Shown: piece by piece, positions 1-64,000 of the stretch
Position numbering within the stretch: position 1 is the stretch's first letter
How the letters are laid out: every line of letters starts with the position of its first letter
DNA from: Eledone cirrhosa
Taxonomy: Eukaryota
Length of the DNA: 64,000 nucleotides
Assembly: GCA_964016885.1 (NCBI GenBank)
Contig: OZ024747.1
Coordinates: 2,666,001 to 2,730,000, forward strand
Reading direction: 5' to 3'
Translations under genes and position numbers: made by a program
Notes under the pieces: model-generated
Told to the model about the DNA's origin: nothing
What the model saw: the letters and a program-made list of their open reading frames with translations, nothing else
Database searches by the model: none

Positions 1-1687
1 TGCACGTCTCTGAACAGTTTCCAGGCGGTCAATGTAGTGAATTACATGGGAACATACTTATAATATACTTATAAGTATATTATATATAAGGGAACATACT
101 TATAATCAAAGACATTCGAACAGTGACTATCCTAGTTTTTATATATCTAAGACTACATTTTTCTGCATGCCCTTCCATTTTTAAGATAAACATTTTGTAA
201 TCTGGATGACATATTTTCATTGGTTTAGGCTTCTGCTAGTTTTGCTAGGTAGCATTGGGTATTAATTCTGAACTAATTCTATTTAATGGAGATTTGTTTA
301 TCAAAATACTAAAATAGAATTTCTAGCATCTCACCTTTATCATAGATTAAGAAATGAAGCCTCTACTACCTCCATATGAAAAGTAGTAGAATGTTTGTGG
401 AATGAAACCTATCACATTGAGTAGGCCATGTAATTAACTCAAAGCCCTTTTGTTTGTTTCTAGTAGTAACATAGTAAGAGTAGTAGTTAAGGTGATGATG
501 CTAGTGAGAATGAAACTAGTGATAGTGGAATATTAGAAGTGATTGGAGTCATAGTCATATCACTGTTAATGTCTTCTCTGACCATTTTCCAAATGTAAGG
601 ATTCTTTTCAGTTTCATGTATCAATTAAGATAAGGCAGTCTGTTAACTCTATGATTCAGTGAAATTTAAATTAATTTAGTGGATGCAATTGGCAGTATAG
701 AGAGGCAATATTGAAACTGCAAGAATACTATTGAAATGTCACTGGTTCCATTGTATGAATTCCCACCCCACACTGTTCTCTTCATATGCATTCCTTTGTC
801 ACTCTGCAATACCAATATCTGATAAAAGTTCACCTTATTATATGTATTTTAATAATTCCAATTTGATGCCAACTAACTACACATTATTTGCTTCCCACTA
901 CAAATGTAGGGAGGAAATGTGTCACAATAACTTATTGAACTAACAACTTATAGATCACGAGTTCAAAATCAACTGCAGGCATTTCTTAATGTCACTAGAT
1001 TGGATACTTACTTCAACATGGTTCTGCTTAAGTCACTGTCAGAAATCGGTATTAAATCTTTTGGAAATATTACTGCCAATATTCTTGTATTGAATTGAGT
1101 AGAAGATTTAGGCACTGGTTTGATATAACCCTAGACATTGTGGTGACATTCCTATTATTTCGATATGCTAACAGCTAAGAGTATGAAAAATATCTCCAAT
1201 TATTCTTGTTCTAATTGTAACTATGATTGAATATAAATATCATAAAATACCATTTAACACAAAATATTTAGTAAAAATGTTGGGTAGGAAGCCATTCTGA
1301 AAGCTTTAAAAACTTCTTTTGGGTTTAAATCTTGCCAAGAATAGTAATCTATTATATTAGTAGCATATTGAAACTGATTGAGATGTTTTACAAAATGAAT
1401 ATTGTAACTGCTGAATAAAAACAATAAGAAGCACATAGCTAGAGCACCTGAAACATGGAGGATTAGTGGTTAGAGGAGTGAAATTTTAAGGTTTCAAAGC
1501 CTAGAATTAGCAACAAAACCATTTAATGAAAATTGAAATTGTTCCCACATTTAGTTTAATGATTTGTATTTGAGAAGCTAACCGGAATTAAGATGTGTTC
1601 CACAATTTCATTCACAAACATATACACCATGGGCTTCCACACAGTTTTCATCTATTTGATTTGTAATTTGTTAGTGTTTAGTAGTAA

Positions 1688-1731
<44 letters not shown>

Positions 1732-2040
1732 TGAAATCTACCTATAGACAATCTCTGATGAAATAGTATCATTCTTAAACCAGAGAAGGAGATATCTCTC
1801 AACCCTTCAATGCTATGGAACCTCACCACAGATTGTCTGCTATACAAAATGATACTCAGAAACATGTAATATATACAAGTATCTTCAATGATACACTAGG
1901 ATTTTGTTCAGAATAGGTTTAATCATCTGAACCCCCAACAGGACTTTCACCTGCTGAGGACCTAAACTATATAAAATTTGAGGCCCTTCTCTAAAGAAAT
2001 TTTTTGAGGAAAAATTGACTAATTATACATGAGACAAGAA

Positions 2041-2083
<43 letters not shown>

Positions 2084-2127
2084 AATAAAAATGGCGTAGG
2101 CATTACAATACAATAGGAGGGAACATA

Positions 2128-2181
2128 ATAGTACCACTGATGATGTTGGAGATGTGCAACGAAAGATCTTTGATATACTAT
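2128..2181 (+). ncRNA. Minimal type I hammerhead candidate
   Basis: ATAGTACCA-CTGATGA-T-GTTG..CAAC-GAAA-GATC-TT|TGATATACTAT; palindromic AGATCT stem III; stem I has an internal loop; runs into (TA)n. Confidence 0.65.
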
Positions 2182-4086
2182 ATATATATATATTTATATC
2201 TGTGTTTTTAACCGTTGGTCAATCAATGGTGCACATTGATTGCCAAATAAATTAACTATGGAGATATAAAAGATACAGAAGCGAAAACCAACAATATAGT
2301 GAGTGTATTCTGTTATTATTTCTGGCAATATTATTACAACAATATGACCCTCCTCAAGTATAACAATACATATATATATATATATATAGCATCATCATCA
2401 TATATATATAATTTCTGATGATTTAGTGTTAAAGAATAAAAACTAATGATAAAATAAAAATATATTTTAAGAAATGAGCCCCCCGAGGGTGTATGGCCCA
2501 AAGCTATACCTTATTTAGCTTATAGGTAAGTCCAGCACTGTCCGCCGAGACCCTGTCCCACATCATATGACTTGTACAAGACTTTTCTCTTTTGCTTAGG
2601 CCAATGTTAATTAAATCAGCAGTGGTGAGTGAATGAAAGAATTATTATATCAGTTCTAAGAAGCAAGAATGACAACTATGACATGAAGTTAGTTGAAGGC
2701 TAGGATTTTATGATAAGCTAACTTCTAACCTTTACAAAGACACGATTCAATTAATGTATTGCAATAAAATGAACAGATTATTATTTTCCTTCACCAAAAG
2801 CAACAGAAAGTTGTTGCATGAAATTCATTGTAACATCTGTCTAGAAATTCTTAATACTATGAAATTCATATTAATTTTCTGAGGTAGGTGGAAAAGTCTA
2901 CATTATTTTAATAATGCAACAATGCAATACCAGAAATAATGATTTAAGATGTCGTCCATTTAATATATGATTAATTACTTATACCAGTAATTTAATGTTA
3001 TTCTATTTCATTGCTCGAATCCCTTTATTAAAATTATATTTCTTTGAAAATTCTCATTGGTCTAAATATTCTCCTCAGTTCAGAAACTTAGCAGAGAATC
3101 TTCATTATCATCATCATCACGATTGTCGTTTTAATGTCTGCTTTCCCTGCTAGGAAAGTTAAACAATTAACTCCAAGTATTCAAGGAGAATGTGAAGTTT
3201 GATTGGGTTGACAGAAACCTGCTAAATAATGTTTTAAAAATACAAATAATTGCTTTTTTAGATTTACACAAAGCTAGAAATTAGGTTGGAGGTTGGATTA
3301 TTGTCAATTAAATTGACCCAAGTATTTAACTGGTACTTTATTTTATCAAACAAATATTCAAATACTCCCCATGGCATATTATCATATTTTATTGTTTTAT
3401 TGCTTTTAAAAATTACAAACTCTTATAATCTCTACCTTCTCATTTTCTACTCTATGATTTCTTTAATGGCTTTCGGCAACAATCTTTCTCATTCAACAAG
3501 AATATAAACAACAAATGGAATATATTGTAAAAACATGAAATAAGGAAGGCAAAACATATATCCTAAATTATCTGATTATTTTCATATAATCATATTCTAA
3601 CAGAAATATTGCTTTATGAAAAGTTCAGTAGCAATCTAAGGAGGTGGAATTCAATGTTTCTTTTCCTATCTTATTTTGATATATCTGTGAGGATTTTCTC
3701 AGAATCAAGAAATCTATAATGAAATCTTTAGATGATATTTTTTTTGATTTAGAAATTTCTTTATTTCATCCTTAATTTCTTTTTTAAATGTGTATTTCTT
3801 AAATTGTAAATCGATAAAAATGTAGGAAACCTATATTGTTTGTTTTTCTGAGAAAGATCTATATGTTGTGTATTTATCAACAGTGAGTTGAGCAAGTGTA
3901 CCATTTAGAAAACGGTATAGAAAATATTTCAAAATGTCATATTTAGGTAAATATTTATATATATTATAAAAAATATATAAATGGTATAACTATCTCAGAA
4001 AATATCTTGAATAATTGTACATATGTTTTTTTAAATTTCACATATGTAAAACAATATATATCAAAAGATTTTAAAACTCTGCAATG

Positions 4087-4156
<70 letters not shown>

Positions 4157-4282
4157 GTGTAGGAGGTGAGTTTTATTGTAGCACAATAAATCAATGCAAA
4201 TATCGGATAAGTAGCACTCTACATTTTGTAGGACTGGAGTATAAATAATATAAGATCAAAAGATGGTTAAAAGAGTTCCAAG

Positions 4283-4350
4283 TATTTTATTATGCACATT
4301 TCAAAAACAAATATCATCATGGGATATCTGCGTTTTCATCAGATAAAATA
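4283..4350 (-). ncRNA. Type I hammerhead ribozyme (opposite arm)
   Basis: Minus strand reads TATTTTAT-CTGATGA-AAACGCAGATATC..GATATTTGTTTTT-GAAA-TGTGCA-TA|ATAAAATA. Confidence 0.78.
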
Positions 4351-4466
4351 GGGATACATGATATGAAGCTTAAAAAACACTTGTGAATAGTGAAGTTTTA
4401 AATCATATGTTGATTTAAAACTTCACTATTCACAAGTGTTTTTTTAAGCTTCATATCATGTATCCC

Positions 4467-4538
4467 TATTTTTATCTGACGAAAACGCAAATGTCATCGC
4501 ATGATGATATTTGTTTTTGAAATGCGCATAATAAAATA
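4467..4538 (+). ncRNA. Type I hammerhead ribozyme
   Basis: TATTTTTAT-CTGACGA-[stem II GCAAATGTCATC/GATGATATTTGT]-GAAA-TGCGCA-TA|ATAAAATA; palindromic stem III ATGCGCAT; AUA cleavage after 4530. Confidence 0.82.
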
Positions 4539-4578
4539 CTTGGAACTCTTTTAACCAACTTTTGATCTTATATTATAT

Positions 4579-4610
<32 letters not shown>

Positions 4611-4919
4611 TAAGCAAAAGACCAATAGTGTTCAAAAAGCCAGTACAATGTGGTAGAAAAATACGAAGAGCAAAGGAAGACAAATAAAACAAAACAGTAA
4701 TCTTTTATGCAGTGTATTTTACATGATATTTCAGGTTTATTACACATACTTTGCAATCTGATTTAGACCATATTCAAAGTTACTGCTCTTCTAGACAGGT
4801 CAGGAATGATCACACATTGTTCATGTGCTCCAACGTTTGGCATGGATTTTAACAGCTGAATTTCCTGTTCACCAGCAACACCTTACACTGTGTATTGGAT
4901 GCATTATGGTTTAAATACA

Positions 4920-5104
4920 GGCGGTGAATTAGCAGTATCGGTAGAGAGTCGGACGCCATGCTTTCCAGCATAGTTACGTCTCTTTACGGTCTGAGTTCAA
5001 ATCCCACGGAGGTTAACTTTGCCTTTCATCCTTATGGAGTCGATAAAATAAAGTACCAGTAATGTACTGAGTAATTGCTGGCCTTGTGCCAAAAAGTAGA
5101 AACA
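4920..5104 (+). mobile_element. tRNA-derived SINE with Deu/Nin-like central domain and 17-bp TSD
   Basis: B box GAGTTCAAATCC, GCCTTTCATCCTT..GTCGATAAAATAAAGTACCAG, TSD ATTATGGTTTAAATACA at 4903-4919 and 5105-5121. Older copies near 7770-8030(-), 13596-13750, 19490-19680, 44270-44405 and 62890-63170. Confidence 0.82.
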
Positions 5105-5799
5105 ATTATGGTTTAAATACACAAGTCTTTGATATCTGAATGGCTAATTGTCAGCAGAAGAGGACCCAAGAGTTATGACATGTATGTGGCCCTTCACTGC
5201 CTCCATAGAGTATAGGAAATTAAGTGCCAAAACATTTACTCAAATGTGGTTTTCTCTCTCAAGATCTGCTATCCAGCTCTTGTAGCATTGTTTTAAAGTC
5301 TCTCAGTTTAATTATTCCATGGTGCATCAAAATATAGAAGATGAAATTCAACATATTTTCTTAAGTATTTCATTAACATCTGTTCTATAATCAGTTATCA
5401 TGTTTAGTCATGGACTAAGGCATTTATTGTTGCTTCCTTGCAACAAACAATGAAACTGTTCACTCACAAGAAGAATTACAGAAAAATGAGAAAAAATAAG
5501 TAAATAATTGTACAATTATTCAAGTTATGACTGAGAAAGACAAATATACAACCAATTGAAGTCTATATACAAGATGTGCTATATTAAGCATACATATATA
5601 TATGAATGTATATATACATATATATGTATATATATGCGTGTGTGTGTGTATATATATATAAATACATGTGTGTATATATGTGTATGCACACACACACACA
5701 TATATATACGTATATGTATGCATGTGTATATATATATATGTATGTATGCATGTATATATATATATATGTATGTATATATGTATATATATATGTATATAC

Positions 5800-5847
<48 letters not shown>

Positions 5848-5876
5848 CTATATATATATATGTATATATATATGTA

Positions 5877-5909
<33 letters not shown>

Positions 5910-8900
5910 AGATATATATGTATGTATATATATGTATATATATATATATATATATCATCATCATTTTATCATCATTTTACATCCGCTTTTCCCTGCTTGC
6001 AAGGGTGAAACATATATATGTATATATATATATGTATATGTGTATATATATATGTATATATATATATATATGTGTATCTACACATACACACATATACACA
6101 CATTGTTACGCATGATTTCAGTGCCTAACTATGAAAATTTCCATTTCATTGCTCCATACATGATATATTATAAACAGACATATTTAACTAGCAATGAACA
6201 ACATTTATTAGTCTGTCCTAATTCTATTTTACAGCTTATGATTCCTGAACTAGAACTACACTAGGAGACTGACAATGATAAAAACCATAAAGAGATTTTT
6301 CTCATTAATATTATTTTCTTCTTGACTTTGTTCACTTGAATTACTTTTTAAAACACATCTAGACTACAATTTTCCCACATATACACATTTATTCTAAATA
6401 CCTTCAGTTAGAAGGAAGTGAATAGAAAAAACAACCAAATACAATATATATCATTAACAATGCTATAATTTGTATTATAATGAAGAACTTTCTTGGAATT
6501 CTTCCAAATAGAATGTTTTTGTGTTGTTTCAGTTATTAGACTGTAGTCATGCTGTGGTACAGCCTTTAGAAGATTTACTCAATTATATCAACCCCACTAT
6601 TTTCTTTTTCAACTTATTTTATTAATATCTATTTGTCCAACTGCTAAGTTATGGTATATAAATAAACAATAAACATATATATAAACACAGACACACACAT
6701 ATACATATATATATATATATACACACAAAAACGCACACGTACACATGCACCTGCACACAAACACACACACACACATCTTAATCTTAGTCCCTCCCACTTA
6801 TCGTAGAACATTGGTTGATTTTTTTTTGTAGCTATATTTATTACTGAAGGCAACGATGCTAGCTTCATACTTCATTTACATATATATATAAGCATCACCA
6901 TCACTATTTAGTGTCCATTTGTCCCTACTAGCTTGGGTTAGACAAGTTGTCTTGTGAGAAATGCTAGGTCAGGTGACCATGTCTTGCTCATAAAGAATTG
7001 TTTCTGGCTTGGCTTCTACCACTGGATGCCCTTCCCCATTTAAAGTGTGGGCTGACCGCTTTTTATTGTGTCACCATCACAACCACTTTACATTGTGGGC
7101 TAGAGTCTTCACTAAAGGTATGCTTCAGCCTGTCTTCATTGGAGATGTATGGAAGAGTGGAGTGATGGTGGTGGTGTTTTCTATATGTATGCTTCCACTT
7201 CAGCCTGTGCTCATGGGAAAGTCGGTCTTCTGTATTACTGCATAATTCCAGAGATCTCTGTCCCATATCATTGTCTTTGAGAGGTGCAATTGAGCAAGAT
7301 CAGCTTTTATCACTGCATCCCAAGTCTTCCTGGGTCTCCCCACTCTATGTCTTCCATCAACTTGAGCACTCTGCACCTTTTTATGCAGCTGTCATCCTTC
7401 GTGCACATACAAACACAATCTTCACTCCTTCACACAGCATTTGATTCCTCTTATACCTAGTTTCTTTCTCAGTTAATTTATGCTTTACTGTTCAAGTATA
7501 TTACTATTACACATCAAAGTTGCCTTGGGGTAAAAGTAATAAGGTAAAACCTGAAGTCTGTTTTCATTAACATCATTTTTAAATTGATCCCCTTAAATAT
7601 TCAAATTTCTTCCCTGTGGGTTGTGTGCCCCACATTGGGAATCCCTATTCTATAACATAACAGGGGTTAAGAAATCATTTTATTTTATTTTCTCCACACT
7701 TTCTGAATTGCTGAGTGTTCAAAGTAAATATTAAGTGTACCAATGAAAGCAGACTTCCCTGAAACATAATAATGGTTTCTACTTTAGGCACAAGTCCAGC
7801 AATTTGAAGGGAAGAGGTAAAAGTCAATTAAATCGACCCCAGTGCATTACTGGGGCTTTATTTGAACACAGAACATAAATGGCCATGTCTATGCCATGAA
7901 GCATATTGTCCGACACTCTACCGATACTGGCTATCCACCACAAACAAAAGCATAATAATAATAATAATTGTTTCTACTTTTGGCACAAGGCCACCAATTA
8001 GCCAGTGCATTACTGGTACTTTATTTTATTGATGCAAGAAAAATAAGATCATTTACTGATTCTTACTTAATCTTGTAGACCAAGTATACAATTGCAATTT
8101 CTCTATTCCTCCATAGATTATTATATTTCTTTCCAATGCCACATCATATATCTTGAATATGCTTACTTAATTTATAGTATGATTTAAGCGTTGAGAATAC
8201 TAAGCATTAAAAAAATATCAGTTCTAATCTCTAATTGTCAGATGAAATTTTCCAATCACTATCTGATGTTACTCCTTTACAAAAGGAAGGAGAAGACAAA
8301 AGCTATACCATCTCATCTCTTAGATCAGGCAACAGAAGCCTTAAAGTTCATGAAAGAAGATTAAAGCTTGCTACAACTCTAGAAGGATGGATATAGGAAC
8401 AGAAGTATTAAGCATATTTTAATGTTTCTCTTATGTCGTTGTGGTACTATTCAGCATTAGGACTTAAGCTTTTGAAGTAGATCATTCCAAACACTACATT
8501 GTATTATCTTCACAATACCTAGCTTTCCTTAATCCCCCTCTTCTCAATACCCTACTGCTACCACCACTATTACACTAACATTATCAATTCAACCAACAGC
8601 AGTAAAATCATCATCATTTTATTTTTCTCCATTGCTTAGTTCTGTGAAACAGTGTATTACCACTTGTCCCCATCAGGCTTAAACTTTTGTGCTTTGATCT
8701 AAGTACTTTATGTGTGAATATTGTATTCTCATGTATGTATGTGTGTATGCCAGCATGCATATGTATGTGTGTATATATGTATGTATATGTATATATATAT
8801 ATGTGCATGTGTGTGTGTATGATTGAATGTATGTATTTGAGCCATTAACAATTATTTTTAATTTACTTGTGCTCAGTCAGCTTTACTCGTTCAAATTATT

Positions 8901-10772
8901 TACTTATCAATCAAGTAACTTTCATTCATCTTGGTAACATATATGGTCACTGTTTTTCTATAATTTAGCCCCAGGTCAGCAATGATCAAGCAAACCTATG
9001 ATGTGTCATCCTCTAGTAGATAATTATCCAGTCAGTCTTGGAAATGAACCAATGACTTTACGATTGTGAGCCCAAAACTTAAACCACTAGGCAACATGAC
9101 TTTACATCATATATACCTGCATATAATTCTATTATGTCTTCAATACCCAAATAGACAAAATTATTTTCATCTAAATCAATTTATAATCACAGTTATAAAA
9201 TGTTCAAATCTTAAACAAGTTCTCTTACAACATATTTTCCGATCACTAGGTTAGATTCAGTAAATAATTTCTGATCATTATTCAAACCTTCATTCCACCA
9301 TAGTAATTTAATTTCAGTCTGAAGAATGTTAGTATATTGTGCCAGTGTATAAATGTGTAGCACAGAAGTGGCTGTTGAAACACTGATGTTTCCTTGGTCA
9401 TTCAGCTAATTTTTGCTCAACTATCATAATGTTTTAATGTTTTTTTTCTGATACTATTGTATAAAATAGAACCAGGAAGTCTTCTAAGACTATGGGTTAC
9501 AAGGGCTGAAATACTTTCGTGAGAGGAGGTAGTGGGGTTCTTTTCTGAAGACCTACTGTCCATCTTTCCTAAGAGTTTTTTTACCACTTCTTATCACTAC
9601 AATAAGAAATACATTTGCCACAAACACTAGATATTTTTATTTTTGTCTTACTAAAGGATTTTGAAAATTGTGGAAATTGTGTCACTTTAAAAGGTGTACA
9701 GAAAGTTACCAACATCTTTCAGAAAAGAGGTGGGCCCTGCAAAGTTTAAAAATGCTCTAGATACACTGTATATATATATGGAGCTCCTATATCTCTATCG
9801 GAAGTTACAAGACCAAACTATACTTCAGTTCTGCGAAACTTCTATGTGAGCCCCCAAACATGTTTTGCAATAAATACTGACCAATCTATTTTCACACTGA
9901 ACCCTTTAGAATTTACATTACTCTATATTTACTATTGTATATTCATGGTAAAGGCTTTAGCTCACATAATTATCTCCCATAATCTCGTGTCTATGAGATT
10001 TTGACAATACTATTGTTTATTTTAAGAATGATATCTTAAAGTTAGTGTAAGCTGCTGGTTATGGCCAGTTTCGAAAAGGAGAAAGAATTCTGGCCGGATA
10101 CAACTGGTTTAAATGCTAAAGGATTAATCAGTATCTATGCAAGGTCAGTAGCTTCAGTATATCTAACATTCGCTAGATCCTCATTTCGTTTACTCAAGCA
10201 GAACTATCCAATGAAAATAATTTTCTCCCTTTGGCTATTGTTATGGTGATGTATATATTATGCATATAAAGAGCGACCGTAATATCTGTAATGGTCTCTC
10301 TTCCATCTGTATTTAGTCAGTGTTTAGTTGACTTAACTCTTCCCCCACCAATAAACAGTGCAGTAACAAAGGACAACTCTATTTTTGCCTGCTCCTGAAA
10401 ATTACTGATTTCTTTCGCATGTTTTTTTTCTTCTCTTTTATGTTTTAGCAACATATTTTTCTCATAACATTCTTTCTTTTTTCCATTCTCCATCCTATCA
10501 TTTTTGCTTCATCTGTTCTTTTGGTAATTTTTCAGCTACAACCAGTTTCCATATTCTCTATTGTTTACCTATTAGGTATCGAAGAAGAATTCACATTAGG
10601 GGTTCCAAATTCTCTTTTGTTTTATTTTTTTATTTTTTTTATAGAAAGTTTTTTTTGCATTTTTATATTTTCTCTTAGCTCAGATATATTACAAACTTTG
10701 AAGGAACATAAACACAACAAATTCTTTACTTGAGATAACTGTCTTTTATATTTTTATTTGCTTTATTTATTC

Positions 10773-10774
<2 letters not shown>

Positions 10775-10809
<35 letters not shown>

Positions 10810-11590
10810 CATGTGCACCCAGATATATACACACACCAACAAATATAATATATATATATATATATATTTGTTGGTGTGTGTATATATCTGGGTGCACATG
10901 TATGTATGTATATATAAATGTGTGAGTGTGTGTGTTTGTATGTATGTATGTATGTGTATGAATATGTGTGTATGTATATATATGTTTGTGTATGTATGTA
11001 TATGTATGTATGCATGTACATATATATCTGTATATATGTGTGTGTGTGTGTATGTTTTTATGTATGTATGTGTATGCATGTATATGTTTGTATGTATATG
11101 TGTGTATGCATATGTAAGTATATGTATGTATGCCTGTATATATATATTTGTATATGTGTGTGTGTATATGTATGTGTATGTATGTATATGTATGTATGTA
11201 TATGTATGTATATGTATGTATATGTATGTATGTGTATGAATATGTATATGTATGTATATATATATGTATATATATATATATCTGTATATGTGTGTGTGTG
11301 TATATGTATGTGTATGTATGTATATGTATGTATGTATATGTATGTATATGTATGTATGTGTATGAATATGTATATGTATGTATATGTATATATATATATC
11401 TGTATATGTGTGTGTATGTTTATGTATGTATGTATATGTATGTATATGTATGTATGTGTATGAATATGTATGTATATGTATATGTATATATATATATCTG
11501 TATATGTGTGTGTGTGTATATGTATGTGTATGTATGTATATGTTTGTATGTATATGTATATATATACATCTGTATATGTGTGTGTGTTGA
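10775..11590. repeat. Compound (TA)/(TG)/(TATG) microsatellite with higher-order units; similar tracts at 5590-6100, 27722-27965, 32345-32840, 48210-49990 and 53935-54205
   Basis: Direct inspection; these tracts are the source of the YI/CV/HT-rich ORFs. Confidence 0.95.
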
Positions 11591-13170
11591 TACACACTGA
11601 ACTCTAACAAGTGTATCATTATTTTCTTACTTACACATGTCTTGCTGATTGGAAATATTGCTGCTTCTTCTGATATGGAAACTTTATATGTTGTTTCTTC
11701 AGAAACATAGCGATATCTCAAATCACAAAGACCTCAGTACTTTATTTACAAACCACATCACTCCATTATGATGATGATGACAGTGATGATGATGATGATT
11801 ACATTACTATTGTTGTTGTTGTTGTTATCATTATTATTATTATTATTATTATTGTTGTTGTTGTTTTTATTACTATTATTATCATCACCATCATTGTTGT
11901 TGTTATTACTGTTGTTGTTATTATTGTTGTTATTTCATTCAATGTCATCATATCACTTTTCTTTGGCAAGTCAGCAAACTTCTTTACTCTTTTACATGTT
12001 TTTATATTTATTTTTCCCCTCTCATTTTTTTTATGATACAAAGAAAAAAATACTGCCTTAGTCACAAGACAATTTTATTGTTGGCAGATTCTGTTAATAT
12101 TTTTACACATTCAAAGTACTGTAAATAGAAATAGCGAAGAAAAGAAAAGTAAAACACTACAAATAGTTATTTGCATGTGTACTTTCTTTAGCTTTACAAG
12201 CCAGTAAGATAATTACCCAGCTTGCTGTGCGTGCACAGGAAGATAGCTACTAATAACCTCATTCACTCTTTTACCTTCACTACCACCCATCTCCTAACAC
12301 TTCTATCACTATAAAATCCCAGTTCGCCTCTCTCCTTACATCTTTATTATAGCTATGTATTCCAATGCTATATTCGTGAGCAATGATTTCAATCTTGTTT
12401 AATGAGATCCTGACAACATTTATCTGCTTTTTCTGTCAAAAACATAACTCTTCTTGTACTCAACAAGAGCAAGGCTCTATTTTCTCTTGAACATAAAACT
12501 CAAGCTGTTCTCTCTTTGCAAAAATATTTCAGCTTAGAATTTCAAACAATTCAGCTCACAATTTCAAACAATTTGTGTCTGCTTTGTAAACTTGATACAG
12601 CATTAAGCTTCCCCCCCCCCCCCCCCCCAATTTTTTTTTCCCACAGTATTTACTTTTATCACAGTATTTTTTTTGTTTCTCTTTATTGTTTGATATATAT
12701 ATATTTTCTTTCTTCATATTTAATTATTAGAAATATAATCTATATTTTTAGAATGGAATATCTTCCCTTTGGTTGTTGGTAATATAAATGACTTCAGCTA
12801 TTTTGCTTTAAATTGTAAATGTCAGACAATAATAATCATCTCAATAATCATTTTGCCATAACCTCAACAATATTTATTTATAGTTATCATCAGTTTTTTA
12901 TCATCGTTTTCACCAATTTTGAATGAGAATGTTTGCGGTAGTATTCTATATTTGGATGTCCTTCCTGATGCCAACCCATAATTAGTTTTATGTAGGGTGT
13001 ATATTCTACTGATTTTCACATTTCAAACCACAAAGCTACATGATATATTGTTTATGTGAGAAAACACACACATACATATATCTAAATATATATATATATA
13101 TATATGTTAAACGACGACGATGATGATGATGTTGACGATATATATATCTATATCTATATATATATATGTA

Positions 13171-13376
13171 TATGAGGATTGGCTGAAAAAAGTTCATAGG
13201 CTGACCAAGATATTCTCATGAAATGATCAAATGAGGCTTGTTTTTTAGCATAGTCAATGGAAAAAAACCAATGCAGTTATTAATAAAGAGAATTGAAATT
13301 AATGCATGCAAGAATTCACAGCTCTAGCATCAATCCTTTATAGTCTGCCTATGAATTTTTCAACCAACTCTTGTGT
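13171..13376. mobile_element. Mariner-like MITE
   Basis: Imperfect TIRs TATGAGGATTGGCTGAAAAAAGTTCATAGGCTGAC and GTCTGCCTATGAATTTTTCAACCAACTCTTGTG; TA flanks. Confidence 0.65.
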
Positions 13377-14029
13377 ATATGTAATAGAAAAATACATGTG
13401 CTCGCACATGTGGGAAGTCAACTCTACTCTAATAGCAGTGAGAAATTAACAGACAAAATCCATCCTTGAGATTGTTTAAAATATAAAACATTATCAAATT
13501 TCACTAAGAATTGTTTCCTTATCTAGTAATGAGCTGCTATAGACATTGAAACCAATTTGACCTCCCAGTATTCCCCATCTACTGGTAATCTGTGAAGGCA
13601 GAATATTGGCAATATCAGTAGACCATTGGACACTATGCTTTGCAGCATATAGTTACGGCCCTTTAGGTTCTGATTTCAAAGCTGAGGCTGGCTTAGCCTA
13701 TTTTCCTTATGGTAGAAGATAAAATAAAGTAGCAGTAATGCACTGGGGTTCCAATTCATTCATGCAGTTTTAAGATGGTTACAATTTTTTTATTTAATAT
13801 ATATAACTTGTATATATAACTTTTATACATAACTTTATATATAACTTTTATATATAACTTTTCAATTCCAATTACTTGCATCAAGTTAACTTTGAGATGT
13901 AGAATTATGGGGATTTGCTGTGTATTCTAATTTTTTGAAAGAATATGATCACGAATACAAGCAGCCAAAATAGGGTTTCTATGAAAGGCCTTTGGAGTAA
14001 TGTTACTCAATAGAGTGTGTAGTTCAGAG

Positions 14030-14350
14030 ATCAGAGTGTCACTTCAGGTAGAGTCACTTCTTCTCTGAATTGAGAGATCACAGCTCAGATGCTATGGTCA
14101 TGTGGTTAGAATGTCTTAAGAAAGAATCGCTGGACAGATTTTATGGGTAAAACCAATAGGTAGGAGACCCTGGGGTAGACCCTGGACAAGATATTTAGAT
14201 AATATCCATGAGCTTGGCTGGTCTCGCTTGGGGATCCAGCCAGATCAGTTGGGGAGGGTTGCTTCTGGCAGGACCCACTGGAATGAGTGTTTGAGGACTC
14301 TGCCACCACAACCCTCTCAGGAATAAGTGGGCGAAGAAGAAGAATAGAAG
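14030..14350 (+). mobile_element. Second RTE-like LINE 3' fragment
   Basis: IERSQLRCYGHVVRM..GRRPWGRPWTRYLDNIHELGWSRL and a (GAA)n tail; homolog at 63290-63620. Confidence 0.7.
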
Positions 14351-15472
14351 TTAGTTCAGCTCACTGTAAACTAATCTTCTACTGTACCACACAAGCTCTG
14401 TTACCTTACACTAACTTCTAGTATTATCTTCAAATTTACTTTCCAGCAGCATGCACCTAAATTCTTTAATCTTACCATAATTCATTGCTTAAATGTAATA
14501 GATTTTGTTCGATTTAATCCTTCACCCAGTTTTCCTTGCTGAATATTGATACATTATAGAAAGATTTGTTAGTATAAACAGTAGGCAATGTATGGAGGTA
14601 GTGTATGTAACATGTGTCTGTGTCTGTGTATGTATGGTTAAATACTTAGTTATAAAACCTTGAAATATGTAAGAAAACAAAACAAAACCAACTATTAAAA
14701 ACTAACTGTCTATCATTCTTTATTCTGACAAAACATTTTCATTTTTATTTCATATCTACTTATAAGCTTGCTTGCTTTTCTCAAAATGTTTCAGTCAATT
14801 TCTATGGCATTTCTTCAAAATATTCACAATTTCAATTCAATTAGAGAACATGTCTGTCTCTTGCAGCACTACATTCGGTCAACAGTATTATAACATATGG
14901 TAGTACTTCTTACTTAGGCTTCTGTTCATTATGCATTTGTAATGCAAAGTGTTATTTTACACACCTTCCTACATTCCACCAGCATTCTTTCTAGCTAGCT
15001 ACTTAGGTTGCTTTCCTTCTGTAATACTTATCTTTTCCGGTTGGCTGAATTAAACACACATGAATGATCAGGAAAAAATTATCCAATGTCACTGCATATT
15101 TTTGTGTTAGACTATAGGCTCTGTTGGTTATAAGGTTAAATGTCTTCTATTATAGTTTTTTTTCACTTTGTGAGGGAATCTAATTTATTGACTTTCCAAG
15201 AAAGAAGGCAGCTAATTAGTTTTAATTTATCAAAATACTTCACTGTTTATTCTCTTATTTCTATAGCTTTCCCCTACATTAGCTTTGCTGCAATATTCTT
15301 CATCCTATAACAAGTTACAATGCTCTTGTAAAACTAAAGTATATATATATATATAGAGAGAGAGACATGTATGTGTGTATATATATATATATATATGCAC
15401 ATACATGGCTATATATAATATATATACATAGATATATATTTTTATATATGTAATGTAAATGCATATATGTGA

Positions 15473-15806
15473 ATCATCATCGTCATCATCATCATTTTAC
15501 GTCCACTTTTCCCTGCTTGCAAGGGTGGGACAGGAACTGATTCTGGCTTGATTTCTACAGCTGGATTCCCTTCCTAACACCAACCTCATTTACAGTGAGT
15601 GCTGGGTGGTTTTTGCCGTGGCACCTCCACGACCACTTTGCAGTGGAATGATAGGGACCCCGATCCCTATAATCTCATTTCTACAGCTGAGTAAACTGGA
15701 GCAATGTGTCTTGCTCAAGAAAACAACACATCACCCGGTCTGAGAATTGAACTCACAACCTTTCGATTGCAAGGCCAATGCTCTAACCACTAAGCCATGT
15801 GCCTCC
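15473..15806 (-). mobile_element. tRNA-derived SINE with CORE-like domain and RTE-type 3' end
   Basis: A box TGGCTTAGTGG, B box GAGTTCAATTC, CTTGAGCAAGACAC core, GGACGTAAAA(TGA)n tail. Confidence 0.88.
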
Positions 15807-17834
15807 ATGATTATATATTTATTTATTTATTTATTTATTTAACCTGGGTTATTAAGACAACATAATTTTAATCAAAATACATAAGTTCAGTCATAGATTT
15901 CAATTTTGCTAATTTTTTGTTCAGTCTTAGTGAATAGGTTAAGTGATATAACTATATATAAAATGATAGTCAGAATATATAAACTATTAACTAGAGCAAT
16001 GTTCTCATATGGTACACCATGACAGCGAACCAGGAAGGCTGCAAAAATAATAAAATTATATTTTAAATATTAGAAAAAATACAAACTGGAATTCTCAATA
16101 TAAAACATTTTTGAAACTCACAAACATTAAATACAAACAAAAAAGAAAGAGATATGCTTCATCATATTGAAAATTAAATGAAGGGAAGGTATTTTTAACT
16201 TGGATATATCTAGATATAGAGAGCATCATCCAAAAAATATCAAGCTTATGTTTCTTATTGATAACTACACTTCATTTAATGCTGAATAAAGAAATAAGTA
16301 CTTAATCATTTTCTGCAGGTTATAGCTTAGATTATAAATATCCTTTTTAATAGATTTTTCTTTCTGTTCAAACTACATCCACTAAAATATTTTTATTTGC
16401 TCTAAAGTATGCTGCTAATGAAAATATCTTTAAGAAGAACTGTTCAAGAGGTTGGGAGATGAGTTAGGAATGTTCACTGTATGATAATCATTCTACACAC
16501 AGTTCTAGATGAAAGGCCCCACCGTCATAATCTGTCTCATTAGAGATAAGAAAGATTCCGGCAATTATCCAAAAAATATATCCCACAGTAGACACACATT
16601 GATTAATAAATATGTGAAGGTCTCAGGGGTCTTGGGATAGAAAATGAAAATCCTCTTAGGGAAGGTGATGAAGGAGGTTAAACAGTTGATGGTAATGAAT
16701 TTCATTATTTCAATAAATGCATGACAAAATGCCAACATTTAGCAAAAATCTCAGATCTATGTTTTTAAGTTCTTAGAATTACGATGGTTTTAAAGAACGA
16801 AAGTCTTCTCAGACATTCATACATTATAATGTCCATTCTCATATTTATATTTTATATTTTATATTTGCTGCATGGAACCTTGGGCAAATGTCTATTGCTA
16901 TAGTCTCAGGCTGGCCAATGCCTTGTTAACAGAGTTTCGTACATGGAGACTACTAAAACCTATCATCTATCTATCTGTCCATCCATCTGTATGTCTGCAT
17001 CTATGTATTTGTGTATGTTAGGTTGCTCTTCAGCACTATTGGTAACATGTAACCCAGTACAAACTGTGCATAGTTGAGTCATCAGCGACTAAACCAGCAA
17101 CCCCACCAGGGTGAGGAGGGTGATTTTGGACACCCTGCATAATTAAAAACAAAAATTGTCAAAGAGCAGAGAAATTCAGGAGAGTCAACAGCCATCCAAT
17201 AAAATATATTTTAAGGCGGCAGTGAAGTGAGCGTCCCCTACTCTTAGTTAGGACATCTCTCTAGGAGAAGGTCACTCTGATATAAAACCTGAGATTTTGT
17301 TTGTATCCAATGAAGTAGACTGGTTCTACTTTTTGAGTGAATGCATCCGATGTTCAGAGAGTGGGATTGGCTCCATGCAAAGCCTTTTCTCACTTAAAAA
17401 AAGCTTCAAGCACAGGCATCGCTTTATATGTGACATCTTTTGTGCTGCATGGCATGGCAAGTCAAAGGCAAGTCCCTAACAGGACTAAAAAGCCATGTCT
17501 GTGAGGCTTATGCTTAACTATCAAGCAATTTCATTACTCAAAATCGAGTTGCAGCCATTATATATATGTATATATATGGTCATGTGATGCACATGGACAA
17601 TGAGTGGTTGATGAAGAAATGCTAGGATATCCTAGTGAAAGGAAGCTGCAATAGAGGTAGACCAAGAAAGACCTGGGCAGATGTAATGTGAGCTGATCTG
17701 GAATTGCTAAGACTGGCAGAGGAGATGACGAAGGACCATGACAAGTGGAGAGGTGCCATGCTGAGAAGGACTCATCCAACCCATGCAAGTATGGAAAAGC
17801 AGATGTAAAAACGATAACAATGATTTTGATGGTG

Positions 17835-17882
<48 letters not shown>

Positions 17883-18101
17883 AGATATCGATATATATTA
17901 ATATATATATATATACATTCTTTTATTACATTGCTAGTTTTCGTCATTAGTTTGCTGTCATGCTGATCACCACCTTCATTTAGTCATTCATACATATTTT
18001 TTCAAAACTGGAACTTATTTTATCAGTTACTCTTTTTTCTTTTCTTGTCACACTGCTACATGAGATAAACACACAGATACAAATATAAACAGACATAGAG
18101 A

Positions 18102-18136
<35 letters not shown>

Positions 18137-18179
18137 CACACATATATGTATATAAATATATATATATATATGTATATAT

Positions 18180-18665
18180 AAGGTGCAGAGCACTAGAAGT
18201 CAATAGAAACCGCGGAGTGGGGAGACCTAAGAAGACCTGGGATGAGGTGATAAAAGCCGACCTTACCCAATTACACCTCTCAAAGGCGATGACACATGAC
18301 CGTGACCTCTGGCATCATGCAGTAATACAGAGTACCCGACCTCCCATGGGTACAAGCTGAAGCATATAGACAATATGCCCCCACACTCTCCCACTGCAAA
18401 GTGGTCATGGAGGTGCCACAGCAAAAAAGCACCCAGCCCACACTGCAAAGTGGTCGTGGAGGCACCACGGAAAAAACACCCAGCACTCACTGTAAATGAG
18501 GTTGGTGTTAGGAAGGGCATCCAGCTGTAGAAATCAAGCCAAAACCAGTTCCTGTATGAGCAAGGCAAGGTCAACCGACCAGACACTGCCCACAACAGGA
18601 CAACCCGTCTAACCCATGCTAGCATGAAAGAACGGACGTAAAACGGTGATGATGATGATGATGAT
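18180..18665 (+). mobile_element. Chimera of RTE 3' fragment, SINE body fragment and RTE tail
   Basis: GRPKKTWDEVIKADL-coding segment, SINE-shared GGTGTTAGGAAGGGCATCCAGCTG, ACCCATGCTAGCATG..GGACGTAAAA(GAT)n. Confidence 0.75.
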
Positions 18666-18700
18666 ACATGTATATACATATATACACATATATATATATG

Positions 18701-18771
<71 letters not shown>

Positions 18772-18790
18772 ATATACATATATGTGTGTG

Positions 18791-18839
<49 letters not shown>

Positions 18840-19882
18840 TTGCAAGCAGGGAAAAAGTAGACGTAAAATGATGATGATGATGATGATGATGATGATATAT
18901 ACACATATATGTGTGTGTGTGTGTGTGTGTGTGTACAGATCTATAAAAATATGTATATATACAATTACACTGGATTCCTGCAGTTTCCATCAACCAAATT
19001 CAACTCACAAGTCATTGGCATTTCGTGTTCATTGTTTTCTAATGTAAGATTTTAAAATACAGATTTTTATATCCTATATATTAGTGCAGATATGTCATTT
19101 GTGCTATACTTTAGCTGTCAGAATAATTAACATGTAAGAATATTTTGATCTCACTCTCTTCTAAATAAGTAAAGAATTTGAGAAAACTTCCATTGTTTTT
19201 TTTTTTATAGATTAATGTTTTGTTCTTGAACATAACTCTCAGTTTTTGTTAACCATGCCAAATATCATATTATATAACCATGCCAGGTAAATTATATATC
19301 ACATCACCCATTAAATATATACATATGTGTTACTGTGCTAACATGATATCTTACACACTACAATGCTTCTTCTTCTTCTTCTTCTTCTTCTTCTTCTTCT
19401 TCTTCTTCTTCTTCTTCTTCTTCTTGTGCCATCATAATGTTTTTCTTGATGTTAACCCCTGTGCTGAGTAAAGAAATAATTATTACTTTGGCTTGGCAGC
19501 ATTGGTAGAGCATTGGACACCATGGCATATTTACATACCTTTAAATTTTGAGTTCAAATACTGCCAAAAATTGCTTTGCCTTTCATCCTTACATTGTTAA
19601 AATAAAGTACCAGTCAGAAACTGGGGTTGATTTAATCCACCAATTTACTGGCCTTGTGTCTATAGTAGAAACCATTATTTCTTTGATATTATATTTTATA
19701 TTTATATTTTACATATTGCTTCAGAAAGTATTCAATGATAATTATGAAGCCAACTATAGAACCTATAACTGTTGCTGGGAAAATTCCCTTACACCTCTTC
19801 TTGTTGCTGTTATTGCTGTCTGTTTATCTGTCATGAATCTCTAAATATCTTTTCAATATGTTTGTCTTTTTTTTTCCTTCAG

Positions 19883-20166
19883 GTTTCAAGCCTTACAAAC
19901 AAAAAAAACTCCACACTACAGGTTCAATGTCTTTACCTCAGATACTAAATAAACCAGCAGAAACAAAAACAACAGCTGGTTATTGCCTTGACCAAAAAGA
20001 TTCTGTCCAGAATTCCCATTGCAATGATGTGATTGATTTGAAATCAATTCGTGTAAACACTTCCAGTTCTACCATACCTACACAGTTGTGGAATTTACCA
20101 AGCAGGAATAGTTTCACATCATATGCCAAACCACTTCCCGCAGTACCCAAAATACCTAACATATAA
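19883..20166 (+). CDS. Terminal coding exon of an upstream gene, probably the cytoplasmic C-terminus of the preceding protocadherin
   Basis: Strong acceptor TTTTTTTTTCCTTCAG at 19881-19882. Phase-1 open frame (G)FKPYKQKK..LWNLPSRNSFTSYAKPLPAVPKIPNI* is non-repetitive and S/T/P-rich, followed by AT-rich UTR-like sequence with AATAAA near 20984. Protocadherin identity is inferred from position and orientation. Confidence 0.65.
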
Positions 20167-20287
20167 AATGCAGATTTGGTACAAAACTCACTAAAACGTT
20201 GAATTGACTCACAAACTACTGTGTTTATTTTCGCGTTTTTTTATACAAGGTCAAACTAAATTATTTACTGCTGGCCTCAGTGTTGAG

Positions 20288-20330
<43 letters not shown>

Positions 20331-23300
20331 GGTTGAACAATGAAGGTCAGATTCAGTGTAAACACCTATATATATATATATACACTGTGATATTATATAA
20401 AGCAGACCTATGTACATTTGTGATATACTTCAATATGAAATTGTTCTTTGAATATTTTACTATCAGTGGCACATGTTAAGAGGAAAAAAAAGGAATTTTC
20501 TATTTATCTGTTCAAAATATGTGATGTTATCAAACATTTTCCTTTTAATAGAGGAATACTCATTTAAACCATTTTAGTTGACAGTTTTCTTCTTTCTTTC
20601 TTCCTCTACTTTTTCTTTCTTCTCTTCTTTTCTTCTTTCTGCCTTTCTCCTTTCTTTCTTTATGTATTTCTTTCTTATTATTTGTTTTTCTTTTGTCTTT
20701 TCTGCTCGTCTTTCTTTCCTTCCCCCTTTCCTTCTCTTGATTATCCCAAGTTTACAGATTCAAATATGATGAGTTGTAAACCTAAATAAGACATTCATAA
20801 TTACATCAGTTTAATTTGATGTCACAGATCATCAACATACAAGCTGAACCATCTCAATCATCACAATAACAAATACATTACATTTCTATGGATTTATAAC
20901 CACTCACTTTTCACTTATTATTTGCATTGTTTCAGTTCTCTTTTAGATTTGTCTCTTGTTAAATATGTGGTGCTGATAAGAGGAATAAATTTAATGGTCA
21001 TTCTATCATTCTAGTTTAGAATTTGTATTAAGCTTAGAAGAATCATTATTCCTTCTGGTAAGTAATGTCTTGCTATATTAAAGGTAATGTTCTCTTCTTC
21101 AACAAATGACCACCTTAAACAGATTGAGAGTTATTTATGTAATAGTAAACATCTTTCCAAAAACTAAGTGGCTTTAGCTATCTATCAAATCATCACGCCA
21201 TATTAAAGTATTATTATTTTTTATTATTAAGGCATAATGAATAAGAAATTATACTCACACATACGCACGCACACATACACACTCATAAACTATACACATG
21301 TGAAGAAGAAAACACTGTTTTTTTGCCCTTAAACTATTCCAATAAAACTTTTCTATAAACATAAACATTGTTATCTATTTTTTCTTGTCAGATTTAAACA
21401 GATTCCATCACAGTAATTTCTCTAATTTTATTATGAAGAATATTTAAGATTATAAGATTTGGTTTTATTATTATAGTTCTCAGCTTTCTAATACCTTGAT
21501 AATGTTTTAAAGCATTGTACAAATATTAAGCAAATATAACTTGGAGCCAAAAATGAAGAAATATTTTAAACAAAAGACAAACAATTACAGCTTCTTAACA
21601 TTGTTAAGCAACGTTCTGGCTCTCTCATTTGTTTAGCTGACTACTTACAAAGAGAAAAGAGGGTTTTGCTTCTAGTTAAATAGTTTCCTGAATATAACAT
21701 GTAGTTGAATGAGCTAGGGAATAGATAAAGAAAGAAAATGATTAACAAATTATTAATTTATTTCATTGCTTCCTTTTATGTTGAGTAGTTTGAAATATTT
21801 ACAAATTTCAGAAACAAGGATTTAATCTTATACACAAAATACTCATAAATAAATCACTCTAATTTTTGACGAACCAGTCATTAATATAAATCTTATTTAT
21901 TAAATCATTATTATCATCATCATCTTCATCATTATCATTGTCACTGCCATCATCATAATCATCATCATGGTTTTTATTTTCATCATAATTATCATCAAAT
22001 TCATCACCTTTGCAAATTCATCACCTATTCATAAATATTGTCATCATCATTGTCATCATCCTTATGATTATTATATTGTGTTCAGTGTCACCTTAATAAC
22101 CATCATTGTTGTCTTAGTATTCACCATCACCACTGTCACCAACGCCACCACTACCACCAACATCACCACCAACTCACTGTCAACATCGATGATGATGATA
22201 TATATTGCTAACACATTACCGAGTGTATAGGTTTCTTTGTGAACATACATGTCTTTTTATGTTGTGTTTATTGATTCTTTCAAGAAATTAGTATGTTCAT
22301 ATTGTGCTAAAAGATATTATGAGATTCTTGTTTCTAGACATGACATAAACTTGACAGAAGGAATAGTATTTCTTGCTTGATAGTAAAACGCATCAAAAAG
22401 GTCTCCTCTTTGTTCTTGTGATCAGAAGAAAAATAGAACTCGCTATAAAAGATGCACAAGAGGAATGTACTCTATAAAAGCAAGTATTATTTTTATATAT
22501 TGATTTCTCTCTTTGAAATTTTATTTCATTTGTTAAGATTAAAGAATATCAATTTTATTGGTAACATTGATTTCCATTTGAAATCCTACTGTGATATGTA
22601 GCACAAATTTCTATAGGTTTATAAGACTTTTCTTTCTCATTCCACCTTAAGAGCCTCTATTGGTCATACTTTAGAAAATGGCTGATCTACAATAGATTTT
22701 TCCTAAGCACCGAGAAATGCTTAGCTTTTTGAAAGATAAATCTATTTTACCTTTATCAAAGATATATATATATATACACACACATACACACATATATATA
22801 TATGTGTATGTATACATATATACACAACGCACACACACATATATATATAATTTTAATTCTACAATAAGCTAGTAGATAATTACAGTGAAGTTTTAAAATA
22901 AAATATAATTGAATAATTATTTTTTGTTGTTGCCAGCCTATGCTCTTTTTAACAAAATGTTATTTCATAAAACTATATTCAAGTAACATAATAAAATTGG
23001 GAAATCTTGCTGTAATGTATAATTATATATTTACAACACTAAATAGAATGGCAAAGATTGATTTTATTTTTGGACAGTTAAATTTTGTCATTCAATATTA
23101 TATGTTAAACCTTTAACAGTGTTATATAGTTCATTCAGTTTGAAGCGTTGTATTGATATATACAGTTTGTAATTCATCAAGGAATGCATATTACATGAAC
23201 AATTTCTAAATGTCAGTGTATCTGACATGATATTGAACACTGATGCAGATTATCCAAGTGAAATCTCAAATTCTAGGATTTCACCAATTATCTGTTTATC

Positions 23301-26300
23301 ATAAATCAAATTGTTCATTTGACAAAGGCTACTGTATATGAATATATTATAAATACAACATTGAAAACTTAATTAATGCAGGTGGGAAATATATATCATA
23401 AAATAAATTCAGATGTTGAGATGTGTTTCGAGCAAGGCTCTTTAATGAAATATGAAATATGTATAGAGGTTGAAAATACAGTTAGGGAGCATATAGAAAG
23501 GGTTTTTTGTTTTTATATAAAGCACTGTTTGTGATCATATCAAGCATATTTCAAATAATTAAGTTAATAAACTCACAACAAAGATTAAAAGAATAAAACT
23601 CAGTAAAAAATATAATCAATTACTCCGTTTTCTTCTTGAATATTCTTTTAAAGTTTCATTCATCAGATTGCAGCCATGCTGGAGCACTCTCTTCAAGGGT
23701 TTCCTTCATTATATCGATCTCATTACTTATTTTAAAATCTGACACATATTTTATTGATCTCTGTTTGTTGAACTGCTAGTTTACAAGATTTAAACATGGA
23801 CACACACATATATATATGCACACACACACCATATGCACAAGGACACACACTCATGACACAATTCTGCACAGTTTCCATTTCCTAAATTCCACTCACAAGG
23901 CATTGGTCAACATGTGACAATAGAAGAAAACACTTGGCCAAACCTGTAACTAACATAGCCATACCTGCACCTATGTATTAAATCATAATATATATTAGTT
24001 TCAAATAAACTGGTTTCAATTGATATAAAAGTTTTTGGACTAACAATTACACAAAGATCTTTTTCTTTTTAACTCATCACTCCATTGAAGTTGAAGCCTT
24101 CATTTTTCTTTTTTTAATGGCTAGATTATATGTGGCTCACCACACTTGCATACTTGTAGATTTCTTTGCTAAATGGAGCAGTTGTGCCAACTCATTGTTG
24201 AATTAATAGTCAATGAGTGCTCAGTTAATGAAACTGATGATCATCACATGAGCTACTGCTACTATGAGACAAGCAGGATTTTTATCAAGGAATACTCCTC
24301 TAGATTCAACCTGTTCTGCTAGACTATCCTATTCTAGTCATATCAGAGGCACCTTGTAAAGGATGTGGCTTTTCATTGATACAAAGATAGTAGGGATATT
24401 TATATGAATCTTTATGAATTAGAATTTGTAAAGCCATATAGTATGTTTTCATTTTATTAAACTTTGACTATGGTTAAATTATAAATTTATAATTTACTGC
24501 TATTTGATCCCTAAATTATACCTGAAACTCTTTTAAATTGCTACATGAAAATATATAAAACTACAATTCATGACAGTTTGGTTGTGTTATAAATAAAATC
24601 AAAACTGAGCGATATAAGATTTTAACTCATTTGATACCAGCTTCCCTTTAGTCCTATTATAGAAAACATACTGTATTATAGTGTTCACAATTAATATATA
24701 ACCTTCAATAATAATTCTATATAAGAGATTTTGTTATGTCATGTTCCAAACACCATTTTCATAGTGAAAAAAGAATTTTAAACTCAATTCCTTCAAATTC
24801 CTGATTAATTGAAATAAGTAAGCAGTATATTTCAATAAAGATATGCTAATGAAAGGGTTAAACAAGATCCTTGCTAGGGTATACTTCAGAGAGGAGAGAT
24901 AATTATCTGTTTATTAATTGTATATTTATGATTTTAACAGTAGTGCAAAATATATTACTTCAGAAGTATCTTTAATTTTCCTACCTGGTGTTTTACAGGA
25001 GCAGTGGTGTTTAAAACAACCATACTGCTTTTAGTGTTCAATGCAATCAATTAGAAGACTCTAGAAGACAGTGATGTAGGGTAAGACCTTATAGTATTGA
25101 TTGAAAGAGATCTAAGGCAAATAGTAAGAGGATTTATGCCATTAACAAAGCCAATCAAATGCTCTGCTGGTTGAGTCCAGCAGTGGTCAGCCAAGAGAAA
25201 GATATATCAATTGGTCTGTATTAAACCTAGCTACATTCACATTTAGAATATGTAGAAGCAGCATGGTAACAAAATCTGGCAAAAAATGTAAATTCTTTGG
25301 AAGCAGTTCAACTGTATGGAATCAAATCTAAACCTCATGAAGAGCTATACTTCAGAATATGCCAACTGCCATATTTGCCTGACTGCTGCAGCTGGGGAGT
25401 TGCTATTGGAGTCTGTAAGACTGAATAATGTCTCAAGACTCAATACTGGTTTCTTCCAGGAGATTAGGCACCAGTTTAGCGTGAGAACAAATGGGAGAGG
25501 GGATTATTTCCCAAGTCCCTTGCTAGTAAAATTATTCTGCTAATATCAGTCAAACAGAAAGCAGTGAAGCTGAACAATCTACTGGACAATGTCCGGTAAA
25601 TCAAAATAAGGGATACATTTAAAGGCCTTCTATAAGATCAATATTTAGCACTAAGTAAATATATCTCAAGCAGCTCTTCTGTTGCTAATTTTAACTGGCT
25701 TTTCCAATATCCATCGATAAAGGTTTGTTTTTTTAAAATCTAATTTAAAAGATTCAACATTCCAAAAATATAATTCTATAAAAAAGAAAGAAAAAATAGA
25801 TTAAAAGTATATCTTGAGCACACCTACAACATAATCATAGATACTCTTAAAGATGCTTAAACTGGTTGCATCGATAATATAGTGATACCAACATTACTAA
25901 TTACTTTCTTTGCACTTAGTCTATAAATTTCATTAGCTTAAACAGACACTGACAATATGATTTCATTATTGTGTCAGTAAGAAAAGATAGAGAGAGGAAA
26001 AAAGAGAGAAATTTTAATATAATTCAATAAAGAAGTAAAAACTTTTTTCCATTCTGGAGATAAGAAAATCTTTCATTAAAATAGATATTGTCTGCTAAAC
26101 AAGTGTGAAAAATAGCTATAAAAAAAAGGAAAACTTAATGTAAGTAAAGAATCAATAAATTCCTACTTTTTTTTACATTGATCATTTACTTGCGGACATA
26201 AATCCATATACGCTGAACTTTGATTCAGATAACTATAAGCCTTTGAAAAGGTAATATTATAGATAATTCATGTCCCCTTATTTATTATTTTTTGTTTTAA

Positions 26301-26689
26301 ATATTTTTAGAAATATATGTCAATAAATATATATAGTTATAATGAGATGCTTTCAGTGGCCAGAGAATTTACCTTGAAAAATGTTTGATTCCATAAGAAC
26401 TGACAAATAGACTGCGGATAACTTATTGTTGAATCTATTAAATAGTTTTCTTTTGACAGATATTGAATTTAAATTGATTTATCTGAAAAGCTGTTTATTA
26501 ACAGTCAGTGTTATTTAATTATGGAAAAATGAATAGTATTTCAAAAATGTATTGTGAAACTAAATTATAGCTGCAATTTGAATGTAGGAGGAAAGAAAGT
26601 GTATAAGAATTGATATAATTCTGTGACTCAATCCTTCAGATAATCTACTTCTCTACTACAAGAAATACAGGCAGGGCTTCCGTTTCCCT

Positions 26690-26981
26690 TCCATGGGAAC
26701 CACAAGCAGCCTGTCATTGGCTGTAGCAGACATTACATTCACTTTACACTAGATAGGACTGCAGACCTCTTTCACTCTCTCACTCACACATTCACTCACT
26801 CACTCTCTCACTCTCTCACTTCACTTTTACTGCTCTCTTCCTAGCTGATGCTCACACAACACAGACCAAGCCACATATAACACTAGCAGCATACAACAGC
26901 AGCTAGCATTAATACAACTCTACAGCAGGATACACTTCGAATCTTAAGAAAACTTTGATGGATTTACCTGAATCAGTGAGT
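26690..26981 (+). promoter_or_regulatory. Candidate promoter and non-coding first exon of the protocadherin
   Basis: Local GC rise, X-box-like CCATGGGAAC (26691-26700), reverse CCAAT box ATTGG (26716-26720), CT/CA-rich leader, donor GTGAGT at 26976. The link to the main exon crosses the assembly gap. Confidence 0.5.
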
Positions 26982-27718
26982 AAATGTTTCTTTTGTACTT
27001 TTGATTAATTATAACCAGTAATATTGTTGAAATAATTGACTTAAGTTATTAATTTAAGTTATAAATATATAACAAAAACATACATTTCTATCATTCTGTA
27101 TAAAACTTAATCCTGTTGATATGATTTCTACAATTTTGGAAAGATGTTTATTTTAGTAATTTAAAAATATATTTTGCAGGAATTTTGATAATATTATATA
27201 GGAATTTACTGAAGTACTCAGTAAATCAAAGAGAAATGACTTATTTAGTGGGGGTTTTTAATTGAAAAGTATAAAACAGTTTCCTTAGGGTACAGAAGAA
27301 ATAAGAGGATAACCATGCAACTATGATATTGGTCATATTATTCAATAGTTTTAGCCTGTTATATGTATATTTATTTATTAATGTATAACTTTGTTTATAT
27401 ATATCTATGTATGTGAGTGAGTGTGTAGGTGTAGTGTGTGTCAGTATAGTGTGAGAGAGAGGAGGGAGATAGAAGAAGGGCACCTGATTGTGTGTATGCT
27501 TTTTGGTTCCTAAGTTTGTTTTGGTCATCAGGGCTAAGGACAGGCTGGAGCACTGTTTTGAAATAAGTATGTACTTATAATAAGTAGACCTTGTATGTAT
27601 ATATATATGAGTGTATGGACATTTATGTGAAAGTATTTATATGTATATAGAATTAGGGTGAAAGCAGAAATTATTTCCTTAAACTCTAATCTGTGCTAAT
27701 AATAAATATTTGCACTAT

Positions 27719-28087
<369 letters not shown>

Positions 28088-28106
28088 ATATATATATATG
28101 CACACA

Positions 28107-28298
28107 CAATGATTAAATAAATGGAAACTATATTTATAAAACCATATTTATTCTATTATATATATTTCAAGGGTACCCTTGAAATATATATAATAGAATA
28201 AATATGGTTTTATAAATATAGTTTCCATTTATTTAATATCATTGAATACTTACTCCAGAAATCTGTCGAGTGCTCTGAATCAGTTATAAACATCTACA
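28107..28298 (+). mobile_element. Small fold-back element, family B
   Basis: Near-perfect palindrome 28107-28244 centred on GGGTACCC, containing GAAA-TATA-TA (possible 3' half of a hammerhead); tail ends CATCTACA. Confidence 0.7.
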
Positions 28299-28315
28299 TA
28301 TATATATAGAGAGAG

Positions 28316-28487
28316 ATATTTAATATAGAAAGGCTTCTACAGGACTTCCTGATGATTTCTCCAGAATTAAACAGTTCTAGTCCTGTAGAAGCCTTTCTAT
28401 ATTAAATATTTATTCTCAGCTTTGTATTGAGTACCTTACTTATTGTGGTTACCCCCTCCTCCCCCGATTGAACCCGGGATAAACACT

Positions 28488-28490
<3 letters not shown>
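28316..28490 (+). mobile_element. Small fold-back element, family C, with degenerate hammerhead core
   Basis: Arms 28316-28346 and 28379-28409 enclose CTGATGA..TAAACAGTT; the tail is homologous to 30430-30490. Confidence 0.7.
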
Positions 28491-28568
<78 letters not shown>

Positions 28569-29110
28569 ATATATATATATATACAATCATTATCAACCTC
28601 TCTTTAGATTTTGGTCTTTGTATTTATTATTACTATATATATATATATATGTGTGTGTGTGTGCATGTGTAATTATATATATGCAGTTACACATGCATAT
28701 TATTGAGCTAAGTTAGGAAGTAAAAGTAGTAAAAGAGGCGAAGGGTGGAATACACATGTGTGTATATAAATACACATCTGTTGTTCAACTTATATGATAG
28801 AGAGAATATAAACACATGTGTGAGTATTTATGTGTATCAGATATCCTGCTTATTACTACAAATCATAGTGTCTGACAACTTAATTGACGATGTATATGCA
28901 CACATACATACAATGATATATGAATACACGCACACACACATATACATATATATACACATATATATATGTATATATTTGGATATTTATATACATGTGTGTG
29001 TGTATATATATGTATGTAAATATATATATATACATACACACGTGTTTGTATATATACAAAAATGCATATATATGTGTATGTATATATATTTACACACACA
29101 CACACAAATG

Positions 29111-29165
<55 letters not shown>

Positions 29166-29737
29166 AGTTTTCTATTACTGGATGTATTCCTGTCACTATC
29201 CACTTTACAGAGAATACTGGATACTTTTTAGTATATCATCAATGCTTGAAAAGTTGTTGTGGTCTTGACACAACAAAGCAGTCCTCTTGACTCATGTTTA
29301 TCCTGATCTCTACAGCTGGATACTTGATGTGAATACTTACAGTGAATACTTGATGGCTCTTTTGTGACATCAACAATAGAGAGGTTGGCTTGTTATAACT
29401 GAAGTGGCATCTCAATTTATTTTGTGTCATGGTTCTACTGCAAATATAGTTGCCACATTGCAGATAACTATATTAATATTTGAATATATCAGGTAAAGTT
29501 CCTGTGGAGATGGAAAAGGTAAACAAAAGTGCTTGCAGGCAATCAAATTCTGCAATTATTATATGAATGCCTTATGAAAGATGCATGGTTCAAGTCCTTG
29601 CAGACATCTCTGTCCATTTTCTTCTATCACCCGAGACACTTTACTTGATTTATTCAACTATTATTCATAGTTATCTGCATTGTATATATTTTCAAATATC
29701 AATTTTCCAAATGATATATATATATATATATATATAT

Positions 29738-30042
29738 ATCATCATTTTCATCATTTCATTTTACGTCCGCTTTTTCTCTGCTTGCAAGGGTGGGACGGGA
29801 ACTGATTCTGGCTTGATTTCTACAACTGGATGCCCTTCCTAACACCAACCTCATTTACAGTGAGTGGTGGGTGCTTTTTTGCCGTGGCACATCCATGACC
29901 ACTTTGCAGTGGAATGGACCCCAGTGGAATGGACCCCAGTCCCTATCATCTCATTTCTACGTCTTGCTCAAGGAAACAACACATCACCTGGTCTGAGAAC
30001 CTTTCGATTGCAAGGCCAATGCTCTAAACACTAAGCCATGTG

Positions 30043-30045
<3 letters not shown>
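29738..30045 (-). mobile_element. Same SINE family, internally deleted
   Basis: Homologous to 15473-15806, with deletions and a short internal duplication. Confidence 0.85.
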
Positions 30046-30096
<51 letters not shown>

Positions 30097-30097
<1 letters not shown>

Positions 30098-30490
30098 TGG
30101 TTCAATCGGGGGTAACCACAGTAAGTGAGGCACTCAATACATAGAAGATTTAAATATTTAATATAGAAATGTCTTCTACAGAACTAGAACTGTTTCTTTC
30201 GATGGAAATCATCAGGAAGCCCTGGAGGTCATTGACTAATGAATTTAAAGAATGGGGATTCTTTAAATCCATCAGCCAATGACCTCCCCCTATCCCAATC
30301 ACCACTGTCTCCTATCAACAGAAAATATATAAATACCACCATATCACATTAACAGTTGTCTTTTCTGATGATTTTCTTCGAATGAAACAGTTCTAGTGCT
30401 GTAGAAGCCATTTCTATATTAAATATTTATACTCTGATATGTATTGAGTATCTTACTTACTGTGGGGTTACCTCCGATTGAACCCTGGGT
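30097..30490. mobile_element. Inverted pair of family C ends with internal hairpin
   Basis: About 30097-30215 (minus) mirrors about 30365-30490 (plus); both have CTGATGA..GAAACAGTT; extra hairpin at 30224-30287; (TA)n/(CA)n flanks. Confidence 0.7.
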
Positions 30491-30512
30491 ACACACACAC
30501 ACACATATATAC

Positions 30513-30564
<52 letters not shown>

Positions 30565-30580
30565 GTTATTCCGGGTTGAA

Positions 30581-30618
<38 letters not shown>

Positions 30619-30885
30619 GTTGACTTATTCACTTTCTTCCAACACCACTATGAAGTTTTAGCAATGCCTGTGGAAAGTGTGTAATCCTCTTTAGAGAATG
30701 AAGTTTACTGAACTATCCACCTGCTATGCTGAAACATCAAGACTATGTTGTAAGAAAAGGAATAAATAAACTTATATATTTACTCTATCATAAATATTGA
30801 GTTCTTCTTCCCTTGGTGACAGTAAAGATCACTAGTTCTGAACCTGCTATATGCATATAAATATATGCACTCACACATTTATTTA

Positions 30886-30975
<90 letters not shown>

Positions 30976-31040
30976 TATACATATATAAATAAATGTGTGA
31001 GTGCATATATTTATATATTCATATGTATGTGTATATATAC

Positions 31041-31071
<31 letters not shown>

Positions 31072-31268
31072 GGTGTGTACTTATGTATATTTAACTAGCT
31101 TATAGTTGCCTGTTTTTAACTATATAGATATATCTCTATATTCCCACACTGCTTCACTCATTTAGATAAGATATTATATTTTCACTTGTGCACAATCTGT
31201 CAGCTACATACACAAATATAACTAAAAACAAAAAACTTGTAGAAACAAATACACGCACACATATACAG

Positions 31269-31339
<71 letters not shown>

Positions 31340-32050
31340 CACACACACACATGCACACACAGACACACATGTGTGCACATAGAGACAGAAATAGACATAC
31401 AACAATAATGAGTGAATGTTTTCAAATGCAACACTTAGTTAATGTATATTTCATATATGTATTATTGATATTTTTCACTCCATAAGTGATTAAAAATTTA
31501 ATAGGGAAATGTGTATGTATGTATGTTTGTCTGGGAGACTCTTGAGGTTTCTGTTTCCTTTTCTAGCTATGTCTATGTTAATCATTGCCTACTATACCAT
31601 ATTTTGGTCGAAGTGTGATTTATCTGAATTTATTCAGCTGGGTTTACTTTAAATGTCCTTCTCATCTATCCAAAACTACTCAATATCTAACTAAGTGATT
31701 GATTATCGATTTATTGGCATAGATATATAATTCCATAATGTTGAGTCTCTGTTTTGTTTTTCTTTTATTCTCAATTTCCTCTATTTCTCTTAATTTATTA
31801 TTTGTTTGCATATTTATGTGTTTTTATTTACTTATATAGAATTTCACTTATTTTACAGTAAATGGCTGAATCTAATCAAAAGCTTTTCCCAACTTTCCCA
31901 AGCTTTCTGAATAAATAACTTTTCATTATGCTTGTTTGAATATTTCATGTGTGTGTGTATATATGTGTGTGCTTGTGTGAGTCTGAATGCTTGTGACAGA
32001 TATAAATGTATGTATATATATATATGTATATGTGTATGTATATATATATA

Positions 32051-32139
<89 letters not shown>

Positions 32140-32345
32140 ATATATATGCATGCATGTATCTATTTAAGTATGTTTATCATATACTTACTTTAAGAATACA
32201 TCTATGCACTTTATAACATGCATATGTATATTTATGCGACTGTCTGTGTGCATGTGTGTGTATATACATAAAATAACTATTTATTGATATGGGCGCAAGT
32301 ATAAATTTTCTTGATACAAGTACTAACTTGCACAGACACACAGAA

Positions 32346-32387
<42 letters not shown>

Positions 32388-33137
32388 GCATGCAAATACA
32401 TACATATATATGTATATATATATATACACACATATATATATATTCACACACACACATATACATATATACACACACACATATATATATATAGACACACATA
32501 TATATATATAGAGACACACATATATATATATTCACACACACATATATATATATATATAGACACATATATATATATAGAGACACACATATATATATATTCA
32601 CACACACACATATACATATATACACACACACATATATATATATAGACACACATATATATATATTCACACACACACATATACATATACACACACACACATA
32701 TATATAGACACACATAAATATATATTCACACACACACATATACATATATACACACACACATATATATATAGACACACATATATACATGACATGTGTGTGT
32801 GCATATGTGTGTGAATTCATATTTATATATGCATAATGCACACAAACATCCTCACATACTTATATTGATAGAAACACAAAGGCCATTAATATGATGTGCT
32901 GGACTGCTGACCATACTTTAATGAGTTCAAAGTGCATTGCCTCAGTATATGTAGCTGAAAAACAGTCTCACTCCTATTTATGGTTGGCTAGTTAACATTA
33001 GGAAAAGCATCCAACTGTAAAAACATTTGCTCCAACAATATGCAAATATCCAAATATGCAAAGCCCATTCACCCATTCTAACATGGGAAAATGGATTTAC
33101 AACAGTTAAATATCTCTCTCACCTTCTTTCTTCTTAC

Positions 33138-33186
<49 letters not shown>

Positions 33187-33299
33187 ATGTATAATACTCT
33201 CTCTATACATATATGCATTTATGTATATATATTTATGTATGTATATATATATATTTATGTATATATATATATGTATGTACGTATATGTATATATATGTG

Positions 33300-33343
<44 letters not shown>

Positions 33344-33659
33344 TACATACACACATATATATATATACATATACGTACATACACATATATATATACATAC
33401 TTTTTAATTATTGATTTGAATGACTTCATTTTTATTATTCTATTATTGATATCATTTCCTGCTATTGATGTCTGTGATGAAACATTTAATGAAATAAGAT
33501 TAAATTGAACTGGGTTTGCATTCCATGAACAGTTCTATTAAGTTTACCAATTACTAAATATAATCATGAGACCTGGTGACATTTTTGGAATATGTAGATT
33601 GGTAGATTATAGTCAAAGAACTTTAGGTGAGGCCTTCATATTTGCCCAAAGTCTACCCT

Positions 33660-33859
33660 NNNNNNNNNNNNNNNNNNNNNNNNNNNNNNNNNNNNNNNNN
33701 NNNNNNNNNNNNNNNNNNNNNNNNNNNNNNNNNNNNNNNNNNNNNNNNNNNNNNNNNNNNNNNNNNNNNNNNNNNNNNNNNNNNNNNNNNNNNNNNNNNN
33801 NNNNNNNNNNNNNNNNNNNNNNNNNNNNNNNNNNNNNNNNNNNNNNNNNNNNNNNNNNN
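33660..33859. other. Assembly gap (200 N)
   Basis: Run of exactly 200 N, a typical fixed-size scaffolding gap. Confidence 1.
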
Positions 33860-33863
33860 TGTA

Positions 33864-33910
<47 letters not shown>

Positions 33911-34700
33911 GCATGCATTCCTGTGTGTGTGTATATAAATACATGTGTGTATGTATATATGTAGACAGTGACAGAGAGAAAGAGAGAGAGAATGAGAGAG
34001 AGGATGAAATACTGAACAAAACATCTACATGTATGTGAGTGAGAAAGTGAGAAAGATAGATTATTCTATTCATGTCTTAGACAAAATATCGGCTAAGAAG
34101 CCACTATTAACATTTCCCCCAGTTAGATGAATATATTCATAATTTGTCTTTATCCTAAGGGGCAATCTATTCAACCTTTCATATTCAATTTATTTTCCCC
34201 CTTTAACCTACTTAATCTGCAAATAATGTATTTCACTTATTTCAAATAGGCAGCTTTTCACAATAATATATGGCGTTTATGAAAATAGATTTTCGTTTCC
34301 ATCACCTCAGCCAAATTAAATTATTAAGCATTTATAATCTATGAACAAAAAAAAACTCTCTGATGAATATACTTCTACTTCACTTTGCAACCAAAAATGG
34401 TGTGAAAGTGTGAAACCTTTGCTTATAGAAGTAAATTGGAATTTAAACTCATAATGCTATTTACTTGTGACTCTGCTGAAGCTTCACTAGATTAGATTGG
34501 ATGAAACCAAAAAATTTAGTAAACACTCCTTCTTAATTTAGATCTACACAGATTTTAATTTAAGATTTGTATTTTTGTGCTAAGCTAATTTTGTTAAGAT
34601 AAAAATATATAAAAAGAAATCAAATGATAAATTTTAATAAGTACTTTTAATTTTATTGAGTGCAAAATCAATTCTAAAAGTCTTGGAAAAAATATTGTTT

Positions 34701-34732
34701 CACTAATTGAAAAATAATCAACTTTTTTCCAG
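34701..34732 (+). promoter_or_regulatory. 3' splice site of the protocadherin main exon
   Basis: Branch-point-like CACTAAT at 34701, pyrimidine tract CTTTTTTCC, AG at 34731-34732, about 110 nt before the start codon. Confidence 0.75.
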
Positions 34733-34841
34733 ATTTATCTTCTTGAGTGAAAAAACTAAGATGTCTGCCAATACGTTGCTATGAAAACTTATTGAAATTG
34801 AAATTAACTAATCCATTTTCTCTGCTGATTTATGACTGAAA

Positions 34842-37250
34842 ATGATGATAAAACTTTGTATAATATTATTTATTCTTGGAGAATCAATGTCTGTAGATGT
34901 TATCTTCATGTGTCAGAGGGTCATAGTCCAGGTACATTTATAGGGAGCATTGCAGATGAAACTCACTTCTGGACAGTATGCCTTCTCAAGAACATGGCTC
35001 TGTTACATTCAGCCAATTACATGAAAGTAGAAGTGAAGATTTTGAACTGTTTAATATAACAAACTCAGGAAAGATGTACACAACACAAGTTTTAGATGCA
35101 GAATCTCTTTGTAAATATAACACAGAATGTTTCAAGATGATAGAAATTGCAGTGAGGCACGAGGAATCTTTTGTCCGGATTTTGGAAATTAAAATAATTA
35201 TTGATGATATTAATGACAATGCTCCTGAATTCTCCAGCAAACAATCAAACTCCAATTTTCAGAAACTGACAGAGAAGGCTTTATGAAATCAATACCAAAT
35301 TCTGTAGACAAAGACGTTAGTACACTATATAACCAGATTAATTATCAGCTTTATAAGAACCCAGATGAACCTTTTTCCCTATCTGTTAATAAGAAAGTTG
35401 ATGGAACAGCTAAAATTGGTATCATGTTAGAAGAAGCTCTTGATAGAGAACTAAAAGATAGTTATTCCCTGCAGGTCATTGCTAGAGATGGTGGATCACC
35501 ACCAAAAGAAGGAATTTTAGATATACAAATATCGGTTACAGATGAAAATGATAATTCTCCAGCCTTTTCTCAGGATATATATAATGTCTCAATTAATAAC
35601 GGTTTTCGAAAAGATGTTCCAGTTTTTGTTTTGCATGCAACAGACCTAGACTCAGGAAAAAACGGGGAAATTTTATACCAATTTGGCTCAAAAACCTCTC
35701 CATTAGCAAAATCCCATTTTACAATAAATAAGAGAACTGGAGATATTTTCCAATCAAGAACACATTATGGTGAAAGGAAACAAATGTATAAGCTTTATAT
35801 TGAAGCTATCGATAATGGCAATCCTCCTTTAAGTTCAACTGCTATTGTTTTGATAAACATATTGAATGAAGAAAATAATGCTCCACGAATAGATATGAAA
35901 TTTGTATCAAAATTTGAAGGTAACAGAGTTACAATATCTGAAGGAGTAAAAGTTGGCAGTTTCATTGCCTATGTGAAAGTTATAGATAATGATGTTGGTT
36001 TAAATGGAGAGGTTTCCTGTCAACTTCAACATGATAAATTGGAACTCAGAAGTTTGGGAACAAACAAATATAAAGTAGTCATCAAGAACACAGTAAACAG
36101 AGAAAGTCAAAGTCAACTTAATTTTGCAGTTGAGTGTGAAGACAGAGGATTGCCTCCATTATTAACCAAAAGAATGTTTACTGTCCAAATAAAAGATGTC
36201 AATGACATACAGCCACACTTTACTCGTGAGGTTTTCAAATTTTTAACTTATGAAAATGAGAAACCAAATTTTCCAATTGGCCTAATTAATGCAACTGACC
36301 AAGACCAGGGATCTGGTGGTCAGCTTTCCTTCTCTTTGCTGAATGACCACGGTCATATTTTACCATTTAAAATATCCAATTTTGGGTTTATTGCAACAAC
36401 TCAAATGCTTGACCGAGAACAACAAGACATCTATAAATTTAAAGTTTTAGTGAAGGATAATGGCATTCCTCCATTAAGTAATACTGCCACTGTAATTGTT
36501 GAAGTTATGGATAAGAATGACAATGCCCCATATTTTACATTTCCAAGTGTTAGCCCTTTCACTTTAGACGTCCACTATCATCCACAGAGTAATAATGACA
36601 TCACAACATTGAGAGCTTCTGATAGAGACAGCCATGTTAATGCTTTCCTCAAATATGAAATACTTAGCGGAAATGGAAAACAATTATTTTCAATAAATCC
36701 TTACACTGGTACTTTGTCTTATTACCGAACAGTTTACCAAAATGATGCTGGATTATATGATCTTCAGTTTGTTGTCAAAGACAGTGGTACACCAGTTTTA
36801 TCAGCAACAACGACTCTGTCTTTGACATTGACTGTCAGTAACAATACATCTAAAATGTTTACAGCTGTAGGCACAGAAGCTGATAAAAAGATACATTTTA
36901 ATTTAGTTGCTGTTATAGTCATTGCGGCTGTCATTGTATCTGTTGCTATTGTGGTATCCATTGCAATATGTATCATTCAGAAAAACAACCAAAGAAAATT
37001 CCTCTATACTAATGATGTAGATGGGAATAATAAGTTCGTTGAAGAGAGGAGACCATCAGAATATGTCTCTGAAAGTGTTTCTCCTCAGTATGATATTTCT
37101 ATTACAATGGTATCTGACAACAGCATGAAAAGAAACACACAAACAGCTACACTTAAAAAAGAATCACTTCCCAGACATAAACCTGGACAAAATTGGAAAA
37201 ATTCCCCAACAGGAATATTACACCAAAATATTATCCAAGGGACGCATCAG
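34842..37250 (+). CDS. Protocadherin main coding exon (signal peptide, 6 EC repeats, TM, start of cytoplasmic tail), broken by three 1-nt deletions (assembly error or young pseudogene)
   Basis: ATG at 34842 gives MMIKLCIILFILGESMS-VDVIF. Joining frames at about 34905, 34967 and 35243 gives HVSEGHSPGTFIGSIA..LDAESLCKYNTEC..DINDNAPEF, then ORF 35283 with LDRE, DENDNSPAF, ATDLDSG, DVNDIQP and DKNDNAPYF cadherin motifs and TM FNLVAVIVIAAVIVSVAIVVSIAICII. Donor CAG|GTAAGT at 37250/37251 (phase 0). About 804 codons once repaired. Confidence 0.95.
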
Positions 37251-39896
37251 GTAAGTTTTTACATTTATAGTTTCTCTTACAAGTATGTTGTTACTTAATC
37301 AATATCAATGAGAAAAACTCTACTAAATCAGAACTTGGAATTAATAGAAATTTGGTTGAAATCCAACTTAAATACATAGCTTCAATACTAATACAATTTG
37401 TTCAGAAAGTGATTCCTATTTCTTGAAATATTCTCATGTCACCTGATATAAATACTTGAGTGTTCTGAGTTAGCCACTCTTACAGTCTCACATGATTTCT
37501 CTAGAAGAAAAACTATTCAAGGAAAACACTAAAATATAAAAAAAGAAGTTTGCCAGGAGAATACTAAGAATCTGTAATTGAATAGTTCCATGAGATGTGT
37601 TGGAGATCATTTTATATATTCTTCTAACCTAATATTTCTTTCAGTTATTCTAATTATCTTTATTCAATTTGTGTCATTAGATTATTTAACATCAGAAAAA
37701 ACTTTCAAGAATTTAATTATTTCATTTAAACTGAGTTAAAAAAAATTTGCAAAAGTATTTGAGAAAATTCTCAGTTCAGATTCAGAATACAAGGCCTGGT
37801 AATTGCAACATTGTACAAAGACAGACCATTGCAAAAGGATGTTAAGGTGTGATTGATAGTTTTCAACAAATTTATCATATCAATTGATAATAGAAAAAAA
37901 AAAAGCTACAGAGAGAATCAAGTTACAAGAAGCAATAGTAAAAAAAATAAGAAATAAATTTAATCAAATATCAGTAAAGATATAGAGGCTATAGTTAAGT
38001 GATAGTGACATTTGACAGAAGGGAAATGTGTCATGTTACTAAACAGTGCTGATATCATGTCTTTATCTGTCCATTAGTGTTGAAACTGGGCTTATTGATT
38101 GATTAATAAACATTCCTTGCTTCCTCCTGTTTTCACACATCCAAGTGTGTTTTACAATGTAACTCCTAATTAATTGATTCAGTCTTTCAGATAGAAGTCT
38201 AAACATTTGGATTATAGAATTACCAGCATTGTATTGAAACCTTGATTAACATCTTCTCTCCTACTGTGACTCTTAGAATGTAGTTGCTTGCTTTTTAATG
38301 CATTTTTACTTCTTTTATACATATTATCTGATTCACTATACAAAGAGGGACATGCCCTTGATTAGATACAATTGACAAGTAGATTTTCACAAACACACAT
38401 ACAAACATACATATACATATATAAATACACATACACATATACATACACATATACTAATCACAGTCACAGATACTCACACAAGTAACAAGTAGAAATAAAG
38501 TACAGTATCAGAATAAATGTTAAAGAGTTAATATCACAAATAATAATCAAGGAAAAATCTCATTGTCTGAAAGAGAAATGGAACTGCTGTGAGGGGAAAA
38601 ACTTAATAGCATGATTAATGTGAAAAAGAGATGGTATATGTCGAGAACGGTTTTATAGAGAATTGCATGGAGATAGAATAAACAGAACATATTTTGTAAT
38701 AACATCTGACTTCATGACTATTTTAGTGTTATCATTGAGTAAATTGAAATATAAGTAACTTCCTTTACATTTGTATTACTGGCTTAATATCAATGTATCT
38801 GAAATATTTCAGGACTATATAAATAGTATTAGTTGAAGTGAACAAAGAAAGATTATAAATATTTATGGAGGAAAATATACTTTTCTTTTTATTTACCTTC
38901 ATTTCAGCCTTCAAACTATCAAATGTAGGTTTTCATAACAGCATGGTTGTATCACTGTTTATAAATAAAGTATTTCATTTTCAAATGCCAGTGAAGATTT
39001 AGTGTAAGAATCTTAACATGATTGTGCCAATATTTAATACGATGAACTCACTATTTCTTTTAGAAATACCACTCAGGAATTGGTGTTAGATTATTTCCTG
39101 TGGACATCTAATGAGCAGACATTAACAGTAAGAAACTTCTTAGTAAATGAATCTAACAAGAATTTCACAATTCCTAATAACTATTTTATTATTTGTGTTA
39201 TATAAATCTAGAACATTTAAATCCCACACAGGGATTCAGGTAGTACACCAGACCAGGACCCAGAGAACCTAGGATGGGCCAGTGAATATCTAATAACTCC
39301 CATCCCAAAAAGAATATCTTTGGCCCTCCTGAGTTTTGAGATAAGCTGAATCTGCAGTAATGACACCTAAAACGGTTGTATTCCACCTTGCAAAGTTTCA
39401 CTTGGAGGCTCTTACTGGACATTGTAATAAGGCAAACAAGAACTGTTGTTTTATAAACTGGATTTAAAAGTACATAAATCACTAAGAACTCTGTGGGCTA
39501 ATAAATGTTGGTATTTAGCTCTAGACTTACCCTTTCAGAGCAGAACCACAAGGAAAACTTCCAAAATATTTGGCCTAGTCTCACATCTGGATGAATTAAT
39601 CCTTTTGATAACAACCTAACTGAAACTGGTCCTGGTTATGTGTAACAAATCCACCTATTTTAAATGCTTGCTATATATATATCAAGAATGGTGTACTCAT
39701 GTGTGAAGATGCTATAAAACAGCTTATAAAATTGAGTAAAGATCCTTAGAGATAGAAAAGAAGTTGCCATCAGCTGCTGAGAGGAACTGAACCCCATATT
39801 TCCCAGATACCAGCTAGGCACTTTAAACCATTAAGCTAAGGGACTTTGGCAACTCTTAAATTAGATTGCTGAATCACAGCTTTTAAATGTAAACAA

Positions 39897-39942
<46 letters not shown>

Positions 39943-40354
39943 ACGTGCGTGTGTGTGTGTGTCTGTGTGTGTGTAATTATAGTTGGTAATATTACTTTAA
40001 TCATTTGTAAACGTTCTTAATTTAGTCTTTTATAGGTAAACCAAAGTATTGCTTTTGCAAAATGTTCCAATTATATTAAGCAAACATAAAATCAAACCAT
40101 TATAATGTTTGCTGAAAATAGTGTACATACAGGAGACTAATTAAACTTTTAATGGCTTCCCCACTTTAATGATGAGGTTTCTATAGCATATTAATATTCT
40201 TTCATTAATCTCTATTTACATATTTCTGAAATTTATATGAGGCATCATCATCATTATCAACATCATTTTAAAGTCTGCCTTTCCCTGTTGGCATGGATAG
40301 AATAAATCTTTTTTTGAGGTAGTATCTATGCATCATATCATGCTTTACTTTTAT

Positions 40355-40640
40355 CTAAAGTCTTTCACGAGTGCGGGGTCGCATCAGGCTGGTGCTTATA
40401 CCAGTTTCCTTGGTGTTAAGTGATGAAGAGTTCAAGACTTCCCTTGGACAAGATGCCAGTCCATTGCAGGGTTAATCCCCCAGCTATTGCTGGTACTCAT
40501 TTTTAGCTGAGTATACTGGAGCAATGTAAAATGAAGTGTTTTGCTCAAGAACACGACAAACAACCCACTCTAGGAATTGAACTCACAACATTATGATTGT
40601 AAGTCAAACACACTAACCACTAAGCCACATGCTTCCACTA
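40355..40640 (-). mobile_element. tRNA SINE with CORE-like plus V-like domain and 12-bp TSD
   Basis: Same head type as the CORE family, then AACCCTGCAATGGACTGGCATCTTGTCCAAGGG; TSD CTTTACTTTTAT at 40343-40354 and 40641-40652. Confidence 0.72.
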
Positions 40641-40783
40641 CTTTACTTTTATGTATGGTACCTATTCAACTGATTATCACCTGTCAAAACACCAAAATAC
40701 AAGAAAAAACAAATGGCACCACTTGATTTGACAGTGTATTTTGTTAGAGATGCCTACTGGCTGGAGTAGGTTTTACTATATAT

Positions 40784-41136
40784 TTAGGTAAGGCGGGTCT
40801 TCTCTGTTACTGAGTACCGCCAAAGGTCTCGGTCCAGTGACATTGTCTTGGAGAGGTGTAAGTGTGTGATGTCGGAGTTTATCAGCTCGTCCCAGGTTTT
40901 TCTAGGTCTGCCTATTCCGTGACTACCGTCTATCTTTATTGCCCTGCACTTTGTTATACAGCTATCGACTTTCATGCGCATCACGTGTCCATACCAACGT
41001 AGCCTTCTCTCGAGTAAACAACATCTGATCCCTCTTATCTCTAATTTTTTCCTTAGTTCGTTTATGCTTTGCCGTTCACGTATATTACTGTTACACATCC
41101 AGCGGAGCATGCAAGCTTCGTTCCTCTCTAGTCTGC

Positions 41137-41138
<2 letters not shown>
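40784..41138 (-). mobile_element. RTE-clade LINE 3' ORF fragment
   Basis: MLRWMC..RRLRWYGHVMRM..GRPRKTW C-terminal motifs. Related pieces at 7265-7520(-), 17578-17830(+), 41600-41900(-) and 42990-43290(+). Confidence 0.85.
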
Positions 41139-41176
<38 letters not shown>

Positions 41177-41404
41177 TGTATATATGTATATATATATATA
41201 TATATTTATTAAAATAACAGATTAAAGTTTAAGCAAAGAATCGGTGCTTTCACCCTTAACGGGATCTTCTGAAACTAAAAAAGTCAATCTGTGAACGCAG
41301 AAGTAAACATTTAAAAAAACGTTGCAACCGAAGGAAGACAGGAAGATGATACTTTGGTTCGTGGAAATGTTCCCTGGCAAAGAACGGAATATATATATAT
41401 ATAT

Positions 41405-41560
41405 ATAGGAAAAGAGTCAGAACCCCGACGACAGAGCTCAAGCCGATTCAACAGCTATTTCTGGGGTCTGACTCTTTTCCTATTACCCACTCTACTACCC
41501 AAAGTATCGAGTACTCTGGTCTGTTATGGTCACCTGGTTCCTTATCACACTTCCTTCATT
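41405..41560 (+). mobile_element. Small fold-back element, family A
   Basis: Arms ATAGGAAAAGAGTCAGAACCCC and GGGGTCTGACTCTTTTCCTAT, tail TACCCACTCTACTACC..CTTCCTTCATT, (TA)n flanks. Confidence 0.75.
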
Positions 41561-42176
41561 ATATATATATACATACATCATCTTCTGTTACTTCTTCACC
41601 CAAAGTTTCCCATCTATACATATCACATGTCCATACCAGCATGGCCTTCTCTCTTGCACATTACATCTGATTCCTCTTAATTCATCCATGCATACTAACA
41701 TTACACACCCAATGGAGCATGCTTGCTTCATTTCTCTCTGTATATTCTCAGCATTTAATGCCTGTGCCTCACAGGCATGCAACATCATACTTTTCATGGA
41801 GGCATCATACAATCTACCATTTGCAAATAAAAAATCCCTTTGTTGTAAATAGAATTAGTAGCTCCCTGTTTTTATTCTAACTATTATGCTCTCAGAGCAA
41901 CCTTAAACTACCAACCACTTCTGTGGTGCCTTCCTATGATTGAAAAACGTTTATTCCACTGCTGGTCTTACTATCCACTACACCATTGCATCCACTACAT
42001 GCAAAATCTATCTTTACAGTTATATCCTCATCATGATCATCATCAACATTTTACATGTGTGTATGTGTGTGTTTAGCTGGAAATTTAACCATTCTAGTTA
42101 AAATTAACGATGCCATTCCTTATGTATAAACATTTGAATAATACAAAAGCTGCAAGCAAGATTGTTGCTGAAACAG

Positions 42177-42221
<45 letters not shown>

Positions 42222-43522
42222 ACACCACTCACATATACATATATTTCATTTAATATCTGTTTTCTTTGCTAGAAAGTAATAGATGTGTCATCCAAGTACT
42301 CCAAGTTTTAAAGAGACTAGAAAATACAAAGAAAATATTTTCTTCAAGTCTCTTTAATGAACAGAAAACTGATAAACAAAGTTAAATTTTACTTGTAAGC
42401 TTAAATCAAATCTGTTAGGCTGTATGCTCAAAAATGCATCTAAAAAGAAAATTATCAAAATTGTTTCATCACCAAAATGTAGCTTAATACTTTCATTAAT
42501 ATTCCAAGGACACACTGCAGCAATGATGAGTGAATACAAACAATTAGTCCTTTGGCAAGTAGACTTGAATCTTAACAACTCAACCTGCTGTGACTTTGTC
42601 AGATTATATGAAATATGGCAAAAAGATAGAAAATTTATGCAAGGATAAAAATAGGAAAGTTTTAAGTGTAAGACTGAAAGGAATTAAATTTTTTTATTTT
42701 TTGTTTTTTATATTTTTATTTTATGCAATCATAGACAAAATTTAATTACGATAAATCTATATTGTTTGGAGATTTTTTTAAGTTATCAAGATTAATAAAG
42801 TTCAAATCAGAGATGGAGATCAATAGGAAATTGAGAGTTGAAATACATTTAAAAAATAATTCTTATAATCCTTTATTAAATATTTCCTGACATGTTATCA
42901 AATTATTCAATAATGCACACATCTGAAATAGTCTTAATGTCCTTTATATAGATCCTTGTAAAATTCTTATGAACTGTAAAACAAACATGGATGAAGAAGT
43001 TCTAAGTAATCCTAGTGGAAGGAAGCTACAGTAGAGGAAGACCAAGAAAGAACTGAATGGGATTAGTGAGAGCTTATCTCAGGTTGTTATAGCTCACATA
43101 GGTGATGAATGAGTGAGCTAATATGTGCATATATATATATGTGTGTGTGTTTGTGTGTGTGGAAGGAAGCTACAGTAGAGGAAGACCAAAGAAGAACTGA
43201 ATGGAAGTGGCAAGATCCTCTACTGAGAAGGAGCCATCAAAGCCATGCAAGCATGGAACAATGAACATAAAATGATGATGATGATGTTGATTATTCAGAA
43301 GAACAGGATGTGCCAATGGTTTTTTTAGACCCTCAAATTTAGCTTCTATATCTAGCTGGTCAAGAGCTTCCTTGTTGAAATATAGCTAGAGAATGTGCTG
43401 CCTAGGGCAGCCCTGGTGGTTGTTCACTTTCCTCGGCTCCTCATATATTAAATATATACAACAAACCTAAAGGAACCACTTCAACAAAGGTTTTGTGTGG
43501 GGCAGACCACCCCCACCTCCCC

Positions 43523-43781
43523 CAGAGGCATAACTAGGGTATGGCAAGCATGGCATGTGCTATGGGCGTCACTTTAAGTGGAGGGAGGCACTTGGACTAA
43601 ATGTGCCTTCTATTAAAGTCAGATAAGCTATCATCGGAGAGGGAAAAAAGAAACTTCTTCAGATGCATGACTGTCTTCATGGTTATATAAATCATTTTGC
43701 CAATAGTTAATAATACAGTGTTGGGTAGGGGCACAATTTCACTGCTTGTTATAGGCACTATTTCCCCTAGTTATGTCTCTG
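43523..43781. mobile_element. hAT-like MITE
   Basis: 17-bp TIRs CAGAGGCATAACTAGGG and CCCTAGTTATGTCTCTG (1 mismatch); TSD not clear. Confidence 0.65.
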
Positions 43782-44729
43782 TTCTCCTTGCTATGTTAGT
43801 GCTCCTTGTTGAATTACTGTAGCATCTATAAGCTCATTTCCCTTTCTTTGATTCAATAATTTTCATCTTATTGAATTTGAACAAAACTTCTGCACATTAA
43901 ATGTTCTCTTTTGCTTAGTTCAAACATCTTTGCCATCTCTGTGTCTTCTCTGACAATCTAACTCTAACACTCAACTAGTCCATCAACATGGAAATGTGGA
44001 CAATTGTTAATGAATAGAGTGCTTCATCAGTGTAATATAGATTGTCCTCATGTGAATGCTAAACTCAGTAAGGTGGAAAACAAATCACAAACCAAAGCAG
44101 TGAAAATGTAATTGGACAGATATCAATTTCTGTAAGCTGAGACATTTGCCAATTCAACCCCTTGCTACAACAAAACACCCCATCCCCACACATACACACT
44201 CAAGCATATATATATATATGTATATACACACACACACACACACAATATGTGTATGTGTGTATATATACATAGCGGGTAAATTTGCACAGCTAGAGTGATG
44301 GATAAAAAGTGTTTTGATATATTTGTTCCAGCTCTTTGTACTCTGAGTTCAAATCCCACCAGATTCAACTTTACCTTTCATAGGGATCATAAAGAAATAC
44401 CAGGTCTGTGTTAGAGCAGCTTTTAGCCCTTCCAGCTGTCACATCTTTGATGTACTGCTGGGTAAAGTGTGTAGGTATCAAGATAATACATGGACACCTA
44501 GAAAGATTAATGAAAACATGGTACATGCTAATACCAAGTCATTCTTGATTACAGGTGATAGATGTATTATGAAGAAAAACGACAATCATGATGATGATTA
44601 GTGAATATATATATATATATATACGTGTGTGTATATATATATATACGTGTGTGTATATATATATGTAGCCATGGGAGGGGGATCAAGTAATGGGAATTCT
44701 CGAAATCGAAATGCAGCCATCATATATAT

Positions 44730-44776
<47 letters not shown>

Positions 44777-44783
44777 CATACAT

Positions 44784-44832
<49 letters not shown>

Positions 44833-44833
44833 T

Positions 44834-45150
44834 GGAGGCACATTGGCCTTGCAATCAAAAGGTTGTGAGTTCAATTCTCAGACCGGCTGATGTGTTGTTT
44901 CCTTGAGCAAGACACTTTATTTCACATTGCTCCAGTTTACTCACCTGTAGAAATGAGATGATAGGGACTGGGGTCCCTATCATTCCACTGCAAAGTGGTC
45001 GTGGAGGTGCCACGGCAATAAAGCACCCAGCACTCACTGTAAATGAGGTTGGTGTTAGGAAGGGCATCCAGCTGTAGAAATCAAGCCAGAATCAGTTCCC
45101 ATCCCACCCTTGCAAGCAGGGAAAAGCGGACGTAAAATGAACTGATGATG
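44834..45150 (+). mobile_element. Same SINE family, full length
   Basis: GGAGGCACAT head, B box, CCTTGAGCAAGACACTTT, (TGA)n tail. Confidence 0.88.
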
Positions 45151-45186
<36 letters not shown>

Positions 45187-45230
45187 GTATATATATATGT
45201 ATATATATATGTATATATACATATATATAT

Positions 45231-45284
<54 letters not shown>

Positions 45285-45352
45285 TCATCATTTCATTTAT
45301 ATATTATATATATACATATATAAGTTTATATATGTGTGTATGCAAGTACATA

Positions 45353-45414
<62 letters not shown>

Positions 45415-45545
45415 GATAAATCTACCAAGAGTTTACGGTAGTGTCCAATCCGTATGAAGAACTCAATGTATTCCGGATATCATGGAAAGAAGAGATGTAA
45501 TGAAAATCCAATTTCGGTGAAAGATAAACGGTATACAGAGTCAAG

Positions 45546-46521
45546 ATAAAATATTAAACAAATAATGAACAAACAATTCCTTATATTAAACAAAAAAAGT
45601 TCACTATTTAACGATCGTTTCTAGGGCATATATGTGCTATAATTGGTATGCATATTTAACAGATCTATGTACAAAATTATACAAAATTATACAAATTATC
45701 AAGATTAAATATACATACCTAACTCATATATACGCCGTCTTCAGAAATAATGAAGTATATTTATTGATAATAACAACAATTCAAAATATCAGTTCAAAAT
45801 TGACCAATGAAAACACAAAGGGTTAAAAAGCAGTTTGGTGTGTGTATATACATGTAAAACCCTACACACATTTTACAATAATGTGTGTATAATATGTATG
45901 TGCATACTAAAAAGATGGATGCAAATAAAAAATTTCAAGGTTAATATCTCTGTAAGCTTAATGCGCTGATAAGATACGCAATGATACTTATGTAGTCAAG
46001 CATATAAATATATTTTTTTCATACTCACACATATCAGTATAATCACACATACATGTGCGTATATATATAAATATACACATAACCACGAACACACAAACAC
46101 ACACACACCCCCCACTCACATTTATATATGTGGATATAAAATCATAAGCAAATAGAAATTAAGTCACTCACATAAACACACTGGTACACACATTTCAAGA
46201 TCAAGATACAGAAATTAGGTGGGAGGGGGGGGGAGGGGTCAGTATTAGGTTGTCAGACCAGACAGCCTAATATAAATGTATCTATAAATTATGAAAAATA
46301 AAAAAATAAGAACAATAAAATATATTACATAATATAATGTACATACGCATACAGATATACATACACATACGTACATGTACGCGCACATAGAGATATCTAC
46401 ACATACATACATACACACATACCTATACTGTCCTACACACACATACATTTACACGAACATACACATACACATATAAAAAGATAAAAATACGGACACACAC
46501 ACGCGCAACACATACACACAT

Positions 46522-46566
<45 letters not shown>

Positions 46567-46673
46567 TATACACACACACACATAGACTCATATATATATA
46601 CATACACATACATATACTTATACATAAACATATATATCCCACACTCATACCACCATGAAAACACATACAAACA
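45546..46673 (-). repeat. Left arm of 1128-bp inverted repeat
   Basis: Reverse complement of 50012-51139. All mirrored landmarks sum to 96685 (e.g. identical ORFs 45632-45826 and 50859-51053; 46245-46448 and 50237-50440). Confidence 0.97.
45600..45754 (-). ncRNA. Mirror copy of the type I hammerhead ribozyme
   Basis: Reverse complement of 50931-51085 in the left arm. Confidence 0.8.
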
Positions 46674-46727
46674 ACTTCTACTAAAAATACTGAAAACATA
46701 CAGCATAATATTACCAACAAACACCAA

Positions 46728-47699
46728 ATGAAAGGTACACACCTAAATGCCACCCACAGTATACCCCAAAATACTAAATCTTCTAATATAAAGTATAGTA
46801 ACCCTCAAAAAACTACTCATCATAAGACTATAATAAATATTAATAATAAAACTCCTAATAAAAAAGATAAAACACCTAAATCTACAAATATAACTAAAAA
46901 TAGTTGTGGTGAGATCATTAACATTATTCCTCCTAGTAAAAATCATGATACAACATATAAAAATAATAAAAATAATAAACAACATAGAAACCGTAATAGA
47001 CGAGTTACTTGGTATAATGCTCCTTTTAATTTACAAGTTAAGGATAATATTGCTAAAAAATTTTTTTATATCCTTGAGAAAAACTTCCCGCCAAACCACA
47101 AATACCATCAAATCTTAAATAGGTCTACAGTTAAATTCTCATATTCTACAACAAATAACATAAAACAAAATATAAGTGCATATAATGCATATAAATGTAA
47201 GAAAACTATAAGTATACCACCAGTACATCAAATTAACAATAATATCTCCTCAAATACAGAATTAACGAAAGGATGTAACTGTAGAAACAAAACAAACTGC
47301 CCATTAAAAGGGAATTGTCTTGTTAACAACATAGTCTATAAATGTAATGTTAAAACTAAAGATTCTATTTGCTCATATATAGGAGCTACCTCTAACAATT
47401 TTAAGACAAGGTATAATACCCACAAACATAGCTTTAAAAATGCCGCACTGGCTAATACAACATCTCTAGCAGAAAAAATCAATAGTTATAAAAATAAAAA
47501 TATAAAATATGATTTGACCTGGAGTGTGCTCAAAAGAGCCACCCCTTATCAAAATAATAGAAAGGAATGTAGATTATGTTCCCAAGAACTATTTGAAATA
47601 ATGAAGTCTAGTGATATCTTATTAAATAAAAGACAGGAATTAATTATATCGTGTAATCATAAACTAAAAAAAACATTTAAATATTATAAACCTAATTAA
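46728..47699 (+). CDS. GIY-YIG endonuclease region of a Penelope-like element
   Basis: 323-aa ORF with [72 protein letters not shown] and SCNH. The frame is open back to the arm junction at 46674. No YxDD RT core. Confidence 0.9.
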
Positions 47700-49522
47700 T
47701 AACATTATTCTAGAATTTAATTTAATTTAAATGTTAGTTAACCTATAAATTTAATTTAATTAATATTTTATTACAGATGAGAAAATATTATGTAATCATT
47801 AATTTTGAAAAACCTTTAAATATTACTAATATATATTCAGTAATTTAATTTATAGATTAATTTTAACTTATTTTAACCTTTTATTATAATTTTTTAATTT
47901 AGTTTAACCTTTTATTATAAAATTTTTTTTATTATAATTCTTTTACAGATAAAATATAACAAAATAATATCATGTATCCTATGACGGAGAAAGAATTTTT
48001 AGTATTATTGACCTAATTAATATACATTTTGGAAATATATTTATTATTTGGTTTTAGCTTTAATCAACCTAAAACTTTAATTTTAATTTTAATTTGCTTA
48101 AAATTAGTATCCTTGTACAGACGAATTGCAGAATTTCATGTAATCATAGAATGGGAGGTGTTTTTGGATATATACCTAGTTAATATATTCTGTGCAAATT
48201 TTTTGGAAAAGATATGTATATCTATATGTATATGTATATGTGTGTATTGTATGTGTATCTGTATGTATATTTATGTGACTATATATGTATGTACGTGTGT
48301 ATATATATGTATATATATATATATATATATGTGTATGTATATGTATATGTATGTGTATGTGTATGTATATGTATGTGTATGCGTATTAATTTTGATTTTT
48401 ATTTGCATATAATTATATTATGCTATTGATGAAATACAATATCTGCTTTATGTATTGTATACCTAATTAACATATACTAATTAACATATACTATTGAAAT
48501 AAATATATAATTTTTAACTTAGTTTACATATAATTTATATGCTACTACCGATGTAATACTTTATTTTATTTTTATTTGGGTTTCTTTTCCCTATTATTAA
48601 CTTTAATTTAGTTATAATGTAATTAATAATCTACTACTGTTTGACTTCATAATTCTGCTTCAAATATTATAAACCTAACTAATTTACACCTTGGAAATCA
48701 ATATGTTGACTATCTTTGGTTTAGTTGACATATGATTAATGGTATACTTTTTTATTTTGTGATGCATAGATTTCGTATTTCCTAGCATTGAAAATATGTA
48801 AGAACATACATTGAATTAAGATTTGGAAAATATTATAGGTTTCTTGAAACATATATTTACTTTGATCCCCTTCTCCAAACCCCCCCCTTTCCCCCATACT
48901 ATTATCATCTGTTTTTGTAAGTGTATATGTATGAATATATGGGTAGATGGGTGTCTATATAGTTTTTTTTTTTTGGTATTTATTTCTAGATATAAAAATA
49001 CATATATGAGCATGTAAATATGAATGTAAGATTGAGTGTGTATATATGATTGTACATACATATGTATGTATATGTATGTATATATATGTATTATATATGT
49101 ACGTGTATGTGAATGTGTGGTATATATATGTGTAGGTATATGTATATATGTGTGCGTATGTGTATGCTTGTATATAGGAATATATATGTGTGTATATATG
49201 TATATATGTATATGCGTGTTTGCATGTATGTGTATATGGGTTCTGTATATATTTGTATGTCTCTCTATTTATATGTTTATCTTCGTATCTATGTGATATA
49301 TGTGTGTGTGTGTGCATGTATGCATATGTATGTGTTTGTGTGTGTTTGTATGTGTGTATGTATGTATATGTATGTATTTGCGCACACTCACATACACATA
49401 TATATATATATATATATATATATGTGAGTGTGTATGTGTGTCTGTATGTGTGTGCGTGTGTATATATGTGTATATATATGTATATATATGTGTATGTATG
49501 TGTATGTGTGTGTATATAGATA

Positions 49523-49561
<39 letters not shown>

Positions 49562-49700
49562 ATATAGGTGTCTATGTGTGAATATATGTCTTTATTCGTA
49601 TGTGTGTATTTATATATGTTTATATTTAGGTGTATGTATGTATGTGTATGTATGTATGTATATGTATGTGTATGTATGTATATGTGTATATGTGTGTATA

Positions 49701-49737
<37 letters not shown>

Positions 49738-49958
49738 CTTTATTATTATTGTAATATAACTTATGTGTATATGTGTATAAGTGAGGTTGTGTATGTATAT
49801 ATACTATGTGTATATATAAGGGTAATGAAATGTATATATATATATATATATATATATATGTGCATGTCTGTATTTTATGTGTGTGTGTATATATATATAT
49901 ATATGTGTATGTGTGTATATGTGTATGTATATATGCATATATGTGTACGTGTGTGTAT

Positions 49959-50008
<50 letters not shown>

Positions 50009-50011
50009 GGA

Positions 50012-50118
50012 TGTTTGTATGTGTTTTCATGGTGGTATGAGTGTGGGATATATATGTTTATGTATAAGTATATGTATGTGTATGTATATATATATGAGTC
50101 TATGTGTGTGTGTGTATA

Positions 50119-50163
<45 letters not shown>

Positions 50164-51136
50164 ATGTGTGTATGTGTTGCGCGTGTGTGTGTCCGTATTT
50201 TTATCTTTTTATATGTGTATGTGTATGTTCGTGTAAATGTATGTGTGTGTAGGACAGTATAGGTATGTGTGTATGTATGTATGTGTAGATATCTCTATGT
50301 GCGCGTACATGTACGTATGTGTATGTATATCTGTATGCGTATGTACATTATATTATGTAATATATTTTATTGTTCTTATTTTTTTATTTTTCATAATTTA
50401 TAGATACATTTATATTAGGCTGTCTGGTCTGACAACCTAATACTGACCCCTCCCCCCCCCTCCCACCTAATTTCTGTATCTTGATCTTGAAATGTGTGTA
50501 CCAGTGTGTTTATGTGAGTGACTTAATTTCTATTTGCTTATGATTTTATATCCACATATATAAATGTGAGTGGGGGGTGTGTGTGTGTTTGTGTGTTCGT
50601 GGTTATGTGTATATTTATATATATACGCACATGTATGTGTGATTATACTGATATGTGTGAGTATGAAAAAAATATATTTATATGCTTGACTACATAAGTA
50701 TCATTGCGTATCTTATCAGCGCATTAAGCTTACAGAGATATTAACCTTGAAATTTTTTATTTGCATCCATCTTTTTAGTATGCACATACATATTATACAC
50801 ACATTATTGTAAAATGTGTGTAGGGTTTTACATGTATATACACACACCAAACTGCTTTTTAACCCTTTGTGTTTTCATTGGTCAATTTTGAACTGATATT
50901 TTGAATTGTTGTTATTATCAATAAATATACTTCATTATTTCTGAAGACGGCGTATATATGAGTTAGGTATGTATATTTAATCTTGATAATTTGTATAATT
51001 TTGTATAATTTTGTACATAGATCTGTTAAATATGCATACCAATTATAGCACATATATGCCCTAGAAACGATCGTTAAATAGTGAACTTTTTTTGTTTAAT
51101 ATAAGGAATTGTTTGTTCATTATTTGTTTAATATTT

Positions 51137-51139
<3 letters not shown>
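50012..51139 (+). repeat. Right arm of 1128-bp inverted repeat
   Basis: Reverse complement of 45546-46673; ends directly in (TA)n. Confidence 0.97.
50931..51085 (+). ncRNA. Type I hammerhead ribozyme with extended stem II
   Basis: Stem I TTCATTATTT/AAATAGTGAA; CTGAAGA at 50941-50947; stem II GGCGTATAT/ATATATGCC plus GGTATGTATATTTAA/TTAAATATGCATACC; GAAAC-GATC-GTT with predicted cleavage after 51075. Confidence 0.8.
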
Positions 51140-51167
<28 letters not shown>

Positions 51168-51436
51168 TAATATATATGTTGTATATGATATATATACGTA
51201 TATGTGTATGTGCTTTGTGTGTATCTATGTGTTTGTGTGTGGACGTGTAATTAGTGTATGAATATTATTGTTAGTGTTATTCTGCTTTCATCTATATTTT
51301 GCTAGTGAGCTTAAGAAGGAATTCTGATTCATTCTACAGAACTCATAATAATCTGGTCATGCTTGTGCTATGAATCAACTGTCCATTCTGTAATCAGAGA
51401 AAATGAGACCACATTTAATGTACACATATATATATT

Positions 51437-52047
51437 GATAAACATATACATACTGTCATGATAAACACATACATACTGTCATGATAAACACATACATACT
51501 GTCATGATAAACACATACATACTGTCATGATATACACATACATACTGCCATGATAAACACATACATACTGTCATGATAAACACATACATACTGTCATGAT
51601 AAACACATACATACTGTCATGATAAACACATACATACTGTCATTATATACACATACATACTGTCATGATAAACACATACATACTGTCATGATATACACAT
51701 ACATACTGTCATGATAAACACATACATACTGTCATGATATACACATACATACTGTCATGATAAACACATACATACTGTCATGATAAACACATACATACTG
51801 TCATGATAAACACATACATACTGTCATGATAAACACATACATACTGTCATGATATACACATACATACTGTCATGATAAACACATACATACTGTCATGATA
51901 AACACATACATACTGTCATTATATACACATACATACTGTCATGATAAACACATACATACTGTCATGATAAACACATACATACTGTCATGATAAACACATA
52001 CATACTGTCATTATATACACATACATACTGTCATGATAAACACATAC
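51437..52047. repeat. 23-bp minisatellite, about 26 copies
   Basis: Unit TACTGTCATGATAAACACATACA with variants GATATAC and TTATATAC. Confidence 0.95.
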
Positions 52048-52880
52048 CATACACTTACACATATACATGTATACATACCCATATGCTACAGTTTACATAT
52101 ACACACAAAAATCTATACCTCCATCAATAAGTGCAATAATTTATGAGTTAATATTTTTCCTTCCATTTGACTTCAATTATATCAAAAATACACTTGAGAA
52201 ATGTATGAATGTCACATAATCTCAATATTTTCCCCCTAAAAATGTGTAGTTTACTGTTTTCCTAAGAGATCAATACATCACTTCTGTTTGTACAAAGTCA
52301 ATAAAGCAGACTTTGCATGCAAATGGTTACATATTATATTGCCAAATCTAAGCACTAAACTACATCAGCTCTTTGATAATTTACAGTTGTGAGTTTGATT
52401 CCTGCCAAGATCATCTTAGTGTTTAAGCCCCAACAGTTAATGTAATAAATACTTAGTTAGCCAATAAAAGATTACAGCTGAGCTGGTGTGTTGAGATAAT
52501 AAACCCTACAAACATTCAAAGTCTGGCTTCTGTTGGTCAATAACTACTGGCTAATAACTTGATAATGATAAAAATGAGGGTGTAGGTGAGATTAATTAGT
52601 GTATTTTAGTTTCTGTTATGGACAGATTGAACACATTTACATCTAGATGAGACTTTTGATATCAAATTTAGAATAATAATATCATTCCTATTCCCTTTAA
52701 CATCATCCTTTTTCTCCCCTAAACTTTATCACTCATTATTCCCATAAACATTATGATCCTTACTTTCCTACACATTATCAATCTGACATCTCTAACTACA
52801 GAAAGTAATGATATGAAAATTAGTTTAGCTGATTGAATAGTTTATCAGCATGGTCATACACCAAACAAGATGTCATAAAA

Positions 52881-52932
<52 letters not shown>

Positions 52933-53930
52933 CTCTCACTATTATAAGCAAATGCGTGCCTATGTGTTGGCCACCCCCAATCCATTTAAAGAGGAGAAAG
53001 AATTCCTTGTGCAACAGTGTAACATTGACTCATATTATAATTGTGTTTCTATACTTGTGGTCTAATGGATTAAGGTACCATGCACTCAGAATAAATATAC
53101 ATATGTAGTCATTCACCAGAAGAAGATATTTACATATGAAGAAGACTGATGATGTTACTGGAAGAACATATACATGATTGAGTTAGACTAACATGTGACA
53201 AGAAATTTGAATAATTCCAATCTATTTCCTAATATTCTTCGTATTGTAGTGTATTCATGTTTTTAACTTTACAAATACTTCTATTTTTATTGAAAGACTT
53301 TTGGAAGATATTAGAGTTTAGCATCACCTGCTATGTCTTTCAAGAACAGATATAAGTTCATAATTTGGTTTCTAATATGAATACTGAAGATTATCCAAAA
53401 TAACTTCTCACTACACCTGGGATGGGCAACTGTTTTCGACTAGTCGACCACATAGGATGTGTCTCATCATATGGTGGGCCTCACTATGAAAAATTTCAAG
53501 GCAATTTTGATTAGGCATGCCATTGAGAAAGCCAAACAGGGTGCATGCAGCTCACGACCCACAGTTGTTCATGACTACACTAAACACACGTGGGTTAAGC
53601 AGCATCTTATACAATGGAAAGTGTTGTAGAAATTATGTTCTGTTGGGATTTATCTATTTCATAAAAATATATTGAGTATTTGGTTAAAAAATGGTCTTCT
53701 TTAAATATAAAAGGCATATTTGCATCAAGGTATCTTTTAACTGCTGTAAATTATATATATAATATGACAAATATAAAATATTATATATATGTCATATTGT
53801 CTATATATATATACAATATGTCAAATTCATTCTTTTATTTCTCCGTCCATTTCAATACAGTTACAATGGTATAATGGTATAAACAACATACATAGAGCTT
53901 CTTTCACCTTACCAAAGATAATAGTGAAGT

Positions 53931-54178
<248 letters not shown>

Positions 54179-54203
54179 TATATATATGTAAATATATATA
54201 TAT

Positions 54204-54395
54204 ATAGGAAAAGAGTCAGGACCCCGATGGCTGAGCTCCAGCTGTTTCAACAGCTGCATTCAGATCTAGCTGCCAAAACGGTTGGAGCTCAGCCGTTGGG
54301 GTCCTGACTCTTTTCCTATTACCCACTCTACTACCGTAAGCATTGAGTACTCTGGTGTGTTATGGTCCACCTGGTTTCTTACTACACTTTCTTTG

Positions 54396-54398
<3 letters not shown>
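54204..54398 (+). mobile_element. Small fold-back element, family A
   Basis: Arms 54204-54240 and 54283-54319, same family tail to 54398, (TA)n flanks. Confidence 0.75.
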
Positions 54399-54429
<31 letters not shown>

Positions 54430-54436
<7 letters not shown>

Positions 54437-55618
54437 CACATTTATTTTAAATTTATCAGTTCATATAATTAAATCAACAAAGTATATATTTATTTTATTA
54501 CACAAGCTTATCAAAAGCAAACAAATTGTAGAACTCGGTAGACTCAAACACCTTCTTTATCTGAGGTCCAACAAAAATTCCACCTTTGATTTTGGCCTCA
54601 GATAACTTGGGGAAGAACTCAAGAAGGGACTTAAAAGGGGCTGATTCTTGGTTGAGAGCCTTCACAAACTGCTTCATCAACCCCGACTTAATGTACAGTG
54701 GCAGCATGAGCACAATCCTGGGATCAACCAGTGGCTCCCACATGACGTTCCGGGTCCCAACTACAAATTCTATTCGCTGCTCCCAGTTCTTTCTTTTGTA
54801 GTGGTCAGAGGTGGCTCTGCTGTCCCAAAGGCAGAGGAAGCTTTGGAATTTGATAAAGCCTCCTTGGAGTCCAAGCAGGAAAGCCACCATCTTGAAGTCT
54901 CCAATGATTTCCCAATTGTACTAGTTGTATTGCAGAGCTTCCAAGGGGACTTTCACACTGTAGTAATCTTCCTTCAGGCAGACTGAATGAGCTAGGGGCA
55001 GTGTCGGGAACTTGTTTCCATTGTGGAGGAGGACAGCATTCAAACTTGTGGTGGAGCTGTTTATAAATAGCTGCCACTCCTTGGGCACAAACGGCATCCG
55101 AATAATGTCAAACAGTCCAGGTATGTCATGGCAGAAGCAAAGGCCATCCCTAAGAATGTAAAAGCCTGAGAAAGGTTTGTGTCAACTTCTCTGACTTGTC
55201 ACCTGCACTTCCTCCTTGATCAAGTTCCACTTCTTCATCCTGGAGACGAATGCTTAAAACACAACTTACCCTTTATTCAGGGTGCGAAAATCCAGTATCA
55301 ATAAATCTCTTTAATCCACTTTTTAACAATTTTATACTTTATTGCACTTTTATAATTTTCTTTAGGTATTACTCTTTATTTTATAATTTTAATTTAACCT
55401 GAAACATATAAAAAAAATCATTTAACATAAGCAAATTAAACTTACATACAATGTAAAATCCAGCATAAAAATATTCTAGTGAATAGCTTAGAATTTTTAC
55501 AAACCCAAACTTTTAACTGTTTAATAGCAATTTTTTTTATTTATTTGGGACCTAAGCAACACAAAAAAAGTGATTACAAGCCAGGAACAGAGAAAAAAAA
55601 TGTTTTTGTTACACGGTA
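54430..55618 (-). mobile_element. Decayed DNA transposon, Chapaev3-like (CMC superfamily)
   Basis: EWQLFINSS..AVLLHNGNKFPTLPLAHSV..IIGDFKMVAFLLGLQGG..FLCLWDSRA..PLYIKSGLMKQFVKAL..FPKLSEAKIKGGIFVGPQI with an internal stop; terminus-like (T)ACCGTGTAACAAAAA at about 55618. Family assignment from memory. Confidence 0.75.
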
Positions 55619-55720
55619 TAATTTAATAATATTCAATAGGATTCATATATTTATTAATTAAACTTTATATTAACAAATCACCCAAATAAAAATAAATAAA
55701 TAGTAGTGTGTTGTCTTAAG

Positions 55721-56350
55721 TATGAGTGTAATCTCAACTTGGAGTGTAATCTCCGACTTGAAGATTACATTCCAAGTCGGAGATTACACTTCGAGTCGGA
55801 GATTTTGCAGATTACACTCCAAGTTGGAGATTACACTCCAAGTCGGAGATTACAATCAAAGTTGCAGATTACACTCCAAGCTGCAGACAAGTTGCAGATT
55901 ACAATCCTTGTTGCAGACAAGTTGCAGATTACACTCCAAGTCGCAGATTACACTCCAAACTGCAGATTACACTCCAAGTCGGAGATTACGCTTCAAGTCG
56001 GAGATTACACTCCAAGTCGGAGATTACACTCCAAGTCGGAGATTACACTCCAAGTCGGAGATTACACTCCGACTTGGAGTGTAATCTGCAAAATCTCCGA
56101 CTTGGAGTATAATCTCAAGCTTGGAGTGTAATCTCCAACTTGGATTGTTGTAATCTCAACAAGTCGGATATTACAACAATCAGAGTCGGAAATTTCACTC
56201 CAAGTCGGAGATTACACTCGAAGTCTGAGATTTCACTCCAAGTCGGAGATCCCACTCCAAATTGGAGATTACATTCCAAATCGGAGATTACACTCCAAGT
56301 CGGAGATTATACTCCAAGCTGGAGATTACACTTGGAGATTACACTCCAAG
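55721..56350. repeat. 19-bp satellite in blocks of alternating orientation
   Basis: Unit CCAAGTCGGAGATTACACT; approximate blocks: reverse 55721-55760, forward 55760-56070, reverse 56070-56160, forward 56160-56350. Confidence 0.92.
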
Positions 56351-58891
56351 TTCTTGAATTCCCTAAAGACAAAACAAAAAATAAGTTTCTATATAAATGT
56401 CACATATAGAATGTCAAGTTTTATATGTAAATCTCTATTTACTTGTTTCAACTATCGTTTCATGTCTAACAGACAACATCTGAACAGTTTTACTAAGTAA
56501 TATCTCACCTTCCAGCAGGGAAGAAAATAATGCTCATAAAATAAATGTTTTTCAGAAAGTTTACATAAATATATCTATTAATAATTCATTTATAATGAAG
56601 CTACCTACCTCAATATTACTAGAAAGAAATTGCCAATGTAAAAATGTGTAATTTCTCTTCTAAGTTATGCAATATTTAAATATGACAGAAAGAGCTTTTA
56701 TTTAGAAATAAGCTATGTTTCATTTAGAATAAATACATTCTGTAAACTCCATTTTGTATGTTAGCTTCCAGACTTTGGAAGGGATTATAGTTGAAAAATT
56801 GATTGATTTTCACACATCTCACTTCCTTAATGTTACCAATGTGCAGCAGATATTTTATGACATTTAGAATTAATGTTTTAATATTTTTTTTATCCTTGAT
56901 GCTTAAAAATGACTGCTGGTTTGAATGTGTTAGAATATTGATATTATTGTTATTATCATTATTGTTATTTTTTATTTCCCACATTAGACAAGATCAACCT
57001 CAAACCTGTCATGCTGAATGCTAACACAAGAGTCAGGAACTGAGGAAATTAGTCATTGATTTAGGAGTATGGCATTTTGGTTTTCACTCACTAATTAACA
57101 ACTAACAGATGAGCACAATAATGTTACTGCCGGAAACACTAAAATAGAGCCTATTTCCTCTGACTTCAACATTTTATTGACTAAGATGTCAAGCCACCAT
57201 CACCATCTCTACTGTGGCTGAAACATATTTGAAAGGAAGTTCATAATATCATTAATATTCTCTATCTTACAGTTCATTGTTCACTTGATAAAAAGATTTC
57301 TGTATGAAATTTGGCTTTAGTAGTATTTTTTTTAAAATTATATTTTGTCACCAATTTCACAAAGAATTTTTCCTAACCTATTTTGTCATCAAAATTTATA
57401 GTGTAATTAGTTACAATAGGAAGAGTAAAATAAAAATCCCAGAAAGGTATGCTTCACAGTTTTACTCTTTTTCTTGTTTCAATCATTGAACTGTGGTCAT
57501 GCTGGAGCATCATCTCGAAGAGTTTTAGTTAATTATATCAACCCCAGTATTTATTTCAGCTGTTTTATCGATCTCTATTTATTGAAAAGACCAGTTACAT
57601 TTTCTGTTTTGTTATTTTTTGACATAAAAGGATGTAAGTTGACAGATGAATTGACATGTAGAACTCAACATGGTTGCTTAGCTTACTGGAATATGTAAAT
57701 ATAAACAGTGACACACATACATGAACATATATATACACATACACGCACACATATATATAGATATGTATACATATATATATATCATCATCTATATATATGT
57801 GTGTGTGCATGTGTGTGTATATATATATATAATAAGGATTTAGATCAATATATGATGATTACAATCTCATTGCTTATAACTTGCTTAACAAAATGAATCT
57901 GAGCAGACACTAAACATTAAAATGTTGTGAAACAACAGTGCTCAAGTAACAGATCTTTGTGGTAGAGCAAAGACAAATCAATGATTCAACAGCAATAGAG
58001 AAACATTAAATCACTTCTATGATATCATTTCAGACTTTTGAGAAAACCTGTTAATTATTGATTGATTATAAACCAATAATCCACAAATTCTGGACTGTAG
58101 TCCTCATTAGCAAGTGAGACCTAAATAGAAATCCCCAAAATATCGACCATACTAGTAGAATTTCAAGTTGATACTAGCATTCCATGTTAGAATTAAGATA
58201 ACTGCTTCCCTATAGTTTCAACCTAGTAAAATCTACTCATCCACTCATAATGTTTTAGTTCAGTCAAAGCTACAATAGAAGCCCACGGTTATACTCCTCA
58301 AATATAATAACAGTATTGAAGACTTTCATTATGTAGTGCTACAAGCAAGAATATATTGAAATTGTTCTCCCTTCTGACTACATTAGCACCATGAGAGGAT
58401 TTTAGCCGAGTATTAGAGACAATATGATAGAGTCAGTCAATAACATTTGCTACTAACTACTTCCAAGTCCATTGAATAGGTTGCTTGAATTTGCCAGGAT
58501 TATAACTATTACCCTTTGCTTGGCTGGCTGACATTCAACTCAGCCTATATACGCTACCAAAGGAGATGATCCATATTATCTTAACAATATATTCTTACCA
58601 AATATTTTGGTATGTATCCATTCGACCCTGTAAGGTGGTCATGCTGGTGAAACAACTCCCCTGACGAAAAACCGAGCATTCTTCCAATAATTTAAAATGG
58701 CTGGATTGGATTCTTTCGTTTTTGAAACCATGGTTGGAGGACATTTATATGAGTGAGTGTTTCTTATTATAGTCTGTCTGACTTACACGCCCCTAAATTA
58801 GATAGAGATTTTTGTGGCATAAGTTTAATATATATATTATATGTAGCTTCACCCGGGTGAACCTACACTAATTCCGTGTTACACTCCCTGA

Positions 58892-58926
<35 letters not shown>

Positions 58927-59683
58927 ACCCTCATCATCATTTAATGGCCACCTTCCACCCTAGCATGGGATATATATATATATATAAATATGTATATATG
59001 TATATATATATATATATAATTCTTATATCGATATTATTTGGGCATCCACTGATGAGTTTATAAGAGCCCACTTGTTTATAAAACTATGGGTTATATACAA
59101 GTTTCTACATAACCTGGAAATTATTTATCCCAAATTGTAGAAATCTTATAATGAAAGGAAAGAGATATTTATTTAATAATGTCTCGTATAAAATAATACA
59201 ACCAGCTATCCACGAAATACTGATTAGTTAGCACCCCAAACACTAAATTGGGATAATTCTTAAGTATATCCTAATGTTTGTTGAGTGAGATGGAGTTGGT
59301 CAGAGTATCGCTTAAGGCTTTCTCTGTTTATGTATTGTATATATATGTATGTATGTATGTATGCATTCGTGAGTGAATAACAATAATGTTATTAATATTC
59401 AGTTTGTTTGCGAGCAAACAGCCTCATAGACACCACATATGTTTTCTAGATTAACAACTTCATCCTTTTATTCCAGTGGAAGCTGAAAGAAAACAAATGA
59501 CAATAATGTTTTGGAGTCTTTTGCTCCTTATCAAGGTTGTGTGTTCTCCTGTCTGCTACTTCGCTGGAACTGCTGACGATATATAATATTCTCAAATGTA
59601 TACAGCAGTTGATTAGCCTCATTTGCATATTGAGCGATTTTACGGCTGGCCGGAAAATTACTTGGTATGTTATATATACATAT

Positions 59684-59863
59684 AATTGTTTCTACTTTTG
59701 GCACAAGGCCAGCAATTATCCCAGTGTATTACTGGTACTTTATTTTATCGACCCCGTAAGGATGAAAGGCAAAGTTAACCTCGGCGAGATTTGAACTCAG
59801 ATCATAAAGGGCCGTAACGCTTTGTTGCAAAGCATGGCGTCCGACCCTCTACCGATACTGCCA
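59684..59863 (-). mobile_element. Deu/Nin-like SINE copy
   Basis: Reverse-complement homolog of 4920-5104. Confidence 0.8.
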
Positions 59864-60627
59864 AGTAATATAATATAATATAATGTATATAAGAAGAAAA
59901 CAGCTATATTGTAGAACTCTCCTTCCAAGTCAGTGAGGCTAATCTCCCATTGATGAATATCTCTGTCAAACAATTGACTAACTTTGTCATATTTATGGGA
60001 GATAATTAATATTTTTTTCCCCTTTTAGATATAGATATTAAATTTATTTCAGAATTAGCTGCAAATAAGTGTGTATATGTACATGAATGAATATCTGTGT
60101 GTTTCTTATATGAGTATGTCTTTGTATGATACACAGCCACAAAGATATGCACACATACACATATAAGAGTTGTTTTAAAATCATTGTAAATAATATACAA
60201 GAATTTAATTTAGAGTGTGGACTTGTCACTGAAGTTGTATGTTGTAAATATTCCATTTTATAATTTTCTATAAAGCTGTTTCATTGCTTCTACACCCTGA
60301 AATCATGTGAACTATTAGTATGTGCGTGTATGGGTGTCTGTGTGTGTGTGTCTGTGTAAGAGTCAATGATAGAGAAAGGGAGAGAGAGAGAGTTATATAG
60401 ATAGATAGCGATATATATATAAAGAGAGAGTTAGAAATTGAGAGACATAAAAATAGAGAGAGAAAGAGAGAGTGCAAGATACATATATATATATATAGAG
60501 AGAGAGAGAAAGAGAGAGAGATAGAGAGAGAAACAAAAATAGAGAGAAAAAGAGAGTGAGACAGATATATATATATATATAGAGAGAGAGAGACCAAAAT
60601 AGAGAAAAAAAAGAGAGTGAGACAGAT

Positions 60628-60967
60628 ATCATCATCATCATTTCATTTTACGTCCGCTTTTCCCTGCTTGCAAGGGTGGGACAGGAACTGATTCTGGCTT
60701 GATTTCTACAGCTGGATGCCCTTCCTAACACCAACCTCATTTACAGTGAGTGCTGGGTGCTTTTTTGCATGGCACCTTCACGACCACTTTGCAGTAGAAT
60801 GATATGGACCCCAGTCCCTATCATCTCATTTCTACTGCTGAGTAAACTGGAGCAATGTGAAATAAAGTGTCTTGCTCAAGGAAACAACACATCAGCTGGT
60901 CTGAGAATTGAACTCACAACCTTTCGATTGCAAGGTCAATGCTCTAACCACTAAGCCATGTGCCTCC
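60628..60967 (-). mobile_element. Same SINE family, full length
   Basis: Homologous to the other copies over the full length. Confidence 0.88.
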
Positions 60968-61057
<90 letters not shown>

Positions 61058-61114
61058 CAGAGAGAGAGAAACAAATATAGAGAAAAAAAGAGAGTGAGAC
61101 AGATATATATATAT

Positions 61115-61447
61115 ACATGGCTTAATGGTTAGAGCATTGGCCTTGCAATCGAAAGGTTGTGAGTTCAATTCTCAGACTGGGTGATGTGTTGTTTCCTTGA
61201 GCAAGAGACTTTATTTCACATTGCTCCAGTTTACTCAGCTGTAGAAATGAGATGATAGGGACTGTGGTCCCTATCATTCCACTGTAAAGTGGACGTGGAG
61301 GTGTCACGGTAAAAAAGCACCCAGCACTCACTGTAAATGAGGTTGGTGTTAGGAAGGGCATCCAGCTGTAGAAATCAAGCCAGAATCAGTTCCCGTCCCA
61401 CCCTTGCAAGCAGGGAAAAGCGGACGTAAAATGAAATGAAAATGAAA

Positions 61448-61450
<3 letters not shown>
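61115..61450 (+). mobile_element. Same SINE family, inverted relative to its neighbour
   Basis: Homologous to the other copies; about 150 bp from 60628-60967. Confidence 0.88.
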
Positions 61451-61496
<46 letters not shown>

Positions 61497-62162
61497 TAGA
61501 GATAGAGAGGGGTGGGGGTGAATGAGGGAAGTAACTTGAAAGAACATGGGGAGGGTGTGTGGAATAGATGGAGAAATGGGAAGGGGTATAGTGAGGGAAA
61601 GAATTGAAATGGCAGTCAATAAATAATAAGTTTTCCTAGAAAATAGTTGAGTGAATATGTAATTAAAAAGATTAATTGATTAGATTTTGACATTTGCACT
61701 CTTCAGTGTCACACTTCATTATTTTATAAATAATGGTTCATTGCTGGCCTCTTTGCCAAACAACTTTCTTCTTTACCTACTCATTGATTTTTATGTATCT
61801 TTGCTACATATTTATATATATATACACACACACTCATATATATATATATATATATATATATCATCATCATCATCATTTTACGTCCGCTTTCCCCTGCTTA
61901 TAGACATACATACATACACATATATATATATACACACACATATATATATATACACACATATATATATACACACATATATATATACACACATATATATACA
62001 TACATATGCATATATATATATATTGCAAAGGCACACACACACAAATATGTATATACACACACACATACATCATACATACACGCCCTTAATATATATACAC
62101 AGATACATCATACATACGAGTATATATATATGTATGTATGGAATGTATATATATATACACAC

Positions 62163-62225
<63 letters not shown>

Positions 62226-63289
62226 TATTCTCTCTCCTTTGGTTGTAATATTGTCAATTTTATTCTGTTTATAAATTACCTTCACTTTATTTTGTTTAAA
62301 TATCAAAATAGATATAAATATTTTCAGTATAGAAAATTAAGATTTAGATAAAAATTGTACACTTGTCAGATATAATGTCCCTCCTTTTAAACAATTAGTT
62401 TGGTGATACCATTAAATGAAAGGGGGAGTTTAATTGTGAGGTAATTAAAATATCTTCCCTGAATCCATGGAAGAATTAAATAAAGTATATGTTCATATTT
62501 TCCTGTTGGTTTATGTGAATACATATAATGACTTCATTCTGTCACTATTGTGTTCTAATTCAGTTATTGCTTTATATCTGTGAGAGCTATGTTTTTAGGA
62601 ATAATATCAGAAAATCTTGAATGTTTTGAGGACAATGAAGCAAAATTTCTCAAAATGGGTTGCCAGGAATCTCAGTGTTCTATAAGAAATGTCATGTTTT
62701 ACAATTAATTAATGGTCTCCTGTTAGTACCTTGATTTTTTTGTATTCTAAATTAGCCAAATTTATCTCTGCATTCCATAATCTATATTTATTAATTTCGT
62801 GAAAATACAGTATGTGACTATATAAAATTGATAATTATTCACAATAGAGGTTGTGGTTTTAAAATACAACTAATTGATATTGTTACTAATAGGTGGATTG
62901 GTAGGATCAGTAAAGTACTGAACAACATGATTTGCAGCATAGAGTTACAGCTAGTAACACACTGGGTTCGATTTAATCATCTTTCTCCTTCCCCCAAACT
63001 ATTGGCCTTATGCATAAATCAGAAACAGCTATTATGCTGAGGTTAGCTTTGCTATTCATTCCCATGGAGTCAATAAAATAAAGTACCAGTAATGCACTGG
63101 GGTCGATGACTTAACTGACTTTCCCTTCCCCCAAAATTGTTGACCATGTTCCTAAATCAGAAACTGTTATTAAAGTGTTACTGACTACATTCAACCTTAG
63201 GTACCAAATAATCCACTGGTAAGAACACTTTCTATGTCAGCTTTGACCCATATATGCTATTGTGAAAAAACAAAAATTATGGGGTTCTT

Positions 63290-63620
63290 TTCCTTCTTCA
63301 CTCACTTATTCCTGAGAGGGTCTTGAGGACAAAGCTTCCCCCCAACTCTTTCCAGCGGTTCCTGTCAGAAGCATCCATTTCCAATTGATCTGGCTGGATC
63401 TGCAAATGAGACCAGCTAAGCTCATGGATGTTATCCAACCATCTTGCTCGAAGTCTACTCCCAGGAACTCCTGCCAGATGGTTTTGCTTGTAAAATTTGT
63501 CTAGTAACATTACTCAATAGATTGCATAGTTTGGAGATCAGAGAGTCGCTCTAAGTAAAGCCACTACTTCTCCAGATTGAGAGCTCACAAATTTGATAAT
63601 ATGGGCACATGTTTAGAATT
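63290..63620 (-). mobile_element. RTE-like LINE fragment with inverted 5' part
   Basis: 63298-63510 (minus) reads RWLDNIHELSWSHLQIQPDQL, while the adjacent 63540-63620 matches the upstream part of 14030-14110 on plus. Confidence 0.65.
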
Positions 63621-64000
63621 ATGGGGTTCATATTAAAATAAATTATGGAATCATATTCGGGCCCTGGGACAAAATGGGAAATCTGGTTTGGGAGCCAACG
63701 TGTTAACAGAAAAAAATATTGGTACATTTCAATGAAATGGAAAAAAGAAAAAGTAACACAAAATTTCTTTCAAAATTGTTAATAAATTTGCCATAAATCT
63801 TTAATATTTCATAACTAAATAGTAAATAATGTATTCATCACATTTTGAAACAATAATTTCAACAATGTTTGTATCTCAGCAATATGATAACTGCAGCTTT
63901 AATATTGACCTTCTATGGTTACTAGGACTCTCTCGCTGGACTCTAATATGCACACTTCAGATTTTTAATCTATATTGTTGCTCATGGTTCACCAGTAAAT

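Follow-up and report, generated by a model that had tools for sequence, protein, structure and literature searches.

The window, by which we mean the whole 64-kb stretch of octopus DNA that was analysed, is AT-rich and microsatellite-rich; at 33660-33859 the assembly is interrupted by a gap of 200 N. A large protocadherin exon is encoded at 35229-37298 on the plus strand (Pfam Cadherin, E 3.5e-66); its closest relatives carry the names Octopus sinensis, at 95% identity, and Argonauta, at 89%, which places the host among the octopods. A dispersed repeat of about 380 bp, probably a tRNA-derived SINE, includes a tRNA-like match (29.9 bits) at 61116-61179 and has relatives at 15340-15841, 29714-30095, 44796-45186 and 60626-61481; the pieces 60626-60982 and 61103-61453 are mutually inverted. 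Furthermore, a tandem array with a 19-bp period and internal dyad symmetry was found at 55700-56350. Transposon-like frames without a Pfam match were seen by eye on the minus strand at 40784-41221 (LINE 3' end) and 54498-54920 (DNA transposon).

The feature under study lies between a (TA)n microsatellite at 4086..4157 and a (TA)n-rich microsatellite at 4576..4611, inside which a target-site duplication is indiscernible. Comparison of 4240-4581 with its own opposite strand (blastn) gave an inverted repeat with 92.2% identity over 347 columns. Its arms, 4240-4405 (166 nt) and 4411-4581 (171 nt), are 92% identical and enclose a 5-nt hairpin loop at 4406..4410; the palindrome itself, at 4246-4575, measures 330 bp. 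The hairpin had a predicted fold energy of -227.2 kcal/mol (z -37.5), and none of 100 shuffled sequences was equally stable. The initial annotation had described a palindrome of about 330 bp with a 5-nt loop, and the self-comparison, the fold and the length all agreed. Its range, 4158..4576, was right for the palindrome but takes in 82 nt (4158-4239) without a mirror, though these nucleotides are part of the element. Matches to miRNA families of Rfam were below gathering, reflect the hairpin only and were rejected.

The left arm (4240..4405, minus strand) is an inverted copy of an element end, and self-blastn and the arm alignment showed its 5' end to be 6 nt shorter than that of the right copy. 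The right copy (4405..4575, plus strand) begins at the constant 5' start of its family, as given by joints in sequencing contigs of run X1, and extends to a tail-less 3' end, past which contigs continue into (TA)n. Its start at 4405 overlaps the left arm by 1 nt, and the hairpin loop represents its first bases, as judged from the fold and the joints. The 82-nt tail (4158..4239, minus strand) is a one-sided 3' extension of the left copy, for which three small stem-loops were predicted. As the initial annotation had noted, the arms diverge, including the variable core position and stem II of the hammerheads: global alignment gave six substitutions, one of which falls in the TA flank, and three indels (1, 1 and 3 nt), and position N7 is U in the left arm and C in the right arm.

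Hammerhead motifs of the two arms

A type I hammerhead descriptor matched the minus strand at 4350-4283 and the plus strand at 4470-4536, so that each hammerhead reads outward from the palindrome centre. The left motif occupies 4283..4350 (minus strand, predicted cut after 4291) and the right motif 4467..4538 (plus strand, predicted cut after 4530); the coordinates first given for the latter hold, with one bulged U. With a stricter descriptor there were exactly two matches in 64 kb, compared with a mean of 0.003 per null window in 300 local Markov nulls (one match in 1 of 300, two in none), the thresholds having been chosen after the motif was seen and the two matches being mirror copies rather than independent.

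Both arms contain all 12 invariant core letters (CUGANGA, GAAA and UH in order) and three stems with the ends in stem I, as in type I hammerheads. The left hammerhead has a stem I of 8 bp, N7=U, a 3-nt deletion in stem II and a 2-bp stem III with a near-palindromic loop. The right hammerhead has a stem I of 6 bp (8 with the bulge), the core at 4476-4482 with N7=C, stem II at 4483-4518, GAAA at 4519-4522 and a palindromic stem III at 4522-4529. Stem III thus consists of 2 bp and a 4-nt loop. Together these make up a palindrome of 8 nt, perfect on the right and with two G-U wobbles on the left, through which two molecules could pair, as is typical of PLE-type dimeric hammerheads (PLE, Penelope-like element). 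Predicted self-duplex energies of stem III were -10.5 (right), -6.0 (left) and -8.6 kcal/mol (cross). The motif is a dimer-type hammerhead and agrees with the variants described for PLEs, in which helix III is small and palindromic (PMC4209133). In the published cases described in these sources, dimer-dependent hammerheads cleaved weakly or only with protein help (PMC4209133, PMC11167929).

The pair 10.1-11.1 is A-U in both arms instead of the canonical G-C; in other copies, G at 10.1 accounts for 46% of the X1 depth at 4335 and faces U (G-U). Hammerhead families of Rfam gave no match at gathering in the whole window, nor at E up to 10 in 4000-4800 or in the right arm alone. The Infernal search with Rfam Hammerhead_1 that had been proposed as a check was therefore negative, a result still compatible with a variant hammerhead. 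The claim of a full type I hammerhead in each arm stood for the intact cores, but "full" did not hold, given the 2-bp stem III, the A-U pair at 10.1-11.1 and the lack of an Rfam match.

Variation among the other copies was compared with the stems. All eight common variants (at least 5% of X1 depth) at paired stem positions keep pairing. They represent seven distinct sites among the 40 of 53 variant rows covered; 23 of 42 possible transitions keep the pair, and seven of seven has a probability of about 0.015 by hand calculation. Within the same 40 rows the pair-keeping variants were all one-sided, with no compensatory double change. Common X1 variants miss the 12 invariant core sites, but this lacks significance, because with 24 of about 253 sites variable only about 1 such change would be expected; one X6 contig changes the invariant G12. 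At 4540/4281 both arms have a minority letter, found in about 18% of X1 depth, which on inspection disrupts a distal extension of stem I.

In the folding model, the hammerhead fold lies 7-8 kcal/mol above the best monomer fold, and the active stem I register had a probability of at most 0.007 in isolated arms of 196-253 nt. In the full hairpin context, the pairing probability of ribozyme stems I and II was 0.0. A read-through transcript of either strand holds one ribozyme plus its antisense, as the initial annotation correctly stated. However, the competition between cleavage and hairpin formation that it deduced from this would hardly occur, because the antisense arm is transcribed first on either strand and stems I and II of the ribozyme do not form in the predicted full fold. 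In any RNA that reads through the palindrome, the hairpin is thus predicted to sequester the ribozyme.

Repeat family and related insertions

Contigs of four of 11 sequencing runs aligned to 4152-4590 at 80% likeness: 5,068 in X1, which may be the window's own sample, 61 in X5, 35 in X6 and 6 in X8, the last being mostly weak and not counted as a holder. The X1 contigs comprised 1,110 at 99% likeness or above, 1,827 at 95-99%, 1,718 at 90-95% and 413 below. X1 and X5 contigs covered all 30 bins, tail included. The 11 runs listed as containing the sequence included no RNA run, which carries no information on expression. The palindrome therefore belongs to a large dispersed family common to at least three organisms. 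Since family contigs covered the tail at arm-like depth in X1, X5 and X6, the tail belongs to the element. Both 3' ends run into TA, with a summed depth of about 401,000 at 4158 (tail) and about 462,000 at 4575 (tail-less), although summed contig depth is not copy number and the contigs are short. One X6 copy runs into (CA)n.

Pattern scans for the family gave no matches in metagenome contigs and prokaryote genomes. Within the window, a weak likeness of 30 nt (83%, E 0.007) to the palindrome centre was found at 22884-22913 and is possibly an old fragment.

Forty-three joints between inverted copies were found in all; 15 were listed, 14 of them in X1. Among these 14, the joint started at 4174, 4183, 4185, 4188, 4189, 4193, 4196, 4251, 4258, 4280, 4347, 4348, 4352 and 4364, and it ended at 4405 in 11, at 4404 in two and at 4399 in one. 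Hence one copy starts at a fixed base and its mirror copy is cut anywhere. The joints share 0-3 letters that fit both sides. The mirror copy in the window is only 6 nt short, which accounts for the near-perfect palindrome. The second hammerhead was absent from 10 of the 14 listed X1 joints, kept its core and a partial stem I in two and was whole in two, so the pairing of ribozymes is a by-product of insertion.

The family is a dispersed multi-copy repeat with 5' truncation, an inverted truncated copy adjoining the 5' end, a tail at one end and a microsatellite or AT-rich target, here (TA)n on both sides, all of which are features of Penelope-like insertions. Seventeen X1 contigs, together with some in X6 and X8, extend upstream of 4403-4404 with mutually similar sequence and point to a longer parent. 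None of the insertions in the 14 listed X1 joints, or in the 12 further rows listed out of 25, began where the ribozyme is predicted to cut (4531, mirror 4290). The base at 4405 follows TC, as in the Pol II initiator consensus. Initiator-like starts have been reported in pLTRs (PMC3846280, PMC2377424), and a putative Pol II initiator-like start at 4405 is a lead only.

Five further head-to-head stumps of two other families lie in (TA)n in the 64-kb window, four of them with a tail on one arm; with the palindrome at 4158-4575, five of six insertions in the window have a tail on one arm only. The second family carries a hammerhead-like motif with a 4-bp stem III and a short stem II. At 30090-30219 (minus) and 30362-30490 (plus) two copies stand head to head, separated by 143 nt; the minus one is intact, and stem II of the plus one is weak. 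At 28316-28490 a short tail-less inverted piece joins a tailed direct copy; this third copy of the family has lost G12. The third family, in which no hammerhead is visible, forms palindromes at 27965-28085, 41390-41578 and 54204-54410, with three different centres. All of them lie in (TA)n, and in each a single arm bears a tail of about 70 nt. In the palindrome at 54204, most differences between the arms are in the inner part. An AT-rich palindrome of 140 bp (97%) at 28107-28244 lies next to two of these stumps.

At 46659-47699 on the plus strand lies a 3' relic of a PLE ORF with a CxC...C linker and the YIG, R...H, CxxC and C.H motifs of a C-terminal GIY-YIG domain. By its linker it is Neptune/Nematis-like; a Pfam match was absent, and its nearest Atlas clusters are molluscan, one of them named GIY-YIG at 23% of members. 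Between the relic and the palindrome family just a 13-nt match at E 1 was found, which is at chance level. The relic lies within an inverted repeat of 1,128 bp (45546-46673 and 50012-51139) that is 100% identical and is either very young or an assembly artefact. Just past the GIY-YIG stop, at 47770-47835 (plus), a decayed hammerhead-like motif (one core change, stem II, GAAA) was spotted by eye, the descriptors having missed it. No ORF with RT and GIY-YIG flanked by the hammerhead repeat was found in the 64-kb window, and no ORF of at least 120 aa runs through the hammerhead or the tail, where short frames close early as judged by eye.

Origin of the double hammerhead

We interpret the feature, with a probability of about 0.8, as an ORF-less PLE stump of octopods, in which two hammerhead-bearing pLTR-type ends stand head to head in (TA)n with a tail at one end. 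Within the range of head-to-head, 5'-truncated Penelope-like insertions, whose architecture has already been published, the double hammerhead lies at the long end. PLE insertions often show an inverted 5'-truncated copy, a one-sided tail and a (TA)n bias (PMC8557442), and among inverted arrangements head-to-head is the commonest (PMC3846280). Dual min-HHRs on opposite strands, 100-700 bp apart, were described in Schistosoma and ascribed to truncated PLEs (PMC4209133). The initial annotation missed this origin: the feature is a Penelope-type stump, and the second ribozyme is absent from most listed joints.

In the proposed mechanism, the element RNA would begin at the base matching 4405, and a PLE RT/GIY-YIG protein would cut the (TA)n target. 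cDNA would initiate inside the RNA at two sites, one per tail end; one cDNA would reach the RNA 5' end, the other would stop at a variable place, and the two would be joined at their far ends over 0-3 shared letters. For the insertion in the window, the second cDNA would have stopped just 6 nt short, leaving a near-perfect palindrome with two ribozymes. Because the predicted cut site lies 126 nt downstream of the start of the full copy, we infer that the template was uncleaved. For a Poseidon protein, cutting and extension of both strands have been reported, with two internal RT starts that delimit the tail, an uncleaved template RNA and a hammerhead that depends on the protein (PMC11167929). 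The octopus ribozyme would be passenger cargo of the element end, and any activity it has may require either dimerization via its palindromic stem III or the help of a protein.

As described for PLEs with an inverted pLTR (Penelope/Poseidon, Neptune and Naiad; PMC3846280, PMC8557442, PMC2377424), the octopus stump combines direct and inverted head-to-head copies, a 5'-shorter inverted copy, a tail at one end, a microsatellite target and a hammerhead within the repeat. However, it has no ORF between the repeats, and its 82-nt tail, compared with the published 30-40 nt, speaks against the PLE reading. The min-HHRs of Cervera and de la Pena 2014 (PMC4209133) share the type I topology, a long stem II, a tiny palindromic stem III, genome-wide copies and opposite-strand pairs 100-700 bp apart, the octopus cores being 134 nt apart. 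They differ in a conserved G-C at 10.1-11.1, where the octopus family has A-U or G-U, and the octopus stem II, which contains an internal mismatch, can be as long as 15 bp. Poseidon PAc of Anolis (Frangieh et al. 2024, PMC11167929) has the same order of 5' start, hammerhead and tail, and its insertions likewise end at two tail boundaries with an apparently uncleaved template. The PAc ORF begins inside the hammerhead and includes the tail, whereas no such ORF is evident in the octopus stump (PMC11167929); that paper does not discuss head-to-head products (PMC11167929).

It is unlikely that the unit is instead a hammerhead element in its own right, non-autonomous and SINE- or retrozyme-like, which would span about 253 nt between 4405 and the end of the tail. 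Having lost its own ORF-bearing parent, it would be mobilized in trans by PLE proteins, and the insertion chemistry would be the same and only its status different. The 5' start fixed in most joints, the very many copies and the lack of a visible ORF in the unit would suit such an element, and animal retrozymes have been proposed as PLE derivatives (10.64898/2026.07.22.740005). Animal non-LTR retrozymes are likewise non-coding, on a scale of 150-400 nt, PLE-related and equipped with a type I hammerhead, but they are head-to-tail tandems, and the octopus element is head-to-head and dispersed (10.64898/2026.07.22.740005). The tandem that defines them is absent here, the window holding only an inverted pair, and the similar loose ends before 4403-4404 in X1, X6 and X8 argue for a longer parent. 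Less probable still is a palindrome that is itself the mobile, selected unit, a MITE-like element or hairpin-RNA gene whose antisense arm regulates the ribozyme. Such a unit would explain the near-perfect 166-bp hairpin with both cores intact, the near-full palindromes among other copies (two joint records) and the wide sharing of both arm variants, as whole-unit amplification would give. Against it, the second ribozyme is missing from the larger part of the listed joints, the junctions all differ, and the summed depth is 35,000 at 4401 compared with about 500,000 at 4407-4436. The one-sided 82-nt end misfits terminal inverted repeats, and a fixed internal start with a variable mirror arm is unlike a MITE or TIR DNA transposon. 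A fold-back chimera made from one arm during assembly is extremely improbable, although among the contigs listed none covers the whole stretch or the exact junction of the window (the best run holds 0.62 of the words). The arms differ at nine places, several of them variants common to many other copies, the tail is present on one arm only, and the same architecture occurs in other copies, organisms and families. Contigs from two organisms span the palindrome centre with near-palindromic junctions (the same two joint records), so the earlier argument from arm divergence against an assembly artefact holds as far as can be told.

Within the Penelope-like reading, the two arms could arise by self-priming fold-back or from two separate cDNAs, for which a dimeric PLE protein would use both strands of a single cut as primers and a different RNA molecule as template for each. 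We propose the latter for each insertion tentatively, at somewhat less than even odds. Self-priming has been proposed for inverted PLE ends (PMC3846280), and two-strand extension was demonstrated in vitro, without a link to inversions (PMC11167929). The arms share five minority letters, indicating the same sub-lineage, yet differ in stem II variants. The summed depth was about 63,000-66,000 for the left stem II type, about 107,000-207,000 for the right type and about 36,000 for N7=C, these values being obtained by subtraction. They rest on summed depth of contigs that are short and often ambiguously placed, 802 of them fitting at two positions. Most single contigs have a depth of 3-17, and the variant at 4558 is near-private (about 700). 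Fold-back gives identical arms; arms with different common variants favour a pair of templates belonging to one sub-lineage. The same arm pattern would also result if the palindrome had been amplified as a whole or had undergone gene conversion after insertion.

Our literature search did not find an octopus example of the paired-hammerhead PLE arrangement. A 2026 paper on O. vulgaris repeats lists Penelope families, its main text not mentioning hammerheads, ribozymes or palindromes; the octopus hammerhead family may already be catalogued in an O. vulgaris repeat library. The feature is an ordinary element with a ribozyme of known class in a new host family, and no purpose-built RNA switch. If the two-template proposal is true, this octopus family, whose short two-armed copies number in the thousands and permit arm-by-arm typing, would offer a genome-scale test of how head-to-head PLE inversions arise. 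Coleoids show heavy A-to-I editing. Abundant long perfect hairpins would, if read through, feed double-stranded RNA to ADAR and small-RNA pathways.

Follow-up and report, generated by a model that had tools for sequence, protein, structure and literature searches.

A shortened, inverted Penelope-like insertion of Hydra type in Eledone cirrhosa and the high-copy family behind it

The segment 45412-51139 of the window (the whole 64,000-nucleotide stretch of Eledone cirrhosa DNA that was analysed) is almost certainly a shortened, inverted member of a Hydra-type Penelope family. On its sequence it is a head-to-head copy, truncated at the 5' end, of a Penelope-like element (PLE) from a young and abundant family of the Hydra clade, and its two arms were probably made in one event in which both strands of the (TA)n target primed on the same RNA. 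Taken alone, the locus is unremarkable. Its family offers an extensive natural record of a mechanism that is poorly understood; the formation of tandem and inverted repeats and of the tail still awaits an in vitro system (PMC8557442). End-pairing counts, drawn from at least 4409 tailed ends genome-wide (exact pattern), can separate models of how Penelope inversions form.

Structure of the locus

The features of the insertion, in window coordinates, are:
45347-45411, no strand: left (TA)n target flank (sequence)
45412-45545, minus strand: tail of 134 nt, the outer 3' end of the family, on the left arm only
45546-46673, minus strand: left arm, inverted and truncated at its 5' side, copying the end of the 3' UTR and matching 50012-51139 exactly
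45600-45754, minus strand: type I hammerhead-like motif of the left arm, predicted cut 3' of 45610
46674, no strand: head-to-head junction, a single base matching neither arm
46675-47699, plus strand: 3' remnant of an 813-aa ORF (residues 474-813), truncated just past the RT thumb
46675-47003, plus strand: N/K/T-rich linker, predicted to be disordered
47274-47660, plus strand: CxCx5C motif and GIY-YIG-type nuclease (VY...YIG, R, H, E, N; CxxC; CxH), intact
47700-51139, plus strand: 3' UTR of 3.4 kb, element sequence and not host DNA
50012-51139, plus strand: right arm, the last 1128 nt of the long copy, finishing at the tail-less site
50931-51085, plus strand: type I hammerhead-like motif of the right arm, predicted cut after 51075
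51140-51160, no strand: right (TA)n target flank (sequence)

The two arms (45546-46673 and 50012-51139) are 1128 nt each and align without a single mismatch or indel, even across microsatellites, as the preliminary description had stated. The next-best inverted pairs among those listed for the window reach 70-74% and are microsatellite noise. The outer ends of the arms are not equivalent: one arm reaches the tail end, and the other stops 134 nt further upstream. The tail had been described as 135 bp on one arm. It is indeed confined to the left arm, but its length is 134 nt, and a 135th base can be assigned to element or flank alike. The tail finishes in a short palindrome. The (TA)n flanks described earlier are seen on both sides. 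Within the (TA)n repeat at the left flank a target-site duplication is unreadable, and the right flank has 1 match in the assembly, with no second haplotype and no empty site. Alternating purine-pyrimidine runs make up about 35% of the 3' UTR in the reference copy.

A fold-back assembly error or a read chimera at 45412-51139 would also give arms that are 100% identical even across microsatellites, and no read across 46673/46674 was seen (RAD-seq reads and contigs have no coverage there and are hence neutral). We regard such an artefact as very improbable. A chimera should mirror its ends and flanks, whereas here one end has the tail and the other does not, each at a fixed site of the family, and the two flanks differ from each other. 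Among raw short reads of other samples, 109 in X21 show the tail-less end at 45546, and ends at 45751 appear in 118 reads of X20 and 87 of X22. Opposite-strand joints 45751/45752 occur in X21 (3 reads with 3 starts) and in X22 (2 reads).

The ORF remnant and the full-length protein

The frame 46659-47699 is stop-free and gives 341 aa counted from the junction or 323 aa counted from the ATG at 46728. The latter had been described as an intact GIY-YIG ORF; the open frame stands, but this ATG encodes a methionine inside the full 813-aa ORF and not its start. The parent unit is 6070 bp long with one 813-aa RT-plus-nuclease ORF, which is present in full in copy L031; between the remnant and that copy there are 9 nt and 6 aa differences. 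The full-length protein has RWR at position 37, where most of the homologues shown have RWK, and SDKT at position 114; its RT motifs follow at 251 and 344, and the nuclease, C-terminal to the RT, occupies 673-801. The linker measures 119 aa, against 21-32 aa in 26 of the 29 homologues measured. With its RT lost by truncation, the window copy would be dead as an autonomous element.

The model of the full ORF (pLDDT 83.6) has telomerase RT as its best structural match (TERT: Foldseek E 1.9e-9; VIA Z 16.6, rmsd 6.2, 310 aligned), and the matches in these structure searches are taken up by the RT portion. The single-sequence model of the nuclease domain has a pLDDT of 42. Pfam and PDB sequence searches gave no usable match for the remnant or the full ORF; Pfam GIY-YIG matches 6 of 41 aligned members weakly (best E 0.0037) and the window protein not at all. 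Catalytic-type nuclease residues are kept in 40-41 of the 41 aligned proteins. The Cys/His motifs noted previously (CxCx5C, CxxC and CxH) are all present: C673, C675, C681 and H801 are kept in 41/41 aligned proteins, and C771, C774 and C799 in 40/41. Two further cysteines (696 and 705) lie between the VY and YIG motifs of the window protein, outside canonical CCHH spacing. They are not conserved (696 is Ala in 34/41), so the CCHH motif is absent. The closest database relatives of the protein share 32-48% identity with it.

Placement in the Hydra clade

On its sequence features the family is placed in the Hydra clade and not in the Naiad clade, to which the preliminary description had likened it: it combines a C-terminal nuclease, RWR, DKT, CxCx5C, CxxC, CxH, a hammerhead-like motif and a (TA)n target. 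As in EN+ PLEs, a telomerase-like RT and a nuclease lie in one ORF (at the family level), and copies form pseudo-LTR structures, both tandem and inverted, in which the tail is one-sided. With Hydra elements it shares a single ORF in which the RT is followed by a C-terminal nuclease (putatively GIY-YIG here), an RWK-like motif, DKG changed to DKT, no CCHH, insertion into (TA)n, a type I hammerhead-like motif close to the 3' end, and the CxCx5C/CxxC/CxH set that is the Hydra signature (PMC8557442). In a by-eye comparison the published Hydra alignment blocks, nuclease included, match the Eledone family motif by motif (PMC8557442). Naiads have an N-terminal nuclease, a CCHH motif, DKA and no canonical hammerhead (PMC8557442). 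The Eledone family resembles them in targeting (TA)n, in having a one-sided tail and both tandem and inverted copies, and in occurring in octopus, but it has no N-terminal nuclease, DKT and not DKA, no conserved CCHH, and a hammerhead-like motif (PMC8557442).

Within the known Hydra clade this is a new family. An octopus Hydra family has already been published, Hydra-1_Obim of Octopus bimaculoides (PMC8557442), from which the Eledone protein is visibly diverged when compared by eye. Hydra elements are generally short (<3 kb; 1080-3045 bp in the listed consensuses), whereas the Eledone unit is 6070 bp (PMC8557442). The excess is UTR and linker, and the microsatellite-rich 3' UTR of 3.5 kb and the 119-aa linker set the family apart. 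Its tail is 134 nt, against the 30-40 bp given for PLEs, and its hammerhead-like motif, in which stem II is long, spans 155 nt, compared with 80-100 nt for the listed motifs (PMC8557442). An inverted 5'-truncated copy has been reported for Penelope-13_HM (PMC8557442).

The family across the genome

The family is young, with thousands of copies in the E. cirrhosa genome. All 150 scored matches are near-identical at the protein level, and 39 of the 150 have the full 830-codon frame; across 71 loci the mean difference between nuclease regions is 0.3%. The earlier reading of the locus as a young 5'-truncated inverted insertion stands, and its family has many intact copies, which supply Hydra-clade protein for experiments. 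Exact patterns also found 3528 tail-less ends genome-wide (widened pattern; a narrower one gave 499, from one subfamily only), 222 start-codon contexts and 299 tandem junctions. Tandem arrays are common.

A frame open to the junction, with an in-frame ATG, had raised the alternative that a nuclease-only fold-back element moves as a unit. In the present assembly this is refuted. The junction 46673/46674 has 1 match in the 3.0-Gb genome and is thus unique, and the ATG lies inside the 813-aa ORF. Open frames up to the junction are expected because the nuclease regions diverge so little. Truncated nuclease-bearing arms have different 5' ends in 50 of 50 cases; with the existence of RT-bearing copies, this comparison of 5' junctions, as proposed earlier, points to truncation.

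The hammerhead-like motif

The preliminary description placed a ribozyme in each arm, and a type I hammerhead-like fold is predicted in both. It consists of a 10-bp stem I, canonical core letters, a long stem II and a 3-bp palindromic stem III (z -4.9; 0 of 200 shuffles equally stable). Across 27 variants the pairing is kept in 98.2% of 1161 cells, against 29-53% in slid controls, and one stem pair has a change on both sides. The core motif occurs once per 6070-bp unit, and its extra core bases are similar to those of listed PLE variants. Although the fold is stable, Rfam over 43000-54000 returned no ribozyme; its 95 weak matches are all miRNA or snoRNA models on microsatellite. For annotation this is a warning: Pfam misses the protein, Rfam misses the ribozyme, and short ribozyme-bearing fold-backs are liable to be filed as DNA-transposon MITEs. 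The predicted cut site was considered as the insertion end and rejected, the ends lying 64 and 198 nt downstream of it.

Pairing of tailed and tail-less ends

Exactly one tail is found in 41 of 43 resolved two-armed insertions (71 loci examined) and in 49 of 50 outward-facing end pairs (186 ends listed in the first 99.3 Mb of C1). A few loci occur in both samples. Of the 41 one-tail insertions, 19 carry the tail on their short arm and 22 on their long arm. In the former arrangement, to which 45412-51139 belongs, each arm has sequence that the other lacks, and neither can therefore have templated the other. Two pairs are tail-less at both ends (L108/109 and one at 42.67 Mb of C1); the arms of the sole two-tail case, L059, are as divergent as unrelated copies. 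Ends without a listed partner on the C1 stretch number 51 tailed and 35 tail-less, as counted with exact patterns, which miss variants. Two arms are not obligatory: of 38 loci selected by their tail, 9 hold a simple truncated copy that lacks an inverted arm, 18 show an inverted arm with no tail, and 11 gave no clear class.

Arms within one insertion show 0.6 differences per 500 nt, and 26 of 37 are identical. Between loci there are 9.1 differences per 500 nt, and 0.7% of 2553 pairs are identical. Inner ends lie no more than 10 nt apart in 5 of 18 pairs, against a permutation mean of 0.44.

Formation of the inverted arms

Arm identity could come from two transcripts of one donor, from two repeats of a tandem transcript or from later gene conversion. 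Gene conversion is possible between closely spaced inverted repeats, and the 299 exact tandem junctions make multimeric transcripts plausible. It is nevertheless quite improbable that the arms stem from two separate RNPs or two tandem-transcript repeats, made alike by one highly expressed donor per cell or by later conversion. Independent priming predicts tail/tail or tail-less/tail-less pairs in about half of the cases, whereas 2/43 and 1/50 were seen, and shared inner ends are not predicted by it.

Fold-back self-priming is proposed for rotifer Penelope elements (PMC3846280). As given there, these elements have inverted pLTRs, a tail at one end and an Asn-rich insert between RT and nuclease, as in the Eledone family, and differ in their low copy number. 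For the element described here, an inverted arm made by a cDNA copying itself or by self-primed antisense RNA would account for the identical arms, the coincident inner ends and the near-perfect palindromes at the ribozyme edge. We consider it unlikely. A cDNA from a sense template cannot yield a tailed short arm together with a long arm with upstream sequence, the arrangement in 19/41 insertions (for example the window locus, L136, L137, L145 and L148). Self-priming would need an antisense template or a second mechanism, and alone it leaves the fixed stop 134 nt short unexplained.

On balance, from these genomic patterns, we favour coupled twin priming at two fixed sites of one uncleaved RNA as the source of PLE inverted repeats, with a near-strict one-tail rule and with run-off of both cDNAs from a transcript end at the 5' edge of the ribozyme giving hundreds of MITE-like fold-backs of about 550 bp. 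The element nuclease would nick both strands of the (TA)n target. The first 3'-OH would prime reverse transcription at the tail end of the element RNA, and the second at the inner site, 134 nt away, on the same uncleaved RNA. Both cDNAs would extend toward the RNA 5' end and terminate early; they would then be joined by their 3' ends, and host repair would complete the fill-in. LINE-1 twin priming likewise has both target strands prime on one RNA, and an inverted segment results. In LINE-1 the second priming takes place upstream of the first cDNA, so that the segments barely overlap, whereas the Eledone family has two fixed sites separated by 134 nt, and its arms repeat the same sequence.

The Poseidon element of Anolis carolinensis (PAc) cuts and extends both strands of an AT-rich target in vitro; its template is uncleaved RNA, on which two start sites mark the limits of the tail (PMC11167929). 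No difference in start site was seen between the strands in that assay; strand coupling lay outside the study, and tailed/tail-less end pairing was not examined there (PMC11167929). PAc belongs to another clade, and its ribozyme and start sites overlap the ORF start (PMC11167929), whereas in the Eledone family they lie upstream of it. The literature searched, with subscription papers outside its scope, holds no statement that we could find on a one-tail count or on twin priming for PLEs, and the accessible parts of PMC9977147 and PMC13282606 give nothing further on the inversion mechanism.

About 830 junctions unite two arms at the 5' edge of the ribozyme as near-perfect palindromes. If coupled twin priming is true, such MITE-like fold-backs of about 550 bp would be retrotransposition products. 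A hotspot of inner ends lies about 141 nt upstream of the predicted hammerhead cut.

Structure of the insertion and its parent family

The insertion consists of two inverted arms in the window:

45546-46673, left arm, 1128 nt
50012-51139, right arm, 1128 nt

The arms show no differences from one another. This agrees with the preliminary description, as do the (TA)n tracts that adjoin both outer ends. The tail is confined to one arm, as described, here the left; it measures 134 nt instead of 135 and reaches 45412, and the right arm has no such extension. The GIY-YIG-type reading frame is indeed stop-free between the head-to-head junction at 46674 and 47699.

The Eledone cirrhosa assembly was searched with the nuclease region, and 150 of 75,441 candidates were scored. 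All 150 are near-identical and without stops across the matched stretch. Their frames span 264-927 codons, and the full 830 codons of an RT-bearing copy are present in 39. The full-length reference copy (L031), which lies in tandem with another copy upstream, is a unit of 6070 bp, in which the leader spans 155 nt, the ORF encodes 813 aa, and the 3' UTR takes up 3473 nt. The structure model of the 813-aa protein (41 aligned proteins) is confident, with a pLDDT of 83.6, and its best match is telomerase RT. The window copy retains residues 474-813, the break falling directly past the thumb. The average divergence between nuclease regions is 0.3% across 71 loci, which are best matches and hence a sample of the youngest wave; older copies at 84-95% identity are present too. 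In a set of 61 single loci, 11 arms run the full length, and each of the other 50 has an end point of its own. Exact matches genome-wide number 4409 for tailed ends, 3528 for tail-less ends, 299 for tandem junctions, and 222 for start-codon contexts.

The earlier reading of a young 5'-truncated inverted insertion held. The other reading offered was a nuclease-only fold-back unit. The window junction, which carries one extra base, has a single match across the whole genome, the truncated arms all end differently, and the open frame is expected of a young truncation. A nuclease-only mobile unit was therefore rejected.

Clade assignment

Craig et al. (PMC8557442) define Hydra by a C-terminal nuclease, RWK, DKT, CxCx5C, CxxC, and CxH, by canonical hammerheads and insertion into (TA)n, and by the absence of CCHH. 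Motif comparison finds these traits in the window family. The Naiad resemblance suggested earlier did not hold, since the domain order, DKA, and missing hammerheads of Naiad are not shared. An octopus Hydra family, Hydra-1_Obim (2507 bp), is already listed in the PMC8557442 supplement; the window family is larger, and its tail, linker, and ribozyme lengths differ. Judged from sequence, the insertion is almost certainly genuine: it is a truncated copy of an ordinary kind, from a new family within the known Hydra clade. Inverted copies with 5' truncation and one-ended tails are both documented traits of Penelope-like elements (PLEs; PMC2377424 among the sources).

A hammerhead-like motif of type I lies in each arm. 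It combines the canonical core letters with a stem I of 10 bp, a stem II that is long, a stem III that is short and palindromic, and a predicted GUU cut site. The ribozyme claimed for each arm stands as a predicted motif, but the Rfam search around the insertion matched no ribozyme model. In 27 variants picked out of 51 found, 98.2% of 1161 cells are paired, with changes mainly to wobble pairs. A both-sided change occurs in one pair only among these close kin, so covariation support for the predicted fold is thin.

End pairing and proposed mechanism

The first sample comprised 71 loci, with both ends visible in 48, of which five were dropped (out of range, masked, or tandem run-on). A tailed end is combined with a tail-less end in 41 of the 43 resolved insertions. 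The second sample, selected independently of the nuclease and overlapping the first at a few loci, draws on the 186 ends listed on the first 99.3 Mb of assembly sequence C1. Here, 49 of 50 outward-facing neighbour pairs at most 16 kb apart have mixed ends and none is tail/tail; 86 ends have no listed partner. The single tail/tail case, from the first sample, looks like a composite.

The arms of one insertion differ by 0.6 per 500 nt, compared with 9.1 between loci. This near-identity favours one template for both arms, although part of it could stem from gene conversion or from a tandem transcript. Inner ends lie within 10 nt of each other in 5 of 18 pairs (0.44 expected; none of 100,000 permutations reached 5). 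The tail sits on the shorter arm in 19 of the 41 mixed pairs, which means that neither arm is nested within the other. Junctions between arms mostly show a few-base overlap or insertion.

We propose that both strands of a (TA)n target would be nicked and then primed in a coupled manner, each at a separate site along a single RNA, and that the two arm products would be joined afterwards. Given Hydra-family identity, such coupled priming is the probable route. It is favoured by the one-tail pairing, arm identity, shared stops, the tail-on-short-arm cases, and the Poseidon in vitro data (Frangieh et al., PMC11167929). In that study, both strands are cut and extended, the tail is bounded by two start sites, uncleaved RNA is used, and a dimer is predicted. 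Against coupled priming, an inverted arm is absent from 9 of 38 tail-selected loci (in 18 it is present and tail-less, and 11 are undecided), and two tail-less/tail-less pairs exist across both samples. Fold-back self-priming, proposed in PMC3846280, would likewise account for arm identity and coinciding inner ends; it is an improbable source of the inverted arm, as it needs an antisense template where the tail lies on the shorter arm.

Stem I of the ribozyme has about 830 two-arm junctions at its 5' edge; the pattern used, nearly self-complementary, matched 827 times forward and 830 times in reverse. Those sampled are fold-backs of ~550 bp with ~205-bp inverted arms and one tail each (e.g., L119, L125, and L129; further examples are L131, L132, L142, and L144). 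They resemble MITEs yet derive from this Penelope-like retroelement. In raw reads from other samples, ends also occur at this edge, together with a few strand-switch joints, and the hotspot may mark a transcript start. The derivatives treated in a retrozyme preprint (10.64898/2026.07.22.740005) are tandem, not head-to-head as here. Searches of the open-access literature found no end-pairing count and no PLE twin-priming proposal; closed journals or the PMC11167929 supplements may contain such a model.

Other copies and surroundings

Arrays of at least three units spaced ~6.1-6.4 kb apart, with inversions, occur at C2:170.42-170.45, C3:330.78-330.80, and C4:221.19-221.21 Mb; rolling or re-priming synthesis is a possible origin. 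Two occurrences of a head-to-head pair whose frames are both 479 codons long lie 9778 bp apart at C3:186886665-186902725, reflecting either duplication of the insertion as a whole or an assembly duplication. Five loci (L062, L067, L096/097, L106/107, and L110/111) are near-perfect palindromes centred within the ORF, with arms of ~4.5-5.5 kb, and are likely unstable and hard to assemble. Within the window arms, a strong short hairpin lies beside a C-rich run (46236-46275 and 50410-50449).

Features around the insertion are:

about 33660-33860, run of N
35229-37298, forward strand, single 689-codon cadherin frame, five cadherin domains (Pfam E 3.5e-66)
51390-52100, tandem repeat immediately right of the insertion, 23-bp unit, ~30 copies
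55700-56500, minisatellite with open frames in three phases

Two reverse-strand stretches (54498-54920 and 40784-41221) look like fragments of decayed transposons and have no Pfam match. A single-exon cadherin array nearby, together with the repeat landscape, suggests a cephalopod host. The cadherin frame is protocadherin-like and stops ~8 kb ahead of the insertion.

What the first reader, a model, noticed from the sequence alone, without database searches (positions are those of the whole stretch)
50931..51085. Type I hammerhead with an unusually long structured stem II (about 115 nt) and palindromic stem III
Seen: a complete core (CUGAAGA, GAAA, GUU), a 10-bp stem I with one G-U pair, and a stem II insert with two nested helices (9 and 15 bp, G-U pairs) capped by TTGTATAATT repeats. 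Known: PLE hammerheads often have tiny palindromic stem III and cleave as dimers. Inference: length-limited motif searches would miss this variant. A C and a CTA sit unpaired at the base of stem II and could reduce activity.
Basis: partly seen in the sequence, partly recalled or inferred. Interest (0 to 1): 0.8.

Follow-up and report, generated by a model that had tools for sequence, protein, structure and literature searches.

The report
Long-armed hammerhead in Hydra-clade retrotransposon
This is a predicted self-cutting RNA motif at the end of a very abundant, recently active jumping gene; one arm is four or more times longer than in described relatives yet keeps its pairing across nine subfamilies, and the element's RNA likely begins inside the motif, which would keep it from cutting there.

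Summary
Confirmed: a type I hammerhead at 50931-51085 with a 116-nt stem II rod, plus an identical inverted copy at 45600-45754. It lies in the pLTR of a 5'-truncated Hydra-clade Penelope-like element. Intact 813-aa, 6.2-6.4 kb tandem units exist elsewhere, and about 17,800 3'-half motifs occur genome-wide. Across nine subfamilies the insert is 99-126 nt (described Hydra: 12-26). Stems I and II show compensatory changes, and C3-G8 switches to U3-A8 in two subfamilies. 29% of 5,887 counted copies break exactly 7 nt before C3, with excess G at the next base (428 versus 78 one base further). This suggests a capped RNA start inside stem I. Copies starting at the cut site are rare, so the enzyme mostly copies uncut RNA. 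Folding predicts 'off' at the RNA start and briefly 'on' in read-through RNA (4 of 7 subfamilies). Cleavage was not tested. The scan noted long-armed Hydra hammerheads and head-to-head minis before on other DNA. New variant of a known kind.

The parts
50931..50940 (+). Stem I, 5' strand; only 50934-50940 would be present in RNA starting at the inferred start
   Evidence: family-level pairing 63 of 63 cells, 3 of 7 pairs compensated
50934..50934 (+). Position -7 from C3: fixed 5' end of many genomic copies; inferred capped transcription start (TCA+1TT, Inr-like; the Inr resemblance is recalled, not tested)
50941..50947 (+). Hammerhead core C3-A9 (CUGAAGA); U3-A8 in subfamilies D and F
50948..51063 (+). 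Stem II rod, 116 nt; conserved base C.A / R-Y / G-C / C.C, then helices
50984..51023 (+). Apical module: GAU/AUC stem, 4x3 internal loop, UGUA/UACA stem; nearly invariant in sequence across the nine subfamilies, with a loop of variable length
51064..51075 (+). GAAA core, palindromic stem III (51067-51074), predicted cleavage after U51075 (GUU; GUA in most other subfamilies)
51076..51085 (+). Stem I, 3' strand
51115..51125 (+). Downstream copy of the stem I 5' strand; predicted to sequester the 3' strand in an 11-bp hairpin just before the short element end
46674..47699 (+). 5'-truncated ORF (aa 473-813 of the 813-aa protein): linker CxCx5C and GIY-YIG endonuclease; RT half missing in this copy
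46674..51139 (+). Forward, 5'-truncated Hydra-clade PLE copy with a ~3.2-kb 3' UTR/pLTR, ending at the short end in (TA)n
45411..46673 (-). Inverted 5'-truncated pLTR copy ending at the long end in (TA)n; 45546-46673 is 100% complementary to 50012-51139
45600..45754 (-). Identical second hammerhead in the inverted arm

Best explanation
The motif is the pLTR hammerhead of a very abundant, recently active Hydra-clade Penelope-like retrotransposon, its 99-126-nt stem II rod keeps its pairing through compensatory changes, and the element's RNA likely starts, capped, 7 nt before the core, where folding is predicted to hold the ribozyme off so that uncut RNA serves as the copying template. SHOWN: host element, copy numbers, conserved structure, the fixed 5' end at -7 with excess G, two fixed 3' ends in (TA)n, and read-through of the cut site in nearly all copies. 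INFERRED: (1) The pLTR promoter starts at A50934, leaving a 7-bp stem I. (2) In that RNA the strand UUUCUG pairs with YAGAAA and a downstream copy of the stem I strand captures the substrate strand, so cleavage is slow. (3) Reverse transcription starts at two sites about 55-65 and 190-205 nt past the cut site on two nicked DNA strands. When both copies run off the cap they join head to head as ~200-350-nt mini-arms. (4) In read-through RNA from an upstream tandem unit stem I is 9-10 bp or longer and the ribozyme can fold briefly, likely with a partner (dimer through the palindrome) or the element's protein. (5) The rod, with its C.C mismatch and invariant apical internal loop, likely serves as a protein-binding or tertiary-contact arm rather than filler.
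For: Host: an 813-aa ORF 488 nt after C3 in 6.2-6.4 kb tandems with RWR, DKT, YRDD, CxCx5C, no CCHH, and CxxC/CxH, matching the Hydra definition in PMC8557442. Abundance: 15,915 and 1,883 exact 3'-half motifs versus 12 and 2 control hits. Selection on structure: proximal stem II 88 of 90 family-level cells paired, 8 of 10 pairs with two-sided change, shuffle mean 66.1, 0 of 5,000 shuffles as high, slid registers 17-61 of 90. On 23 aligned copies 98.8% of cells are paired with 24 two-sided cells, 0 of 500 shuffles. U3-A8 core in 779 pattern hits. 5' end: non-native base at -8 in 1,730 versus native in 4,157; 23 of 97 distinct sampled copies break at -6 to -8, 14 exactly at -7, in several subfamilies; G at -8 in 428 of 1,730 versus 78 of 1,730 at -9. 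Uncut template: 3 of 30 loci from 561 hits begin at the cut site, and 2 of these fit fold-back equally well. Switch: predicted P(stem I) <=0.04 from -7 versus 0.76-0.91 transiently from -47 in 4 of 7 subfamily representatives; the downstream decoy beats shuffles (<=28 of 500) in 8 of 10; MFE of the window RNA from -7 is the off fold. Precedent: uncut template, two internal RT starts and protein-dependent cleavage in anole Poseidon (PMC11167929).
Against: No RNA data: no RNA run was listed, so transcription, start site and cleavage are unobserved. 0 of 22 ORF-linked upstream hammerheads and 0 of 30 sampled -7 copies show a full element starting at -7. This is weak, because only 3 of 30 youngest-subfamily copies break at -7 (about 2 of 22 expected), but the direct prediction is unmet. 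Some -8 G's can be templated by the partner arm (L142/L143, L263), and three quarters of -7 copies lack the G. The switch fails in 3 of 7 representatives (B off both ways, D and F on both ways). A longer stem I is trivially more stable, and nearest-neighbour energies ignore the core's tertiary stability. The nine subfamilies are related: most two-sided changes come from three deep lineages (A-C/G/H, E, D/F), so cell counts overstate independent events. 'Pairs with a change on both sides' alone was not above shuffles (68 of 500). The apical pairs never vary and so prove nothing about pairing.
Confidence: 0.6

Rival explanations
1. An ordinary PLE hammerhead that cleaves weakly as a dimer wherever it sits. 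The long rod is tolerated cargo kept paired only to avoid misfolding of the core, and the -7 end is a transcription start with no regulatory link to ribozyme activity.
For: PLE hammerheads with longer helix II, palindromic helix III and U3-A8 are described (PMC4209133). Any stem II insert must pair to leave the core intact. The predicted switch is absent in 3 of 7 representatives.
Against: Insert length stays within 99-126 nt, and the C.C mismatch and apical internal loop are kept while the helices turn over. A downstream decoy is present in 8 of 10 representatives.
Confidence: 0.3
2. The -7 end is not a transcription start but a reverse-transcriptase stop, a fold-back or self-priming point at stem I, or an endonuclease nick in the element's own AT-rich pLTR.
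For: The cDNA end at -7 is complementary to the cDNA of the stem I 3' strand, and two loci fit fold-back (L168, L185). Self-priming was proposed for PLE palindromic junctions (PMC3846280). The anole enzyme prefers ATT in its own pLTR. No full-length element starting at -7 was seen.
Against: Both arms of head-to-head pairs stop independently at -7 with filler between them. Solo copies also start there. G excess is 5.5-fold at -8 versus -9. The position holds although the stem I sequence differs between subfamilies.
Confidence: 0.25
3. The conserved apical sequence is a DNA-level internal promoter element downstream of the start, and the rod is the RNA by-product that accommodates it; mini-copies could then be transcribed on their own.
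For: The apical motif is nearly invariant in sequence with no compensatory change and lies 50-90 nt after the inferred start. The D. virilis Penelope promoter has a downstream element (PMC2377424).
Against: The motif is itself complementary across the loop, with loop length varying by more than 10 nt. Mini-copy junctions sampled were mostly different from one another, which fits separate origins; self-propagation was not tested genome-wide.
Confidence: 0.12
4. A catalytically dead relic: the rod arose by fold-back duplication and the core is carried passively.
For: PLEs make inverted duplications readily. C10.1.A11.1 and GUU are suboptimal (textbook knowledge, recalled).
Against: The C3-G8 to U3-A8 double change, an invariant core, H17 restricted to U/A/C in family majorities, and compensated stems I and II.
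Confidence: 0.05

Closest known systems
Hydra clade of C-terminal EN+ PLEs and their hammerheads (Craig et al. 2021, PMC8557442; passages, File S1 Hydra sheet and the whole File S2 table read)
   Same: RW[K/R], DKT, CxCx5C linker, no CCHH, CxxC/CxH, (TA)n targets, inverted 5'-truncated copy and tail; type I HHR in the pLTR with palindromic stem III, frequent first-pair mismatch, frequent U17.
   Different: In the 26 Hydra rows of File S2 the stem II insert is 12-26 nt (longest in the table about 53 nt, PLE-X1_sMoe) versus 99-126 here. Elements there are mostly <3 kb versus 6.2-6.4 kb here. No fixed 5' end inside stem I is mentioned in what I read.
PLE minimal hammerheads (Cervera and de la Pena 2014, PMC4209133; introduction, results, discussion read)
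   Same: Longer-than-usual helix II, palindromic helix III, U3-A8 core variant, low predicted monomer activity.
   Different: Helix II of 6-8 bp with G10.1-C11.1 and an extra 5' nucleotide there; here a ~40-bp interrupted rod with Y10.1.A11.1 in register and a conserved C.C.
Poseidon of Anolis carolinensis (Frangieh et al. 2024, PMC11167929; main text parts 1-2 of 4 read)
   Same: Two internal RT start sites that define the element ends, uncut RNA as template, AT-rich targets.
   Different: There the HHR overlaps the ORF start and the tail is 30-40 nt; here the HHR is 488 nt upstream of the ATG and the two ends are ~140 nt apart. Protein-assisted cleavage was shown there and is untested here.
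Drosophila virilis Penelope promoter (Schostak et al. 2008, PMC2377424; passages read)
   Same: Promoter in the pLTR with the HHR close to the RNA 5' end.
   Different: There the start is 46 nt before an intron that ends at helix I; here the inferred start lies inside stem I.

Membership tests
Type I hammerhead ribozyme | Core CUGANGA / GAAA / NUH in order, with C3-G8 pair | tested here: met
   C3-G8 or U3-A8 in all nine subfamilies
Type I hammerhead ribozyme | Three helices around the core, stem I open-ended | tested here: met
   stems I and II compensated; stem III only as an invariant palindrome
Type I hammerhead ribozyme | G10.1-C11.1 pair closing stem II | tested here: not met
   C.A in eight subfamilies, U-A in one. 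This is not strictly required: U.U and C.A are listed in PLE HHRs and U.U in PMC3088659
Type I hammerhead ribozyme | Match to an Rfam hammerhead model | tested here: not met
   no hit at gathering score or at E<=10; expected from the 116-nt insert
Type I hammerhead ribozyme | Site-specific self-cleavage giving 2',3'-cyclic phosphate | not testable with these tools
   no RNA run listed
Hydra-clade PLE | Single ORF, RT followed by C-terminal GIY-YIG endonuclease | tested here: met
   813-aa ORF with YRDD and YIG motifs; Pfam gave no RT or GIY-YIG hit, so this rests on motifs and alignment
Hydra-clade PLE | N-terminal RWK-type motif and DKT | tested here: met
   RWR and DKT
Hydra-clade PLE | CxCx5C linker, no CCHH in the GIY-YIG core, CxxC and CxH flanking E/N | tested here: met
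   against the definition
Hydra-clade PLE | pLTR, tandem and inverted 5'-truncated copies, tail, (TA)n targets | tested here: met
Hydra-clade PLE | Placement inside Hydra on an RT tree with named references | not tested
   named Hydra proteins were not available as session sequences
Hydra-clade PLE | Short element (<3 kb, 'generally') | tested here: not met
   unit 6.2-6.4 kb because of a ~3.2-kb 3' UTR
Non-LTR retrozyme | Short non-coding tandem repeats (about 300 nt) with one HHR per unit | tested here: not met
   the tandem unit is 6.2-6.4 kb and coding; minis are head-to-head or solo

The most novel reading that the evidence does not exclude
A hammerhead that senses its own position. Transcription starts inside stem I, so the 5' copy is locked (cap and template preserved) while the identical 3' copy in read-through RNA cuts. 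This would give an RNA with a 142-nt terminal repeat across which the reverse transcriptase's 'strong-stop' cDNA jumps, as in retroviruses. It would explain pLTR regeneration, tandem arrays and the thousands of head-to-head mini-copies as failed jumps, with the long stem II rod as the protein-bound handle.
Probability: 0.2. Interest if true: 0.85.

Novelty: new variant of a known kind. Interest (0 to 1): 0.52.

Why it matters
What hammerheads do in Penelope-like elements, and how pLTRs and tandems are regenerated, are stated as open in PMC8557442, PMC2377424 and PMC11167929. This family supplies an intact active element, nine natural ribozyme variants with covariation, and a genome-wide footprint of where the RNA begins and whether it was cut. 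That makes the question directly testable with short RNAs. It also shows that about 17,800 hammerhead motifs in one animal genome escape Rfam because of a single long helix.

Tried and rejected
Rfam found no hammerhead. Pfam found no family for the PLE protein. The look-up of sequencing runs: no RNA holder listed. Laying two contig runs showed the element and a rise of summed depth over the hammerhead-plus-tail region, but that depth is not a copy number and contigs show no RNA ends. The homologue search gave 117 unnamed relatives at 31-48% identity and the cluster look-up gave no names. A protein search of the own genome returned only the youngest copies (93 scored of 47,350 candidates). RNAalifold on the MAFFT alignment missed proximal stem II because the diverged families were misaligned there, so core-anchored counts were used. 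One search used a structure string shifted by two columns and was replaced. Naiad was considered and rejected (endonuclease is C-terminal, DKT, no CCHH). Retrozyme was rejected. The search for copies starting at the cut site mostly returned a GUA-site subfamily (27 of 30 loci). The repeat finder direct-repeat output was swamped by TA repeats. Lunse 2017 and Arkhipova 2017 were not held; longer-stem variants in them or their supplements could lower the novelty. Literature searches for a long stem II PLE hammerhead and for strong-stop or mini PLEs showed none in listings or in the passages read; subscription journals are not covered.

Full report
OBSERVATION. The motif is as described: 10-bp stem I with one U.G, CUGAAGA at 50941-50947, a 116-nt insert, GAAA at 51064-51067, an 8-nt palindrome and GUU ending at 51075. 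The insert folds into an interrupted rod (z = -5.9, 0 of 200 shuffles). A relaxed descriptor finds 2 hits in the window against 0.06 per shuffled window (100 shuffles). Rfam does not report it. An identical copy lies at 45600-45754 on the minus strand, inside a 1,128-nt perfect inverted repeat.

HOST ELEMENT. The window holds one insertion in (TA)n, 45411-51139: an inverted pLTR arm with a long end, then a 5'-truncated forward copy carrying aa 473-813 of an ORF, a ~3.2-kb 3' UTR, the hammerhead and a short end. All 40 scored genomic matches of the 211-nt region were 100% identical (840 candidates). Ten fetched stretches gave tandem units of 6.2-6.4 kb with an open frame of 830 codons (813 from Met) starting 488 nt after C3. 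The protein has RWR, DKT, YRDD, CxCx5C, a GIY-YIG domain without CCHH, and CxxC/CxH. These are the Hydra-clade features given in PMC8557442 (passages). No tree with named references was built. Most of the 93 scored ORF matches were open and 98-100% identical, so the family is recently active. This window's copy lacks RT, and its two hammerheads are on opposite strands, so they cannot dimerise within one transcript. The host looks like a cephalopod (3.0 Gb, TA-rich, cadherin exon at 35229-37298); this is inference and was not tested.

CONSERVATION. Exact 14-15-nt 3'-half motifs occur 15,915 and 1,883 times (controls 12 and 2). The loci returned were the first 30 by position for each pattern search or the best-scoring for each similarity search, not a random draw. 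From them 108 distinct complete motifs passing a pattern filter fell into nine subfamilies with inserts of 99-126 nt; copies with broken cores or 5' truncation inside the motif were excluded by that filter. The 26 Hydra rows of File S2 in PMC8557442 have 12-26 nt, and the longest row of that table about 53 nt. Counting from the core, family majorities give Y.A (C.A in eight, U-A in one), R-Y (G.U, A-U or G-C), G-C, C.C (C.U in one), then a helix whose sequence is replaced between lineages. 88 of 90 cells are paired and 8 of 10 pairs have two-sided changes; the shuffle mean is 66.1 with 0 of 5,000 as high, and slid registers give 17-61 of 90. Stem I pairs in 63 of 63 cells with 3 compensated pairs. 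C3-G8 becomes U3-A8 in two subfamilies (779 pattern hits for one). The tool count on 23 aligned copies agrees (98.8% paired, 24 two-sided cells, 0 of 500), though pairs with two-sided change alone do not beat shuffles (68 of 500), and the subfamilies are related. An apical module (GAU/AUC, 4x3 internal loop, UGUA/UACA) is nearly invariant in sequence; invariant pairs say nothing about pairing, but they suggest a binding site.

FIXED ENDS. Many copies begin exactly 7 nt before C3. Genome-wide, the base at -8 is non-native in 1,730 and native in 4,157 matches. Among 97 distinct copies from four sample sets not chosen on upstream sequence, 60 had native upstream sequence, 23 broke at -6 to -8 (14 at -7) and 14 broke elsewhere or carried upstream mutations. 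In the window's own youngest subfamily 3 of 30 break at -7 (653 matches). The typical product is a head-to-head pair in (TA)n, both arms starting at -7, one ending about 55-65 nt and the other about 190-205 nt after the cut site. G stands at -8 in 428 of the 1,730 and at -9 in 78. An extra G is the known trace of a copied cap (established knowledge, recalled), but some of these G's can come from the partner arm. Copies beginning at the cut site are rare: 3 of 30 loci from 561 hits, two of them also explicable by fold-back. The template therefore read through an intact site, as shown in vitro for anole Poseidon, which also uses two internal RT starts and needs protein to cleave (PMC11167929). 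Against the start-site reading: none of 22 ORF-linked upstream hammerheads starts at -7 (about 2 expected at the young-family rate), and none of 30 sampled -7 copies continues into the ORF.

MECHANISM. With RNA starting at -7, stem I has 7 bp and the predicted fold is inactive: UUUCUG pairs with UAGAAA, and 51076-51086 pairs with a downstream copy of the stem I strand at 51115-51125. The decoy beat shuffles in 8 of 10 representatives. Folding growing transcripts gave P(stem I) <=0.04 from -7 but 0.76-0.91 for a short window from -47 in 4 of 7 representatives; one was off and two were on in both cases. I therefore propose a ribozyme held off at the RNA's capped start and able to fold transiently in read-through RNA, likely helped by a partner palindrome (-10 kcal/mol duplex) or the element's protein. 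Confidence by step: hammerhead of a Hydra-type PLE 0.95; rod under selection 0.9; start at -7 0.7; position-dependent switch 0.35; strand transfer across the 142-nt repeat 0.2. No step involving RNA was observed.

COMPARISON. It works like other PLE hammerheads (PMC4209133, parts 1-2 of 4 read: palindromic helix III, U3-A8, longer helix II; PMC6765202, PMC7229834 and PMC3088659, passages). Head-to-head inverted pLTRs and tails are known (PMC3846280, passages), as is a pLTR promoter near the ribozyme (PMC2377424, passages). Part 1 of 5 of bioRxiv 10.64898/2026.07.22.740005 links retrozymes to PLE pLTRs. I found no report of a ~100-nt stem II in a PLE hammerhead or of a start inside stem I in searches; two relevant papers were not held. 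Earlier notes of this scan already mention long-armed Hydra hammerheads, U3-A8, locked hammerheads and minis meeting where the RNA begins, on other DNA. They are unchecked AI notes, read after my own counts.

VERDICT. A real, conserved, unusually long-armed variant of a known ribozyme in a known retrotransposon clade, with a useful genomic footprint of the replication mechanism. New variant of a known kind; interest 0.52.

Noticed in passing
L015:1149-1243 (+); L221-L245: A separate, sequence-unrelated hammerhead family (2,781 candidates) with a 62-nt stem II insert that also starts Y10.1.A11.1 and has a pyrimidine mismatch at the fourth pair, with two fixed 3' ends in (TA)n; its own ORF was not seen.
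   Followed up: partly
window 35229-37298 (+): 689-aa open frame with five cadherin domains (protocadherin-like exon), about 8 kb from the insertion; whether the insertion is intronic was not checked.
   Followed up: no
L031:870-940; window 45411-45480 (-): The sequence just before the long end is much better conserved between distant subfamilies than the rest of the tail and includes a predicted hairpin; a candidate RT-start signal.
   Followed up: partly
L031 ORF aa ~470-600; window 46674-47060: Asn/Thr/Lys-rich stretch of about 100 aa between RT and endonuclease, absent from most aligned relatives, reminiscent of the N-rich inserts in rotifer PLEs (PMC3846280).
   Followed up: no
L116, L093/L094, L199, L217: Copies in which part of stem II was rewritten as the complement of the other arm, suggesting template switching across the rod.
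   Followed up: no
L164, L170: In subfamily C1 two copies start at -10 with a G before, a possible second start site.
   Followed up: no
window 61116-61179 (+): Weak tRNA match (29.9 bits), probably a tRNA-derived SINE head.
   Followed up: no
window 51436-52052: 23-bp minisatellite, 26.8 copies, 95% matches, 300 nt downstream of the element.
   Followed up: no
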